64,000 bases of DNA from Magallana gigas (Eukaryota). Below, piece by piece: positions 1 through 64,000 of the stretch. How positions within the stretch are numbered: the first letter of the stretch is position 1; the number at the start of each line of letters is the position of its first letter. Made by a program: the position numbers and the translations under genes. The stretch spans positions 39,184,001-39,248,000 of the forward strand of contig NC_088855.1 of assembly GCF_963853765.1 (NCBI RefSeq). Reading direction: 5' to 3'. The notes under the pieces are model-generated. The model was not told the DNA's origin. It did not search any database and worked only from the letters and a program-made list of their open reading frames with translations.

Positions 1-1366
1 AATGTAGATCCTGTATAAATTAAAATACATTTTTTCACCCTGGATATTCTTATGCTTGTAATTAAGTCCCTTTTCTAACAGGATGATTTTATAGTTATAT
101 GACATGTTTAGCATTGCACTTCTCAAAAAAGATCCTAAATGATTGTTCACACATGTTATCTAAACCTATATCAAACTCTGAACTCTTTGTAAGGTCCAAG
201 AATCGTCTAGGGTCCAAAGTCTAAACAATTCAAAAGAATCAGCAATATGTCAAAATGCTAGCTAGGAATAAAATTATATATTCTAACATAAAAGTTTTTG
301 TGAATATAAAGGTTTTCCTTTGTAAATTGGATCCCCAATGTGACCCCACCCTACTCCTCAAGATTTTGATTTGAAAGAATCTACATTATATGATGTTGCT
401 TTCACTACAATTACAGCTTTCCTAGGCAAAGTGTTTTTAATACAAGGTCTGAAAAGAATTTTCTCTATATACTTCTACGTTAATTTTTGCCCCTTTCTCC
501 ACCCATGTTGTGATCCAACGCTATCCTATCCCCGTGGAACATGATTTGAACAAACTTGAATCTACCCTGACACACAAATTCAGCTTTCCCGGTTGATTAG
601 TTTCTGAGAAGGATATTTTTGAAGATTTACTCTATATATATTCTTATGTAAAAGTTCGACCCCCATTGTAGGCCCACCCTCCCCTGGGGTCAGGATTTTC
701 ACAATTGTGAATCTACACCACATGAAAATGCTTCCACACAAGTTTCAGCTTTCCTGGCTGATTAGTTTTGGAGAGATTTACTCTATATATACATGTGTAG
801 AAAATTGACCCCGCCCCCCCTCGTGGCCCTGCCCTACCACCAGACTTCATGATTTTCACAACTTTGAATGTGTACTACCTGAGGATGGTGTTTGAATAAG
901 TTTCAGCTTTTCTGGGCGATTAGTTTTTGAGACGAAGATTTTTAAAGATTCACTCTATATATTCCTATGTAAAAAAATTGAGCAAAATTTCAAAAAATGT
1001 TTCAACAATTCCTATTCTCTTGAAAAAGGGCATGGTTCCTAGTTTTCACAAATTTAAATCCCCTTTGCCTCAAAGAGTGCTTTGTGCCAAGTTTGGTTAA
1101 AATTTATCCAGTAGTTCTTAAGAAGATTTTGAAGATAGGGAAAGTTAACGGAGAGACAGACAGACGGACGACAACAAAATGTGATCAGAAAAGCTTCCTT
1201 GAGCTTTCAGCTTGCTTTGTACCATGTTTGGTTAAAATTAACCCAGGAGTTCTTGAGAAGATGTTGAAAATGGGAAAAGTTAAGGTTATGCAGGTAGACC
1301 GACAGACGGACGACAAAAAATGTGATCAGAAAGCTTACTTGAGCTTTCAGTTCAGGTGAGCTAAAA
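1..1366 (+). mobile_element. Non-autonomous Helentron-type element (HINE) carrying ~166-bp satellite-like repeats, 5'-truncated by the window edge
   Basis: Tandem ~166-bp units (ttgaatctac...gtttcagctttcc...gatttactctatatattc), a GACA/GACG microsatellite, and the 3' end gagctttcagttcaggtgagctaaaa at 1341-1366. Colinear with the complete copy at 9505-11009. The family assignment (Cg170-like, HINE) is from recalled oyster repeat literature. Confidence 0.8.
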
Positions 1367-1742
1367 TGCGGACATTTTTTTTCTTGACATCTATTATAAA
1401 TCCCTATGAACACACAGGAATACAAAATGTGCGTGTAATAGTATTTCCTTGCTTTTCATGACGCTTAATACCAATTTAATAAAATAAGCTATGTCGATTT
1501 TCGATGATGTACTAATTAAAGTTAGTAATTTAGCAACTGCTACGTAAACAAAAAGACTATTAGAATTCAACAAAACAAGACAATGAAACATTGTATGACC
1601 CTCACTTCTTGATTGTACGAAAAAAAGGTTCAAAATAACCCTACCCTCATGATAGTCCCGCACTTACTAGGTAAAAAAATCAATCTCCAGCCAGTAAATG
1701 TTTGGATTTCATGAACAGATAAGAGAAATAAAACAAGCATAC

Positions 1743-2336
1743 CTTTTTTCTGTCCCATTTAGAAAACCAATAGATCTGTTTTGTTTTACTGAAAATTCAA
1801 TCAATCCATGAAGTGGTTCAAAAATATAAAAATCTCCATGGTTACAGCGAATGATGTCAGCAGTTAGGGATGACCCGCTTCTCATGTAACCTAGAACCAA
1901 CGTCATGGGAACATGACCTGTAACAATGACATGCTGAATCAAAAACTTTGAAGTTATAAAGACTAGAAAATGGTTATTTTTTTTAAGTTAAAATGATACG
2001 TCTACCAGTTGAATTCTTTTTTGTATGAGTTTTTCTGGAGTTGCCACATTTATAACGGAAGATTGATCTGTCTTCTCCTGAAGAAGAGAGAAAAATAAAT
2101 GTTTTTACACATTACAATCGATTTAATCTATTAAAAAGGAAAGAAGGTTATACATGTACTTTTAAAATACACAACAGGAAATATGATTTATAAATTGGTT
2201 TATAAGGGTTAAATGGAAGTATGTTTATACCTGTTTGCAACTTAGTCTTAGATCTACCAGATATGTAATGCACCTCCATGATGACAAACAAAAATCCAAA
2301 AATGCAGACGAGAACACAACATTTTTTCCATTTCAT
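1743..2336 (-). CDS. Carbohydrate (CHST-like) sulfotransferase paralog A, partial: exons 1-2 only; the catalytic last exon should lie left of the window
   Basis: Exon 1 2336-2231 (MKWKKCCVLVCIFGFLFVIMEVH..., type II signal anchor, phase 1). Exon 2 1917-1743 (175 nt, LVLGYMRSGSSLTADII...YIFEPLH = 5'-PSB PAPS-binding loop, phase 2). Canonical GT-AG sites; same structure as paralog B. Confidence 0.85.
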
Positions 2337-5298
2337 GATGTATAACGCAACACTTCCAATATTCTCCTCTATACCCACATGTTCGATATCTGATTCATAG
2401 AATTGCTCTTGTTTGTTTTCCCCATGACCGTAGATGGCCTCTTTTCTCCCTTAATAAAGGCGTTTTAATGGTTTTGAGATTGTGTATCTCAAAAGAGGCA
2501 GTAAACTATGCAAACGTAGAAACTTATAAATTAAAACAGGTGACTGAAAAACTGATATCATTATAAATTTTATTGCATTTTATTGCATAACTTAAAAAGC
2601 ATTGGAAACAGAATCCTTAATTTGATTCTGTTTTAAAGAAGGTAATTGAATAATGCTGTGATTTATAACGAGGTATATGATGGGGAAAATAAACTGTATA
2701 TGCCATTTAATACAACTATAGATAAACAGTGCTTTAATCTAGAGATGGCAATCGATTGCAAAATTGCTAATCGGTTAATCGCACTTCTTTCCCACCGATT
2801 AACAGTTCACTCGTATCAAAATACGGAGATTTTTGACATGTTATTATTTTTTTAATACTAATTATTGATATACATGTAAATAATCACAGGAAGCACGATA
2901 AAAATATTCTGTTTATATGAAGATAAAAATATAGTATTAAAACTATATTTGATAATAACTATTTTAAAAAAGAAATCTTTAGCAACGAACAAGCAGTCAT
3001 GAAATAGTTTCACTGGCTACATGTCGCGATTTTGCAGTCTGCCATATATTATTTTAGATCTCCTTTTGAAATTATTATCCTTCGGATAGTATATTTAAAC
3101 AATAAAATGCTTCCTTTGGTGATTCATTCGGGATATGAAGGTAGCGACATTGCAGGACAGCGTTAGCGGGTTAATTTTTTCTTCATTGATAATCATGATT
3201 ATTTCGAGCAGTCTAATTTTTCTTATGTCGCTGTAGGTTTCGACCAATCGATAAACATGGCGTCTTAATTTCATTCCTGTCAGGTTCTTGTCAGTTTCAG
3301 CTGCTGATTTCGACAAAGCGATAAATGGGGCGTGCAGATTTCAGTTTGACTGTTTTTATAGAGCCGTGAATAAACTCTAAGTTTCTGTAAGAAATAGAGG
3401 AAAGAATACTTGGTGGATATAAATATACAGTAGTAACATGACTGTATAGTGTACATGTATGTACCCGCTTTAGACAATTGCATTTTTTATGTAATAGTTT
3501 GACAAAATTGATATGTAGTGGTGACCAGATTAAAGTTTAATCATGTCACTACATTTACTACATATTAATTTTGTTATTTGTTTTAATCAATAGGAAACGT
3601 CAATTAGTATTAAATAAAATCAGTGCGTTTAGAACTTGTCTGATTTTAAAATTTAAAACATTTCAAATCACTTTATCATGAACTTTTAATTAAACTAGGC
3701 TTGTGATTTTTTTTAAGTTTACAATACGAGCAATATATTTACCCAAAAAATCTTAAATAAAATCGAGGCACAATACTGATTAAGAATCATAGTACTCAAA
3801 GTACAGATATTCGGTCACTCCCGCCGTGTGCTCTTTGTCGTAATCGGGAAAAAACCGGAAAAGTCCGTACACAATTAGGTTATTAATTGTGGTCTAACAA
3901 TAAGTATGAAAAACTTCAGTCAGCATGCACCGCAGTGGAAGATTGTATTTGCTGACAAGGTCGTTGTATCGACCATAGAACTTACGAAAAGATGACTTCA
4001 AACGAGACTGTTGATAGTCTTGTTTTATTAACTTGTTAGTCAGTAGCTTGCCTCGCCATAAAAACTGTTCATATGACTAGCATGTCCTTGTGCATCGAAT
4101 TGACAAAGAATTAATTGATACAATCTGAAAGTGGTCCGATCAAAATTTCAGATGCTTGTATATATATACACCACAAGTCAATAAAAATTTTAAAAGCCTA
4201 CCATACTCCTGGCTCCATGATTAGAGAGCAGTCTTAGACTTAAAATTAGATTTTGTACAAAGCACCTAATTCATAATATAGCATTGAACGATTTATTTTT
4301 TACGTCGTCGTGTCAATAACTTCCGTCAGGTAAGCAGACGAATTGAATAACGCACAGTAGAATGAAAATATTCAACAATAACGTTTCGAATACAAACTTT
4401 AAGTTTCTGTTTGATAACATACTGAAATTCTGATTTTAAAAATCTTTGATCTTTCAGGACCATGGGCCGTGAAAATTATTTCCGAAGAAGTAAACAAATT
4501 GCCAAAACAAGTCAGAACAGTATGTCTTTGGCTCTTTTTAATATTATACTAGATGATAAGCTCTTCCAATAAAACTAAACTAAAGCTAAAAAACAAACAA
4601 ACAAACAAACAAAAACAAACAAACAAAATTAAATAAAAACTAAAAAGATCGCGTCAAATTGGTCCGTTTTATTTATTCACCTTTTTTTTATTAACCAAAG
4701 ATGTCTGATCCAAGGTATCTCCCGCGATGCATGATGAACTCGTCCTACACTTTCTGCTGTGACGTAAATGAGTCAACCCGCCTAACCCACGTTCTTGGTT
4801 ACCCTGTTCTGGGAAGTTCTATCCATTAAAACTAAAATCGTTCATTCAAATCACGATAGGCTCATTTTATTTATTCAGCATTTGTCAAATCTTAACTTCT
4901 AAGTATTCTCTAAATAAGTTCCCAGTAAATATATTCACTCTTTACGTAATCATTCCATAGTATTTTTGGCAAGTATATATTTCAATGCAAACTCCCACTG
5001 ACTTGGATCCGCCAAAGCGTGTCCACCACTTTACTCTCATTTTTAGACTGGTTTACAAAAAATGAAAGTAGGATTTTACTCAATATCACAATAATTACTT
5101 ATCACTTAAGAAAAACTATAGTTTACGTACATATATACATCATCTCACACGTGTTGAAATGCTAAAGGTGTATGCAGTTTATTCACAAAATGTCTCAATC
5201 TATTGGTATAGATGTTTTTCTTTCAATTTTCTAGAGTATATCATTAAGTTGTAGAATAAATAACTATTAGAATGTATATGAAGTGGAATGTTATTTAA

Positions 5299-5907
5299 AG
5301 CTGCTTGGTCCGATTTATTTGTTATTACAGTATCACAATTTTTTCCATACAAACCATTTATCTTAGAAAGTTATGGACTTTCTCCTATTTACACCAGGAG
5401 AATCAGTCTCCTTTCAAAGTTAGAAATATTCAAAGTAAATAAAAATAATTTCTTGTTGGGCAAACGAAAAAACAAACCAAAATGCATCAAGGGAATGTTT
5501 AGAAAAAGAAACCGTTTGGTTTCGTCCCCCGAATGATTGGGATCATTCAACACGCATACTATGCATCGATTGTAAAGAAATCAAACTTCAGAAATATTAG
5601 CGAACAAAACGTACACATGTCTCCTTGTAATTTGTCTGATTATTTCGACCTTTATTAAATGCGATGTCAAAGTCGTAATATAACCATACCCGTCTCGTCG
5701 TCAGGGGTGAAATTTTACATTAGGCGAAATAACGCAGTACCCTTCTATGTCGTTTGTTTGTTAGCAAATTTTGTGCGTATTTTTCATTGAAATTTGACTT
5801 AATTGAGTAGAAAAAACTACTGCAATGTCTATTATTATACATATACTAAGCATAACCATCGTTTAAAACCGTGCATAAAATTTGATATAGAATCGGACCA
5901 AGCAGCT
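5299..5907. mobile_element. TTAA-flanked MITE (Kolobok-like)
   Basis: ttaa|agctgcttggtccgatt ... aatcggaccaagcagct|ttaa: 17-bp TIR, TTAA at 5295-5298 and 5908-5911. Purine-purine 5' end fits Kolobok rather than piggyBac. Confidence 0.8.
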
Positions 5908-6045
5908 TTAATATATGAATTTTTTTTTATTTTTTGTAACACATATATTCGTAACAACATCTCATAACACATTAATGTCAACGTCGAATAACGTCAATTT
6001 CAGCACACTCGAAAGTCACTGTAATTTGAAATTGAATTAACAAAA

Positions 6046-7357
6046 TTAATAACGCGTGTGACCACCATTTGCGTTCACGCATGCTTGACAGCGACGCCTT
6101 ATTGTTGCCACTAAAGTGTTTAGAAATGCTTGAGGGATGTTGTTCCAGATGTTGGTTAAAGCTTGGCCTAAATCAGCCAATGTCACTGGCTGATTTGGTA
6201 AACGGCGTAAACGTCTTTCCATTTCATCCCAGACGTGCTCGATCGGCGACAAATCGGGGGAAACAGCTGGCCAAGGCAAGACATCGACATTCTGTTGAAC
6301 AAACAAGTCCCTGACTACACGTGCAACGTGTGGCCTTGCGTTGTCTTGCTGCAGAGTGATGTGATTTTGATGTCTCTTTATGAAGGGTATCACATGACGC
6401 TGAATAATTTCATCTCGATAGCGTACGCCGGTGAGATTTCCATTGACAATTTGTAGAGGGGTCCTTCCACGTGCTGATATTCCACCCCACACCATAACGC
6501 TACCTCCACCAAATTGTCGACGTTGCACAACACAAGCGTCCTGGTAACGCTCCCAACGCGACGATACACCCTGCAACGGCGGTCACTGCTATCCAAATGA
6601 AATCTGGATTCATCAGTGAACAGAACATTGACCCAGTCCTGTATTCTGAATCGCAGATGTCGTGTGCACCACGCTAGGCTGCAGATACGATGACGTTGAA
6701 GCAGTACTGGGTGCACCGCTGGATGTCTTGGTCTGATGTTTTTTCTCGCGCAGACGATTATGCACAGTTCTTGGACTAATTGGTCGAAGCCCTGGGAATG
6801 CTACGGGCAGTCAAACTTGCTGTCTGGAAACGATTTCTCAGATGCACAAGTCTAATGTGGTTGTCCTGTTGACGTGGCGTCACACGACGTCGCCCAGAGC
6901 GCGGTCGATCCTGAATGTTGCCAGATTGTTGAAAACGTCTCCATAATGACTGGATGGTGTTCCGATGAACTCCAAAGTGTCTTGCTACAGTATTTTGTGC
7001 CATTCCAGCTTGCAGCATCCCAACAGCACGATTACGTTGGTTTTCGTTGAATCGTGGCATGACACAGAGGTAAATATTGTTGAAACTAAAGTGATTTCCT
7101 TAACAAAAAAAGTTTAAACAAATCCTTTACAGTTCTTATTCCTAACAGTATTGGCCCGTAAAACTCGTACGTACAAATTCTTCAATAAACAACAGGTGCT
7201 CACTGACCATGAAAAAGTCAGTGCACCCGGACGGTTACCATCCGATATTGTCAAAAACAATACCATTATCGATTGTTTAAATTTTATAAATACAAACAAT
7301 AGATATAGAAAAATTATACTAAATTTTATAATGCACAGTTTCTTTTTTACTCTAGTA
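6046..7357 (-). mobile_element. Tc1/mariner DNA transposon with a frameshifted DD34E transposase (pseudogene)
   Basis: Three ORF pieces (7060-6776, 6716-6390, 6576-6046) join into one transposase: N-terminal HTH MPRFNENQRNRAVGML, TDESRF, QQDNARPH, SPDLSPIE with 34 residues between D and E. Frameshifts near 6795 and 6555. TIR-like end gtttcttttttactctagta|ta near 7357; the other TIR was not found. Confidence 0.9.
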
Positions 7358-7780
7358 TATTTAGAAGAAATTCAGACTGTTTTAAAATCATTGAAAACTC
7401 TTTTAGATGTTATGGACGAAATTGTAATAAAACAAATGCAATGAATTGCAATCTCTCTTCTTTCATGGAGATGAAAGATGTGGATTAAAAAAAATTTATA
7501 TTTATTTAATTATCAATATTATATTAATGCATATACATGAAATTCATATAAAGAGACAATCAACCACTTAACCATGCAGACATTTAATTCAAGAGAGAGT
7601 GAGAAAAATAAATATATCAAAAATATCTTTAATTTCCATTTTGCATTTATTGGTACTTTCTTTAAACATTGTATTACCTCTCATTTTTTTTTTAGTAATT
7701 AATTGATTGCAGAACTGGAATTCAAATAGTGCTTTGATAGTATATTGAACGTGCTTGGTTGATATTTTCAAGTCTCTCTA

Positions 7781-7784
<4 letters not shown>

Positions 7785-7857
<73 letters not shown>
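7785..7857. repeat. (TA)n microsatellite
   Basis: Pure TA run seen directly. Confidence 0.98.
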
Positions 7858-7861
<4 letters not shown>

Positions 7862-8039
7862 CGACACGGCATTTTGATCACCAGACGAAATGTCAAATAA
7901 CATTTTCAGAGGACTTCAAAAGCGCTTGAAGCCTCAAAGCCACTTCTACACATTATTAAACTACTTCATTATTTGATAAGTGATTTAATTTTCAATTTTT
8001 TAATGTTTAGAGTTGCTGAATTAAGTATTTGAATTTTAA

Positions 8040-8352
8040 TGCTTAATCGAAACTTGAATGTTATATATTTAGTTATATGCGAGTTACGGAGTAAAGAACT
8101 CTTTGTTTTGTGAACAAAGCTTGAGCCTTTTTATTTTTAACATAACATACGTGTAGGTGTAGGTGTAAATACAATCAAATGTTGTTTTCCTAAATTCCTT
8201 TATCCATAACATCTATGAACATATTAAATCAATTTATCTGGTTTGCGATGAATCAATTTATTAGAATTATGGTAAATAAAATGACGTTCAGGAGCACTGT
8301 AAACATTAAAATCGGAAAAATAATTTTTGACCAAAATCGTGACCATACCCCT
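8040..8352. mobile_element. Partial Kolobok-like MITE (right end only)
   Basis: Ends gaccaaaatcgtgaccatacccct|ttaa, the same terminus as the complete copy at 49032-49522. Left boundary is approximate. Confidence 0.6.
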
Positions 8353-8430
8353 TTAATTTAAACAAATGTAAATTCAAACATGCGTATATTTATTGCACAT
8401 TCTCAATATTTGATTCTGAATTTAAAACTT

Positions 8431-10978
8431 TTACAGTGTTGCTTTTAATTGATATATGTTTGGATTCCACGACTCATTATACAGGGATATATTTCCGGAA
8501 TAACCAACTTCTCTGTATACTTCCCTACAGTTTTTGTCAATTATGTGAAGATACATCGAAGTAATATTTTGCATCCATTTAAATGCGTTATACGTTGAGT
8601 TTCCTCTTCTAGTGCAGTATTCACATCGTACAATTGGCCCAGTAGTCAAACTGTCAACATATTCTTTTACTTTTATCGTAAACTGTGCACGTAAGAAATT
8701 GTATATACTCTTAGATACCTCTATTGGGTTCAATGCAAGATTTTCATACACAAGTCTCTGAATACGTCCTTGATATTTACCAGTTAACAATTTCACGTTA
8801 CGAATATCTTCTAACATCTTGCCACAAAAAAGTCGTGAAAAACTTTGAAAATGGTTTCTGTTAGATTGAGTAAGGTTACCGATTAGTTGTGAGTGAAGGA
8901 TTGCTCTCGAGTCTCGAACCAAGTGAATGACTTTGAGTGACGGCAGCCTTTTAAGCAAATAACCGACCGAAGCTGTATGCAAACGTATAGTTTTGTACGT
9001 CCTTGAATTAGCTTCAACACAAGCCTTTTGTAAAATTGATATGCATGGAGCTATAGTCATAGCTAGAGAGGAATCATTTGAACGATCTTGTCGGGTGCAG
9101 TTAAAATACAAATCGTGCTCCGGGGTGTAAATATGAATGAATTCATTGTACAAGCTGTTTAAGTCGATGTCCTGGAAGTTACAGGTGAACCAGTTCAGCA
9201 TCATTTCTGTCTTTAGTTTTTCAATGTCTGTATCATTATATGATAACCTGTACAGAAGGAAACAAGACACATAAAGGGATGGAAACCATTCGTTTCTTTT
9301 TATTAAAACATGTCTGGTATGTGTAGATTTGAAAAAAGGATAAAAAGATAGTATGGCCTCAAAGACACCTTCGGTTATTGCATTACAGGGAAAATCATCT
9401 CACTAACGGATGAATATAATTCTTCGCTGGATAGGAAATATCCTATTACATGTATATCCTGTCTCAAAGGAGTGGAATTAAAATTGTTTTTGAAAGATTA
9501 TCATAAAACAAGAGGCCAATGGGCCTTTCGCTCACCCGAGGAACACATGTATGATATAATCAGCTGGATGGAGTCATAATATAGCTATATGTATCTGGAC
9601 AATGTAGTATAAATCATGTAGATCCTGTTAAAATAAATATACATTTTTCACTCTTATGTTTTAATCAAGTCCTTTTTCTAACAGGATGGTTTTATAGTCA
9701 TATCAAATGTTGAGCATTGTAGTTCTAAAACGACTAAAATGACTAAACAATTGTTTGTTTATATATGTGATATAAACCTACATCAAGCTCTAAACCCCTT
9801 CTAAGGCCCAAGAATCATCCAGTGTTCACAGACTAAACAATTTAAATGAATCAGCTATATTTCAAATTGCTTGCATACGTGTAGGGGTAAATATATTCTA
9901 ACATTTCAGTTTTTGTGAATAAAAATGTTTTCCTTTGTAAACTTGGTTCCCCAATGTGGCCCCACCCTACTCCTCAAAATTTTGATTCCAACAAATTTGA
10001 ATTCACATCATCTGATGTTGCTTTCCCTAAGTTACAGCTTTTCTAGGCAAAAGGTTTTTTAGAAGAAAACTTTCTATCTATACTCCTATGTTAATTTTGC
10101 CCACCCCCCCCCCCCTCCACACACACACTGTGACTCGACCCTATCCTATCCCCGTGGATCATAATTTGATCAAACTTGAATTTACCCTACCAGTTGCTTT
10201 TACACAAGTTTAAGCTTTCCCGGTTGATTAAATTCTGAAAATGAAAAGAAGATTTTTAAAGATTTACTCAATATATTCTTATGTAAAATTTCGACCACCA
10301 TTGTGGCCCCACCTTACCCCTGGGGGTCATAGTTTTCACACATTTGAATCCACACAACATGAGAATGCTTCCACACAAGCTTCAGCTTTCCTATCTGATT
10401 ATTTTCTGAGTGGATTTTCAAAGATTTACTCAATATATTCCTATGTAAAATATTGACCCCCCATCGTGGCTCTGTCCTATCTGCGGGGTCATGGTTTTCA
10501 CAACTTTGAATCTACCCTACCTGAGGATGTTTTACTTAAGTTTAAGCTTTTCTGGTCGATTAGTTTCTAAGATGAAGATTTTTACTGTTTTTACTCCTAT
10601 CTTAAAAAAATGACTCAAATATCTAAAAATATTTCAATATTTCCTAAATATCTCCCCTGAAAAAAGGGTGTGGTCCCTAATTTTCACTACTTTGAATCCC
10701 TTTGGGGACAAAGGTTGCTTCGTGCCATGTTTGTTTGAAATTAACCCAGTATTTCTTGAGAAGACATTTTAAATTGGAAAGGTTTACGGACAGACGGACG
10801 GACAGACGACAACAAAATGTGACCAGAAAAGCTTACTTGAGCTTTCAGCTTGCTTTGTACCATGTTTTGTTGAAAGTAACCCAGTAGTTAATGAGAAGAT
10901 GTTGAAAATGGGAAAAGTTAACGGATACGCAGACAGACAGACAGAAGGAAGACAAACAAAATGTAATCAGAAAAGCTT

Positions 10979-11010
<32 letters not shown>

Positions 11011-11996
11011 AGAACATTTTCTCTTGACTTTTCGGTATAAATCCTTATGAAAACAAATAATCATAAACATAAGCGGACATATTTTTCTTGACTTTAGTTA
11101 TAAATCCTTATGAACACACATAATTATAAAACGTGCGTGCAATAATATTTCCTTACGTTATGTGACCCTTAAAACCAACTAAAAATAATAAGCAGTAATA
11201 AACTATGTCTATTTTAGATGGTGTATTTATCAAAGTTACGTAAACGAAAAAAAAATAAGAATTCAACAAAACAAGAAAATGTAACATTGTATGACCCTTA
11301 CTTTTTGATTGAACATAAAAAGGTTAAAAATAATCTTCCCCTCCTGATAGTCCCATACTTACCACCTAACAAATAATCAATGTCCAGTTAGTAATTGTGT
11401 GAATTTTATAAAATAAAACAAGCAAACCTTTGTTCTGTTCCATTTAGAAAACTAATAGATCTGTTTTGTTTTACTGAAAATTCTATCAATCCATGGAGTG
11501 GTTCAAAAATATAAAAATCGCCATGGTTAACGCGAATGATGTCAGCAGTTAGGGATGACCCGCTTCTCATGTAACCTAGCACCAATGTCATAGGCACATG
11601 ACCTGTAACAATGAGATACTGAATCAAAAGAATAAAAAATTATAAAGAAAACGTTTATTTAAAGTGATAGGTCTTTTTCCTAAGATTTTTTTCTGGATAT
11701 GCCTTATTGATAACAAAGCTTGGCCCGTCTCCTTCTGATAAAAAAAGAGAGAAAATATTTATATCTAGAGACATTACAATTAATTTAACTTATTCTAATA
11801 AAAAGTAGGTTATACCTTCAAAATACATGTAAACAATAGGAAAATGAATATACATGTATATAAATGGTAATATTAAAATAAAGTTTATACCTGTCTGCAA
11901 CTTAGTCTTAAATCTACCAGAAATATAATGCACCTCCATGATGACAAACAAAAATCCAAAAATGCAGGCGAACACACTATATTTTTTCCATTTCAT
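8431..11996 (-). CDS. Carbohydrate (CHST-like) sulfotransferase paralog B, complete, ~365 aa
   Basis: Exons 11996-11891 (106 nt), 11602-11428 (175 nt) and 9247-8431 (817 nt) total 1098 nt in frame. Signal anchor, YMRSGSSLTA (5'-PSB), FEPLH, KTIRL, VIHLVRDSRAILHS (3'-PB), YENLA. Confidence 0.9.
9505..11009 (+). mobile_element. Complete HINE with Cg170-like satellite array, in intron 2 of sulfotransferase B
   Basis: 5' aaaacaagaggccaatgggcctttcgctcacccgag (hairpin plus subterminal IR gctcacc), several ~166-bp monomers, GACA microsatellite, 3' gagctttcagctcaggtgagctaaaa. Confidence 0.85.
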
Positions 11997-12717
11997 GTTT
12001 TCTATAACGCAGCACCAACAAAACGTCTCCTCTACACCGACATGCGCGGTACATTTGATGTTATACATGTATTTAAGACGGGAAACCACGTATTATCCTT
12101 GTTTGCTAAATAGGAAATATCATATCACACGTATGTCCTGTCCAAAGGATAAGACTGATTCATATCATAGGAAAGGTCTTGTTTATTTCCCCACGACCGT
12201 TGATCGCCCCTTTTCTCTCAGGCGTCTGTAAAATCTAGTGTCATTATTTTTATTGCAGTACAAGATAATTTAAAAAAAACATTTTAAACAGAAACCTTTA
12301 TTCGAGCGAAGGTTCGAGAAGTAGTTAAACAATACTGAGCTCTATATATACTGAGGTATACGACGGGGAAAATATAAACTGTAAAATTTTATACGTTCTT
12401 TTTTTGCACATCTTTCCAATACGATACACGCTTAAAAACGTGTCCCATTACAAAATTATAAGAAATTAAACACAGTCCTGTAAGATTACAATCTAATTAA
12501 AATTAGAACTTCCATCCGCTCCCCGGTTTTCGATATGTCGCGTGGAAGATCTAACAACATTCCGTAAGAGGTCATGTTCTGGTGAACTCTGTATTAACCA
12601 ATCAAATCTCAGTAGACTTTCTTGTGTCCGGTAGAGACTGGTTCTCTGTCATTGCGTTCGGAAGTTTTCTCATTCTATGTATTTTAGTACATACCCGATG
12701 TGTTCCGAATTACAAAA

Positions 12718-15700
12718 ATGGCTGCATCAACACCTCGAAAAACGTGTGTTTTGTCAGACGTTTGCATTCTATGCGGATTTTCCTTCATTCAAATTGAAAA
12801 AACGGATGGTGGAGAGAAAATTCACAAGTTTTTTGATATTAAGTTAAAATTAAATAAGGAAAGAGTCGACAATGTAAAGAAGATTACCGGACTGCCAGAC
12901 ATTGATGTAGCAACGAATGCTGGCGTTTGCAAAAAATGTTACAGATCAGTAGAGTCTATTTTAAAGACGGAAGAAAAAAACCAGATAACCAAGCAGAGAT
13001 TCCGCGAAATTGCAGAAACCACAATGAAATCACACATGCTACAACTGCCCTCACCTAGGAGAAAATCCATAAGTAAACGAATGCTGAGAAGCCCGTCCAT
13101 GCCATCTTCAAAAAAGCAGACATTGGTGAACCTATCATATCGAAAGCTCGTGCAAATAGCGCCATTTAAGGACCTGACGAATACAACAGAATGGCAGAAA
13201 ACTGAGGTAAGTCTGCTGTCATACTGTTATGGGATGTAGGAAGTAATTCGAAATTCCTCTATATCAATTAACAGGTAGACATTCACTTTATTGTTTACAA
13301 TATGAAGATAATGAAGATTTTGCCGTTTTAATCTGACATTGGCGTCGGAAGCAAATTGAAAGTGAAGGGCTAGGCTTATCAGGAATGTTGACAAGCAAAA
13401 AAACTAAACAAAAAATAACCAGGAATATAGTTGTCCAAAATGCACCCCCTGTTCTGACGCCTATGTCTGAAAGAATTAACTGTATTGTCCATATATTAAA
13501 CTACCCGGTAAATACAGATACAGATGTATATCAACTGTGTTTTAATCAATAGGATTTGGTTATTTATCTACTCTATTTGAAGTTATACATGTATGACATG
13601 TATGATTAAAGATTTTATGATTTACTACATTATATTCACAGCTGTCTCTACCAGTCACCTGTCCACCGGAATTTAGTGCATCCACCAATATCCCTATTGC
13701 ACCAAAGGAGAAACAAGGTATGTTGGATTTGTTTTAAAAAATTGAAGTTATGAATGTATGAAATAATAAAATATGACCATATTTCACATGAAGTACTCGT
13801 TATATAATTTTAACTGAGTGATATGTTGTTGTTGTTGTAAGTACATGTAAACATGAAACACAAATAAATCATAAATTTAATTTGAATATACTGGCAGACA
13901 ATCAATTCTCACCAAGTACCAATTCTTGCCACCTCTTTTATTTTTGACGCAACAATTTACTGGCAGGAAATGGTACTTGGAGAGAATTGGTCGTTGGTGA
14001 GTAGCGATCTAAAATAAAATATTTGTTTTAAATAATTTTTATCTTGTATTATCAATTTATTCTGGATTTTTCTTCTTCATCGATGTTACATCTAGTTTGG
14101 AAATACAAGGGTTTAAGCGATCTTAAGATCTTAGTGACATTCATTCCACACTATTAGACGGATTGAGGTTAATTCAAAACATTTAGTAGTTGTTAAGTGT
14201 TGAAAATGTTATAATGCTAATTATGTATTTACTGCCCCAAATCATGATAGAAAATATTTTTATTGTATTGATAAATTTATGATGAATTGTAACAGAATCA
14301 GTTCCTAAATCCTCTAAGAGGGCCTTATTCTCAAGCGCACTAAAATCGGACCAGTGTTGTCTAGATGGGAAAGTTGAGGTGCAATGTTACAAATTTTTTT
14401 TTTTTTCAATTTCGTTTGTTTCGATTAGTCTTAGATTACACCTGTTTTATTTGAATGTTATGTAGAAATGTAGGGAACTTGTTAATTAACTGTGTTGAAC
14501 ATTCCTTTAACAGTATGTTTTGTGTACCGATATATACCATAAAATAAATACTTAAGGGTTCCAATGTCAATAAATGAATACACCCAGAAAGATAATCACT
14601 GCTCTTTTGAATATCTATGTAGGTAGTCGGTCATTTTCCACCTACTTCAAATTTATGTATCGGTATTCAATTCATTCATACAATTTTTTTTTTTATTTTA
14701 CAAAAGACTTCCAAAGTTGTTTTTAAAAGTTTTCCAATGACAGAAATCTTTGGAAAACTTTAAACTTAAACCTTCACTAGTAATCTCATTAAGATTTGTT
14801 GAGACTAAAAGATTTTGACGGATCGGTCAAAATTTTTCAGTCAAAATCTCTCTGAGATTACGGTATATTACTAGAGGAGACTATTGTAAAAAAAATTCTG
14901 ATTTATACATGTTTTATTTTCTATCTGACATTTGTCACACTGATTCAAATATTGTAAAAAAAAAAAAAATGTAAAATTCTTATTGCCAACAAACTACTTG
15001 TTGGTTTAAATATCAAATTTTATATTAAGCAGTCATGACTCAAATGTAAACATGTATAAATTTTCATTGTTCCTTATAGTCCTTAATTGATTTTTGTTTT
15101 ATTGAACTGTTAAATTATTTCTTTGTTTTTGTTTCTGATTTTGTTGTACAGGTTAAAATCAACATAATGACCAACCAATGTCTACCAGTATTAAATTTCC
15201 AACAAGTAACCTTGCCAATGCAAGTAACTGAATATTGTAATGTACTTTTGTCTAAATCAGCTTTTTAAGTATATAAAAGGACAAATGAATTGGCATTAGA
15301 AAAAATGAAGGAGCTTTAAGAAAATGTTAAATTATTTTGTGTAATGATGAACACTTACAACTGAGATACTCCAATGAAAATTTGATGCTGATATTAATGA
15401 TCAGTTTAAATTCAAAAATTCAAACAGTACTGACAAGTGTTGACCTTGTTAACTTTAGATTTTGATATTTGCGTTTATAGGTGTCCGTGTATTATGCCAG
15501 TGGAAAGAAGAGTGTTGAAATCACAAATGATGCACACAAAACTATATGTAAAGCATTCATCAGAGGAAAAGGTGTGGAAAAAATCATAGTTGATAGTATT
15601 TGCAAAGCAAATAAGTCAGCAGTAATTCATGGTGCAGGGCAAATTCTGAAGGAGGAGTCTCAAAGAACATGCAAGAGAGGAAATTCCCTGTTACAGAGAA

Positions 15701-18700
15701 AAGACTATCATAACTTCTTTGGCTTCCATTGGAAAGATATGTATGATGACTTGAGCAGAACCTGTCCTTCACTTCTTGAATTACTATCATCTGTTGTATG
15801 TGACATCCCGCCTGCACCTCCCAGTAAACCCTTTGTTCATATCATGTTAGCTGCTGCAGTGGCACTACATGGTAGAAATCAGGAGATGTCATTGATGCAT
15901 TACTTTACCGGGTTTATACTTACACATGGAGGTTGCACGCAACGGGTAAGTTATACATGTACATGTATATAATTTACTAAGTCTATTTTAAATTGCAGTT
16001 GTAATTGTGGTTTTCTGCCAACCATATCATTTTAAAATTGGTAATTTATATCTAGGATATACAAAGTATGCATCAGGTTTGTGCTGAACTAGCATAACAT
16101 TTTTAATTTGCAGGAGCCATGCTGTGCAAATTTTAATCTATATTTCTTTTTAATCTTCATAACAGGATATTGAGAGGTTGTCTAAAATTGGATTTAGTGT
16201 CCACCCACAAACCGTTCACAAGAAACTTATCAGCTGGCAAGACAATTTAGACATGGATTTGGTTTCTATTAGAGACTCATGGGCAGAAGGTGATCAGACG
16301 AAGTTCCAGATCATAGGCGATAACTGGGATAAGAATATACTACCATCTTATAGAACTTCAGATAGAAAAACCCTCTCGCTTCATCTCTTTAATATGTATG
16401 CCATTGTGGATCGGGTTGTACCAGCATCTTCAACAAACTCCCTGACAGAGAATAGACCAGAACTTGACAATCTGAAATTCATTCCATCAACTCAAGAACA
16501 GGAGCTTCTGTTAAAGGAAATGACCTTTCTATGTGCACGTTCTGTCATTGAAAACATACCACAGATTGGAAATTTGTTCCACAAAATATATCCTGATCAT
16601 CTTGAGCACAAATACAGTCGCTTTGCTGGTTTGAAGACCACTCAGGTGATTTAGATTGAATTATAAAGTAGTTAAAAGAAGGAGCAAATTAATATGTGCC
16701 AGCATTGTTTGTATGACCATCCCATCCCATAATATGTACCTACCGAAAGCTTATGAGCATAATCACGTCTCGGAAATTAGCTTAAACTAATAATTGGCCA
16801 TATTTTAGATTATAGATTGTTATATAAATATTGCTTATGATAAGTAAGTACCTCATTAATGTTTATAATCCAATATCATTCTTATAACTATATGTACATT
16901 GTATGCATTTTATTTTGCAGTATCCACTTGGATTGTATGACTGTAACGAAACAAAAACTGCTGATGTTGTCCAGTTGCTGAAGAAGCTAACAAACATGTA
17001 TGTGCCAATGAAAGATGATGAAATTGTTGAGCCAGTATTTTTTGGAGGTTTGTCTTTTATATTTTTTTTTTAATTTAATAGTTAACACCTCTACAAGTAG
17101 AAATATTTACACAATGTCACATCTTCAATACTATGAATATAAGCTTGTTTTCAAAGAAATGAAATTTAGAACCCATCCAACCCTGTATTCAAGCCTAAAA
17201 ACTGATATCAGATCTTGTTATGGGAGTATATCTATAGCTTATATCCTACTTAATATCATGTATATCTTACCTGTGAGAAATTAACATTAATGCAATCCAT
17301 CTATTTATGGATCTCAGGTACACTGATATATGAATCTCAGAATAGTGAAAATTCTTTCAGATGGTCCACAGTTGGCTACTGATTTATAAGTTGTATGCAT
17401 ATTGCATAATATCTTATTCATTTTCAGGAGACCGACTCACCGACGAACGAGTGCAGGGAGCTCAACAAGCAATGAGCAATGCAGGTTCTGCGAAAGAGAG
17501 GCTAGAGGGGTTTATTTCTAAGACAGAGGATTTCCACCGTCTCATGAATTTCTTAGAGGTACAATTTTTGCTATGGTTGAAGGCAATTTTTTCACATTAA
17601 AATTTTAAGAAATATTTGTGTATGGTTAGCTAAATCATTCTTAATTTTGATATTATTATACCATTGTTTCCAAAATTAATTACCAAGCATTCAATATTTA
17701 AATTGATATATTTAAATTTTAGGCAATACACAAGATGACATTCAGTACAGAAAGTGCAAGTGATCCTGGAACTGTTTATTATTATAGAAATGTCCTTAAC
17801 ATGAGAAATGTCAAAGGAAAAGTAAAGAATTCATATCGACCACACAAAATGTTATACTATACTGTTTTGGATGGTATAATCATGGCACTTTTCTATAATC
17901 ATTTTGGGTTAAAGGATTTTGAAAGCGATATTCCTGTACCAGAACATTTTCAGAATTTTACAGAGGAGCAGAAATTGCATTGGTTGAATGACATTTGTGA
18001 AGAAATTGTACAGAAGTGGTTTTTTGACAATGGCACAGATATTTGTCAATCCCTTAGAGAAGTACTATCAGATCCCAATCACCCTGAAAATTACTGGACT
18101 GAAAACATTTGTGAAGGTGGTCGGATTAAGTGTCACTTTTGTGAAAAGGATTATGCTTTTATAGGTTCATTAAAGTCGCATGAATCTAAAGTTCATAATT
18201 TCGTTGTTATGAAGGATAAAAAGCCAAAGAAAAAAAATGACTCGGATGAATTACAAGACTACATTTCTCTGCTGTTTAAGTTAACCTTGCTGCACAAAAA
18301 CCTTGACACTGCTGTAGATATGGGAGACGGTGAGCGTTCAGTACGTTCTACTAAGTATGAACTACCTATTTATAACAGAACAAGAAAAGTCAAGTATGTG
18401 ATTGGTTCTATTCATTTATCAGCTTTGACATCTGGAGTACTTGAAGAGGAGCAATGTGAGCGTTTGGTTGCTAATCGATTTGTCAATGTACAAGGAGGGC
18501 GAAACAATAACATAGCTTTGGATGAATACCTCGAGATATTAAACCGGGAAAGCAAAATAGCCTGTTCAGGACATCAGACTAAAAAAAGTATTATAGAGCA
18601 TTCAAAGGAATATCCGCATTTAGTTGGATTTGTGCAACATTTGGAGTCAATCAGCGATATGAACCCAAGGAAAGGATTTCATCACTTACCAAATTACCAT

Positions 18701-18895
18701 GATGATGTTAAAAAAGTTGCCTTAGATTTGGTGAAACATAATGTACTGTGTAACATTCCAAAACGTCAATTACAATGCAGATGCCTTGTTAATGACAAAA
18801 ACCCTTTTGAAAACTGTTACTCTGGACTTCCAGAAATGATTCATCGCCACAAGCCAAGCTTACCATACCGACGACTCCGAAGTCATCATATTTAG
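12718..18895 (+). CDS. AcademH transposase (DUF6589-like), 8 exons, ~1007 aa
   Basis: Exons 12718-13206, 13642-13717, 14296-14378, 15481-15945, 16166-16645, 16921-17047, 17428-17558 and 17723-18895 total 3024 nt with all phases compatible and no stop. Motifs IGDNWD, FGGDRLTDER, TEDFHRLMNF, NNIALDEYLEILNRESK. Small exons 2-3 are less certain. Confidence 0.82.
13337..13465. mobile_element. 129-bp mini-MITE with 5-bp TSD, in transposase intron 1
   Basis: tctga|cattggcgtcggaa ... ttctgacgcctatg|tctga; contains ttgacaagcaaaaaaa, shared with the G-tract MITE family. Confidence 0.7.
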
Positions 18896-18900
18896 CTTAA

Positions 18901-19242
18901 GGTACCTCACTACACCTTGAAGTAGTTTCTTAATTCACCAGAAAATTACTTGATTATGATAGATAGCATGATGGATAAGAAGTATATGTGTCAAATAGGC
19001 GAAAAAATGTGCAATTTTAGATAAAAAATGACATTTTCAAAAATTTCATTCAGTAAACATAAACAAAAGCCCCAGTCGGATTCGAGTTCATGACCTGCGG
19101 TTCACAAGCCTGATACTTTAACCACTGAGCTATTACGATATACATCTGAGTCAATTGATACAAACAGTTTAACGAAACATTTAAATCGCCATCTTGTGAC
19201 GTAGCGTCTTGAAAAGTACAAGTCTTGGTGTAGTGAAGTACC
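18901..19242. mobile_element. TTAA-flanked MITE (Kolobok-like) containing a tRNA-like segment, nested in AcademH
   Basis: ttaa|ggtacctcactacacc ... ggtgtagtgaagtacc|ttaa. Minus-strand 19137-19069 has an A box (tagctcagtgg) and a B-box-like ctcgaatcc. Confidence 0.8.
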
Positions 19243-19654
19243 TTAACATAATGATTGTACATTGTATTATTGTAGTACAGGAATTATCATCCATGTCATG
19301 TTAATATTGAACAGTCATCTAAAGTAAATAATGTCACAGTGAAAATTTTTCTGTGGATGTTTTTCAAGATTCTTGCCTTTAATTCACCCTCACTAAGGCT
19401 GTCCAAAGATAATTTTTTGTTGAACATCACCAACAAACATGAAGAAATTGCCATTTTGAAAAATAACTTATTATAAGTCCAACTTTAATCTTCCTTGTAC
19501 AGTAGGTAATGTATTTCGAAGGTGACAATAAATATAGAATTGACTTTGGACAGCCTAATTACTGTTTAAAAAGTTTGATATTTTAGCAAAAATCAATTTA
19601 AGTAATTTTTCTCGCATATAAATAAAAGCAGTAAAAAGTTCAATTTTTATTTGA

Positions 19655-21968
19655 TCAAGACAATTCTAAATTTTCATCATTGGAGAAGTACTCCTCTGTA
19701 TCACTGTCAGAAATATCACTGTCTTTCTGATTGACGCTTACCGATGAATGGTAATAGATTTCTTCCAGTGGAAGCATACTACAGTTCTGACACTTGCATT
19801 TAGTTTTACATAAATCACAACATGTGTGTTTCCTGCTTTCATTCTCTTTAAGCAATGCAATAGCTTCTGGCTTTAAAAAACACTGCATCAATGAAATTCT
19901 CCTACAGTCAGTTGATTTCAAAATTTCTTTCACATCTGATGAGAGTTTTCTAAGATGATAACAGTTATATAAAATAATAGCAACTGAAGGTCCTCCATCC
20001 CTGCCGACTCGTCCGATTTCTTGAAGCAGGTCAACAATTTGCACAGGTGGTCCAAATAATACGACACTGTGACAATTTTTCACATCCAATCCCATGCCCA
20101 ATGCGCTAGTGGCAATAACAATTTTGATTTCCCCTGTAATGTTTGTTAGACTTTCCAGGATTCTTTGTTTTTTGGTCTGTGGGGTTTCAGAATGAAACAT
20201 TTCCAGTAAAGTTGAAGTGAAAGGTAATTCCTTTGTAACATATGAATAAATTTCAGAGACATCCTTTATCGAGGTGCAATATATAATCGTTCTTGGAAAT
20301 TTTTCTTTGAGTTCACTCAGCCCCTCGATAAGCCAATGCATTGCTGTTTCTACAGTGTTTGATACTTTGGCTACTGATATTCTAATATTTGTTTTATTTG
20401 GAGAAATAACTATCTCTTTGAAATTGTCAGCTAAATGCAGTACCTTCATCACCCTCTTTCTAATCTTTATAGTGCACGTTGCACTGAGTGCCAACACTGA
20501 TGATCTTGGGTAAAGGGAGCGTAATTCTCCAACATCATTAAACCATTTACGAAATGTTTCCTTGCCTTGACTTTCACTATCGTCCCCCCTGTAAAAAAGA
20601 TTTCAACAAAACTTTGAAACCAGGTATATTTATCAATATATTGTGCAGTATGAAGATTAATCAAATACCAGTAATTAATGGTGCCAATGCTAATTTATAT
20701 GGAGGGACATTTCCATTAAGTAGATAATTTTTTTCTTAATTGATTTGGACTAACTGAAGAAATTTAATATGAACAATTATATATATAAACACTGGTATAA
20801 AATCTGTAGCTCAGCTTTTGAGATGTGAACATTTTTATCACTGATAATTTTGGTGTTTGCACATGCATTATTCCTGAATCCATATAGTTTTTGACAATGA
20901 CATGTTCCAGACAAATGAGTGACAAAAAAAATTATATTTTTTTTGTTTTTGTCATCAGTTATTCAGTATCTTCAGAGAACATAGTTCAGTATGGAACTTG
21001 ATAAATAATACCTGTATTTTTAATTAAACATACCATGTAGCAATTGTGTGGAATTCGTCTATGACAAGCACAGACACTGGCAAATTTTGGATGCTTGCCC
21101 TCCATTCTGGATCACCTACCAAGGTTTCTGGCGATGCATATATGATGTCCACTTTGCCTTCCTTTATTTCAATGTCACTCTGTGGACATGAACCTAACGG
21201 GAAAAGAAAATGCCATGGAATTTGATAAGTACAAATGAGTAAATATTACGAATTACAGTCAACTCGTAAACAAACTGACTTGTAAACAAATAGTCCGAGT
21301 GAAAAATTACCTTGTTATAATATTAGTCATGCTTTCAAAGAGTGAGAAGAATATTTAAACTTGGCCATATAATTAATCTTTTTGTTTAAAGATAAGATTG
21401 CATGGAAACAGAAATTTTCTATCAAATGTTGATATAGGGGCCTCTTTGGCAAACTTATAGGAGATGACACTAAATTGCCTAAAATTCTACATTCAGTTAT
21501 CTCACAATTTCTGAATTATTTGTAATCATATCAAAACTTAACCTTAACAGCTTTTCTTTTATATGTTTACAATCCAAGTATCATTGTTTTATATCAACGG
21601 TATTATTACCCATACATGTAGCAAGTGATTTTTGCAACATTATTGCTGAAAAAAAAAATAGAAAGGTAAATACCTGCGTAGGCTGATTTCACACCTGGAA
21701 TCTTTGACATTTTTTCTACTTGATCTTGCATTAAGGCCACAAGTGGACAGCACACGAGAACGATTTCTTTATCACTCGTCAGTCGTCGGTTTACCAAACT
21801 GTACATCTGATAAGGCAGGGACTTTCCATAGCCCGTGGGAAGAACTGCCATGCAGTCCGTTTTATTCATCAGACACTGTAGTATTGTTTTTTGTTCGTCC
21901 TTTAACGCATCGACTCCAAAAACTGGTAATAAATCGCAAACTAACGCTTCTATCGTGGACGCCGCCAT
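19655..21968 (-). CDS. AcademH RecQ-like superfamily 2 helicase, 3 exons, ~462 aa
   Basis: Exons 21968-21674, 21193-21034 and 20588-19655 total 1389 nt in frame. Motif I LPTGYGKS, Ia PLVALMQDQ, II IDEFH, III LSAT, V ATSALGMGLD, VI QEIGRVGRDG, C-terminal CRR...CCDLC Zn-binding. Confidence 0.9.
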
Positions 21969-22974
21969 CTTGTAAGCATAAACGAATCAAGCAAGAAAGA
22001 CGCTTTCTGATTGGGTGCTTGAAAAGGTTGATCCATATTTTGATTGGCTTGTTAAAAAATAAGATAATGTATTCATATTGAACTCTGACGTGACCCTTAA
22101 TGGGATGTTGTTAGATCTTCCACGCGACATATCGAAAACCGGGGAGCGGATGGAAGTTCTAATTTTAATTAGATTGGTAAGATTAGTAAAGAGCCACATT
22201 CCTTCGGATGTCTTAGCAGTTTGTATCTTAAAAGAATTTAAGGGGATTCTGTTCCTTAAAAAGAAAATATTTGTGTGTAAAGGGCAAATGTTGCCACTCC
22301 GTCCGGTAAAATTTTATTTTAAATTCCTGACTGCTACACCCACATATAGTATTAGGTTTTTTTCTCACAAGTATCATATAAACATTATGAAATGCATTTC
22401 TTGGCCCCTCGCCCAAAAAAGAATAAAAAGGCTATTAGATGAAAATCAATACCGTCAGACAAATAGGACAAACCGACCGTAATATTTTAAGATTATTTCA
22501 ACGAGACACATTGGATTTCAGGCCTTTGTCACATTTTTAAAAAGTCGTCGGATAAACTCAATTATAAATTTGTTTTACTACAGCAACTTCTCTTTCTTAA
22601 CATTACATTAAGTTTCCGGTCTTTTTAGTGACACAATACATGTATATATACATGTATCGGGTCTCATTCCTTTAATTGCAATATCTTACGATGAAAATCA
22701 ATTATTTAAATACTATTATAAATAATGTGTAACTTTAATCTGAATAAATTAAAAAAAAAAAAAACCTATGCTAAAGTCACTTTTATGTCCACTCCAACAG
22801 TAAGAAGATCAAATGAAAAATATCACTACAAGAATCAATATTAAAAAGTAGGGAGTGGGGGGTGGCCTTTCCCTGATGCTATGTGCCTAATGGTTAGGTC
22901 TAACTTTGCAAAAAAATGTGGAGCCCCCCCCCCCCCCCGGTTCCGATGTCTATGCCATGTATGACTATGCAGTT

Positions 22975-23990
22975 CTTTTAACGAGGCGGACCTATTCTTG
23001 AACTATAATATTGGGTCCTACCTCTGAAATAAAAGATCATCGGGTCAACATACTGTGAATTTTTTCGCATATAGCATTTCAATGGGGCGGACTTTTTCTT
23101 GTACTATGATATTGTGTCCTACCCTCTGAATAAAAAATAGTTATCGATAAACATCCATACATTATTAATATCTATTTACCTACCAGGCACGTAGCATCAG
23201 GGGGGGGGGGGGGGGGCCAGGGGGGGGCCTGCCCCCCCCCCCCCCACTTTTTCTAGCAGCAACAAATTTTGTAAAATTGACATATAAAAAATGGGATTAT
23301 CATTGAGTTGGCCCCCCCACTTTTTTGGGAGTATGTAAAAAATTGATATGAAAATAAGGAAATGAGTAGTGAAATTGAAGTTATATAGTAAGCCAGCCCC
23401 CCCCCCCCCCCCCGGATTAGGATTTTGAAGATTTTGGGAAACATGACATTTCCTTTCTTTTTTTTCTTTTTTTTTGCTTGTCAAGATTTTTTGGATGAGT
23501 CTGGCCCCCCCACTTTCAAAAACGATGCTACGTGCCTGCCTACTAGTACTTAATTCCTTGTTTAACTACATGTACTGACATGTTGATTTTTTTTCAACGA
23601 GCGGACCTTTTCTTTAGCGATATTTTATAAGATCATCGGGGTATATTAAACCAAGTATTAATATTAGTATCAATTATCTGCATCCAGCATTTCAACAGGC
23701 AGACCTTTTCTTGAGGCATAATATTGGGTCCTACCCATATATTGAAAGAACATCGGGGTCATTCAAAGCAAGTATCAAATTGAATAAGAATTTTAATTTT
23801 CTGCATTCGGTATTTCAACAGGCGGGCCTTTTCTTGAACCACAGTATAAGGTCCTATCCCTAATATAAAAGATCATCAGGATAAATCAATACACGCATCA
23901 ATATGAATATTAATTATCTGCATTCAGTATTTCAACGGGGCAGACCTTTTCTCGAACTATACTATTGGATTCAATCCACTGAAAAAAAGA
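22975..23990. repeat. Degenerate tandem array of ~100-120-bp units, interrupted by a MITE
   Basis: Recurrent ttcaac...gcggaccttttcttgaactataatattgggtcctacc...aaagatcatcggg about six times. The related ggacct motif recurs at 28150-28246. Confidence 0.65.
23184..23538. mobile_element. G/C-tract MITE, 15-bp TIR, 5-bp TSD (superfamily unassigned)
   Basis: cctac|caggcacgtagcatc ... gatgctacgtgcctg|cctac. Confidence 0.88.
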
Positions 23991-24128
23991 TCATCATTAA
24001 ATGAAAGTTAATGCAAGTGTCAACTTGATTAACTACATGCATTTCCTATTTAACAATGATACATGTACCATTGCTGCATCGAGACTGATCTTATCTTGGG
24101 ATATGAAATTAGGCACTTTTCCAACATG

Positions 24129-24134
<6 letters not shown>

Positions 24135-24190
<56 letters not shown>
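24135..24190. repeat. (GA)n microsatellite
   Basis: Pure AG run; a second one lies at 24745-24792. Confidence 0.97.
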
Positions 24191-24194
<4 letters not shown>

Positions 24195-24742
24195 ATCTAT
24201 ACATGTACCAATGAAAGACTGCTTCTCTTAGACACTATCCCTTTGGATAAGGACATCAATATTTTACTCCACGGAGATACATATTTTTTTTAAACCGCAA
24301 GGATATTGTTTTTTAGGCAGTTTTCAAATATATTTCTGCATTAAAGCGCTTTGTAACATAGCAATTTTATCACAAATTATACACTTTGCACCTACATGTT
24401 GTTATTTTCTTCCTCAGCGCAATTTTTGAAAGTATCAGTTCTGTCTTTAATTTTTAATAGATGTGCTTTCAAAGAAAACATAACTTGGACATATCAACAA
24501 TTTGAATTTTGTAAACTTTACCGATGGAAACGGATTTACTTATTAAGTGTTTACTTGTAACCAAATCCTTGCTTTATTTCATGTATATTATATACTATAT
24601 ATTACATTTGTATATACATATAAAAGTATTGTACGTTTGATTAAAGGAAGTGGGAATAAGTCCTTGAGAATAATGAGGTGATCAAATACCGTGGGGAATA
24701 AACACTTATACTTTTATTTTAGCAATATTGCATGCACATTAT

Positions 24743-24797
<55 letters not shown>

Positions 24798-24973
24798 TTT
24801 TACAACATTATCACTTTCATTACTTTTTTAAGCACTTTACTGGTAGTCAGTTAAAACATGCTTTTTAATTATAGGTACAAGTATTATCTAATTAATTTCA
24901 TTTGTCTTTTCACGTCCTTACATCTACCACAGCTACGGATGTACACTATATTGTCAACGTATACCCTCTGTTA

Positions 24974-27579
24974 CGGTGTTGTATAGCAGTTTTTCCCCCA
25001 TAGTAGCTTTTCCCTCCGGAAAACCTACTATATATTAGCCTTTCCCCCCGGGGGGAAAATCTACTATATAGTAGCTTTTCCCTCATAGTAGGGTTTCTCC
25101 CTCACGTTTTTGGTTCAGATATTATAACAAATATTTATGGAAATCCAGAAAGGATTAAAATCAATGTATCTACACTCCCAGGTTGCATACATGTATATCT
25201 GCATTCATCTGTACAGGTTAAGTTTCGTTTTGCCGATTTATTATTTTTATAGACAATGCTGAAAGTTAAACATGTGTGTAATGGAACTACACATAGAACT
25301 TAATTAAGGTAATTTATTGAAAAAAGTTTTACAAGTTATACACTTATATGCATAATTCTGTGTTCTGAAATTGTATTAAACGAGAAAGTTTTAAGAATTT
25401 CTTGATAAATTTATCAGACTGTTTGTCTGTTTGTGAAAATTTCATCCAGGCTAAACCTCTGTTTTAGAGAAATTTTGTTTCCGATGTGTCAGAGCCGATT
25501 TTAAAAATCCTATTATAAAAAAATAGTGCATATTGTTTAGGGTCCAATGTCTCATAAACTAGAGATGACCATATCACATATATTTTTATAGTGGGAGTGG
25601 TTTACCACTTGAAGATGATTCCGAAAATTTCAACCCTCAGGGTTGATGTTTCAGGGCCCGATGTTAAAAACCCCATTATAATGATTGAATAGTGCTCTAT
25701 CAAATTCTAGAGATGACCAATTAACCATATTTTCACAGTGATAGTGGTATACCACTAGTAGATGACACCGAAAATTTAAGCCCCCATGCAGGGTAGGAGC
25801 CTTTGTTGTTTTTGAGCTCGATGTTTGAAATCCAATTATAAAGAATATGTATTTTTTAGGGCCCCATGTCTCAAAAACTATAGATGACCACATAAACATA
25901 TTTTTACGGTCATTTAAAAGTAAAAACATCATTTAAAAATACACAATCACTCGTATATATCTTTATCAAAATGATTGAAAATTACCTTTAATTCATTCTG
26001 CTGCTCTTTTTTTAATTTACGAACAAAATTTTTAAAAAAGGAACGCGGGTAAAATTCATTATTCTTCAAAACATTTAATCAATTCATAAGATGACTAATG
26101 ATATAATAAATAATTAGATAAATAAATCTTTAAACTTTTATTCATAAAAGGAGAAACTGAAAATCAAAAATAAATAACCAACCTAAGCGCATATACGCCT
26201 TTTTTACTTGTCAGTTGATTAGAAGAACAAGCTTACATTTTAAAAAAAAAATCAGCTCATCACGATATATGTGTTGGTTGTTTTTTTTTTTTTTTTGTTT
26301 TTTGTTTTTTTTTTTAATTACCCTTGTTTAATTGTTCGAAGAAATAATATGGTACACAAGTAAATCTTTATTGCAAAAATATGAAACAAATAGTATAAAT
26401 TTTTTAGGTAATGGAATCGTATATCTTGATTTATATAGCATCGTTTTCAAAATTGTATATTTATAAATCACGTTGCAAACTTAAAAATGGAAAAATTAGC
26501 AAATAGTGAGTGCCAATATAAACATAAAGTTAGTTCAGGCTCCATTTCTCATTTTCCAAAGTAACCAGCAAAGATACCGACATTGTTCTGGTTGTGAAGA
26601 CATTTCATTGTTTTATTTAAATGTTTACATCATAATATCTCGCGTTTCGTAGAATTGTGCTTAAAATATGAATATGCGTAACTTTAAAACGAAATGGTAA
26701 ACACTAACTTTACTCATGCTTTTAATACATAATTAAAATACCCCTTAACCATGATTTAGAACCCCATCAATCAAAGTAAAACTAAAACATTTCAGTTTCT
26801 CATCATATCATTGCATCCTGTCTCCCGTTTGATATTTAGAAGAAGAAATATATACTAGTAATTGTTTTTAAGTTCGTCAATTCTAACGGTATTAATTTAA
26901 AATTGATGGCCTTTTGGACGAAGGGAGTAATACATTTCCACTTTTTATTCCCTTCCTCTACAAAATTAAGTCAAGATTGGTCAGTTAGTTCCCTGGGAGA
27001 AGCTTATACATTGATGGTAATACATTGGAAAATTAAATTTCCAAACCGGCGTATTTTCACTCAAATGTGTTCTTACGTGTTCATAACGTCGAAGTCAAAA
27101 CTGTAGATAAGCATCGATTAGATGAAAAAGATTCGAGGTATTCCGAAATCCGTGTAAAAGGTGTACCAAAAAGGGGTGAGAACAGGTGAAATAAACGATG
27201 ATGACACATGCATGTTATGAAGGCGCATGCCTTAGTTCATATTTGGGGTTGAAAGACCATATATTTTTTTCGAGGTATTAATAAATGCCATAATTATCCT
27301 TTTTGTGAGAAATTACTATCATATCAGTTATTTCAAATTATTGTCACGAATGGTCCGCAATAAACATAGCCGGAAAGTAAAAATGGGGGAAAATCCACTA
27401 TATAGTAGGTTTTCCGTGGGGGTAATCTGGCTATAAAAAGGGGGAAAGCCCACTATATAGTCAGCTTTCCGTGGGGGAAAAACTGCTATATAGCCATTTT
27501 TCCGGGGGGAAGAACTGCTATATAGCCATTTTTCCGGGGGGAAAGATGGCTAGGGGGAAAAGGCACTATATAACAACGG
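24974..27579. mobile_element. Non-autonomous DNA transposon with TA-flanked imperfect TIRs and subterminal repeats
   Basis: ta|cggtgttgtatag ... ctatataacaacgg|ta. Clustered ctactatatag/gggggaaaa subterminal repeats at both ends; internal ~150-bp tandem units (ctagagatgacca...) near 25540-25900. Confidence 0.6.
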
Positions 27580-28299
27580 TAATCCACATATGCGACCTTT
27601 TATTATTTATCTTAAACTAGTGATAAATTTACCTAGATATCTATGAATTATTAGTATATTATCATAACTTTCTGGTCTACTGAAAATTAAACAAAGCACA
27701 AGCTAAAAAGACAATCTTAGTTGCGAAGAACACTATACAGCGGAGACATTTTTTTTCTTTCTCAGCTCAGTGGTGTATTCTGATTAGCACAGGTGTGAAT
27801 GCCTGCAGGGCTTCTTTTACCCGTGTTCATCTGTTGTGAAACCCTCTGCTAATACATTATACACACCGGAAGAGATTTAAAAACAAAGGGACTACATGGT
27901 GTGTGCAAATTATCGACAAAATACTCCTGGTTTTCTTTTTTCAGATTCTTAAACAATTGGTCAAAATCTAACCCGCTATCAATATTAATTTGATAGTCCA
28001 CAAAGTAATTTATTAAAATAATACGGTCATACATAAACCATACGCAAATGGCCGACTGGATTATGTAAACAAAGACATCTTTAAGATACAAGTACATTAG
28101 CAAAAGAGAATAATTAATTCATTTAACTTTAATAAATGACTACGGGTAGGACCTTTTCTTATAGGGGAAAGCCGGACCTTAAATGTTAACATTAAGGGTC
28201 CGGCCGGACCATTTTACGGGGCGGACCTTAAATTATACGACACCGGTAACACGGTCGAAATATTTTGAAACAGTGTTTTAAAGTTTTTTATTATTCATT

Positions 28300-28431
28300 N
28301 NNNNNNNNNNNNNNNNNNNNNNNNNNNNNNNNNNNNNNNNNNNNNNNNNNNNNNNNNNNNNNNNNNNNNNNNNNNNNNNNNNNNNNNNNNNNNNNNNNNN
28401 NNNNNNNNNNNNNNNNNNNNNNNNNNNNNNN
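28300..28431. other. Assembly gap (132 N)
   Basis: Run of N seen directly. Confidence 1.
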
Positions 28432-29189
28432 ACTCGCTTTAAACAGTTGCATTTTCTATGTAATAATTTGATTAATTTAATAAACTTAGGATGTTCTTAT
28501 TTTTAGAAGTCTTAACTTTCTTTTGACCTTGACTGGCTTGCTAACCAGTTTCAAGTATGGATAAGACGTCTTATAATCTAACAAGCAGCGAGACTAAATT
28601 TTTCAATAATAAATCAGTTGGTATGCACCATCTTTCTTTAAGGGACAATAACGTACTCTATCATTGATAAATGAATCTCACATTTGGCGGCTATGTAAAG
28701 AAATATCAATAAAAGTTTGAATTGATTTGTATCGCCGCCCTTTACACAGAATGCTTAAAAGAAAACGGGTTTTTCAACAATCATGTTCTTACGAGACCTA
28801 AGGGGCTACCAAAATGGTTTCAAAGGACTCCTGAAACGACAAAATATTGGGCGACAACCATTTGAAAAGGAGCAAATTCAGAATTTTATAATGCAGGAAT
28901 TAATAACACTAACAAGATTCAATTCAGCCAAGAAAGCTAGCATTCAAAAGCAGTTTAACATTAAAATAACGCCTGATTGGAGTACTGAAATCTAAACATA
29001 ACATACACATGTAATCAATATGGGTGCTGGGAGGGGGATAAGAATAAGAGGATAGGTACAAGAAAATTCATCACCCATTTTATCGATACAGAAATGATCA
29101 AACAATTCATTGACACTGAAGCCTATGGCGGTGCATGACATGTGAATTGTACAGAGGTTCAGTTAATGTAAATAAAGAAATGAAATATT

Positions 29190-31463
29190 TTACAGTGAAA
29201 CACTTCGTTGGTACGCATTTGGATTCCAAGTATTTTTTCTGCTTTTTAGATCGTTAAAAGACAGTTGTCGGTATCCAATTTCTCTGTATATTTCTCTGCA
29301 ATGTTGGTCGACTATTCGATGATACGTCGGTCTTATAGTTTTTATCCATTTGAATGCATTATAACTTGAATTCCCCCTGTTTGTACAGTAATTACACTTA
29401 GACACTGGCCCAGTTGTTAAATAGTTCACAAAACCTTCTACATTTCTATCAAAGCGGGCATTTAAAAAATTGTACAGTTTTTTTGAGACCTCGATTGGAT
29501 GGACAGCAAGATTCTCGTACACAAGTCGCTGAAGTCGACCTGGATAGTTTACCACCAACGACTTCATATCAATGACGTCATTATGCATTTGTGTACATGT
29601 GAGATTGGATATATTACTAAATTTAATCTTGTCTGCTAAACCCTCGACCAGCTGTGACTGCAAAATTGCCCTAGGGTCTCGAATAAGATGAACAACCTTT
29701 AACGAAGGTAGCCTTTCGAGCAATTTACTTACTGAGGCCATGGGCAATCGAATGGTTTTATATATCCGTGAATTGGCTATTTTGCATCGTTCTTCTAAAA
29801 TGTGTAAACACTTATCAATGGTTCTTATGAGTGCAGATTTCATTCGGAGCCCTCGTAAGCAATTGAAATACGTGTCATGTTCAGGTGTAAAAATGTGGAT
29901 GAACTCGTTGGATAAACTTAGTAGGTCAATTTGTCGGAAATCACAAGTAAACCAATTGTACAACATATCCGCCATCATATTATTTATGTTTCTGTCATCT
30001 TGTGCGATTCTGAAAAGACAAGAAACAAAATGATCAACAAAATAAAAATTCTTAATGTATGTAAATGTATGAAACATGATAGACAGTCTTGACGTAGAAA
30101 AAGAGTGATATAAGACTGTGATTTAAATGAAACTTTTATAATATAATTAACTTAAATAAATCTCTCAAATAATTTATGTTTCGACACACATTCACTTGCA
30201 ACTAACCATTAAATAATATTCCGTTCATTTATGCGCTCTAGCATATTTTTCAACAAGAAAAAAAATCGGTTTTGCTAAATACTTCAAGGTTTAAACACCA
30301 ATTTTAAGTAAAAAATAAATGAACAAGCAATTAAGACAAGATTCAAGTTCTGATAAACTCTTAACATACTTTGAAAAAAAAGAAACCCTAAGGAATTATT
30401 CTTATTCCTAGTTTAAAAAAACGGTATCACATTTTAATGCAAAACAACAATCATATACATGTATTGCATACGAAATCACCTGATAAAAGTAATACTAAAA
30501 CAAATTTAACATCTGTAGCAAGAAAATTGTTAACAAATTATCTAATTTACATAATTTTGAGGAGAGGTATTACATTGTAGTTTAAAAAAATAAAAGAAAA
30601 AAATCTTGTGTAAACATATACCTTATTCTTGTCCCATTCAGAAATCGAACGGGACTGTTCTGCTTTATTGAGAGTTCAATCAATCCATGGAGTGGTTCAA
30701 ATATATAAAAATCTCCATGGTTGCAGCGAATAATGTCAGCGGTTAAGGATGACCCACTTCTCATGTAACCTAGCACCAATGTCATGGGCACATGTACTGT
30801 TAAATAAAAAATTACCGAAAAAAATTGAAGAATATATAAATTATATTATTTTCAGTTTCTTTCAGAGCTTCATCTTTTATAAATATTTCTGTTTTTACAT
30901 TAGAAAGAATACCCGCAGACTTACTGCTTTTATTTCCTTCCAAAGATGTTTTCTCATTGTTACATTTTGTAATTTTAATACTTGATATCTTTGAGACTTT
31001 GTATTGCTTCCTAAAGAAGTCTAAAAGGACAACAAAAAATATACATGTCTACACACCCAAAACAGAACATTTGGTACACGATACATTTCATCTGCAGATA
31101 TTTTTAAAATTTGTGTGTGTAAAATAAAAATAACAGAAACCGATTCAAAACTCTACCGGTTTCATTGTAATCAAGATTACAATGAAACCGGTAGTGTTTT
31201 GAATCGGCTTTCTGTTATTTTTATTATATATATATATAATTTAAAAAAAACAATCATTAATTCCTATTGCTTTTACAAATCTGTGAAAAATTTGTTTTTA
31301 GAATATTGCATGAACGACCTACAACAAAACTGATTTTTAAATTACCTTTGCCCTCTTCAGGTCGTAGGAAGTAGAATCCATGAAACGCACATAAAATAAT
31401 GATACATGTAATTGCAAGGAATAATATAAATATTTTTCTTTTTACCGTAAATATCAGTTGCAT
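29190..31463 (-). CDS. Carbohydrate (CHST-like) sulfotransferase paralog C, complete, ~370 aa
   Basis: Exons 31463-31346 (MQLIFTVKRKIFILFLAITCIIILCAF..., phase 1), 30796-30622 (175 nt, YMRSGSSLTA) and 30009-29190 (LIRDPRAILQS) total 1113 nt in frame. Confidence 0.88.
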
Positions 31464-32602
31464 ATTTTTTTCTAAACGAAACAGTTCTTACATAGTAGAC
31501 CAGTTTGTAAATTGACGTATTTCGCATTATTCCGCCAGGAAAATAAAGGGCTTTCACGAGAAACAGTGTACATGACGTCATGACCGAGAAAACTCTAATG
31601 TATGTTCCGCTTTTTAAAGCATACAAATATATCGCCTTCAAGATTTAGTATATTTTCCCAAATCAATTATACAGCTAAACATTGTCTTTACGCAGAAATT
31701 TTCCTCGCGGAACACGTCCATAGAGTTTCAATTACCAAAAAGTAGTTTTTTATGATTAATTTGATGGGTACAAAAATATAATAAATGTTAACAAGCGTTT
31801 TCTTTATACAAACACACACGGAATTACTGGGACAGAAGTCACTCCTTAAACTCCAAATCAATATTTTGCCAGTTGTGTTTGTCTTTAGTCTACAACAAAA
31901 CATGCAAGTATTGAATGCTGAAAGTTGAAGAGCCCATAATGGGAATATACAATAAATGATGACATTGGGGTGTTTGAACTTCAAAAACAAGTTGCTAGCC
32001 ACTCATTGATGTATCTGTTTACAAGTCAACTGCAAACATTAACAGGCCTTTTTGAATATACTTCGATCGATTGTTTGGAATTTAATACTCTAATGAGGTT
32101 TTTTAATATAAACATATTAACCTCAATGAACCATATAACATTGAAACTTAAAAAGTTTTAAAAAGCTAAAATACCGATATCTTAAAGAAAAGTTTATGTT
32201 TCGTCACTTATTTTTTTAGGAATGATACACAACTTACGACAGATGAATCTATAGCAATTATACTATCTCAATGGATTTAACGACCATGGATTGATGCGTT
32301 GAGATTCGTTTTGATCACTTTTTAAACACTAATGATCCCACAACAGTCACAAATTACAGATTGCCGGTGTTATATTCTTTATACACACTTTATACACTTA
32401 GTTCATACAAAAGATATTTGCATATTCAATTATGAAATAAAATTTTATTCATAATTAAAGTATATATATGATATATATATTTTTTTCATTAGTCCCTGCT
32501 CGGTCGTTTGATAATTTTTTTTTAATATCACTCTGTATTAACCGATGTCTTTTTCATTATTAAAAATGATACAATGAAAGATGTCCTCTTTGAAATATTA
32601 TA

Positions 32603-32743
32603 TAAATAGTGCCTGTTTGGGAGGGTAACAGTTGAAATTGACACCCCGAGAAAACCATTGTCAACCGACGCGAAGCGGAGGTTGACAATGGTTTTCGAGG
32701 GGTGTCAATTTCAACTGTTATCCTCCCAAACAGGCACTATTTA
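32603..32743. repeat. 141-bp near-perfect palindrome (hairpin element)
   Basis: 64-bp arms taaatagtgcctgtttggga...tgtcaacc / ggttgaca...ggcactattta with about 3 mismatches and a 13-nt loop gacgcgaagcgga. Confidence 0.9.
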
Positions 32744-34423
32744 TTTTGTTATACTGAATGTCTTAATTTTAAGAAAATTTTACTGCTTTTATATAGGAGT
32801 AACGTGAATTCTACAGCGAACCGTACGCGCATAATTTTCGCGCATGTAACATTTTTTAATGTTACCCGTTGCTAAGTGCGTTGCTAACGCTGAGGGTAAT
32901 AGAAAATATTATTAACTGCGTCTTAACCAATCAGATTTCAGTATTTAACATGAAAGTATAACAAACATGAAATATTACTAATTAATCATCGTATTACATT
33001 ACAAGATGGTAATCTGATTGTATATATTGCATTACCTGCTGTAGATTTCTCCATCGACAATAAGTACATACCACTCCTGTAACTCATAAATAACTTTATG
33101 ATTATAACAGAGAAAAAGGCCGTGTACAATAGACATTTTGATTTACCCATATTTTACGTAAATGAATTTGAAGCAAGACAGAATATATATTAGAACTGTG
33201 AAACAAGGCGAGTTGAGTATCTACAGGAACGACTAAACACTTCGTGACTGTCTCTAGCACCCGACGTTTCCTCGGGTATATAAATAGCGTCTCTTCTTCA
33301 CGCCTTTTTTTGGTTGTAAATACGTTATTTAAATTGTTTTTTTTTTAAATACGGGGTTGGTCAAATCATTCGATTATGTTTACACAACGTGTGCAATTCA
33401 AATTACACGATTTATCATTGTGCAAGATTCTCTATATACGTATTCATCTATACATTTAAAGTATACCCCTTTTTAATGTTCCTGCGATTTTAACCCCTAT
33501 ATATTATTCAAAACCTTTCATATGTTTTTGTTTTAACTCGCAAAATTATTCTTTAAGAATTATAAAGATTCAAAGTTCTTGTTTCCAAATTATTCGAGTG
33601 TCAACTACAACGGTTAATTGATTGGTAGTAAATTTAAATATCTGTATGGTTTAATTTATAAACATTCAAATGTTTGTACCTTGCTATTAGTTTTATTTGA
33701 ATGTGCTGTAAACCATAAGTTTTATTCTATAATATCAAAACGCATTTTAAATACAAATGAAGAATATTTTATTGTCATACATGCATGCGATATTAAAGTT
33801 AATTTTTTTTTATTTATAAGAAATGTTCCGCATATTAACAAAACAAATAAAAAAGAATATTTAGGGGGTTAATTTTCGCCGTTTTAAACCCAGTTTCACA
33901 TGGGCTGGGCCGCAGGTACCCTTTAACCCTCCTCCTGACCCACAAACAATTTCTTTTCCTCGTCATTTTGTAGACGGACTTTATGCCTCCCTACTTTACA
34001 TTCGCATAATAAAACACATTCTAGTTCAGCATTATTCAGCAAAGCATTGGTCTTTTTGTCAATATTATTAAAACACAATTTTAAAGATAAAAGAAGGAAG
34101 ACTAGTAAAGTTGATAAATATTGATTTACACAATTATACAAACGTATATATGCACGTTTGATGTTCAAAGTTTTCAACCGCCCGGTACATAACATAGAAG
34201 GTATACTCAAATGAAATAAAACTCAGTATAGCTTTAAATATGTAGGCTTCAATTTGTTTCAAGCGTTCGATATGTTTCGTGTACTGAACGTTAAGGCATG
34301 AAAATCTTTTCATCGATATTTTGATAGACACACATTATTTAAAACGGTACTTGTTTTCATTTATATTCTCTACTGTACATATATATCATGCTATCTCTCT
34401 CGGATTTTTTATAAATGGAATAT

Positions 34424-34561
34424 GGAATCATTCTTTGAGCATTATGAGGTGATAATTTCGGTCGGGCGTGATAAAATCCAATAAAGCCATGAGGGCTTTA
34501 TGATAGATTTATTCATGCTCCGACCGAAATTATCACCTCATAATATTCAAAGAATGATTCC
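34424..34561. repeat. Palindromic interspersed repeat; further copies at ~42631-42779, ~45416-45525 and ~53152-53278
   Basis: ggaatcattctttga...tatgaggtgataatttcggtcgg / ccgaccgaaattatcacctcataa...tcaaagaatgattcc arms. Possibly Crypton-type non-autonomous (unverified). Confidence 0.7.
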
Positions 34562-34852
34562 TTATCAATATAAATAAGCAAACCCCGCTGGAGTTATGGG
34601 TTATATAATACAAAATCGATACGTAGTGTTATCACAGACAAAGGCACTGGAAAATGTAAATATATGACGTTAAAAGATAAAAACACCAGCTTGTTATGAA
34701 AAAATCGTAGATGCTAGGATAATAGAATGATCTTATCTTGAAAGTACCACGCCTTCCTAAAATCCTGTGATAAGCAATAGAAAAATGGTAGTTGTTTACA
34801 AGTTTTTATCTTATTTTCTTTAATGAGCAGCATGCGAAAGGCATACTATAAA

Positions 34853-35318
34853 AGGGGCATGGTCACGATTTTGGTCAATTTTTTCCTTTTTTGATATTTC
34901 CAACGCTTAAGTGGAGCATTTCTAATAGTCAACCAAAATATGAGTGTCGGTCGTCGAGTTATAAGCGAGATTTAGAGCTCACAAGTCTTTGCTATGTAAA
35001 CAAAGCTCAGGTCTTGGTTTTTGTTTACGTTATGAATGTTACAAGAAAATTTCAGGTTTAGACCCAGAATAAATGTGAAAAGCTCTAGGAACTGTTTATT
35101 TATGTTCAAAACGATTTAGCAGATAAAAAATAAAATTGAAAAAGAATTGTTACCGTTACATAGAACTAATAGACATATAGACGGCACGAACCTTTTTACA
35201 CAACAAACATCTCTGCGACTGACACTCAAATTTTGGTTGATTATTAGAAATGCAATAGTAAAGCATTGTAAACAATGAAATTAGAAAAAGAAAAATTTAC
35301 CAGAATCTTAACCATGGT
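34853..35318. mobile_element. Kolobok-like MITE, degenerate right end
   Basis: Begins aggggcatggtcacgattttggtca; interior matches 49032-49522. Confidence 0.7.
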
Positions 35319-35797
35319 CTCTCTCTCTCTCTCTCTGAATTCCAAAAATTTAAATAATTTTTGAAGCTTAAAAAACTGCCTGGGGCTCGCCCACTACCCT
35401 GGACAGGCAGAAAGATGTCCGAATTAACAGGTATGTACTTCTCGTATTTTCCTGTTCTTCACTCTACCAGTCACCTCTCTGGAAACAAATATGAATTAAA
35501 ATGTTTTATTTGCCTTTTTCTTTGTTACAGGATCGTAAATAATGAGCTCTAGGCAACCAGATTAGCTCAGTGAATATGTACATTATGAAAATATACAACC
35601 ACAAAACATTTACAAAAAAACGCTTAAAAATCCAATTTATTCATTAATAAGTTTTTTGTAAATCCTAAAAAAAATATCGTTAAAAATCTTTATTCATCCA
35701 AGTTTCAACAACGTTAAACATTTAAAGTATATGCTTCGATTTTGAAAACAACCATATCTATATATAAAAGAGTTATATGCAGTCACATAACCATTCT

Positions 35798-38700
35798 CTA
35801 TACCTGCATGAGGTCAACGTGCGCTTGCCATGTTTCTTTTACCTTCTTCAATTGTTGATAAGACAAATACCTGTATGCAAGTTTTTGATAGACATTAGAG
35901 CAATATTTGTCTATGACTTTCAATCTATCTTCCTTTATGTCTTTCTTCCATTTGTATGCATTACCCAGTGCATCGCCTCGCTTTGTACAAAAAGAACATT
36001 TCAATATGGGCCCAGTTGTAATGTTTCTTATCTGGTATTTCACGATCTCCATGTATGGAAGACGTAAAAACTGATACATTTTGCCAGCTACAAATATGGG
36101 GTTCCTACAGAGGTTTTCGTAAGCCAATCGTTTAAGCCTAGATGGATATTTTGTGTAAAGCTTATTGAATTCTTCAATATCATTGTCGATTTGTTCACAT
36201 ATCATCTTTGATTTTTCCTCGAGTTCATTCCAGCGCAGCATCCCAACTCGCGCCCGAGACAGAAACATTCCCCGAGGGTCACGCACTAAATATATCACCT
36301 TCAGATGTCGAATTGTCTGTAAAAGATATTCAACTGACTTCATTGGGGTTCTTATTGTCTTAATGGTCACAGAGGTCATTGAAAGACATCTATCTTGTAG
36401 TATACCGACACATCTCTGTACTGTTTCGATGCTTATATCTCTTGTTTTGTTCCGAGGACCCAAACACGTTACATATGTTTCATGCTCTGGTGTAAAAACG
36501 TCAAGAAAAAAGTCCGTCAGGCTTGCCATGTCCAATTCCTCAAAATTACAGGTAAACCAGTTGTAAAGTGTTTTCGAAATGAGATCGTTAATTTCATTTA
36601 CAGTTGATATAGCTCTAAAATATAAAAGGAATTCAAGGCAAAATTAATATTTGAAATAAAAACAGAATTAGTAAAAATGGACTTAAGATCCCTACAATAT
36701 ACATTTCACTTTTTCATAAAAAGTTATCAAAAACACCAACCTAGTTGATCCATTTAAGAAAGTAACTTCTGTTTGGTTTTGTAATGATTTTATTAATCCA
36801 TGAAGAGGTTCAAATAAATAGAAATTCTTCGATTGCAAGGTCAGTATTTCTCCAGTCAGGGTTGAGCCAGTCCTTGCGTAGGCCAACAATAGAGTCATTC
36901 GCACTGCCCGAGACACTGCGTAAATACAGACTTGCGTCTTATTTAACATGTTTCAAACTATTCACCAGTAAAACTACATTTATTAAACGGATGACAAATT
37001 TAAAAAATATTTACTGGTATGCAAATCAAACGAAGGAACTAGTATATTAAAATGAATAGAATACTGTAGAATCATTTAAATTCGAGGGGGCCAATTTTCT
37101 TGGATTGTGGGTTTTTTGTTTATTCGTGGGGATGTTATTTCGTGGGTGCGTCGGTTTTCATTTTCAGTAGCAAAGATAACTCTTTCTTAATTTGTTTTCG
37201 TTGAGGATGCAAATTCGTGGAGGAGGGCTACCCACGAATACCACGAAAATTGATCCACCACGAATTCTAATAATTCCACAGTATGAGAAAAAAGATGATT
37301 TTTTTACAATATATAAAAGATGAAAGAGTTATTAAGAGCACATCACATATTACGCTAGTATGTGGTCACAAAACAAAAATTCAAAGCTCTGGCTAAATAA
37401 AGATCACGATCAACTAATGTAAATGTGATCTAAGAATACATAAAACAGAGTATGAAAATCTCTGGTACCAACGAACTCCTCGAAATAGACATTCAAAGAA
37501 CTCCCAGTATGACACAAGGTTATACCTTTGGCAGAGGTCCTCTTCGTTCTCTGTTCAGTTGCTGTCTTAATTTTGCGTACTTTTGTCAGAGATTCTTGAG
37601 TCTGAAACTGAATGTCTGTAAGATGAAATCGTCTTACAAATTAATTGTGGCCTTGTGACCTTCAGTTGTTGAAAATAGGGATTGTCTCAAGTTGTCCTAT
37701 TTGCAAAGTTTCTGAATAGGTCCGACAACACGTTGGTATTACATGATATCTTAAAACACTACTGAAAACTACGTACTCCACGCGGTGATCAAATTAACCC
37801 GAAAAAAAATGTTGCCAAAACAATCAAATCAAGTCAAAATACAGAAAACATGTCCAATGAATCAGGTGTAAAGCGAACAAGTCCCTGGTCACAATAAACT
37901 GGAGACAAAGAAAGTCAATCATAATACGCAAATGATAAAGTAAATCTGTCAAAATAAGCAAGAGACAAGCAAACCTGTCATAACGAACCATTCATATAGA
38001 AACCCATCAAAACGAACCAAACATATAGAAACTTCTTATAACGAACAAGACATATATATAGAAACCTGTCTAACAACTGAGACACATAGAAACATGTTAT
38101 AACGAACCAGAAACCTGTGTTAACGAACCAGACAAATAGAAACCTGTTATAACGAACCAGACATGTAGAAACCTGTTACAACGAACAAGACATATAGAAA
38201 CCTGCCATAAAGAGCAACGTACACGTATATAGAAATTTATATTTACGAACCAGGTATATAGAAACCTATTATAACGAACCAGACATATAAAAACCAATGA
38301 CAATGACCATATCTACTGAAACCTGCCACAATGAACCATACACACAGAAACCTGTCATAACGATTCAGACATATAGAAACCTTTCAGAACGAACCAGACG
38401 TATAGAAACCAAAAAGAACCAGGCATGCAAAACATGTTACAACAAACCAGATGTAAAGTAAACCTTTTATAATGAACCCGTCACAAAAATAACAAACATG
38501 GAAAGATAAATAAATGTTCTGTTCATAACAAAATCAGAAAACCAAAACAGATATTGCAATCTGGTTTAAGGTGGTATGGGACACCTCCATGCTGTGACGT
38601 ATTATTTATCGAAAATAAAATCAAGTATAATTTCATAAATACATTCTTTCCCAATATTGTCACCTAACAGCGTAGCGCATTAGGAAAGAGGGTTCACTAC

Positions 38701-38983
38701 GGACCTGTGCGTTATGAGTTCGAATCCTGCTGGGATTTTACAATTTTTACCTTTCCCAACATTTTTAAAACGTATTTTTTGATTGAATATTGTGAATTTT
38801 AAAAATTCCAAACCGATGAAAGTATTTCAATTACGATGTACTTTAATCCAAATAAATACCGACTGATGTCCCATACCACCTTATACGATCACAGGGATAC
38901 ACTAAACCTGTCACAACAAGCAAAGAATTAACAGACCGAAGATATAAAATTCTTAGACAGCATTTTAGAGGAAAACAAACCTC

Positions 38984-39042
<59 letters not shown>

Positions 39043-40120
39043 AAACCAGAGAAAGTAGTACATGTATATTAAATATTGAACATACTATGATATACATAAA
39101 AACCTCTTTACAACAAAACAGAAAAAATGGCAAAGTTTTAACGTTTTACAACATACAAGGGATATAGCAAACTTGTTGCAACTCGATATAATATATCTAA
39201 TTTTAATTCTTCACTTTTTAATCTGCAGAATCTATTTTTTTTTTATACCTTTTGTCATCTTTTTCTTGGTTCTCTGTCCAATTTCTTTCACACCTGTGGT
39301 GATACTATGTCGCGTTTTAAATTGAATGTCTGCAAAACAAATCGATTTAGCAGTAAAATTTACTTTTTCCTTAAAATAAATAAATTTCCTTATGCTTTAT
39401 CAATATTTTTTATATTCACATAAAATTTGAACTAAAACAATCAACACATTTGCACTCAAAGAAATAAAAAAAAAAATACCCGGTATATAGACCAATAATT
39501 AGGATAAACATTTTAAATACTATAACAGGCACGTAGCATCGTTTTTGAAAGTGGGGGGGCCAGACCCATCCAAAAAATCTTGACAAGCAAAAAAAAAAAA
39601 AAAAAAAGAAAAGAAAAAAAAGGAAATTTAAAGTTTTCCAAAAATCTTCAAAATCCTAATCCGTGGGGGGGGGGGGGGGGGGAACTCAACTATACTTCCA
39701 AAAAAATTCTTCCCTACCAAAAAATTTTTTCCTCCAAATCTTGAAATTCCTAATCCGTGGGGGGGGGGGGGGGGTAGTAACTTCAATTTGACTACTCATT
39801 TCCTTATTTTCGTATCAATTTTATACTAACTTCCAAAAAAGTGGGGGGGCCAACTCCATTATGATTCATTTTTTTATATGTAAATTTTAAAAAATTTGTT
39901 GCTGCGGGAAAAAGTGGGGGGGCCAGGCCCCCCCTGGCCCCCCCCTGATGCTACGTGCCTGTATAAATATCTGTAAGCGACATCACTTCTAATTAGTTTA
40001 TTATTCTTGGGCAAACAAGATGATTATCATATGTTAGTGCTTACCTTGATACAGATACACTGACATCGCCGTGCAAAGAAATATAACTATCAGACTGATA
40101 TATATCGGTTTCGATGCCAT
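35798..40120 (-). CDS. Carbohydrate (CHST-like) sulfotransferase paralog D, divergent, up to 5 exons, ~412 aa
   Basis: Exons 40120-40045 (MASKPIYISLIVIFLCTAMSVYLYQ, donor G|gtaagc), 39329-39249, 37615-37526, 36915-36741 (175 nt, AYARTGSTLTG) and 36614-35798 (LVRDPRGMFLS) total 1239 nt in frame. The two small stem exons are predicted from splice signals only. Confidence 0.8.
37064..37281. mobile_element. TA-flanked MITE in an intron of sulfotransferase D
   Basis: ta|ctgtagaatcatttaaattcg ... cgaattctaataattccacag|ta. Confidence 0.65.
37965..38450. repeat. ~30-bp minisatellite
   Basis: Tandem gacatatagaaacctgtcataacgaacca-like units, roughly 15 copies. Confidence 0.85.
38570..38880. mobile_element. 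TTAA-type MITE (Kolobok-like) containing a tRNA-like segment
   Basis: ttaa|ggtggtatgggaca ... tgtcccataccacc|ttat (one TSD mismatch). Internal tagcgcattagg ... gagttcgaatcc at ~38668-38734. Confidence 0.7.
38987..39038. repeat. (TA)n microsatellite
   Basis: Pure AT run. Confidence 0.97.
39526..39961. mobile_element. G/C-tract MITE with 5-bp TSD, in intron 1 of sulfotransferase D
   Basis: tataa|caggcacgtagcatc ... gatgctacgtgcctg|tataa; opposite orientation to the 23184 copy. Confidence 0.9.
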
Positions 40121-40527
40121 TGCAGTCAGTTTGAATGGTATCGTAAGATAATCGATCAATGATTCTTTTACGAAAAATCTATCTATTTAAAAGAAGCTAA
40201 AACTTAAGTCTGAATTAAAGTAGACTGCTTTTATTGATTTCTTCAGTAAGACACAATTTTCGTTATGTACTACTGAAAACGTTTATAGTGTTCTTTATGG
40301 AGCTAGCATGGTCTGTTTGCACTAATTCTTTGAATAGCAATTAAATAATACAGAGCAAATAATATCAGCTGACACATCGAAAGGAAAATACATGTCTCAA
40401 AAAATAAGGTGAAAGTCCATAATGTAAGAACAAATAAATATCAGTAGACTGAATGAAAATAGTAAATAATAGTTTATTTTAGAATACATAATTAGCATAC
40501 AAAAGCGTTTTATATTACTAGTTATAA

Positions 40528-41795
40528 CTAGTTATGTTTATTCAAAATCAGGTGCCAGTAAGAAAGCATTCCTCTTTTTCCTAGCGTTACCCCTGTAAAT
40601 AAAGTAGTAAATAAATGTTATTATATACCATATACTGTATATGAATATTTTTTCAGATTCTAACTGATATTATCATTTATCATCATCATTTTACAAACAC
40701 CAGAATGTTATGTACACAGACATAAAACTCGAATTCATTATTATATTTACACTCAGTGCTGGGAACCGTAGCTACTGTTGTTTTTGGCGGGTCAATGGAC
40801 TCTTCGGATGTCTCAGCTGTTGAAAAAAAGTGTGAAATTAAAACTAGTTCCAAATATGCCATGTCATACTGTGATACACGTGTGTATTAATTTAACTCAC
40901 CATGTCGTGTTGGTGTGGTGGTGCTAGCTAATGGCGTCATCGTTACTGATGTTGTTTTGGTAGGAACGTGTGTTGTTGGTGCTTGGGATATATAAAGATT
41001 GATAGAACACACACTTTTGTACGTTTTTGATATGTCATTTTTATCATGTCAGTGTCATGTTATTAGTATATCATTTTATTATTTCTCAGCAGCAAAATTT
41101 AGTTTGTTGCAAAAAGTATTCCCTACCATATTCACATATGTAAGGACTGATAAATGGTCTATCACAAGGAACATCGTGCCAATGACCCCAGTCCTTAAAC
41201 CGCATACCGACACAATCCTCTTCTCTCGGTACCGGTGGTATCGGTACAAGAAAACGTTTTTTTCCATGGATGTATTGGTCTGGTTGTCCATATGCCCAGT
41301 CCATGAAAGAAGTCGTCTCCCCTGGATAAATCAATAAATAATAATAAAAAAGGTACATTTTACATTACTTAAATAATTGAGTTTTTGTGTAACACCAGTT
41401 TGTTCATAAGTTTCATACTAGTAACTTATTGCACTTAACAAAACCCATTCTACGAAAATAAATACATGTATCTAAGTTACAGAATAAGAATCTAAACACT
41501 GATTAATGACCGGAGGACCAAACAAATGTTCCTTCTCTTTTGGAATCGGTTAATCCAATCAATACGTAATCTCCATGGAACCACATGGAAAATAGGGTCG
41601 TCAATAGGAATTGCCGTTCCTCGGGGCTGTTAACAGATACTAGGTGTCCTCCGTGGTTTCTGCAGGCGCTTTCAGCCTCGACCCAGCTAAGACCTCCATC
41701 TAGCTTAAACTCATAGCAATGGCCATTGTATGTTCTCAGATAGGGAGAGTGTAGGAGACTTTTGGGGCAAGTATGAGGATCACCACCTCCCCCTC
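40528..41795 (-). CDS. C-type lectin 4 (single CTLD plus Thr-rich tail); signal-peptide exon not located
   Basis: Exons 41795-41511 (TYNGHCYEF...WVEAESAC...LIGLTD...FVWSSG), 41321-41127 (QPD...EEDC...WHDVPC...YICEY), 40981-40901, 40816-40751 and 40592-40528, all phase 1. The last junction is uncertain. Confidence 0.78.
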
Positions 41796-44700
41796 CTAAA
41801 TAGGATACAAAGTATAAAGGGAACTAATAAGGCATTGCTATAAACAGTAATTGAATCGTTTAAATTTTCTCTTCTATGGATGATAATTGTGTAGATTTTA
41901 GCATTACAAGCCATCAAACCATGCATTTCGTTACTGTCTTTTATCAGAGAAATTTACTTAATATATCATTTACTCTAATCTTAATTGTGTATGAATGGGA
42001 TCTGTAAGAAATGTGAAAGGTATAGTTATTGTAAATACAAATTTCACCGTTCACTGCATGCAAAGTTTAACCATTATTTGATCTACAGTAAAACAATTTT
42101 AGAGAGCTATTTACGAACCTAGATAAGCTCCGGAAGAGTAAAACAAAACAACAAGGGAAAATAGTACACGCTGCTTCCTATCGTATAACATGGTGGTCTT
42201 ATCTTCAACCGATCTTCGTTACAATATATGGGTTATCAGTTGGCTAAAATATGATTGGTCAGTAAATTCGTATATTATATGTAACAGTAGAAATCAAATG
42301 AATAAACAATACACAAAATGTAAGAAGACTGATTATCTGTTATGTTCTGAAAATGTACCGTAGACGTATGCGCATTTTTAAAAGAGCAGGTTGTTCTGCC
42401 TTTATGGACAGGTCAATTTCTTGATTGACAGAGAAGTTCCTTACACCGACGTCTTCGTAATTATATAAAATATAGATGACCATTACAAAGATTCATATCG
42501 TCCCAATTTGACAAAAGTCTTGATTACATCAGGAGCAAAGCATATTAACTACTACTAATATTATGTTTAACAAGATTTTTTTAAGGTCATAAAGACATTG
42601 GTACAAGTGATCTGAATGGTTCTATTTTAGGAATAAGGAACCATTCTTTTGAGTTTTATGAGGTAATCAAAAAAGGTCGGAGTGATCACATCCAGTGAAG
42701 CCCGGAGTGTACGTGATAGATCTGGTCACGCCTGATCGTATTTAATCACCTCATAATATTAAAAAAATGATTCCTTATTACTTACATTTACTGTGTATAA
42801 TTTCCATCATTTGTACGATTGTCATTTAAAATAGTCATTGATGTAATGTATTGGACTATACATTACAGAATCGATTTGTAGTGCTATCATAGAAAAGACA
42901 CTTCAAAATGTAAATATACTTGAATATTATTAAGATAATATAGATCTATAGCATCGATCGTATTGTTTTGTTGTGAACTTATAAGTATCATATAAACTAG
43001 AATGATAAGCAAGGCTAAGAATAGTTTCGTCTAGACGTCCATGTTATCTTTACGACTGAATTTAGACACATAAATGTTGGTATTTACTAGTAAATCCCCT
43101 ATGACTGGTTTGATTCCTGTCCATGTCAATGGTTGAACTTACAGTTTTGCTGTCCATTGCTCTACCAAATTCACTGGGGTGCAGTAGTCTACTATAATAC
43201 TGTTGAAAACTGGATTTAGGTATTAAATATTTAGGCGCTTGCTTGCAGGAAGCTTTAGAGCTCATTTGCGGTTTCTCAACAGTCCCCTTGTAGTAGAAAT
43301 TAAACCCTTGTTAACAGACAATACCATCATGATTACACCTTCACACTTGTCACATAGACAAAAATAAAGTCGAAAATGACATCATTGCTCTTCGTGCACT
43401 ATGATATAGTATAAGTTTATACGATCATTTTTTAAAATATACATCGTTGAATATAAAGATGGTGCTTAGGCGTGATTGCAAAAAACAAGTTCTTTGAAGT
43501 TGTTTGCATTAATAACTTTGTTCATATCATACTTATATAAATTCGAACGTATAATTATTCATTTTATTTCCTTTAAATTGAAGTGTTCTTGAAAAAACCG
43601 GTGATTTCCGATTTAAGAATTAGATTCTCTTAAATTTGCTTGTAAAAATCAAGTGAACTTAAGGATTACATTTACTCAGGGGCGAATATTTTTTTCTACT
43701 AATAGGAACGAAAAAATACTTATTCTACATTGTAGCCCTACTACTGTGGTGCTCTTTTTCACTTTCAAATTACTAAGTCAATGACCTACTTTTTATGCTA
43801 GTGACCTCTGAATGTTTGTTGAATAAAACTGTCAAAATTGTCCACCCTTTCTAAGATTTTCTTTATTTTGCGATTTTTAGAAATAATAAAACAAATTATT
43901 GGTTAGAAAATGATAAAATATGAATAGCTTTACTAGTTTCATATTTCAAAGAATCGTTTTAAGCTAATATTTTAAATTTAACTTAGTCCGAATTTCCTCT
44001 ATCAATTTTCAAAATTCTACCCATTTTTGATCAAGTTTTACAAAAAACTGACTAATAGTAGCTCCAAACCATTGATTGCCTAAAGCTTATTTTATTGTCT
44101 GTATTCTTTTGACATTAACATTATATAAGGTCAATGATCAAATTTTCGAGATATTCTATCTGGAATTATTTTAATTATAAGTATTTTAAAGATTTTCATA
44201 TCGCGTGCTAGCAAGTGATATACAATAATACACAATATAATACAACTATAAAATATGTAAAATGATGTGAAAAAACACGTAGAAACTTAACTTTTGCAAC
44301 TACACAGCTACAGAAAGTTTTTAAGAGAAAATAAGAAATGAAAAATTAGTCCGAATTTCCTCTGTATCAACCTTTATCTACCTTTATCGTAGCATAGCAT
44401 CATCAAATAAACAAAAAATGGATGTCAATATTGATTTTTGTTAATAAAATTGTTATTTTGTGTTTTTAAAACAGCTTTTATCTTCATGCAGGTATTGAAT
44501 TTTGTAAAATGATATTTTGAAATCTCAAACCCTGAGTAAACGAAAAGCACTTTGCAAAATTATTGCTTAGTAAGTCGATAAATTTTTGTCATCCGCTCAG
44601 AAATTTTACTTTCATCTTTGCCTTATATGCAAATGAATATTTTTGTCCTCTACTCAAATGTATATACTTACATTGTAGCTTCTGTAGAAGCAATTCTCTG

Positions 44701-45148
44701 ATTAGATGCCCAACGCGTTTGCACTGTCGAAAGCCGAACGTTAGTAATGTATAAAACATTTTTTTCGAGCGATCATAATGAATCCATATGTATGATCAAC
44801 CTTATTATGCAAAAAAAAAAAACAACTATTGAACAATATAAACATTTTAATTTAATTTTTTTTTAAAATCATTGTCAAATAATGAACAGCTAACTGTTAA
44901 ACTGTGCTTTCTTTTGGAGTCTTTAAACTGTTTATAATGAATTATTTCGGTTTTGTCAGTTTCTATTCGACCACGATCAGAATGGGAGGGGTTGTAAACA
45001 AGAACATTTTTAAAATCGTTTTCATCATGAAATGATTATGGTCAATCATGTATAGGCATAAGTTTTTTCCGGAAAGTGGGAAAATGGTTCATTTAAATCG
45101 GTGAGAGTAAAAGTTAAGTTGTTAAATACACTCAAGCGATGATGCGGC

Positions 45149-47058
45149 CTATGCTGCAGTACTGGGAACAGTGGATGGTTGTGATGTATCAGCGTTTGCA
45201 GGCTGTGTTGTTGTGGCTGCTCTTTGTACTGTAAAATAAAACAATGCATTTAGCAAAGATATCGACAGAAGTAATTGTGTGTATTTTTGTATCATTTTAA
45301 GATTCTATTTGAAGAATCAATTTGCTTTTTTGCAAATTTGTTTTCAGCAACTGTTTCTAATCCATCTAAACATTTTGTACATTTTTCTACACATGCTTAA
45401 TATCTACAGAATATGGTATCATTCTTAAAGTATTATTGGGAGAGAATTTTTGTTGGGGCGTCATCAAGTTTGATAACCTTTCGGCCATAATTATCACCTC
45501 ATGATACTCAAAGAACGCTTCCCTAATACTTATTTTTATATAATTTTCAGCAATTGTACGATTAAATATTAAATTGTTGACATTAATTCGTTATTTTCAA
45601 TTTGAATGTGTAATTATGCAAACCCCGCTTGGTTACACCATTTACGTCACTGATGACATATATTAAAGATGTGTACTGCAGAATTGTTATCACAATACAA
45701 AGACATTGGAAAATTATATATTAAGAAATCGTGTTATGTTTCCAGCCAAGTGTTTTGAAGAGATGACTTACAGTACTCGCAAACATAGGGATAGCGTTCG
45801 TGGATTAATCCAAGTGGATCCTGTTTTACACAGGGAATATCATTCCAATGGCCCGCGGGGTCTGAGTATTTCATGATGGCGCAGTCTTCGTCTGCGTCTA
45901 ACAAAAATCGCCTCCTTCTGCTTGGTTCGCCGCTTGCCCAATACGTGAAGGTAGACGTCTCCCCTACAGCACACGTAAAATTAAGTCTCGTGTCTTAATC
46001 CTTGAATTTTATATCCTAGCATGTCCCTCTAATAAGAGGCAACATTAACAAGTAAAACTTGTTTCATTCTATCACAAAATTCTTTTTTTTTCGCCATTTG
46101 AAGCGGAACTGTGAATATTAGTTGCAAATACTAGTACATGTAGTTTGGTAATGCAGATGATAATGCAAAGTGCCATATGGCATTTTTAAATGATAAAACT
46201 GGATTGAATCGGGGTTAGATATGATTTATACATGTAATAAGTTACCTGTGACCCATTTCCACGTCCCTTCTTTTTCTGCATCAGTGTATCCGATCCAAAT
46301 GCCACGACCGTGAAAGGGGAATAATTTCAGAGCCGATATAATGAAGTCTTGTTCTGCTAAATCGTTGACTACAACCAAAGTCCCTCCCCGCGATTTGCAG
46401 TCGTTTGCGGCATGTGGCCAATCAGTCAAGTGGTGAAGGTTGAATTCATAGCAATGATCTTGATACACCTTCAACGTATTACCTTGTTGTAGATTGGCAG
46501 GGCAATTTGAAACATGCGCGCCACCTATAACACATATTACAATAGCTCTTAAAGTTACTTATTCAATTACATACATCATCTCAATCTAGATTTTTTAAAA
46601 ACAAAATTACAGCCTTTTTAAAAATCGATTAGTCAATTTTGTTTTTTGTTTAATTACCCGTTATATCAAACCCATATAATAACTTGAAAAAAGTTCATTT
46701 CAATTTCAATTCTTTACTCACTCAACACTAGTACAGTGGTATTTGAGGTTCAAAATAAGCATGTACAAATGAACACAAAAACAATGATTACATGTACAGC
46801 CGTAGTAATAAAGGTTTTTAAAAAGTTGAGTTTACAATACAGTAGGTTGTATTGGATTGTTTTTGGAAGAGCAGAAAATCTTGACAGCAACTTTATTTTT
46901 CTACATTGAAAGTATTCATCAGCTCGTTAAATTCTGTAATATATGGGTTTTCATATTGATGAGACAGTGATTCAAGATCTAAGATAACCTTCTGTTAACA
47001 TGCTGAACTTACAGACTGCGTTAATCGCCAGGAGAAACCAGAGAATCGAGGAGTGCAT
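45149..47058 (-). CDS. C-type lectin 3 (signal peptide, single CTLD, Thr-rich tail), ~198 aa
   Basis: Exons 47058-47013 (MHSSILWFLLAINAV), 46524-46246, 45963-45772 (EPS...EDC...WNDIPC) and 45228-45149 total 597 nt in frame. Confidence 0.88.
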
Positions 47059-47668
47059 CTTTAAGCCTATGGTCTGCACACCTGCTAGTCATGATGTAAT
47101 ATATGATATGTTTCTTCTTATCTCTAACTCAGGGTCCTTAAGAGCAAGGTGAGATACAGGGACTATCCTTGTGAGAATAACTGTCCGGAATCGGGAAAAA
47201 GCGCGCTGTTAACTTTTGAGAGGAATTATATGGAAAGAAAATAAGCAGATTATAGCCTTATATGATACTAATTAACATTTCACCTCTTTTCCACCATCAG
47301 CAAAACCACCATCTTCACATTAAGTTATACACGTACATGTATATTGCGCATTATTCAAACTTTTTGGTTTTTTCGTATTAGGTCAAAAATAATAACGATC
47401 ATGTGCTATTTGAATGCATCAATGTTAAATCTTATATGCGTTCGAGAGATACATGTACCGTGGCATTTACTTAACATAGTCGTTTGTCTCAGAAAACGAA
47501 TAATAATGAGACATCATATCTTGATTAAAACCAACATCATACGTAAAATATTTTTCTCACATGACAATGCTTCTACAGTGTAAACAAATGAGCATTGTTA
47601 AAAACTGATTCTCTAAGACTATTATCTTGATTATGTATTTATTAATTGGAAGAAAATGAACGTTAAGT

Positions 47669-48688
47669 TCACAAAGTAGGAATACTAGGCGTTTCTGGTA
47701 CAGTCGTGGTAGCGAGTTCTATTGTAGATGGCGCTATAGTAGAACCGACAGTTGGGGACGGAATTACAGCCGAACCTTAAACAAACGTTTGTCAAGAACT
47801 TTTAAATATATATGTAACCAATTCAGATGAAATAGTAATATTTCGAATTATGTGGCAATTTTGAAGCTCTTACCGTATTCGCAGACGTAAGGAAAGTGTT
47901 CCTTCACGATTCCCAGTGGGTCCAACTTTTGACAAGGGTAGTCGTGCCAGTGACCGGAGTCGGAGTACTTCAGGAGGACACAGTCCTCGTCCGACACACT
48001 GTCCAGGATAAACCTTCTTTTGTGGTGAGAATGAGGCTGCCCATGCGCCCAGAAAGTAAAAGTGCTGGTCTCTCCTACATTTCATATATTTACAAAACAC
48101 ATCATGTTCTATTCTGTTCAAATCAGTTGAAAATAATGATTATTGGACTTGTTACTTTTATATACAATTTCTTTCACATTTTGTGTTTTATATATATTTT
48201 CCTATGTAGGGTTTAAAAAGGATAACCTGTGACCCATGTAAAGGTTCCTTCGTGTGTCATATCATTGTAACCCAGCCATATGCCTGTCCCGTGGAACGAA
48301 ATGGCCTTCAGTGCGGACATGAGAAAGTCCTGTTCCGCCCTGTCATTGACCGTCACCAGAGTCCCTCCTTTGGAATGGCAATCTTTCTGGGCCGCATTCC
48401 AGTCCTTAGTATGACGGACCTCGAATTCATAGCAGTGGCCCGTGTGGGTCTTCAGGGTGGCGTTCCGTTGTTGGAGTTCCGTCGGACACCCCTGAATATC
48501 GTCTCCATCTGTTTTCAAAATTTTACATTGACTTTCATAAATTTCATATTATTTTTTATTGTTTTATCTTTAATTAATATGATTTGAGTAATATCAAAAG
48601 TTAAAATTTATAATTAAAATTGCAATACAAACTTACATGCAATAATTGCCGACGAAAGAATATACAGGAACACGTGTAACAACATCAT
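47669..48688 (-). CDS. C-type lectin 2 (signal peptide, single CTLD, Thr/Pro-rich tail), ~213 aa
   Basis: Exons 48688-48637 (MMLLHVFLYILSSAIIA), 48508-48227, 48074-47874 (QPH...EDC...WHDYPC) and 47775-47669 total 642 nt in frame. Confidence 0.88.
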
Positions 48689-49031
48689 AAGGACTGCACT
48701 GCAATTACGCTGTCTTATCTAATTTATATGAAATGTGCAGTGCATATTCAAGGTCTGCTCATAAGATTGCATTGGTAGACTCTTCGGAGTTCATATATTA
48801 TACATGTACGTGCTGTCGTCACAAAGAGTACTATAGTATAAAGTCATTGGTATAATATAGTGACCCGCTAGCTTGTAGGCAGATGACATTCATCAGATAG
48901 GTAATATATAATATATTCAATCACCCAAAAGAGTGAAGTCACACAGTGTGCTGGGTGTTATCATCTTATGGAATGTAGTTAGCTGATGGGGTACAAGAAT
49001 CCGATAGGGTTTAGTCATTCTTTATAGTTAA

Positions 49032-49522
49032 AGTGGCATGTTCACTATTTTGGTCAAAAATTATTTTTCCGATTTTAATATTTACAATGCTTCAGAAAGG
49101 CATTTTTAATAAGCAACTGAAATTTGAGTGCCATTTTTTTTTTAGTTATGAGCGAGTTACAGAGCTTGAAATTCTTCGCAATGTAAACAAAGCGTTTGTT
49201 TACATTTTGAAGGTTGAAGCAAAAATTTCAGTTTTGAACCTAAAACGAATGTATCAAATGTTAGGAACTGTTTATCTATGCTTAAAACAAATAAAAAGAT
49301 AGACAAATAAGCTGGATTTTTTTTTACTTGTATATTGAACCTATGTAAACAAAAACAGGGCACGAGCCTTGTTTACATGACAAAGAATTGAGCCCTGTAT
49401 CTTACTTATAACTCTACGAATGACTCTTAAATTTCATTTGATCATTAGAAATGCATATCTAAAGCATTGTAAATAATAAAAACATAAAAATAAAATTTGA
49501 TCAAAATCGTGACCATGCCCCT
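49032..49522. mobile_element. TTAA-flanked Kolobok-like MITE
   Basis: ttaa|agtggcatgttcactattttggtcaaa ... tgatcaaaatcgtgaccatgcccct|ttaa. Confidence 0.82.
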
Positions 49523-50092
49523 TTAAAATGCCCTGTGCTTGAAGTAATCCGATAGCGAAATACACTAAGGAGGGAAAGTACAAAATGAATATTTTCGGGG
49601 AATTGTTGACCATATGAAATTGTCAATAGTAGAGGCAATTAATGTTACAGGTAATGTACGTGTACAGTAAATATAGATTCCGACTAGGGAATAAACCTCG
49701 AGGGGAAAGTTTTGGATAAATTGTTGACCCTTCATCTTCTTTCATAGCAACCAGTTCCAATTAAAGGAATTTGAGTATACATTCTTTGATATAAGGTTGC
49801 AAGCGTAATTAACATGTATTTGCAAAAATATCAAGAAATTTCCAACCTACCTTTTTTTGTTTGAAGAATGTATTGTTGGCACATTTCATCATATTAATTT
49901 CCTGTAACTTACACATACACACTACTGGCATTTTAGACGCATCTGGATGCATGGCCTGCAACATTTACAAGCCTCCGATTCTGGCGTGTTTTGCAACAAT
50001 ACAGTGCTTTTTTAGTCTGTTTTGAATTGATGTTGAAAGATGGGGTCAAGTTTATTCCAAAATATGACAAGACTGATGTGATTTAAAGCCTT

Positions 50093-50475
50093 TCAGGGCT
50101 GCGTTCAAGATCGTAGCTGCTACGTAGGGCTACGTAGTTGAACGGTAGGCTAACCTAGCCGCTACGTAGATATTCGTAGCTTAAATATTTTAAGCTAGGC
50201 ATCAAATTCAAGATGGCCATCTTAGTTACCTCTTTGAAACAAACATGAACTCTATTTATATAGTGATATGTTGTTCATCCTTTAAGTTATAATGAAATTT
50301 AACATGCATATTCCCGCTTGAAATTAACAAATTATGTCAATGTAATTAGTCTTTAGTTGAATATTCCAACTTCAAATCTGAGACCTAGCGGCTAACCTAG
50401 CGGTCCGTTCAATAGACCTAGATATCCACGACCTAGCGGCTAGGCTATCTGCTACGATCTTGAACGCATCCCTGA
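50093..50475. mobile_element. MITE with 25-bp TIR and gctacg/cctagc subterminal repeats
   Basis: tcagggctgcgttcaagatcgtagc ... gctacgatcttgaacgcatccctga (1 mismatch). No clear TSD. Confidence 0.75.
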
Positions 50476-51033
50476 TAACGTTACTATCTAAATTATAGTC
50501 TATTTTTTTCACGGAAGGATCCAAATATGTGCATGTATGAGATATACATCATCTTCTAAAGTTAAGGGTTTCTTAAATTACGCACTTTTCCTCTAGAGAG
50601 ACATGCAATGAAAGCAATGAAAGAATTACATTTGGGGTAAAAACTAAAAACATAGTCAGATGAATTTTTTTACGTGTCGAATTTTCTTAATAAGGACTGA
50701 TGAAAACTGTATCCGCTGATTTCTTGTAATAAAGAGTTTCAATGAAATAGGAAATATATTTACACTGAAAGAAGTTATATCAGGTTGTTGTATGTTACAA
50801 ACTTCTGCTACTATCGACCTCGGCTAATTATGAGTCATGAAATGACATTTTGACACAAGATATAAGAATAAGACACCAACAGCAATGATGGTGAGAGTTT
50901 TGACGAATGCAGAAATATAGAATCCTAATACGTTTAGTAATAACATAATTATAGTAGCATTATAGTACAACAAAGTTAAGCTTTTCTGTGTTTTCTTCTT
51001 TTATTGAAGCACGGACGCAACATTTGTTTCAAT

Positions 51034-54000
51034 TCATCCTACGACAAGTTCCCCCACGGACCCAGCGACTTTAGCTGATGCCGTGGAAGCCATGACGTCA
51101 GTTTCCGGTGTGGTGGTAGGAATAGTGGTTTGTGTGGTAGATGGGGTCACGGTCTGCGGTGTTCCGACAGTGGTAGCTGTTTGCCCTTAAAGAACGGACA
51201 AGAATAAGAATACTCATACATTCCAATCTGTCTACCATGCAAACAACAATGAATACTCTTTAAAGTATCGGCAAGTATTTTCACGTACTGTACTCGCATA
51301 CGTATGGGAAATTTTCGTGCACAAGGCCTAGAGGGTCCAGCTTGAGACAGGGGTAATCGTGCCAGTGACCCGAGTCGGTGTATTTCAACAGCACACAGTC
51401 CTCGTCTATGAGATGAATGTTAGTAAGGCCAGTAATGGTGTCCAAAATCAAACGCTTCTTGCCAATATGGGGTGAGGTTATCACTCCGGGTTGTCCTGCG
51501 GCCCAGTAGGTGAAAGTAGCTGGCTCTCCTACTTTTGAGCAAATTTGTATCTTTTTATATATCTGTATATGATTTTTAAAGATAGATCAGTCAATTGGTA
51601 TAATATATGTTTAGTTATCAAATAGACCGAATATTGCCAAAATCGGACTCTAAAGAGCAAGGTGACTTAAATCTGTCTAAAAACTTTAAACAATTATAGA
51701 TTTATTTTATGGAAAGCTTGTACTTGAATATTAATAGGCCTGCTTTTGGAAGCCTGTACTTGAATATAGGCCTGCTGGTTATTCAATAGATACCGGAGAC
51801 CCATGAAAATTTCCCCTCCTGCAACTGGTCAGTCAATCCGATCCAGACTCCCTGACCATGGAATGAGAACGACCCGAGAGCGGACATAAGGAAGAGTTGT
51901 TCCTCCATGTTGTTGACCACAACTAGTGTCCCTCCCTTAGAAGCACAGTCACTCTCCGCCGCCTTCCATTCAATATGGCGGTGGACCACAAACTCGTAGC
52001 AATGGCCATTGTATGCCTTTAGATTTATGTTTCGTGAGAGATTCGGTGGACAGTTTTCGATGTTGTCGCCATCTTAAGAAAATGGAAAGAGGGTGTGCTA
52101 TTTATCTACGACTTGGTCTATAATTGTAAATCGAATCAGGCACGTAGCATCGTTTTTGAAAGTGGGGGGGGGGGGGGGGGGGCAGACCCATCCAAAAAAT
52201 CTTGACAAGCAAAAAAAGGGAAATTTAAAGTTCTCCAAAAATCTTCAAAATCCTAATCCGTAGAAGGGGGGGGGGGGGGGGGGTAGACTCAACTATACTT
52301 CCAAAAAAAAAAAATTCTTCCCTACCAAAATTTTTTTCCCTCCAAATCATGCAATTCCTAATCCGTGGGGGGGGGGGGGGTAACTTCAATTTGACTACTC
52401 ATTTCCTAATTTTCTTACTAATTTTTTACTAACTTTCAAAAAAGTGGGGGGGGGGGGCACACTGTCGTGTATCCGCGCCGGTAGTGACATGTTTGGATAA
52501 CGTGAAAATGGCGTATCCATTGCAAAAACAATGAGTGTTGTGTCCTTTTTTCTATCGACAACGGGGTAAATATTAATTAAAATATCGTAATAGTCATTCA
52601 TATTTTTCTGAAGGTTTTGCAGTTGAAAAGAGTGTGCGTTATTTTCGTTCATCGTTTATAAAAACGACTTATTTGTAGAAAAATCAATCGTTAACGTGTC
52701 ATTTTAACGCTAAAACCAAGAACTATTTCTAGATTACGTAGATAATATAACACATACTAAAAATCTGAAGCAGCCAAAATTAATTTAAAACATTGCATTA
52801 ACCAAATAAAACCAAACCGATGTCTTTTTAATACATTAATATGTATAAAAATAGCAATAACTTCATGCACCTGCTAAAGAAGTAGTACGGTTTGGATAAA
52901 TAAATTATTCCGGTTTGGATGCTAAAATATCAATTGTGCAAATGGTACGGTTTGAATAATTTAAAGTTTAAGGATTTTTAATATTTTTATATAATATTAT
53001 AATGACATATTATAAAACCAAAATACTTCCACATGTTCGAAGGGAACTAAAACTGGATGACTATAAGTTTATTTCTTTAGACAAGCCTGTTTTTTTCCTC
53101 TGATAAAATGGTATATTTAGTGTATAATTGATCAGAAATTGATTATTTAACGAATAAGGATCCGAATCATTCTTTGATCGAATATCATGAGTTGATTATT
53201 TTGGTCGGGGCGTGGTCAAACACAATAAAGCTCGAAACGAAATTACACCTCACAATATCGAAAGAATGATTCCTTATTACTTATATTAATTTAATTCACA
53301 GCAATTGTACTTTTAAATATTTTAATAAGGAAACGTCATTTGAATTTATTGGACTGAATATGAACAAATTGATACTTAGCGTTATCAAATGAAAAGACAT
53401 TGAAAATGTAAATATAGTTATATCAAGTTTTTTTTTACTGACATTTCAAAAGAATACTTTCTTTAATTTTAAATTATAAAGAAAATATAAGTATTTCACC
53501 TTTAACCTGAAAAGCAATATATCATATACACACCTTAACAGACAACTATCTACTACTTTTATGGCAAGCGACTTTATGATGTGTTTTTTAGTTATTCTGA
53601 AATGATATTTATAATCGTGAAGTACGTTTAACGGAGAACGTGCTTGGTAATAATATTATGAAAGTGAGCCTCGTTTACATTCAATACCAAGCCTGTACAT
53701 CGCTAGACAAAGAAAGTTCTACAATTATTTCACTCCCAGTGATTATACTGATATAATACAAAGTACCATAGATGTCTGCCAAGTCATATATTTACTCTGT
53801 TGTTAGAAATAGTTGGTCCAAAAAATTCAAGTGATGACGAGACCTAAGTAAACATCGCCATTTTATATGTACATTAAATTTTATTCAATCATAATTCTCA
53901 CCAGAAAATCAAAACAATAAATATGTATCTATGTATATCAAGAGGTTTTGGTGACTCATGCGGGAAATGAAGGTGGTGTCACTGCAGAAAAAGTACAAAA

Positions 54001-55562
54001 CCCGCGTTAGTATTTAACATGAAAGTATAATGATAAAAATGTCATAGTTAAAAATTTGCCAAAGCAAAGTTGTTAGGCTGTTGCAAAACTAAGAAGTTGT
54101 TTGGGAACGTTTCAATTTTTAATTTAGAAAAATAGACAAGTATAATGTTGGATATCATAAGTTAAATATTCTGTATCAAAAGAGAATTTTTTTTTCATTT
54201 TCATGAAACCCATATCAGGATACCAATAATTAAAAATATCCACGTTATCACGGTTTGTTCTGTGCAGTGTATCGATATATTATATCGTTTCAATTTTAAA
54301 AGAAAAAAAATATTTGTATCATTAGATGATTTTACAGACTTTAAACTTTTTAAAGTTGGTATAATTCTGTATTTGACTGATCTCTTTTGATTGTTTGACG
54401 TTTTCACGTTTAAAGCCGATAACGATATAGAAGCATAACAATTGAAACTGTCTTAAACACATGTTTTTTGTGTCGGTACAGATTTTGGTAAGGCTGAATC
54501 TTTCGAAATTAATATCGATGGAATGATTATACAATAGACTTAACATATCTGTAAAGCAATCTGTATGCAATTTTTATAAGCCAATTGCACGTTATTTGGA
54601 GCGTGTGTAAAATTGAAATTCAAATTACGGTATATTAAGTTTTGTTGGCTTAAATGCACAAGTCTTTAACGTGTATGTTTATTTTTTTAAACAATGTGAC
54701 TTCATATGTCTATCACATGACGATATCAGCATGCTTTTCAGTGAGGGCATGTATATCGCATAGTAGCGAAGGTATATCCCCTTCGCGAGGGGATAATTAA
54801 AGGAACTATTTACACTCACAAATTAATTACATCCAAACCGTATCAGATGCGTATCCAAACCGATCCTATTTTGAAAAACAAGGTCATCCAAACCTGTTCC
54901 GTTGTTCACAATTAATCGACATGAACTGCTTATTTACATAATTTTAACATAAAATTCGTAGAACTTTAAAGATTTTATACACTTTTAAATAGATCTGACG
55001 ATCTTTTTCGTGTTAAAGTAGACAATATAAGCCTTAAATAACACGAAAACTTATCACGAAGCAAACGGAACCACCATTTTCACTTTATCCAAACACGTCA
55101 CTACCGGCGCGGATACACGACAGGCCAACTCCATTATAATTCATTTTTTTATATGTAAATTTTAAAAAATTTGTTGCTGCGAGAAAAAGTGGGGGGGGGG
55201 GGCAGGCCCCCCTGCCCCCCCCCCCCCCCCCTGATGCTACGTGCCTGCGAATTGATATTAAAACCACATTGTGTCGGTACCCACGTAAAAATTATTCACC
55301 GTATTTATGCCAAAGTATAACAAAGTATAAAACGGAGATAACATTTTTTAGATAGCAGCGTATGTTACAAGAACATTAATTAATATAATAATTATCCCAA
55401 CTGCGCATAACGACAATCGTAGGATTCAGTACCTATAGCAAAGTGTAATTCATTAATATTGAATGTGTTTGAAGTTATATTTGCAAAAGAATTTCAAAGA
55501 ATGCAATCCCAGCACTTACAGACAAGAGAAATTAGAATCGGTGAAATCAACAGGGTCCACAT
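51034..55562 (-). CDS. C-type lectin 1 (signal peptide, single CTLD, Thr-rich tail), ~237 aa
   Basis: Exons 55562-55520 (MWTLLISPILISLV, T|gtaagt), 52072-51794, 51528-51289 (QPG...EDC...WHDYPC) and 51185-51034 total 714 nt in frame. Confidence 0.87.
52137..55247. mobile_element. G/C-tract MITE (5-bp TSD) split by a ~2.66-kb nested element, in intron 1 of lectin 1
   Basis: cgaat|caggcacgtagcatc ... gatgctacgtgcctg|cgaat. The two halves rejoin to match the 39526 copy. Confidence 0.88.
52460..55124. mobile_element. Non-autonomous CACTA/EnSpm-like element nested in the MITE
   Basis: ~50-bp TIR (c)actgtcgtgtatccgcgccggtagtgac...gtgaaaatgg with 2 mismatches; repeated tttggat/atccaaac subterminal motifs. 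TSD ambiguous; no coding region seen. Confidence 0.68.
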
Positions 55563-55710
55563 TGTGCAAGGATGTGTCAAAGCCACGTACAAGATTTTCA
55601 CTGTATATGATCTTATCTATTCAGTCATCGACAAAGTGTTCAAACATGGGTCATATAAGTTCGTGTACTACTTTTTCTCGTCTCTGCTATCTTCTGCAGT
55701 GGGATGGGAA

Positions 55711-55714
<4 letters not shown>

Positions 55715-55786
<72 letters not shown>
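55715..55786. repeat. (GA)n microsatellite just upstream of lectin 1
   Basis: AG run seen directly. Confidence 0.97.
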
Positions 55787-56731
55787 GGGTATAATTATCT
55801 TATATATGATTTTTCTGTAAAAATGAATTTTACAGAGATAGTGAAAGTCATACTGGTCCATTTGTCTGAATATCTAACTTCTGAGATCATGCTGTTTACA
55901 CATTTTTAAAAGCAGTTGCCTTTTACAAACAACGTGAATTGTAGTTGCTGTAATAGTAGCCTATCAGTTTTATCCAAATTCAATTTTTATCACTATGAAA
56001 TTGAGGGGGCTAGGGCCATCACATAAGACTGAGTGTGCATTATAACATCCAGTGCTTTATCCTTGCATCAATTATCTGACTTTTCATGGCCTGGTTTTGT
56101 TATCGCACTCACCAAGCTCATTGGTCAAAAGTCTAATAGCATTTAGGAAATGAAGCCCTGAACATTTCATGCTTATAATTTTTCATAGAAAAATTTAAAT
56201 AATTTCTTTCACATTTTGTGTTTTAAATATACATTAAAATACCATTACATGCACAAATGAAAGGTCATGTTTAAAAGTTGATACCAGAGCTTTACTCCAT
56301 CAAAGTAACTTTGTGCAACAATAAATACCAAAAGGTGCGGTTTTCAGTGTTAGCAAACCATACCATTTCAGTCAATGTAATATGATATATGTGTACACTA
56401 GTCTAATAATTATTAATTAATGGGGAAAATAATATGTACCTGGTACATGTACATGTACAAAAAGAAATGAGCTAAAAATTGGCATTCATTTCTTGTTTTT
56501 ACTTTTCATCTATATTTTACATAGTGTTTACATTGTGCATATGGATTTGAAAAAAAAATCACTTTCAATGAAAGTACCACTTGGCGGTAGACAGTCAAAT
56601 GACACATCACATGGAGAAGTTGTCCAAAAGTTTCCATCTGTGTATCGCAAACATTCATCGCGTGTAATTCGTTAAGCAGTCATCTGATGCATCCAATGAA
56701 TAGCAAAGGAAAATGGTATCTCTTCACCTGT

Positions 56732-56950
56732 CTATGTAAAAAATAATATCACAATAGCCATTCCAACACAAGAAACTGCTACATAGGGACTCAGTCTCTC
56801 TCCAATCCGTGCACATTTCCAAAATGTTCCAAGCACTCCTGTTTTGTTTTTATCCAACAGGCGTGGTGCAATTGATCTAATGTAAGCACATGTACATATT
56901 AGCAATAGAACAACAGTCAAAAGACTTTGGAAATTAAATAATGCAGACAT
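56732..56950 (-). CDS. TMEM167: Protein kish (Golgi secretory-pathway membrane protein), 72 aa, single coding exon
   Basis: [25 protein letters not shown]...[14 protein letters not shown], recognised as the kish/TMEM167 family. Confidence 0.96.
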
Positions 56951-58361
<1,411 letters not shown>

Positions 58362-60590
58362 ATATCTTCTGTGATTGGATTGCGAATTGGACTATGGAAC
58401 GGATCATTAAACTATGAAAACGACATGAAATATTTTGCAAAGTCTTATTTGGCATCATCTGTCGAGATAATTACAGCATGTCACTTGTTGTTTGCTTTTA
58501 TTTGTACATTGTATTGAATTATTATAAAGGTAAATTTATTGTGACACCATCAGGTGAAAGATTTATCGTGATTATAGATAGCAACTTTAAGCTGATTGTT
58601 GATACAGCAAAAAAAAAAAGATAAAAAGAAAAATAAACCCAAAAATAAAATTTGAATTTTTATTTATAGTTATATAGATCCTCTGATCTAAATTTTTGAG
58701 CATTCTACTCCTAACTTTTGGGAAACAATTTTTCTATCTTTAATCTGGTGTATGTTTACATGTTCATTTATGTTGAATAATCTTTATCATGTAAATGGTT
58801 ATTAATAAACTTTTTTAAAAAAATACAAAAAAGGTGTTTGTCTGACTCTCTCTTCGATTATATGCTTACCAGTTGAAATAAAAACACTACTTTAAATAGT
58901 ATTTAAATCTTGCATGCAGTAGGAGACTTTACATATTAGATGAAATGTCCATGTTTTAGGGGTGTGCATATTAGTGCCAGGCTTGAAATGCAAAAATATT
59001 TAATACCTCACCTAGCATATTAGGACCTGATACACTGCTTTCATCTGTCTTTGACTGCTGCCCTGCTATTTCACCTCGAGGGTGAATATTAATGGATTAT
59101 TTTGGAGAGCTCCATCAAAATCTTACTGAGCCTTCTACATGTAAATTTAAACTTGGCTTTTCCCATTCAGCTAATACCAAAAAAATATGTCTATGACCTT
59201 TGGTACTTTTCTTGATGCTGCAAGTTGCTTTTTATTTATCTTCTGCAGTCTGTTAAAATCTGACCTCTGTCTTGCTTAAATCATAGAAGTTTTTAAACTC
59301 CTGTCATCAATATGATAGTATTACATTATTGGAGATGCATGAACTGGAATTTCCAAGTTGTTTTACAAATAACAAACGCATTTTTTCCCTTCAGCTTTAT
59401 TTGTTGTGTGCTTAAAAAACTTGAAAGACAAATCAGAGATTATCACAATTTGAGATTCTACATTTCAAGTGAACAAACATTCAGTAAAGTGTGTCAAATC
59501 ATAACATTTAATACATGAAATTCTACTCTAGCAAGCTTTCTGTTACACAAGATTAGAATAAGCCTGTAAAACATTCTAAAGTTTTACATGTCACAAAAAC
59601 AAACGATGTACATTCTTCATTCTCAATGATGTAAGAAGATACATGTATACCTTTCTTTCTCTTAATTACCAAACGAGAAGAGCATGCTCTTTATGGGACT
59701 TGCGACATTCACAAGGAAGAGAAAAAAAATCATCAATTGATTATGACACAACGAATTGACTAGATTTCACAGTAATTTAAAGACTTGTTGCATGTTTGTA
59801 TGCCTAAATTAAAAAAAGTTAAGTTTCTTTAGAAAACAGTGTCTTTCTAAAATGTGATTAAATACCATATCACACAGGCAATAGTAATGAAACACAACCA
59901 TTTTCTGATAAAAAGCATGTCAATTAAAAGATTTCTTACCACCATATAATCCCCCATCTATCAGTAATTAAAAGCATTGTAAAACTTCAAATGTGTTATT
60001 ACATGCTTTAACTCAATACATCGAAATTTCTTCAATTAAGCACCATATAGCAAATGTATATGCAATTAAAAATCATTAAAAGCAACTACTAAATAGAAGA
60101 TCTATTGGTTTTAAAAAGCAGGCATACATGTATATATTGCAAGATAAACTGCATAGAAAAACATTCATTCTTTTTAAAGCGTGTATAATTTCCCTATGCA
60201 GCATCAATTCATATGAATTGCAAAATCCAATATAATCCACATATGACACTTGTGTAGAACCATTAACATGCATAAACACCAGACTTCCAATCAGACAATG
60301 AAATATTTGGGTAAAAATTGACTAGTATCACAAGAACTTAGGCCAGGTCCCAATTTCCTTGTATCCCCTTGTCTCTTATATCAGAGCGCACAAATAAGCC
60401 TATCCGTGTATCTCCTTGTAAACCTTTAAAACAGATCCTTGTATTAATGTAAAATAAATCGCTCATATCTTAAAATTCAATATTATTGTACATGCTTATT
60501 TTGAGGAAACTTTAAAATTAGTTTCATCAAAATACTGTATAAAAATATATAGATGAACTTTGCAGAAATCTAAGAATTTTATGTTCGTTC

Positions 60591-63500
60591 TTAAGGATCT
60601 ACAAATGAAATCATGATATATCGTGTTCCTTTGGTCGTCACGAGGCCCTCGTGGAAATGAGTGAGTCGTCCCGGGTGCATCAACATCCAGCCTTTACGTG
60701 TTGCCGTCACGCTGCAATTGTACCTTAAAAAGCGACAACCTCCTCCCTGTGGAAAAAAAGAAAAATAATTTAAAGTTACTTTTGAACCTCAAAAGACATG
60801 CACATTAATGTATATACCATATATTAAACTGGTATGTAAATTACATTTTACACAATACAGGCATTTGTAGCAATATTTCTTGAGAGGTAAAGTATAAGTA
60901 AATGAAAAATAAGTTTGTTCATAAGTTTATGAGATATGCAAGCATCTTTTATGTACATTCCATACCTAAAGAAGCTGGAATATTACAAAGCTTGCCTTCA
61001 TATCTTCTACTTGCATGTAGTTACAAGTTTTTTTTTTTTTTTATAAATGATGTTTATAGATTCCAAGACATGAAAACGATGACTGCTTCCAAACATTTCT
61101 CAACCATTATTAATAACAGCGGCTTGAAACCAACACAAGATTCCAAAATTAGAAAAGTTTACCTCAAAATCTTTCATGGGTGTGTTGAGGGCGATGTTAA
61201 TGGTGAAGGTGGAGGAATCATGGTGTGGGCGTAATCTGTCTTGTTCGTTTGGACGGTACCGCACAACAAAGTTCATTATCGCTCTAGGAGGCTACAAAGT
61301 CATACATGTATATGCACTCATGTATTGTAGAGTTACACATTTTTTATAGAACATCAAAATATGATATCCCAATTGTATCAAGCTAAATGTTATATAAATG
61401 TTTTGAACCTCTTTGTGAATATTTAACAATAACATGATGCTAGATAAGTTTCACTTTTTAATGATAAACTAATTAAAATCCTTCCTTTGGTCCATTTTGA
61501 AATTTCCTATATGAAAACAATATCTCGTGACTTAATTTAGGGATTAAATGAAATCATACCGGGTAATTTCAAAAACTGATTTTTAATCTTACGATTTTGC
61601 ACTGAATAGAAATTATATAGATATAAATATTGTAAACCGGAGTGTAGATGTGAACATTAAGGGTCTTTTTCCAGTTTATCACTAACTTACATCACTATGG
61701 TATCCTTCAAATGCTCGCTCTTGTAGAGGAGAGACATAAACCTTTAGAAAATGTAACCAATGTTCCTCCATTCCGATTTGCCTCATATGAGTGTCTACAG
61801 TTGGAACATTTTCATAGCCTCCAGCCAGTCTGGGATCCTAGAGAAAATTTTAAAACATACAGGTACTTTCTCTATTACTACATCATTTCACATTATACAT
61901 GCACATATTTTTCTTGCTACATGTATATTGGTTTGTGAATTCTTGTAGTAATTGGTTTAATCTGAACACACTTTATTGCAGTTTCAAAACAATAGGATTG
62001 GGCACAATTCAAAAAGATATGTATTGTATAATTGCCCTGGCTCTCCCTAATAGTATTTCAGAAAACCTGTAATTTACTGAAACCCTACATGTACCAGAAA
62101 GCAATGCTATGATAAATGTACAAGTACAAATCCAAACATACCTTTATTATAAAGCTTATTATAAAGAGTACCGTAAGTTCAAAAACACTGACCTCATGCC
62201 TGCCCCCTGACCACTGGTTTAGGTGTTCCATCTCCTCCACCAGACTGTCACAGAACTTTGTGCTCACAATGGGGAACCAGAACACATCAGGACAGGGCTG
62301 AAGGGCCGAGAGAAAATTAATCATTAAACATTATTCTTTTGTAAGCACTTCTAATGCTACATGTATTACGGTTCAAATGGATAGAAGCCACTTATAAAAC
62401 AGCTCTAAACTGGCACTGGATTTATCTTGACATGAAGTACATGTAGTATATCTATCAAAAGTATTACAAAATAACCATTATTTATTTATGCAGTGGATAA
62501 AATCATCAACATCTGCTGGAATGGCAGTGCTTTTTTTCCTGTGATTATGCAATATACACTGTAGCTAAAAATGATGTGCATGCTCAAGCATACGTGGTTG
62601 GCTGGTATCTCTATTACTAGTACTGTTAGATTTAAAAGAAATTATGCATTACATGTACCTGAACAAGAGTCCTGTTCAATTCCAAGCTCTGGGAATAATT
62701 TTCATGAATGTACTTCAGTTTCCAATCCTTTAATCAAACATAAGATTTAACTTATACATCATCATCAAGCCAAAGAATGGAATCCAAATATGACTAAACA
62801 TCTTTACATGTATAAATTAATTAACATATGCAGGTGTACTCACATAAGGGTTTTGTACAATCTGATAAAGATCATTATGAAGATGAGAGGTATCCATGTT
62901 GTCATAATCCACAAGATGGCCAAGGATTTTTCTGTTTGTGGCATACATAAATATACCCTAAAAGAAAAGCATAAGATAATTAAAATATGATTGTTGAAAA
63001 CAAAGAAACTAGAAAATGTTAATGCTTTTAAAAACAATATAGAGGTGTTTTAGACTAAATTGTGCTTTAATTAAGGCGATTTTGAAAAGTTTTAACTTTT
63101 TGAATAGGTACTGAGTTGGCAAAGGAAGTTATCTCAAGATTTTCAGCTGACAACTCTCTATGTTCATAGTAGTTTGGCCCATGACCTTGTAACTCATTAT
63201 TTCAAAGGGTTGTCTACTTCTTAACAGCAGCAGCGTACTAAGTTTGATTATCAGTTTACTATAAGTTCTCAAGTTAGTTAACAGTATTCCTATATCCAAG
63301 TAGTATGACCCTTGACACTTCAAAATCAATAGGGGTTAAATGCCAATGGCAAAGATCATTTTCTATCTAGCAAAGATATCATTAGGTGTGTCCAGAGCAG
63401 TTTAATGACCTTTGACCTCTGACCTCATCTGAAAAAGAGGTCATTTCCTTTTTCGAGAGAATCTTTGACAAATACTGATGATTGTCCAGCAGATATATAA

Positions 63501-63880
63501 ACATAAAAACTGACAACACAAACCCTTTTCCTGAGACCTCCACAGAAAGCCATATCAGGTTCAACATTTTCTGCAGAATAAATGTCTCTCAGTTCTTCCA
63601 TTAGAGATCCATGGATAAGGTAGGCTCCAGTGATGTATGGAACATTCCACAGTCCACTAAAAGCAGATACATGTAAGTAAGCTTTGCTATCATCACTTAA
63701 CATTTGGGTACATGCTCATTAAATTGTACATGTACCGGTAACTTAGTGACTTACATTTTTTTCTTCTCCACAATATCTATGTAGTCTTCAGACCTGGCAT
63801 ACCATCCATCTTTGTTGACAGCTCCCCAAAAATTGGACCATAATTTGTAAGGGCGAGACAATATTGGTGCCAGAACAGTT
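60591..63880 (-). CDS. PLOD: Procollagen-lysine 2-oxoglutarate 5-dioxygenase (lysyl hydroxylase), 3' portion; continues right of the window
   Basis: Exons 63880-63755, 63656-63524, 62957-62844, 62727-62659, 62297-62193, 61837-61691, 61291-61163 and 60746-60591, all phase-compatible. [39 protein letters not shown] (HxD), [21 protein letters not shown]. Confidence 0.95.
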
Positions 63881-64000
63881 CTGAAAGAGATAAAAAGCTA
63901 ACCACATTACACATTGAATACATACCATTCATCAGTCATCACACATTTCAATGCATTGTCATATTCCTTTGATTTTTTTTATGACTAGGCCAAAAAAAGA

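What the first reader, a model, noticed from the sequence alone, without database searches (positions are those of the whole stretch)
12489..22176. Apparently intact, recently mobile AcademH transposon with spliced transposase and RecQ-like helicase
Seen: perfect 72-bp TIRs, a perfect 9-bp TSD, and two multi-exon ORFs (~1007 and ~462 aa) with no stop or frameshift in my splice models. Its two nested MITEs both avoid coding sequence. Established: AcademH is a described helicase-encoding Academ lineage in animals and fungi; to my knowledge the role of the helicase and the transposition chemistry are not experimentally resolved. Inference: this copy is a candidate active element for such assays.
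Basis: partly seen in the sequence, partly recalled or inferred. Interest (0 to 1): 0.7.

Follow-up and report, generated by a model that had tools for sequence, protein, structure and literature searches.

The report
Young helicase-carrying oyster transposon, split transposase
This is a real, very recently moved copy of a known kind of jumping gene (AcademH, which carries its own RecQ-like helicase) in an oyster genome.

Summary
The structure is confirmed: a 9,688-bp element with 72-bp perfect inverted ends (89 bp at 93%) and a perfect 9-bp target duplication.

**Family.** The features fit AcademH. 13 insertions with perfect target duplications split 7 at 9 bp and 6 at 10 bp. The element has a DUF6589-type transposase gene and a convergent 462-aa RecQ-family helicase gene with intact motifs.

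- A 100% identical copy lies 91 kb away with different flanks and its own 9-bp duplication.
- A third copy on another chromosome shows purifying selection on both genes (pN/pS 0.11-0.16).
- About 90 short derivatives share the ends.
- The precise empty site, with a single GTAAGATTA, occurs in 4 of 4 other public runs.

**Splicing.** RNA contigs from three studies confirm it. However, the real transposase mRNA has eight exons and an in-frame TAA at codon 190, present in all three copies. It encodes a 189-aa N-terminal zinc-finger-like protein plus a separate ~805-aa catalytic frame. A stop-free 954-aa form would need both 76- and 68-nt mini-exons skipped, which was not seen.

**Verdict:** a new member of a known kind. 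The scan has already reported other AcademH elements in this genome. Academ membership of the transposase core could not be tested directly.

The parts
12480..12488 (.). Left copy of the 9-bp target-site duplication, GTAAGATTA
   Evidence: The empty-site allele with a single copy is seen.
12489..12577 (+). Left terminal inverted repeat, perfect for 72 bp (to 12560)
   Evidence: The terminal 31-mer occurs 182 times in the genome against 0 for the control.
12718..13206 (+). Transposase exon 1 (ATG at 12718). Encodes a conserved N-terminal Cys-rich, zinc-finger-like domain of 163 aa.
   Evidence: RNA joint 13206|13642. 137 homologues. Conserved C16-x2-C19 and C71-x2-C74.
13642..13717 (+). Transposase mini-exon 2 (76 nt)
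   Evidence: RNA joints in X15, X17 and X19. The peptide tail is conserved in Saccostrea and Ostrea homologues.
15152..15219 (+). Transposase mini-exon 3 (68 nt). Carries the in-frame TAA at 15154-15156, which ends ORF1 at 189 aa. The next in-frame ATG is at 15178. The donor is GC.
   Evidence: The 189-aa ORF equals P0342, which has 28 member sequences.
15481..15945 (+). Transposase exon 4
   Evidence: RNA joints. Homologue mapping.
16166..16645 (+). Transposase exon 5
16921..17047 (+). Transposase exon 6. Contains the GLYDCNE motif, a candidate first catalytic D.
17428..17558 (+). Transposase exon 7. DUF6589 region with the GGDRLT motif, a candidate second D.
17723..18895 (+). Transposase exon 8. 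Main DUF6589 block with the LDEYLEILNRESK motif. The stop codon TAG is at 18893-18895.
   Evidence: Pfam E 3e-18. 93 homologues, mostly bivalve. Nearly invariant D..E..N..K.
18897..19246 (.). Nested ~350-bp MITE with 16-20-nt inverted ends, flanked by a TTAA duplication. It starts 2 bp after the transposase stop codon.
   Evidence: (2,119 first-look candidates, 92-94% identity).
13889..14003 (.). Small fold-back repeat (43-nt arms) inside transposase intron 2. It is one of several old repeat fragments in introns 1-2.
19655..20588 (-). Helicase exon 3. Helicase_C domain, motif VI QEIGRVGR, stop codon TGA at 19655-19657.
21034..21193 (-). Helicase exon 2, with motif II DEFH
21674..21968 (-). Helicase exon 1 (ATG at 21968), with motif I GYGKS
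22088..22176 (-). Right terminal inverted repeat
22177..22185 (.). Right copy of the 9-bp target-site duplication, GTAAGATTA

Best explanation
The element is one of three full-length copies of a young, transcribed AcademH-type cut-and-paste DNA transposon family in an oyster genome.

Shown:
- Sharp ends and 9/10-bp target duplications.
- A convergent gene pair: a DUF6589 transposase on the + strand and a 462-aa RecQ-family helicase on the - strand.
- Real splicing of both genes.
- Purifying selection on both genes.
- Insertion so recent that a twin copy is identical and the site is still empty in other oysters.
- About 90 short derivatives carrying the same ends.

Inferred mechanism:
- The N-terminal Cys-rich domain recognises the inverted ends.
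- A DDE-type core, with candidate residues in GLYDCNE, GGDRLT and LDEYLE, cuts and joins DNA with a 9-10-bp stagger.
- The RecQ-like helicase assists, perhaps by unwinding ends or the target, or by helping gap repair that restores the donor copy.

In the assembled mRNA the transposase frame is split by a TAA at codon 190. The products seen are a 189-aa DNA-binding-type protein and, separately, a catalytic reading frame of about 805 aa. Either the two halves work as separate polypeptides, or a full-length 954-aa enzyme is made only when both mini-exons (144 nt together, in frame) are skipped.
For: Ends and duplication.

Three copies:
- B is 100% identical to A over 9,688 bp, lies 91 kb away in inverted orientation, and has its own duplication, AGAAAATTT.
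- C is on another chromosome with a 10-bp duplication, TTTAAATATT.

A versus C:
- Coding divergence is 0.63% against 1.67% non-coding (Fisher p 2e-6).
- pN/pS is 0.22 for ORF1, 0.14 for ORF2 and 0.11 for the helicase (combined p 2e-7).
- All indels are non-coding except one in-frame 9-bp deletion.

Empty site: contigs run from the left flank through a single GTAAGATTA straight into the right flank in X15, X17, X19 and X11, which come from four studies.

Derivatives: 182 matching ends in the genome against 0 in the control. MITEs of 101-210 bp carry 5 perfect 9-bp and 5 perfect 10-bp duplications.

Splicing:
- Seven transposase joints are each seen in two or three RNA runs.
- The helicase model matches the spliced protein P0097.

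Stop codon and ORF1. ORF1 equals P0342.

Helicase family: NCBIfam recQ_fam hits are collinear over the three exons, the best PDB matches are WRN, RecQ and RECQ1, and motifs I, II, III and VI are intact.

Literature: AcademH makes 9-10-bp duplications and encodes a helicase, while AcademX makes 3-4-bp duplications and encodes a nuclease (PMC10045372). Academ elements are amplified in bivalves (PMC10294476).
Against: - No Repbase or Dfam Academ sequence was available, so the transposase core is tied to Academ only indirectly, through DUF6589, the duplication length, the helicase and the taxon range.
- The DDE fold was not shown. The AlphaFold model of homologue P0055 was poor in the core (pLDDT 58) and Foldseek found nothing.
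- The assembled mRNA has a premature stop, and no exon-skipped isoform was seen. Production of an active full-length transposase is therefore unproven.
- All RNA evidence comes from assembled contigs, which drop rare isoforms and show neither strand nor level.
- The transcripts in those runs differ from copy A at a few bases, so they come from other copies or alleles of the family.
Confidence: 0.75

Rival explanations
1. The family moved recently, but these copies are no longer autonomous. The TAA at codon 190 truncates the transposase, and the recent movements, including those of the MITEs, were driven in trans by another source or by a now-lost intact copy.
For: The stop is in all three copies and in RNA contigs from three runs. 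No skipped isoform was seen. The genome holds at least eight other AcademH-like lineages with intact last exons.
Against: - The other lineages are only 49-62% identical in the transposase and were not found to share these ends. The only long matches to this element's ends are the three copies themselves.
- Both halves of the transposase and the helicase show pN/pS of 0.11-0.22 since A and C split, with the stop already present in both. Selection has therefore acted on the split arrangement.
- Short N-terminal homologues ending just after the same mini-exon are annotated in Saccostrea and Ostrea.
Confidence: 0.17
2. It is not an Academ element. It belongs to another superfamily that makes 9-10-bp duplications, such as MuDR/MULE, and has captured a RecQ-like helicase. 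A Kolobok-type helicase carrier is another possibility.
For: MuDR also makes 9-10-bp duplications and has long inverted ends (established knowledge). KolobokH and Kolobok-1_CCri carry RecQ helicases (PMC9587614). Academ membership of DUF6589 was not directly tested.
Against: - No exon hits the MULE, hAT, P or other transposase Pfam families at E <= 0.1. DUF6589 is the only hit.
- Kolobok makes 4-bp TTAA duplications (established knowledge); KolobokH is fungal only.
- DUF6589 is common in molluscs and cnidarians and is reported as enriched in rust fungi. Academ is reported as most abundant in rust fungi (Pucciniomycotina) among fungi and as amplified in bivalves.
Confidence: 0.06
3. The identical twin copy reflects a segmental duplication, gene conversion or an assembly artefact rather than transposition.
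For: The two copies are only 91 kb apart on one assembled chromosome and are 100% identical.
Against: The flanks are unrelated and each copy has its own perfect 9-bp duplication. The empty site at A exists in independent runs. The copies are in inverted orientation.
Confidence: 0.02

Closest known systems
AcademH lineage of the Academ superfamily (Kojima 2020, Mob DNA 11:15; features as cited in PMC10045372)
   Same: Terminal inverted repeats, 9- or 10-bp target duplications, and a transposase plus a separately encoded SF2/RecQ-like helicase. It occurs in animals, and bivalves are rich in Academ.
   Different: Nothing tested conflicts. I cannot say whether this exact family is already in Repbase. 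The split transposase frame (189-aa ORF1 plus ~805-aa ORF2) in the assembled mRNA is not something I can attribute to the published description, because that paper was not available to me.
AcademX (Academ elements with an XPG nuclease)
   Same: Presumably the same transposase superfamily.
   Different: AcademX makes 3-4-bp duplications and encodes a nuclease. This element makes 9-10-bp duplications, has a helicase, and shows no XPG hit in any exon.
KolobokH / Kolobok-1_CCri (Kolobok elements carrying a RecQ helicase)
   Same: A DDE transposon that carries a RecQ-type helicase. In Kolobok-1_CCri the helicase is on the opposite strand.
   Different: A different transposase family. Kolobok makes TTAA 4-bp duplications, and KolobokH is fungal (PMC9587614).
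P element IVS3 control and En/Spm TnpA/TnpD (one transposon transcription unit giving a DNA-binding product and a catalytic product by alternative splicing)
   Same: This is a resemblance in how it may work only. An mRNA form yields a truncated N-terminal DNA-binding-type protein, and an in-frame alternative would give the full enzyme.
   Different: The superfamilies are unrelated. No alternative isoform, tissue specificity or repressor activity has been shown here.

Membership tests
AcademH | Target-site duplications of 9 or 10 bp | tested here: met
   Three full-length copies give 9, 9 and 10 bp. Ten MITEs with perfect duplications give 5 at 9 bp and 5 at 10 bp. The rule is quoted in PMC10045372.
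AcademH | The element encodes a helicase in addition to the transposase | tested here: met
   A 462-aa spliced ORF on the - strand carries DEAD and Helicase_C domains. RecQ family hits are collinear over its three exons, and motifs I, II, III and VI are intact.
AcademH | Transposase core belongs to the Academ DDE clade (Yuan and Wessler 2011; Repbase) | not testable with these tools
   No Academ reference protein or profile was available. The only Pfam hit is DUF6589. The taxon range of DUF6589 parallels that reported for Academ. K-mer look-ups in a curated bivalve Academ library found nothing, and the held part of that library has no entries from this species.
AcademH | Terminal inverted repeats bounding the element | tested here: met
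   72 bp perfect, 89 bp at 93%.
AcademX | XPG nuclease domain and 3-4-bp duplications | tested here: not met
   No XPG hit in any exon. Duplications are 9-10 bp.
Kolobok (KolobokH) | TTAA 4-bp duplication and a Kolobok transposase | tested here: not met
   Duplications are 9-10 bp with no TTAA preference.
MuDR/MULE | MULE-type transposase domain (Pfam MULE / Transposase_mut) | tested here: not met
   No such hit at E <= 0.1 in any exon. The duplication length alone would be compatible.
RecQ helicase family (the accessory protein) | RecQ-type helicase core; canonical RecQ proteins also have a RecQ C-terminal zinc-binding and winged-helix region | tested here: inconclusive
   The core matches recQ_fam profile positions 6-332 of 470. 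The best PDB relatives are WRN, RecQ and RECQ1. No Pfam RecQ_Zn_bind hit was found. Per-exon scores sum to about 191 bits, below the 219.8-bit family cut-off. The joined protein was not scored.

The most novel reading that the evidence does not exclude
The two short exons (76 + 68 nt, together in frame) may act as a conserved 'poison cassette'. When included, as in all bulk RNA contigs seen, the mRNA yields only a 189-aa end-binding protein that could repress transposition. When skipped, perhaps in germline or embryo, it yields the full 954-aa transposase. Alternatively, AcademH transposase may naturally work as two polypeptides, a DNA binder plus a catalytic subunit, together with the helicase. 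Either way this would be the first insight into how an Academ element is regulated.
Probability: 0.3. Interest if true: 0.65.

Novelty: new member of a known kind. Interest (0 to 1): 0.5.

Why it matters
To my knowledge no Academ element has been studied experimentally, and the role of the helicase is unknown. This family offers an unusually complete natural kit for such work:
- Two identical, very young full-length copies, plus a third kept by selection.
- RNA-defined exon structures for both genes.
- A precise empty site for genotyping.
- Natural ~110-bp MITE substrates carrying the same ends.

The report also corrects the gene model. Anyone cloning 'the transposase' from the predicted 1007-aa model would not be using what the RNA shows. 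The in-frame stop raises a concrete, testable question about splicing control or a two-part enzyme.

Tried and rejected
- **Kojima 2020 (AcademH paper):** not held, by DOI or PMC id. Its features are taken from citing papers.
- **Pfam-to-TE tables** of PMC10799480: no DUF6589 or Academ entry.
- **Curated bivalve TE library** of PMC10294476: no match to this element's ends or to four coding 20-mers, and no entries from this species in the held part of the DDE library.
- **AlphaFold2** on homologue P0055 with 39 sequences: the core was unmodelled (mean pLDDT 58) and Foldseek against PDB gave nothing below E 0.5. The DDE fold is therefore not shown.
- **Earlier AcademH finding (s1-375636):** I fetched the place computed for it. 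That stretch has no homologue of any exon, so my coordinate reading was wrong.
- **'MAAST' at both protein starts:** I considered that this reflects an extended inverted repeat. The alignment shows it does not.
- **Stop-free splice models from sequence alone:** rejected as evidence, because 588 such GT-AG models exist.
- **Joined proteins:** the joined (spliced) proteins were never sent to a search or folding tool. All searches were done exon by exon by reference. Joined frames were only checked for stops and substitutions inside scripts.
Full report
**Observation.** The element occupies window 12489-22176 (9,688 bp, no N).
- Its ends are inverted repeats, perfect for 72 bp and recognisable to 89 bp at 93%.
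- GTAAGATTA stands directly outside both ends, at 12480-12488 and 22177-22185.
- The window is G000:C3:39184001-39248000 of a 564-Mb genome.

**Copies in the genome.** A search with the left end found three full-length copies.
- Copy B (C3:39288163-39297850, opposite orientation, 91 kb away and outside the window) is identical to the window copy at all 9,688 positions. It has unrelated flanks and its own 9-bp duplication, AGAAAATTT.
- Copy C (C5:2908565-2918270, 9,706 bp) has a 10-bp duplication, TTTAAATATT. It differs by 116 substitutions and about 25 indels.
- The terminal 31-mer, allowing up to 3 mismatches, occurs 182 times in the genome against 0 for the reversed control. Only six of these ends belong to the full-length copies.
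- The rest are mostly 101-210-bp elements made of the two ends back to back. Of 20 examined, 10 have perfect duplications, 5 of 9 bp and 5 of 10 bp. The others have decayed duplications.

**Genes.** I searched exon by exon.
- On the + strand, Pfam finds only DUF6589 (E 3e-18 for the last exon). On the - strand it finds DEAD and Helicase_C.
- No exon hits MULE, hAT, P, XPG or other transposase or nuclease families.
- The helicase model has exons 21968-21674, 21193-21034 and 20588-19655.
- This helicase model matches P0097, a 315-aa protein from a 952-nt public contig that joins all three exons and stands for 62 sequences. Spliced helicase RNA therefore exists.
- The three helicase exons match NCBIfam recQ_fam collinearly, at profile positions 6-73, 96-140 and 144-332. 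The best solved relatives are WRN, bacterial RecQ and RECQ1.
- Helicase motifs I (GYGKS), II (DEFH), III (SAT) and VI (QEIGRVGR) are intact.

**Transposase transcript.** I laid contigs of three RNA runs from three studies, plus one DNA run, on 12400-18399.
- All three RNA runs show the same joints, apart from a 1-nt variant of the first joint in X19. The DNA run shows none of them.
- The exons are 12718(ATG)-13206, 13642-13717, 15152-15219, 15481-15945, 16166-16645, 16921-17047, 17428-17558 and 17723-18895. Six introns are GT-AG and one is GC-AG (15220-15480).
- One 3,912-nt contig (X17) carries the whole chain.
- Joined in a script, this makes 3,009 nt in frame, but with a TAA at 15154-15156, which is codon 190 at the start of the 68-nt third exon.
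- The stop is present in copies A, B and C. No alternative letter is reported there in any run.
- The resulting 189-aa ORF equals P0342 (189 aa, 99% identical, 28 member sequences).
- After the stop the same frame stays open for 812 codons. The first ATG is at codon 198 (15178), and it reads GTG in two of the runs.
- Skipping both mini-exons (76 + 68 = 144 nt) would give a stop-free 954-aa protein. No such joint was seen, although contigs cannot exclude rare isoforms.

**N-terminal protein.** Exon 1 encodes a conserved Cys-rich module with C16-x2-C19 and C71-x2-C74.
- It has 137 relatives in the representative library.
- Most relatives are short proteins. A few are fused to DUF6589 (P0245), to BTB (P0253) or to C2H2 fingers (P0277, P0341).
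- RefSeq models in Saccostrea and Ostrea are 178-210 aa. Two of them contain a homologue of mini-exon 2 (IPIAP[KQ]EKQ) and end within 13 codons after it.
- This suggests that the short N-terminal product is a conserved feature rather than a defect of this copy. That is an inference.

**Selection.** I compared copies A and C.
- Coding sites differ at 0.63% and non-coding sites at 1.67% (p 2e-6).
- pN/pS is 0.22 for ORF1, 0.14 for ORF2 and 0.11 for the helicase (combined p 2e-7).
- Every indel lies outside coding sequence except one in-frame 9-bp deletion in helicase exon 1.
- All splice sites are kept in C.

**Recent mobility.**
- *Identical twin.* Zero differences over 9,688 bp between A and B, each with its own duplication, indicates a very recent transposition, apparently a local hop with a gain in copy number. 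As an inference, if the mutation rate is 1e-9 to 1e-8 per site per generation, the 95% upper bound is roughly 1.5e4 to 1.5e5 generations.
- *Empty site.* In all four laid runs, from four studies, a contig runs from the left flank through a single GTAAGATTA directly into the sequence that follows the right duplication in the window, from 22186 onward (table 7). This is the precise empty site, without a footprint, so it is most simply the ancestral allele. Insertion A is therefore not fixed.
- *Limit.* I could not tell whether those individuals also carry the filled site.
- *Source of the transcripts.* The transcripts in those runs differ from copy A at a few bases, so they derive from other alleles or copies of the family.

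**Nested repeats.**
- A ~350-bp MITE with inverted ends and a TTAA duplication lies at 18897-19246, two bases after the transposase stop codon. Its family has more than 2,000 first-look candidates in the genome at 92-94% identity.
- Introns 1 and 2 hold several older repeat fragments, for example a fold-back at 13889-14003.
- All are shared by the three copies. They therefore belong to the family's structure and say nothing about the age of this copy. None touches an exon.

**Comparison with what is known.**
- PMC10045372 states that AcademH makes 9- or 10-bp duplications and encodes a helicase, while AcademX makes 3- or 4-bp duplications and encodes a nuclease.
- PMC10294476 reports Academ as amplified in bivalves.
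- PMC5751038 notes that in 2017 the Academ core matched no Pfam family, and that Academ is most abundant in rust fungi. A 2025 preprint reports DUF6589 as enriched in rust fungi.
- These points tie DUF6589 to Academ only circumstantially. I had no Academ reference sequence, so that membership criterion remains untested.
- Kolobok helicase carriers are excluded by the duplication length. MULE is excluded by the lack of its transposase domain.
- The DDE chemistry is inferred from conserved acidic motifs: GLYDCNE, GGDRLT and LDEYLEILNRESK, the last with a nearly invariant D..E..N..K in 39 homologues. The structure model was too poor to confirm the fold.

**Context and limits.**
- The genome holds at least eight other AcademH-like lineages with an intact last exon.
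- The scan has already reported intact, broken, domesticated and non-autonomous AcademH elements elsewhere in this genome. The kind is therefore known.
- What this locus adds is direct evidence of very recent movement and an RNA-based gene model with a split transposase frame.
- Read laying and the look-up of sequencing runs were limited to one call each.
- The joined spliced proteins were not sent to any search or folding tool.

Noticed in passing
G000:C2:14906482-14907639, C3:34751481-34752638, C8:15456553-15457710 (outside the window): Three loci have identical scores (58% identity to this transposase's last exon, open frames of 405 aa). They look like another AcademH-like family with very similar, possibly recently moved, copies. 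At least eight such lineages keep an intact last exon in this genome.
   Followed up: no
Proteins P0253, P0277, P0341, P0248: The N-terminal Cys-rich domain of this transposase also occurs at the start of long proteins with a BTB domain or C2H2 zinc fingers, and in a 1,028-aa protein without any Pfam hit. These may be host genes that recruited the transposon's DNA-binding module.
   Followed up: partly
window 18897-19246: The nested TTAA-flanked MITE contains a stretch that looks like a reverse-complemented tRNA T-arm/acceptor region. Its family has more than 2,000 first-look candidates in the genome.
   Followed up: partly
window 18399 to about 19794 (inferred): The 3,912-nt RNA contig of run X17 continues about 1.4 kb beyond 18399. 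If collinear, it runs through the nested MITE into the 3' end of the convergent helicase gene. The two transcripts may overlap tail to tail, or the assembler may have merged them.
   Followed up: no
window 8431-9270 (-) and 6046-6576 (-): A sulfotransferase-like exon lies about 3 kb upstream of the element, and a Tc1/mariner-type DDE_3 fragment lies further upstream. Empty-site contigs occur in RNA libraries, so the insertion site may lie in a transcribed region.
   Followed up: no
G000:C1:5995042-5995531 and C1:10228067-10228639: Single loci match parts of transposase introns 1-2 at 85% and 78%. They may be remnants of a diverged relative of this family.
   Followed up: no
window 15178: The first in-frame ATG after the internal stop reads GTG in one RNA run (X17) and in the DNA run (X11). 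The start of a separate ORF2, if one is used, is therefore not conserved in the population.
   Followed up: no

Follow-up and report, generated by a model that had tools for sequence, protein, structure and literature searches.

A conserved basic motif in the extended loop of four tandem oyster C-type lectins, a candidate site of internal processing

Four C-type lectin (CTLD) genes, here called L1-L4, lie in tandem on the minus strand of the 64-kb stretch of DNA analysed (the window), which comes from Magallana gigas or a very close relative, and each encodes an extended loop in which a run of basic residues is followed by hydrophobic ones. Judged from their sequences, L1-L4 are members of a perlucin-like subfamily of pteriomorph bivalves in which the loop between the motif at the EPN/QPD position and EDC is extended; in all members from oysters and pearl oysters, and in some Mytilus paralogues, this loop holds two to four basic residues ending in Arg and then a conserved hydrophobic triplet. 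The motif may be a site at which the domain is cut by proprotein convertases. In bivalves the C-type lectins rank with the most expanded protein families of immunity, mucosa and shell matrix, and it is usual to deduce their specificity from the EPN/QPD loop by itself. Were convertases to cut the loop of L1-L4, the specificity and activity of these lectins would be set post-translationally, and single-chain recombinant protein from bacteria, the usual test of bivalve lectins, would misreport their function.

Gene models and loop insertions

The exon plan is common to L1-L4 and consists of four exons, encoding the signal peptide, CTLD half A, CTLD half B and a Thr/Pro-rich tail (Table 1). The hydrophobic N-terminal exons, putative signal peptides, are joined by RNA-supported splices, which would provide for entry into the secretory pathway. 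RNA-run contigs gave a joint at 51184/51288 and a poly-T loose end at 50960 for L1; RNA joints were found at 48508/48637, 48073/48226 and 47773/47872 in L2 and at 46521/47013 and 45962/46245 in L3. The L1 protein differs by one residue from C. angulata protein P0082 and that of L2 by two residues from M. gigas A0A8W8K9M1 (P0079), while L3 is identical to the M. gigas 'perlucin-like protein' XP_065935786 (P0107). An alternative or extra tail exon of L4 may lie near 40817.

The initial annotation had described four tandem C-type lectins; four are present, as separate genes and not as bare domains. One multi-CTLD gene was suggested by the phase 1-1 CTLD exon pairs, all multiples of three, and by the old model K1QXW1, which merges L2, L3 and L4 with a sulfotransferase. 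It was ruled out because RNA joints tie the CTLDs to their own signal-peptide and tail exons, L1 has its own poly(A) end, and the current NCBI and UniProt proteins are single-CTLD. When the whole assembly was searched with a profile in six frames, these four loci alone scored strongly (E below 1e-30), the next having E = 3e-5. Sulfotransferase-domain genes adjoin the lectin cluster in both Magallana and Saccostrea, and a highly covered repeat between L1 and L2 had no match in Rfam.

All four loop sequences were confirmed on re-reading, and so was the description of an insertion that varies in length and sequence from paralogue to paralogue yet keeps a basic cluster followed by hydrophobic residues. 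The limits given for this feature coincide with exon boundaries: L4 exon B ends at 41127 and L1 exon B begins at 51528. The codons of the four basic runs differ (AAGAAGCGT, AAAAGAAGG, AGAAGGAGGCGA and AAAAAACGT); it is therefore the protein and not the DNA that is conserved. Among 145 distinct loops of other CTLDs, measured by regular expression over the residues that lie between the QP/EP dipeptide and the D/E/N/Q-Cys pair, the median length was 6 residues, on a count that runs about 1-2 residues longer than that used for L1-L4. At 10 residues, the linker of L3 does not exceed that of CTLDs of asialoglycoprotein-receptor type. A dibasic pair occurs in 5 of the 145 background loops, all unrelated (a sixth is an allelic L4 variant), and none of these pairs is followed by three hydrophobic residues. 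The loop motif of L1-L4 is thus beyond chance.

The insertion is retained in mRNA. Exon B is covered by RNA-run contigs without an internal joint in L1 (51288-51529), L2 (47872-48073) and L3 (45779-45962), and the L1 insertion is kept in the RNA contigs of X1, X5 and X9, so that for L1-L3 the refuting outcome named in the initial annotation, an insertion spliced out of the RNA, was not seen. No GT..AG pair of usable intron length is found in the insertions of L2, L3 and L4, and that of L4, at 57 nt, is too short for an intron. An unspliced mini-intron of 79 nt in L1 (GTGATA…TACTAAC…CATAG) was considered and rejected, because its removal breaks the frame and the RNA contigs run through it.

Table 1. 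Positions of the four lectin genes, their exons and their loops in the window
Feature	Position	Strand	Details
L1 gene	50960..55562	-	237 aa; splice phases, translation, RNA joint
L1 signal-peptide exon	55562-55520	-	
L1 exon A	52072-51794	-	
L1 exon B	51528-51289	-	
L1 tail exon	from 51185	-	Thr/Pro-rich; stop near 51034; poly(A) near 50960
L1 loop	51484-51404	-	QPG-VITSPHIGKKRLILDTITGLTNIHLID-EDC; 27 aa; KKR 51460-51452, G-K-K-R 51463-51452, then LIL
L2 gene	47669..49081	-	213 aa; RNA joints, translation
L2 first exon	to at least 49081	-	signal-peptide coding 48688-48637
L2 exon A	48508-48227	-	
L2 exon B	48074-47874	-	
L2 tail exon	from 47775	-	stop near 47669
L2 loop	48030-47989	-	QPH-SHHKRRFILDSVSD-EDC; 14 aa; K-R-R 48021-48013, then FIL
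L3 gene	45149..47451	-	198 aa; RNA joints; tail acceptor predicted from sequence
L3 first exon	to at least 47451	-	signal-peptide coding 47058-47013
L3 exon A	46524-46246	-	
L3 exon B	45963-45772	-	
L3 tail exon	45228 to ~45149	-	
L3 loop	45919-45890	-	EPS-RRRRFLLDAD-EDC; 10 aa; R-R-R-R 45919-45908, then FLL
L4 gene	40886..42191	-	~250 aa; read from sequence, matches C. gigas XP_011437791 (P0111)
L4 signal-peptide exon	~42191-42119	-	
L4 exon A	41795-41511	-	
L4 exon B	41321-41127	-	
L4 tail exon	from 40981	-	
L4 loop	41277-41221	-	QPD-QYIHGKKRFLVPIPPVPRE-EDC; 19 aa; KKR 41262-41254, G-K-K-R 41265-41254, then FLV

Domain fold and conservation of the loop

L1-L4 are small secreted long-form CTLD proteins with a short mucin-like Thr/Pro tail. 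Exon A of each matches Lectin_C (PF00059) above the cut-off (E = 1e-10 to 2e-12); with exon B alone only L4 matches (E = 0.007), the others being too divergent or short, and PF00059 is present among the precomputed domains of the full-length orthologues. The long-form cysteines (CP…CYEF, DC, EDC, PC, CEY) are found in L1-L4 together with the WIGL-core CTLD fold. A phmmer search matched 105 PDB CTLD chains, and Foldseek returned a probability of 1.00 with target TM-scores of 0.8-0.9 to Endo180 CRD2, lithostathine, mincle, CD23 and CEL-I.

At Ca2+ site 2 the motifs read QPG and WHD in L1, QPH and WHD in L2, EPS and WND in L3, and QPD and WHD in L4; the Glu of EDC and the final Asp are invariant, and the complete set (E/Q-P-N/D, Glu before Cys, W-N-D) occurs in none of L1-L4. 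The insertion does lie at the EPN/QPD-EDC position of the loop that the initial annotation called sugar-binding; since the site-2 residues are degenerate, sugar binding itself is doubtful. The AlphaFold2 models have a confident CTLD core (pLDDT > 90) and a low-confidence loop, which in L1 and L3 is predicted to be unstructured, with no secondary structure. Block 121-130 of L3 has a pLDDT of 66 against ~95 on either side, and the L1 loop one of 47-53, low values which, coming from alignments of 24-26 rows, are a weak sign of exposure. The basic loop of L1 and L3 may be exposed.

Comparison with relatives was made on 13 distinct sequences, representing the four paralogue groups in Magallana/C. 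angulata, C. virginica, Saccostrea echinata and S. cucullata and two Pinctada imbricata proteins. As anticipated, the basic cluster is conserved in C. virginica, both Saccostrea species and Pinctada while its flanks vary: the basic run is kept in 13/13 and always ends in Arg, whereas the flanks range from 10 to 36 residues and differ in length and sequence. The residue before the final Arg is Lys or Arg interchangeably, giving (K/R)-R in all 13 orthologues as well as in L1-L4. Gly directly precedes the run in 10 of the 13, which was counted in favour of a processing signal, and in this genome it does so in L1 and L4 and not in L2 and L3. Variants within a species behave in the same manner, L4 having indels and substitutions after FLVP with an invariant GKKR, and a population variant of L3 having the conservative change of RRRR to RKRR. 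In Saccostrea cucullata the loop region of the L3 orthologue is interrupted by in-frame stops. Some Mytilus relatives have G-FLF at this site without basic residues, and paralogues alternate between RR and G; the hydrophobic triplet therefore need not go with the basic run. Loops of the basic type usually have an Asp at +4/+5 (RR-FLLSD, KKR-LILD) and those of the G type do not, which at the level of sequence hints at a structural charge pair.

Candidate processing of the loop and alternative readings

What was read directly comprises the genes, their mRNA, the conserved motif and the loop's predicted disorder. Cleavage of the loop by a convertase, giving a disulfide-linked two-chain lectin, is put forward tentatively, with somewhat less than an even chance of being right; the cut, the enzymes and any effect on ligand binding are what we infer. 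A subtilisin-like proprotein convertase of the secretory pathway would cut after the Arg of the dibasic site and so open the ligand loop. The disulfide topology permits two chains, Cys0, Cys0' and Cys1 lying N-terminal of the site and Cys2-4 C-terminal of it; the products would be an N-chain with the former and a C-chain with the latter and the tail, held together by the Cys1-Cys4 disulfide. In L1, L4 and the majority of orthologues, which have Gly ahead of the run, the new C-terminus could be trimmed by carboxypeptidase and amidated by a peptidylglycine amidating enzyme, and the same amidation would apply to the C-termini of the family that end in two hydrophobic residues and Gly, with or without basic residues. 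Such ends, followed by nothing or by K, KK, RK, KKRRL, RKRRL or RRRRR, were found in 23 of 47 single-CTLD relatives (20 flagged by script and three RRRRR ends added by eye), and L1 (…ELVVG) fits the pattern, the tails of L2-L4 being without it. These C-termini, including their Arg-Leu junctions, form the pattern predicted for an amidation or processing signal. The genome contains both proprotein-convertase P-domain loci and copper monooxygenase (PHM-type) loci.

Arg at P1 with Lys or Arg at P2, as in convertase substrates, is found in L1-L4 and all 13 orthologues. The furin consensus R-X-K/R-R is present in L3 alone among L1-L4 (RRRR) and in Pinctada P0008 (RRRR), and absent from L1 and L4 (G-K-K-R), L2 (H-K-R-R) and the Saccostrea L2 orthologues (G-K-R). 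Plain dibasic sites, as in the loops not of furin type, are carried uncut by many folded secreted proteins. Furthermore, the P1' residue is always Phe or Leu, which was counted against cleavage; by Nakayama's and Rholam's rules aliphatic residues are reportedly disfavoured there. A cut at Ca2+ site 2 could also merely destroy the site. Overall, the initial annotation's interpretation as pro-lectins cut into two chains is supported in part; the hydrophobic neo-N-terminus that it proposed is less likely, the triplet being probably structural because it also occurs in Mytilus relatives without basic residues.

Nearly as likely as cleavage is an uncleaved loop, in which the conserved basic run and hydrophobic triplet would serve a non-canonical CTLD in ligand binding or in its structure. 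They might form a cationic or amphipathic patch to which anionic ligands bind, candidates being sulfated glycans, LPS or lipids, and mineral surfaces; alternatively, the Arg might take over the part of Ca2+ by pairing with conserved acidic side chains (EDC, WxD, the +4 Asp). The degenerate site 2 (QPG, QPH, EPS; WHD in L1, L2 and L4) beside the invariant EDC and final Asp is consistent with this, as are the Mytilus G-FLF loops, the co-occurrence of the basic residues with Asp at +4/+5 and the absence of the furin P4 Arg at most sites, and the neighbouring sulfotransferase-domain genes of Magallana and Saccostrea are a weak hint at sulfated ligands. Pure charge, however, predicts exchange of Lys and Arg at every position, and the final residue is Arg in 13/13; an uncleaved loop also gives no reason for the amidation-type C-termini or for the Gly that 10/13 have ahead of the run, and sits less well with a loop that is predicted to be unstructured and has flanks of highly variable length, even within species.

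It is improbable that cleavage instead takes place outside the cell, with the exposed loop serving as bait or as an activation site for trypsin-like enzymes of digestive, hemolymph or microbial origin. A Lys/Arg cluster exposed in a disordered loop would be trypsin-sensitive, and trypsin activates two other CTLD proteins, lithostathine and REG3, but such enzymes can do without a dibasic pair and without an invariable Arg at its end, and the Gly-basic pattern and C-terminal Gly signals point to intracellular peptide-processing enzymes. Least probable is a functionless run, inherited with an insertion in a tolerant loop; the switching between RR and G among Mytilus paralogues and the in-frame stops in the S. 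cucullata L3 orthologue would suit it, whereas the run has been kept through four paralogue groups and in Pinctada, with its neighbours and the loop length changing freely, is written with different codons in the four genes, and is invariant among within-species variants with indels a few residues away.

If the loop is uncut, the conserved cationic and hydrophobic motif still marks a distinct ligand-site variant, of which L1-L4, four paralogues differing mainly in the loop, allow a direct test. If the convertase reading is true, the CTLD joins the short list of domains nicked internally by convertases, and the amidating machinery would act on folded lectins. Taken jointly, the loop and C-terminal motifs might mean that pteriomorph perlucin-like CTLDs are handled like peptide-hormone precursors, amidated at the C-terminus and, in oysters, pearl oysters and some mussel paralogues, nicked in the ligand-binding long loop by a dibasic-specific convertase as a maturation switch for ligand binding; they would then be the first known one-gene, two-chain disulfide-linked CTLDs, a combination that we regard as rather unlikely. 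Full-text searches of the literature turned up no account of a CTLD cut within a loop, and none dealing with L1-L4.

Comparison with known systems

The best-named relatives of L1-L4 are the mollusc perlucins and perlucin-like proteins, with the same signal peptide, CTLD and Thr/Pro-rich tail. Those of Haliotis and Mytilus align over their full length with the oyster lectins, having the WHD/WAD motif and a C-terminal Gly in common; unlike L1-L4, they have a 5-residue linker without basic residues (EPS-FLHNF-EDC in Haliotis, QPD-LQAII-EDC in Mytilus; 1-2 more by the regular-expression count). The searches by sequence and by fold also matched MGL and ASGPR2. In CTLDs of ASGPR/MGL type an extended Gly-rich QPD-EDC linker shapes the ligand site, and the 10 residues of L3 are similar; these CTLDs, however, have the canonical Ca2+ site (WND) that is absent in L1, L2 and L4, they lack the basic cluster, and they are not known to be cleaved. 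Lithostathine is among the top structural matches. Lithostathine and REG3 are secreted single-CTLD proteins in which cleavage after Arg switches activity, but there trypsin cuts an N-terminal prosegment outside the domain and not the long loop, and a two-chain domain is not known to result.

Notch S1, the insulin receptor and paramyxovirus F have a multibasic site in an exposed loop, and their chains stay together once cut. The RRRR-F of L3 resembles in form the junctions of paramyxovirus F (RRRR/KR-Phe). The folds, however, are unrelated, three hydrophobic residues followed by Asp are not fusion-peptide-like, and in the oyster loops the cut itself is presumed. Snaclecs, the C-type lectin-like proteins of snake venom, are two-chain disulfide-linked CTLDs with a remodelled long loop, but their chains come from two genes and are loop-swapped, and intradomain proteolysis is not known to be involved. 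Signals of the same form as the G-K-K-R, G-R-K-R and G-K-R-R of the lectin loops, and as the C-termini of the family with two hydrophobic residues and Gly (plus K, RK or KKRRL), are those of neuropeptide and conotoxin precursors; there the sites lie between peptides in an unstructured precursor, whereas the lectin motif lies inside a folded domain of 130 residues.

Gene models and the extended loop

The four C-type lectin-like domain (CTLD) genes L1–L4 belong to the CTLD superfamily, and their best matches place them in the molluscan perlucin-like group. Each long-form CTLD is encoded by two exons (A and B), giving four such units on the minus strand, with Pfam Lectin_C matches of exon A at E = 1e-10 to 2e-12. 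RNA-run contigs were placed on 45700-51699, a stretch with exon B of L1, L2 and L3 inside it and L4 outside, and the resulting splice joints, together with a poly-T loose contig end and translation, delimit four separate four-exon genes. The exons follow the order signal peptide, CTLD exon A, CTLD exon B and Thr/Pro-rich tail, with phase 1 introns throughout. L1 (237 aa) differs by one residue from its closest database protein, C. angulata P0082, and L2 (213 aa) by two from M. gigas A0A8W8K9M1 (P0079); L3 (198 aa) is identical to M. gigas XP_065935786 (P0107, 'perlucin-like protein'). L4 (about 250 aa) is closest to XP_011437791 (P0111), the mismatches including GDPHTC…SLLHSP in the window against GDFHTC…SLPHSP in P0111. 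These matches put the window in Magallana gigas or a very close relative. Searched by profile, the entire assembly yielded no strong-scoring loci besides L1–L4.

The RNA joints lend no support to K1QXW1, an older model (728 aa, annotated as 'macrophage mannose receptor 1') in which L2, L3, L4 and a downstream sulfotransferase are fused. One 2458-nt contig of RNA run X5, with many differences from the window, runs from the spliced L2 exons through the L2–L3 spacer and the L3 signal exon into L3 intron 1, which is unspliced. Read-through, a chimeric assembly or a second haplotype could account for it, and the gene fusion in the first C. gigas annotation (K1QXW1) may go back to it.

Features of the lectin cluster and its surroundings (window positions; L008, Saccostrea cucullata locus JAVVLV010009465.1)
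Feature	Position	Strand	Remark
L1 loop	51484-51404	-	basic run 51460-51452
L2 loop	48030-47989	-	basic run 48021-48013
L3 loop	45919-45890	-	basic run 45919-45908
L4 loop	41277-41221	-	basic run 41262-41254
Splice joints	45962/46245, 46521/47013, 47773/47872, 48073/48226, 48508/48637, 51184/51288		RNA contigs
Poly-T loose end	50960		RNA contig
L1 tail exon	51185-51034	-	C-terminal Gly pattern
X5 contig	46260-49081	-	L2 to L3 intron 1
Sulfotransferase-domain exons or genes	35801-36316, 29223-29702, 8455-8937	-	Pfam Sulfotransfer_1 and _3
Probable transcribed repeat	48900-49700	both (RNA)	peak 49300-49500
Pro-run open frames	52100-52650, 39874-40014		L1 intron 1; downstream of L4
Run of 132 N	28300-28431		assembly gap or masked stretch
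S. cucullata L3 orthologue, two stops	L008:10640-10730
S. cucullata sulfotransferase	L008:13519-15044

Three sulfotransferase-domain units lie downstream of the lectins on the same strand, and a sulfotransferase likewise follows the S. cucullata cluster, so this neighbourhood is conserved. Between L1 and L2, overlapping the 5' part of the first L2 exon, RNA contig depth is very high in every run, reaching up to about 14000, and there are many loose ends that differ in sequence; the source is probably a dispersed repeat with transcripts from many loci, and an Rfam search of it gave no match. In the short open frames, Pro runs (a G-rich run on the plus strand, C-rich on the minus) are followed by similar peptide tails (…PPPPPTF.K…); a small repeat element present in more than one copy is the probable origin.

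The initial annotation had described in each loop a multibasic cleavage-like site followed by hydrophobic residues, and re-reading of the window returned its four loop sequences exactly. From the QPx/EPx motif to EDC, L1 to L4 have linkers of 27, 14, 10 and 19 residues. Across 145 distinct loops of other CTLDs the median is 6, with counting begun just past the QP/EP dipeptide and ended at the residue before [DENQ]-Cys, which gives about 1–2 residues more than the count used for L1–L4. A dibasic pair was present in five unrelated loops of this set, plus one allelic L4 variant, and in none of its dibasic loops did three hydrophobic residues follow. Codons of the basic run differ between the four genes. 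The insertion is not spliced out, as contigs of three RNA runs span exon B of L1, L2 and L3 with no internal joint. A 79-nt GT…TACTAAC…AG stretch of L1, considered as an intron, is kept in RNA and its excision would break the frame; the 57-nt L4 insertion is too short for an intron.

The basic run in oysters and other molluscs

Searching 1.84 billion representatives with a profile built from the four exon-B peptides gave just 78 matches at E <= 0.001, with a sharp drop past the top eight. Orthologues were found in Crassostrea virginica (L1, L2, L4) and in Saccostrea echinata and S. cucullata (L1, L2), with two related proteins in Pinctada imbricata; more distant members come from Mytilus, Tegillarca, Haliotis and Potamilus. 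In each of the 13 distinct loops from oysters and Pinctada, two to four basic residues are followed by [FL][IL][LV] (GKKR-LILD, GRKR-LILD, GKKR-FLLD, HKRR-FILD, SHRR-FLLD, GKR-FILD, GKR-FLLD, RRRR-FLLD, GKKR-FLVP, GKRR-FILG, RRRR-LLLD, GRR-FLLD), so that the cluster is kept while its flanks vary. In these loops the final basic residue is always Arg (13/13), Lys and Arg interchange at the penultimate position, Gly immediately precedes the run in 10, and the remainder of the loop is between 10 and 36 residues long. Within the species, L4 variants differ by indels and substitutions right after FLVP (PIPPVPRE, PVPRE, PIPPRE, PIPLVPRE) with GKKR constant, and an L3 variant has RKRR.

Haliotis and one Mytilus perlucin-like group have a 5-residue linker free of basic residues, and a second Mytilus group has a homologous extension in two states, …NT-G-FLF-AGGSN-EDC and …NT-RR-FLL-SDGSK-EDC. 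Since the hydrophobic triplet occurs without basic residues in G-FLF, it is probably structural; the basic residues are an add-on, one that is fixed in the oysters and pearl oysters and differs between mussel paralogues. Basic-type loops usually have an Asp at +4 or +5, which is missing from G-type loops. In the L3 orthologue of S. cucullata, two in-frame stops lie between the conserved Trp and R-H-T-R-FLLD, and the NCBI model XP_062612346 (P0009) omits the W…GEP…basic segment, fusing …WTSG straight to FLLD; the gene may be decaying, or this may be an unusual splice form that begins exactly at the residue following the putative cut.

Predicted structure and C-terminal signals

AlphaFold2, run with shallow family alignments, gave L3 core blocks pLDDT 93-98 and block 121-130 (EPSRRRRFLL) 66; the L1 core exceeded 90, with residues 121-150 at 47-53 and no secondary structure. 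With alignments this shallow, the loop is predicted to be flexible or exposed. Foldseek matched the L3 model to the CTLD structures Endo180 CRD2, lithostathine, mincle, CD23 and CEL-I (probability 1.00, target TM-score 0.8-0.9), and a PDB sequence search agreed. Cys0, Cys0' and Cys1 precede the basic site and Cys2-4 follow it; standard CTLD pairing includes Cys1-Cys4, so a cut there would leave two chains held by this disulfide.

In 23 of the 47 single-CTLD relatives (20 flagged by script, three RRRRR ends added by eye), two hydrophobic residues and Gly stand either at the very C-terminus or before a final K, KK, RK, KKRRL, RKRRL or RRRRR. L1 ends in …ELVVG, its C. virginica orthologue in …LVIGRK and mussel members in …IIGKKRRL; the pattern is spread over Haliotis, Mytilus, Tegillarca and oysters (P0019, P0021, P0044, P0074, P0083, P0084, P0125-P0138). 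In peptide precursors, a conserved terminal Gly with or without basic residues after it is the classical signal for C-terminal amidation and processing. These tails suggest that lectins of the family come into contact with dibasic endoproteases, with carboxypeptidases and with the amidating enzyme, in which case Arg-Leu junctions would be accepted. In the genome, convertase P-domains and copper monooxygenases are encoded at several loci. The literature searched did not describe a C-terminus of this type on a folded lectin.

Cleavage or an intact cationic loop

The single most likely reading, a tentative one drawn from sequence, is that a convertase-type protease would cut the loop after the final Arg, giving a disulfide-linked two-chain lectin whose new C-terminus would be amidated where Gly precedes the run. 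Such cleavage would explain the invariant Arg and free Lys/Arg exchange before it, the preceding Gly, the variable flanks, the loop disorder and the C-terminal Gly signals. Against it, the furin consensus is fitted by L3 and one Pinctada protein only, and P1' is in every case Phe or Leu, residues that published rules do not favour there; the co-occurrence of basic residues and Asp suggests instead a charge pair. The main rival, nearly as likely, is an uncleaved cationic and hydrophobic ligand-binding or structural loop in a non-canonical CTLD. The lectin assignment of the initial annotation holds for the fold and is doubtful for canonical Ca2+-dependent sugar binding, as each of the four proteins lacks part of the Ca2+ site-2 set (QPG, QPH, EPS; WHD in three). 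This favours the uncleaved loop, as do the invariant acidic EDC and final Asp; the adjoining sulfotransferase-domain genes in Magallana and Saccostrea are at most a hint of sulfated ligands. Well behind convertase cleavage and the intact loop, cutting by extracellular trypsin-like enzymes and a basic run without any function are both improbable.

A full-text literature search returned no description of an intradomain dibasic site in a CTLD or of the L1–L4 genes, which does not prove absence. A CTLD and an intradomain dibasic site occur together in L1–L4 and in none of the systems that they resemble: asialoglycoprotein-receptor-type CTLDs share the extended loop, Notch, the insulin receptor and paramyxovirus F undergo a nick comparable to the one proposed here, and lithostathine/REG3 provides a comparable case of proteolytic activation.
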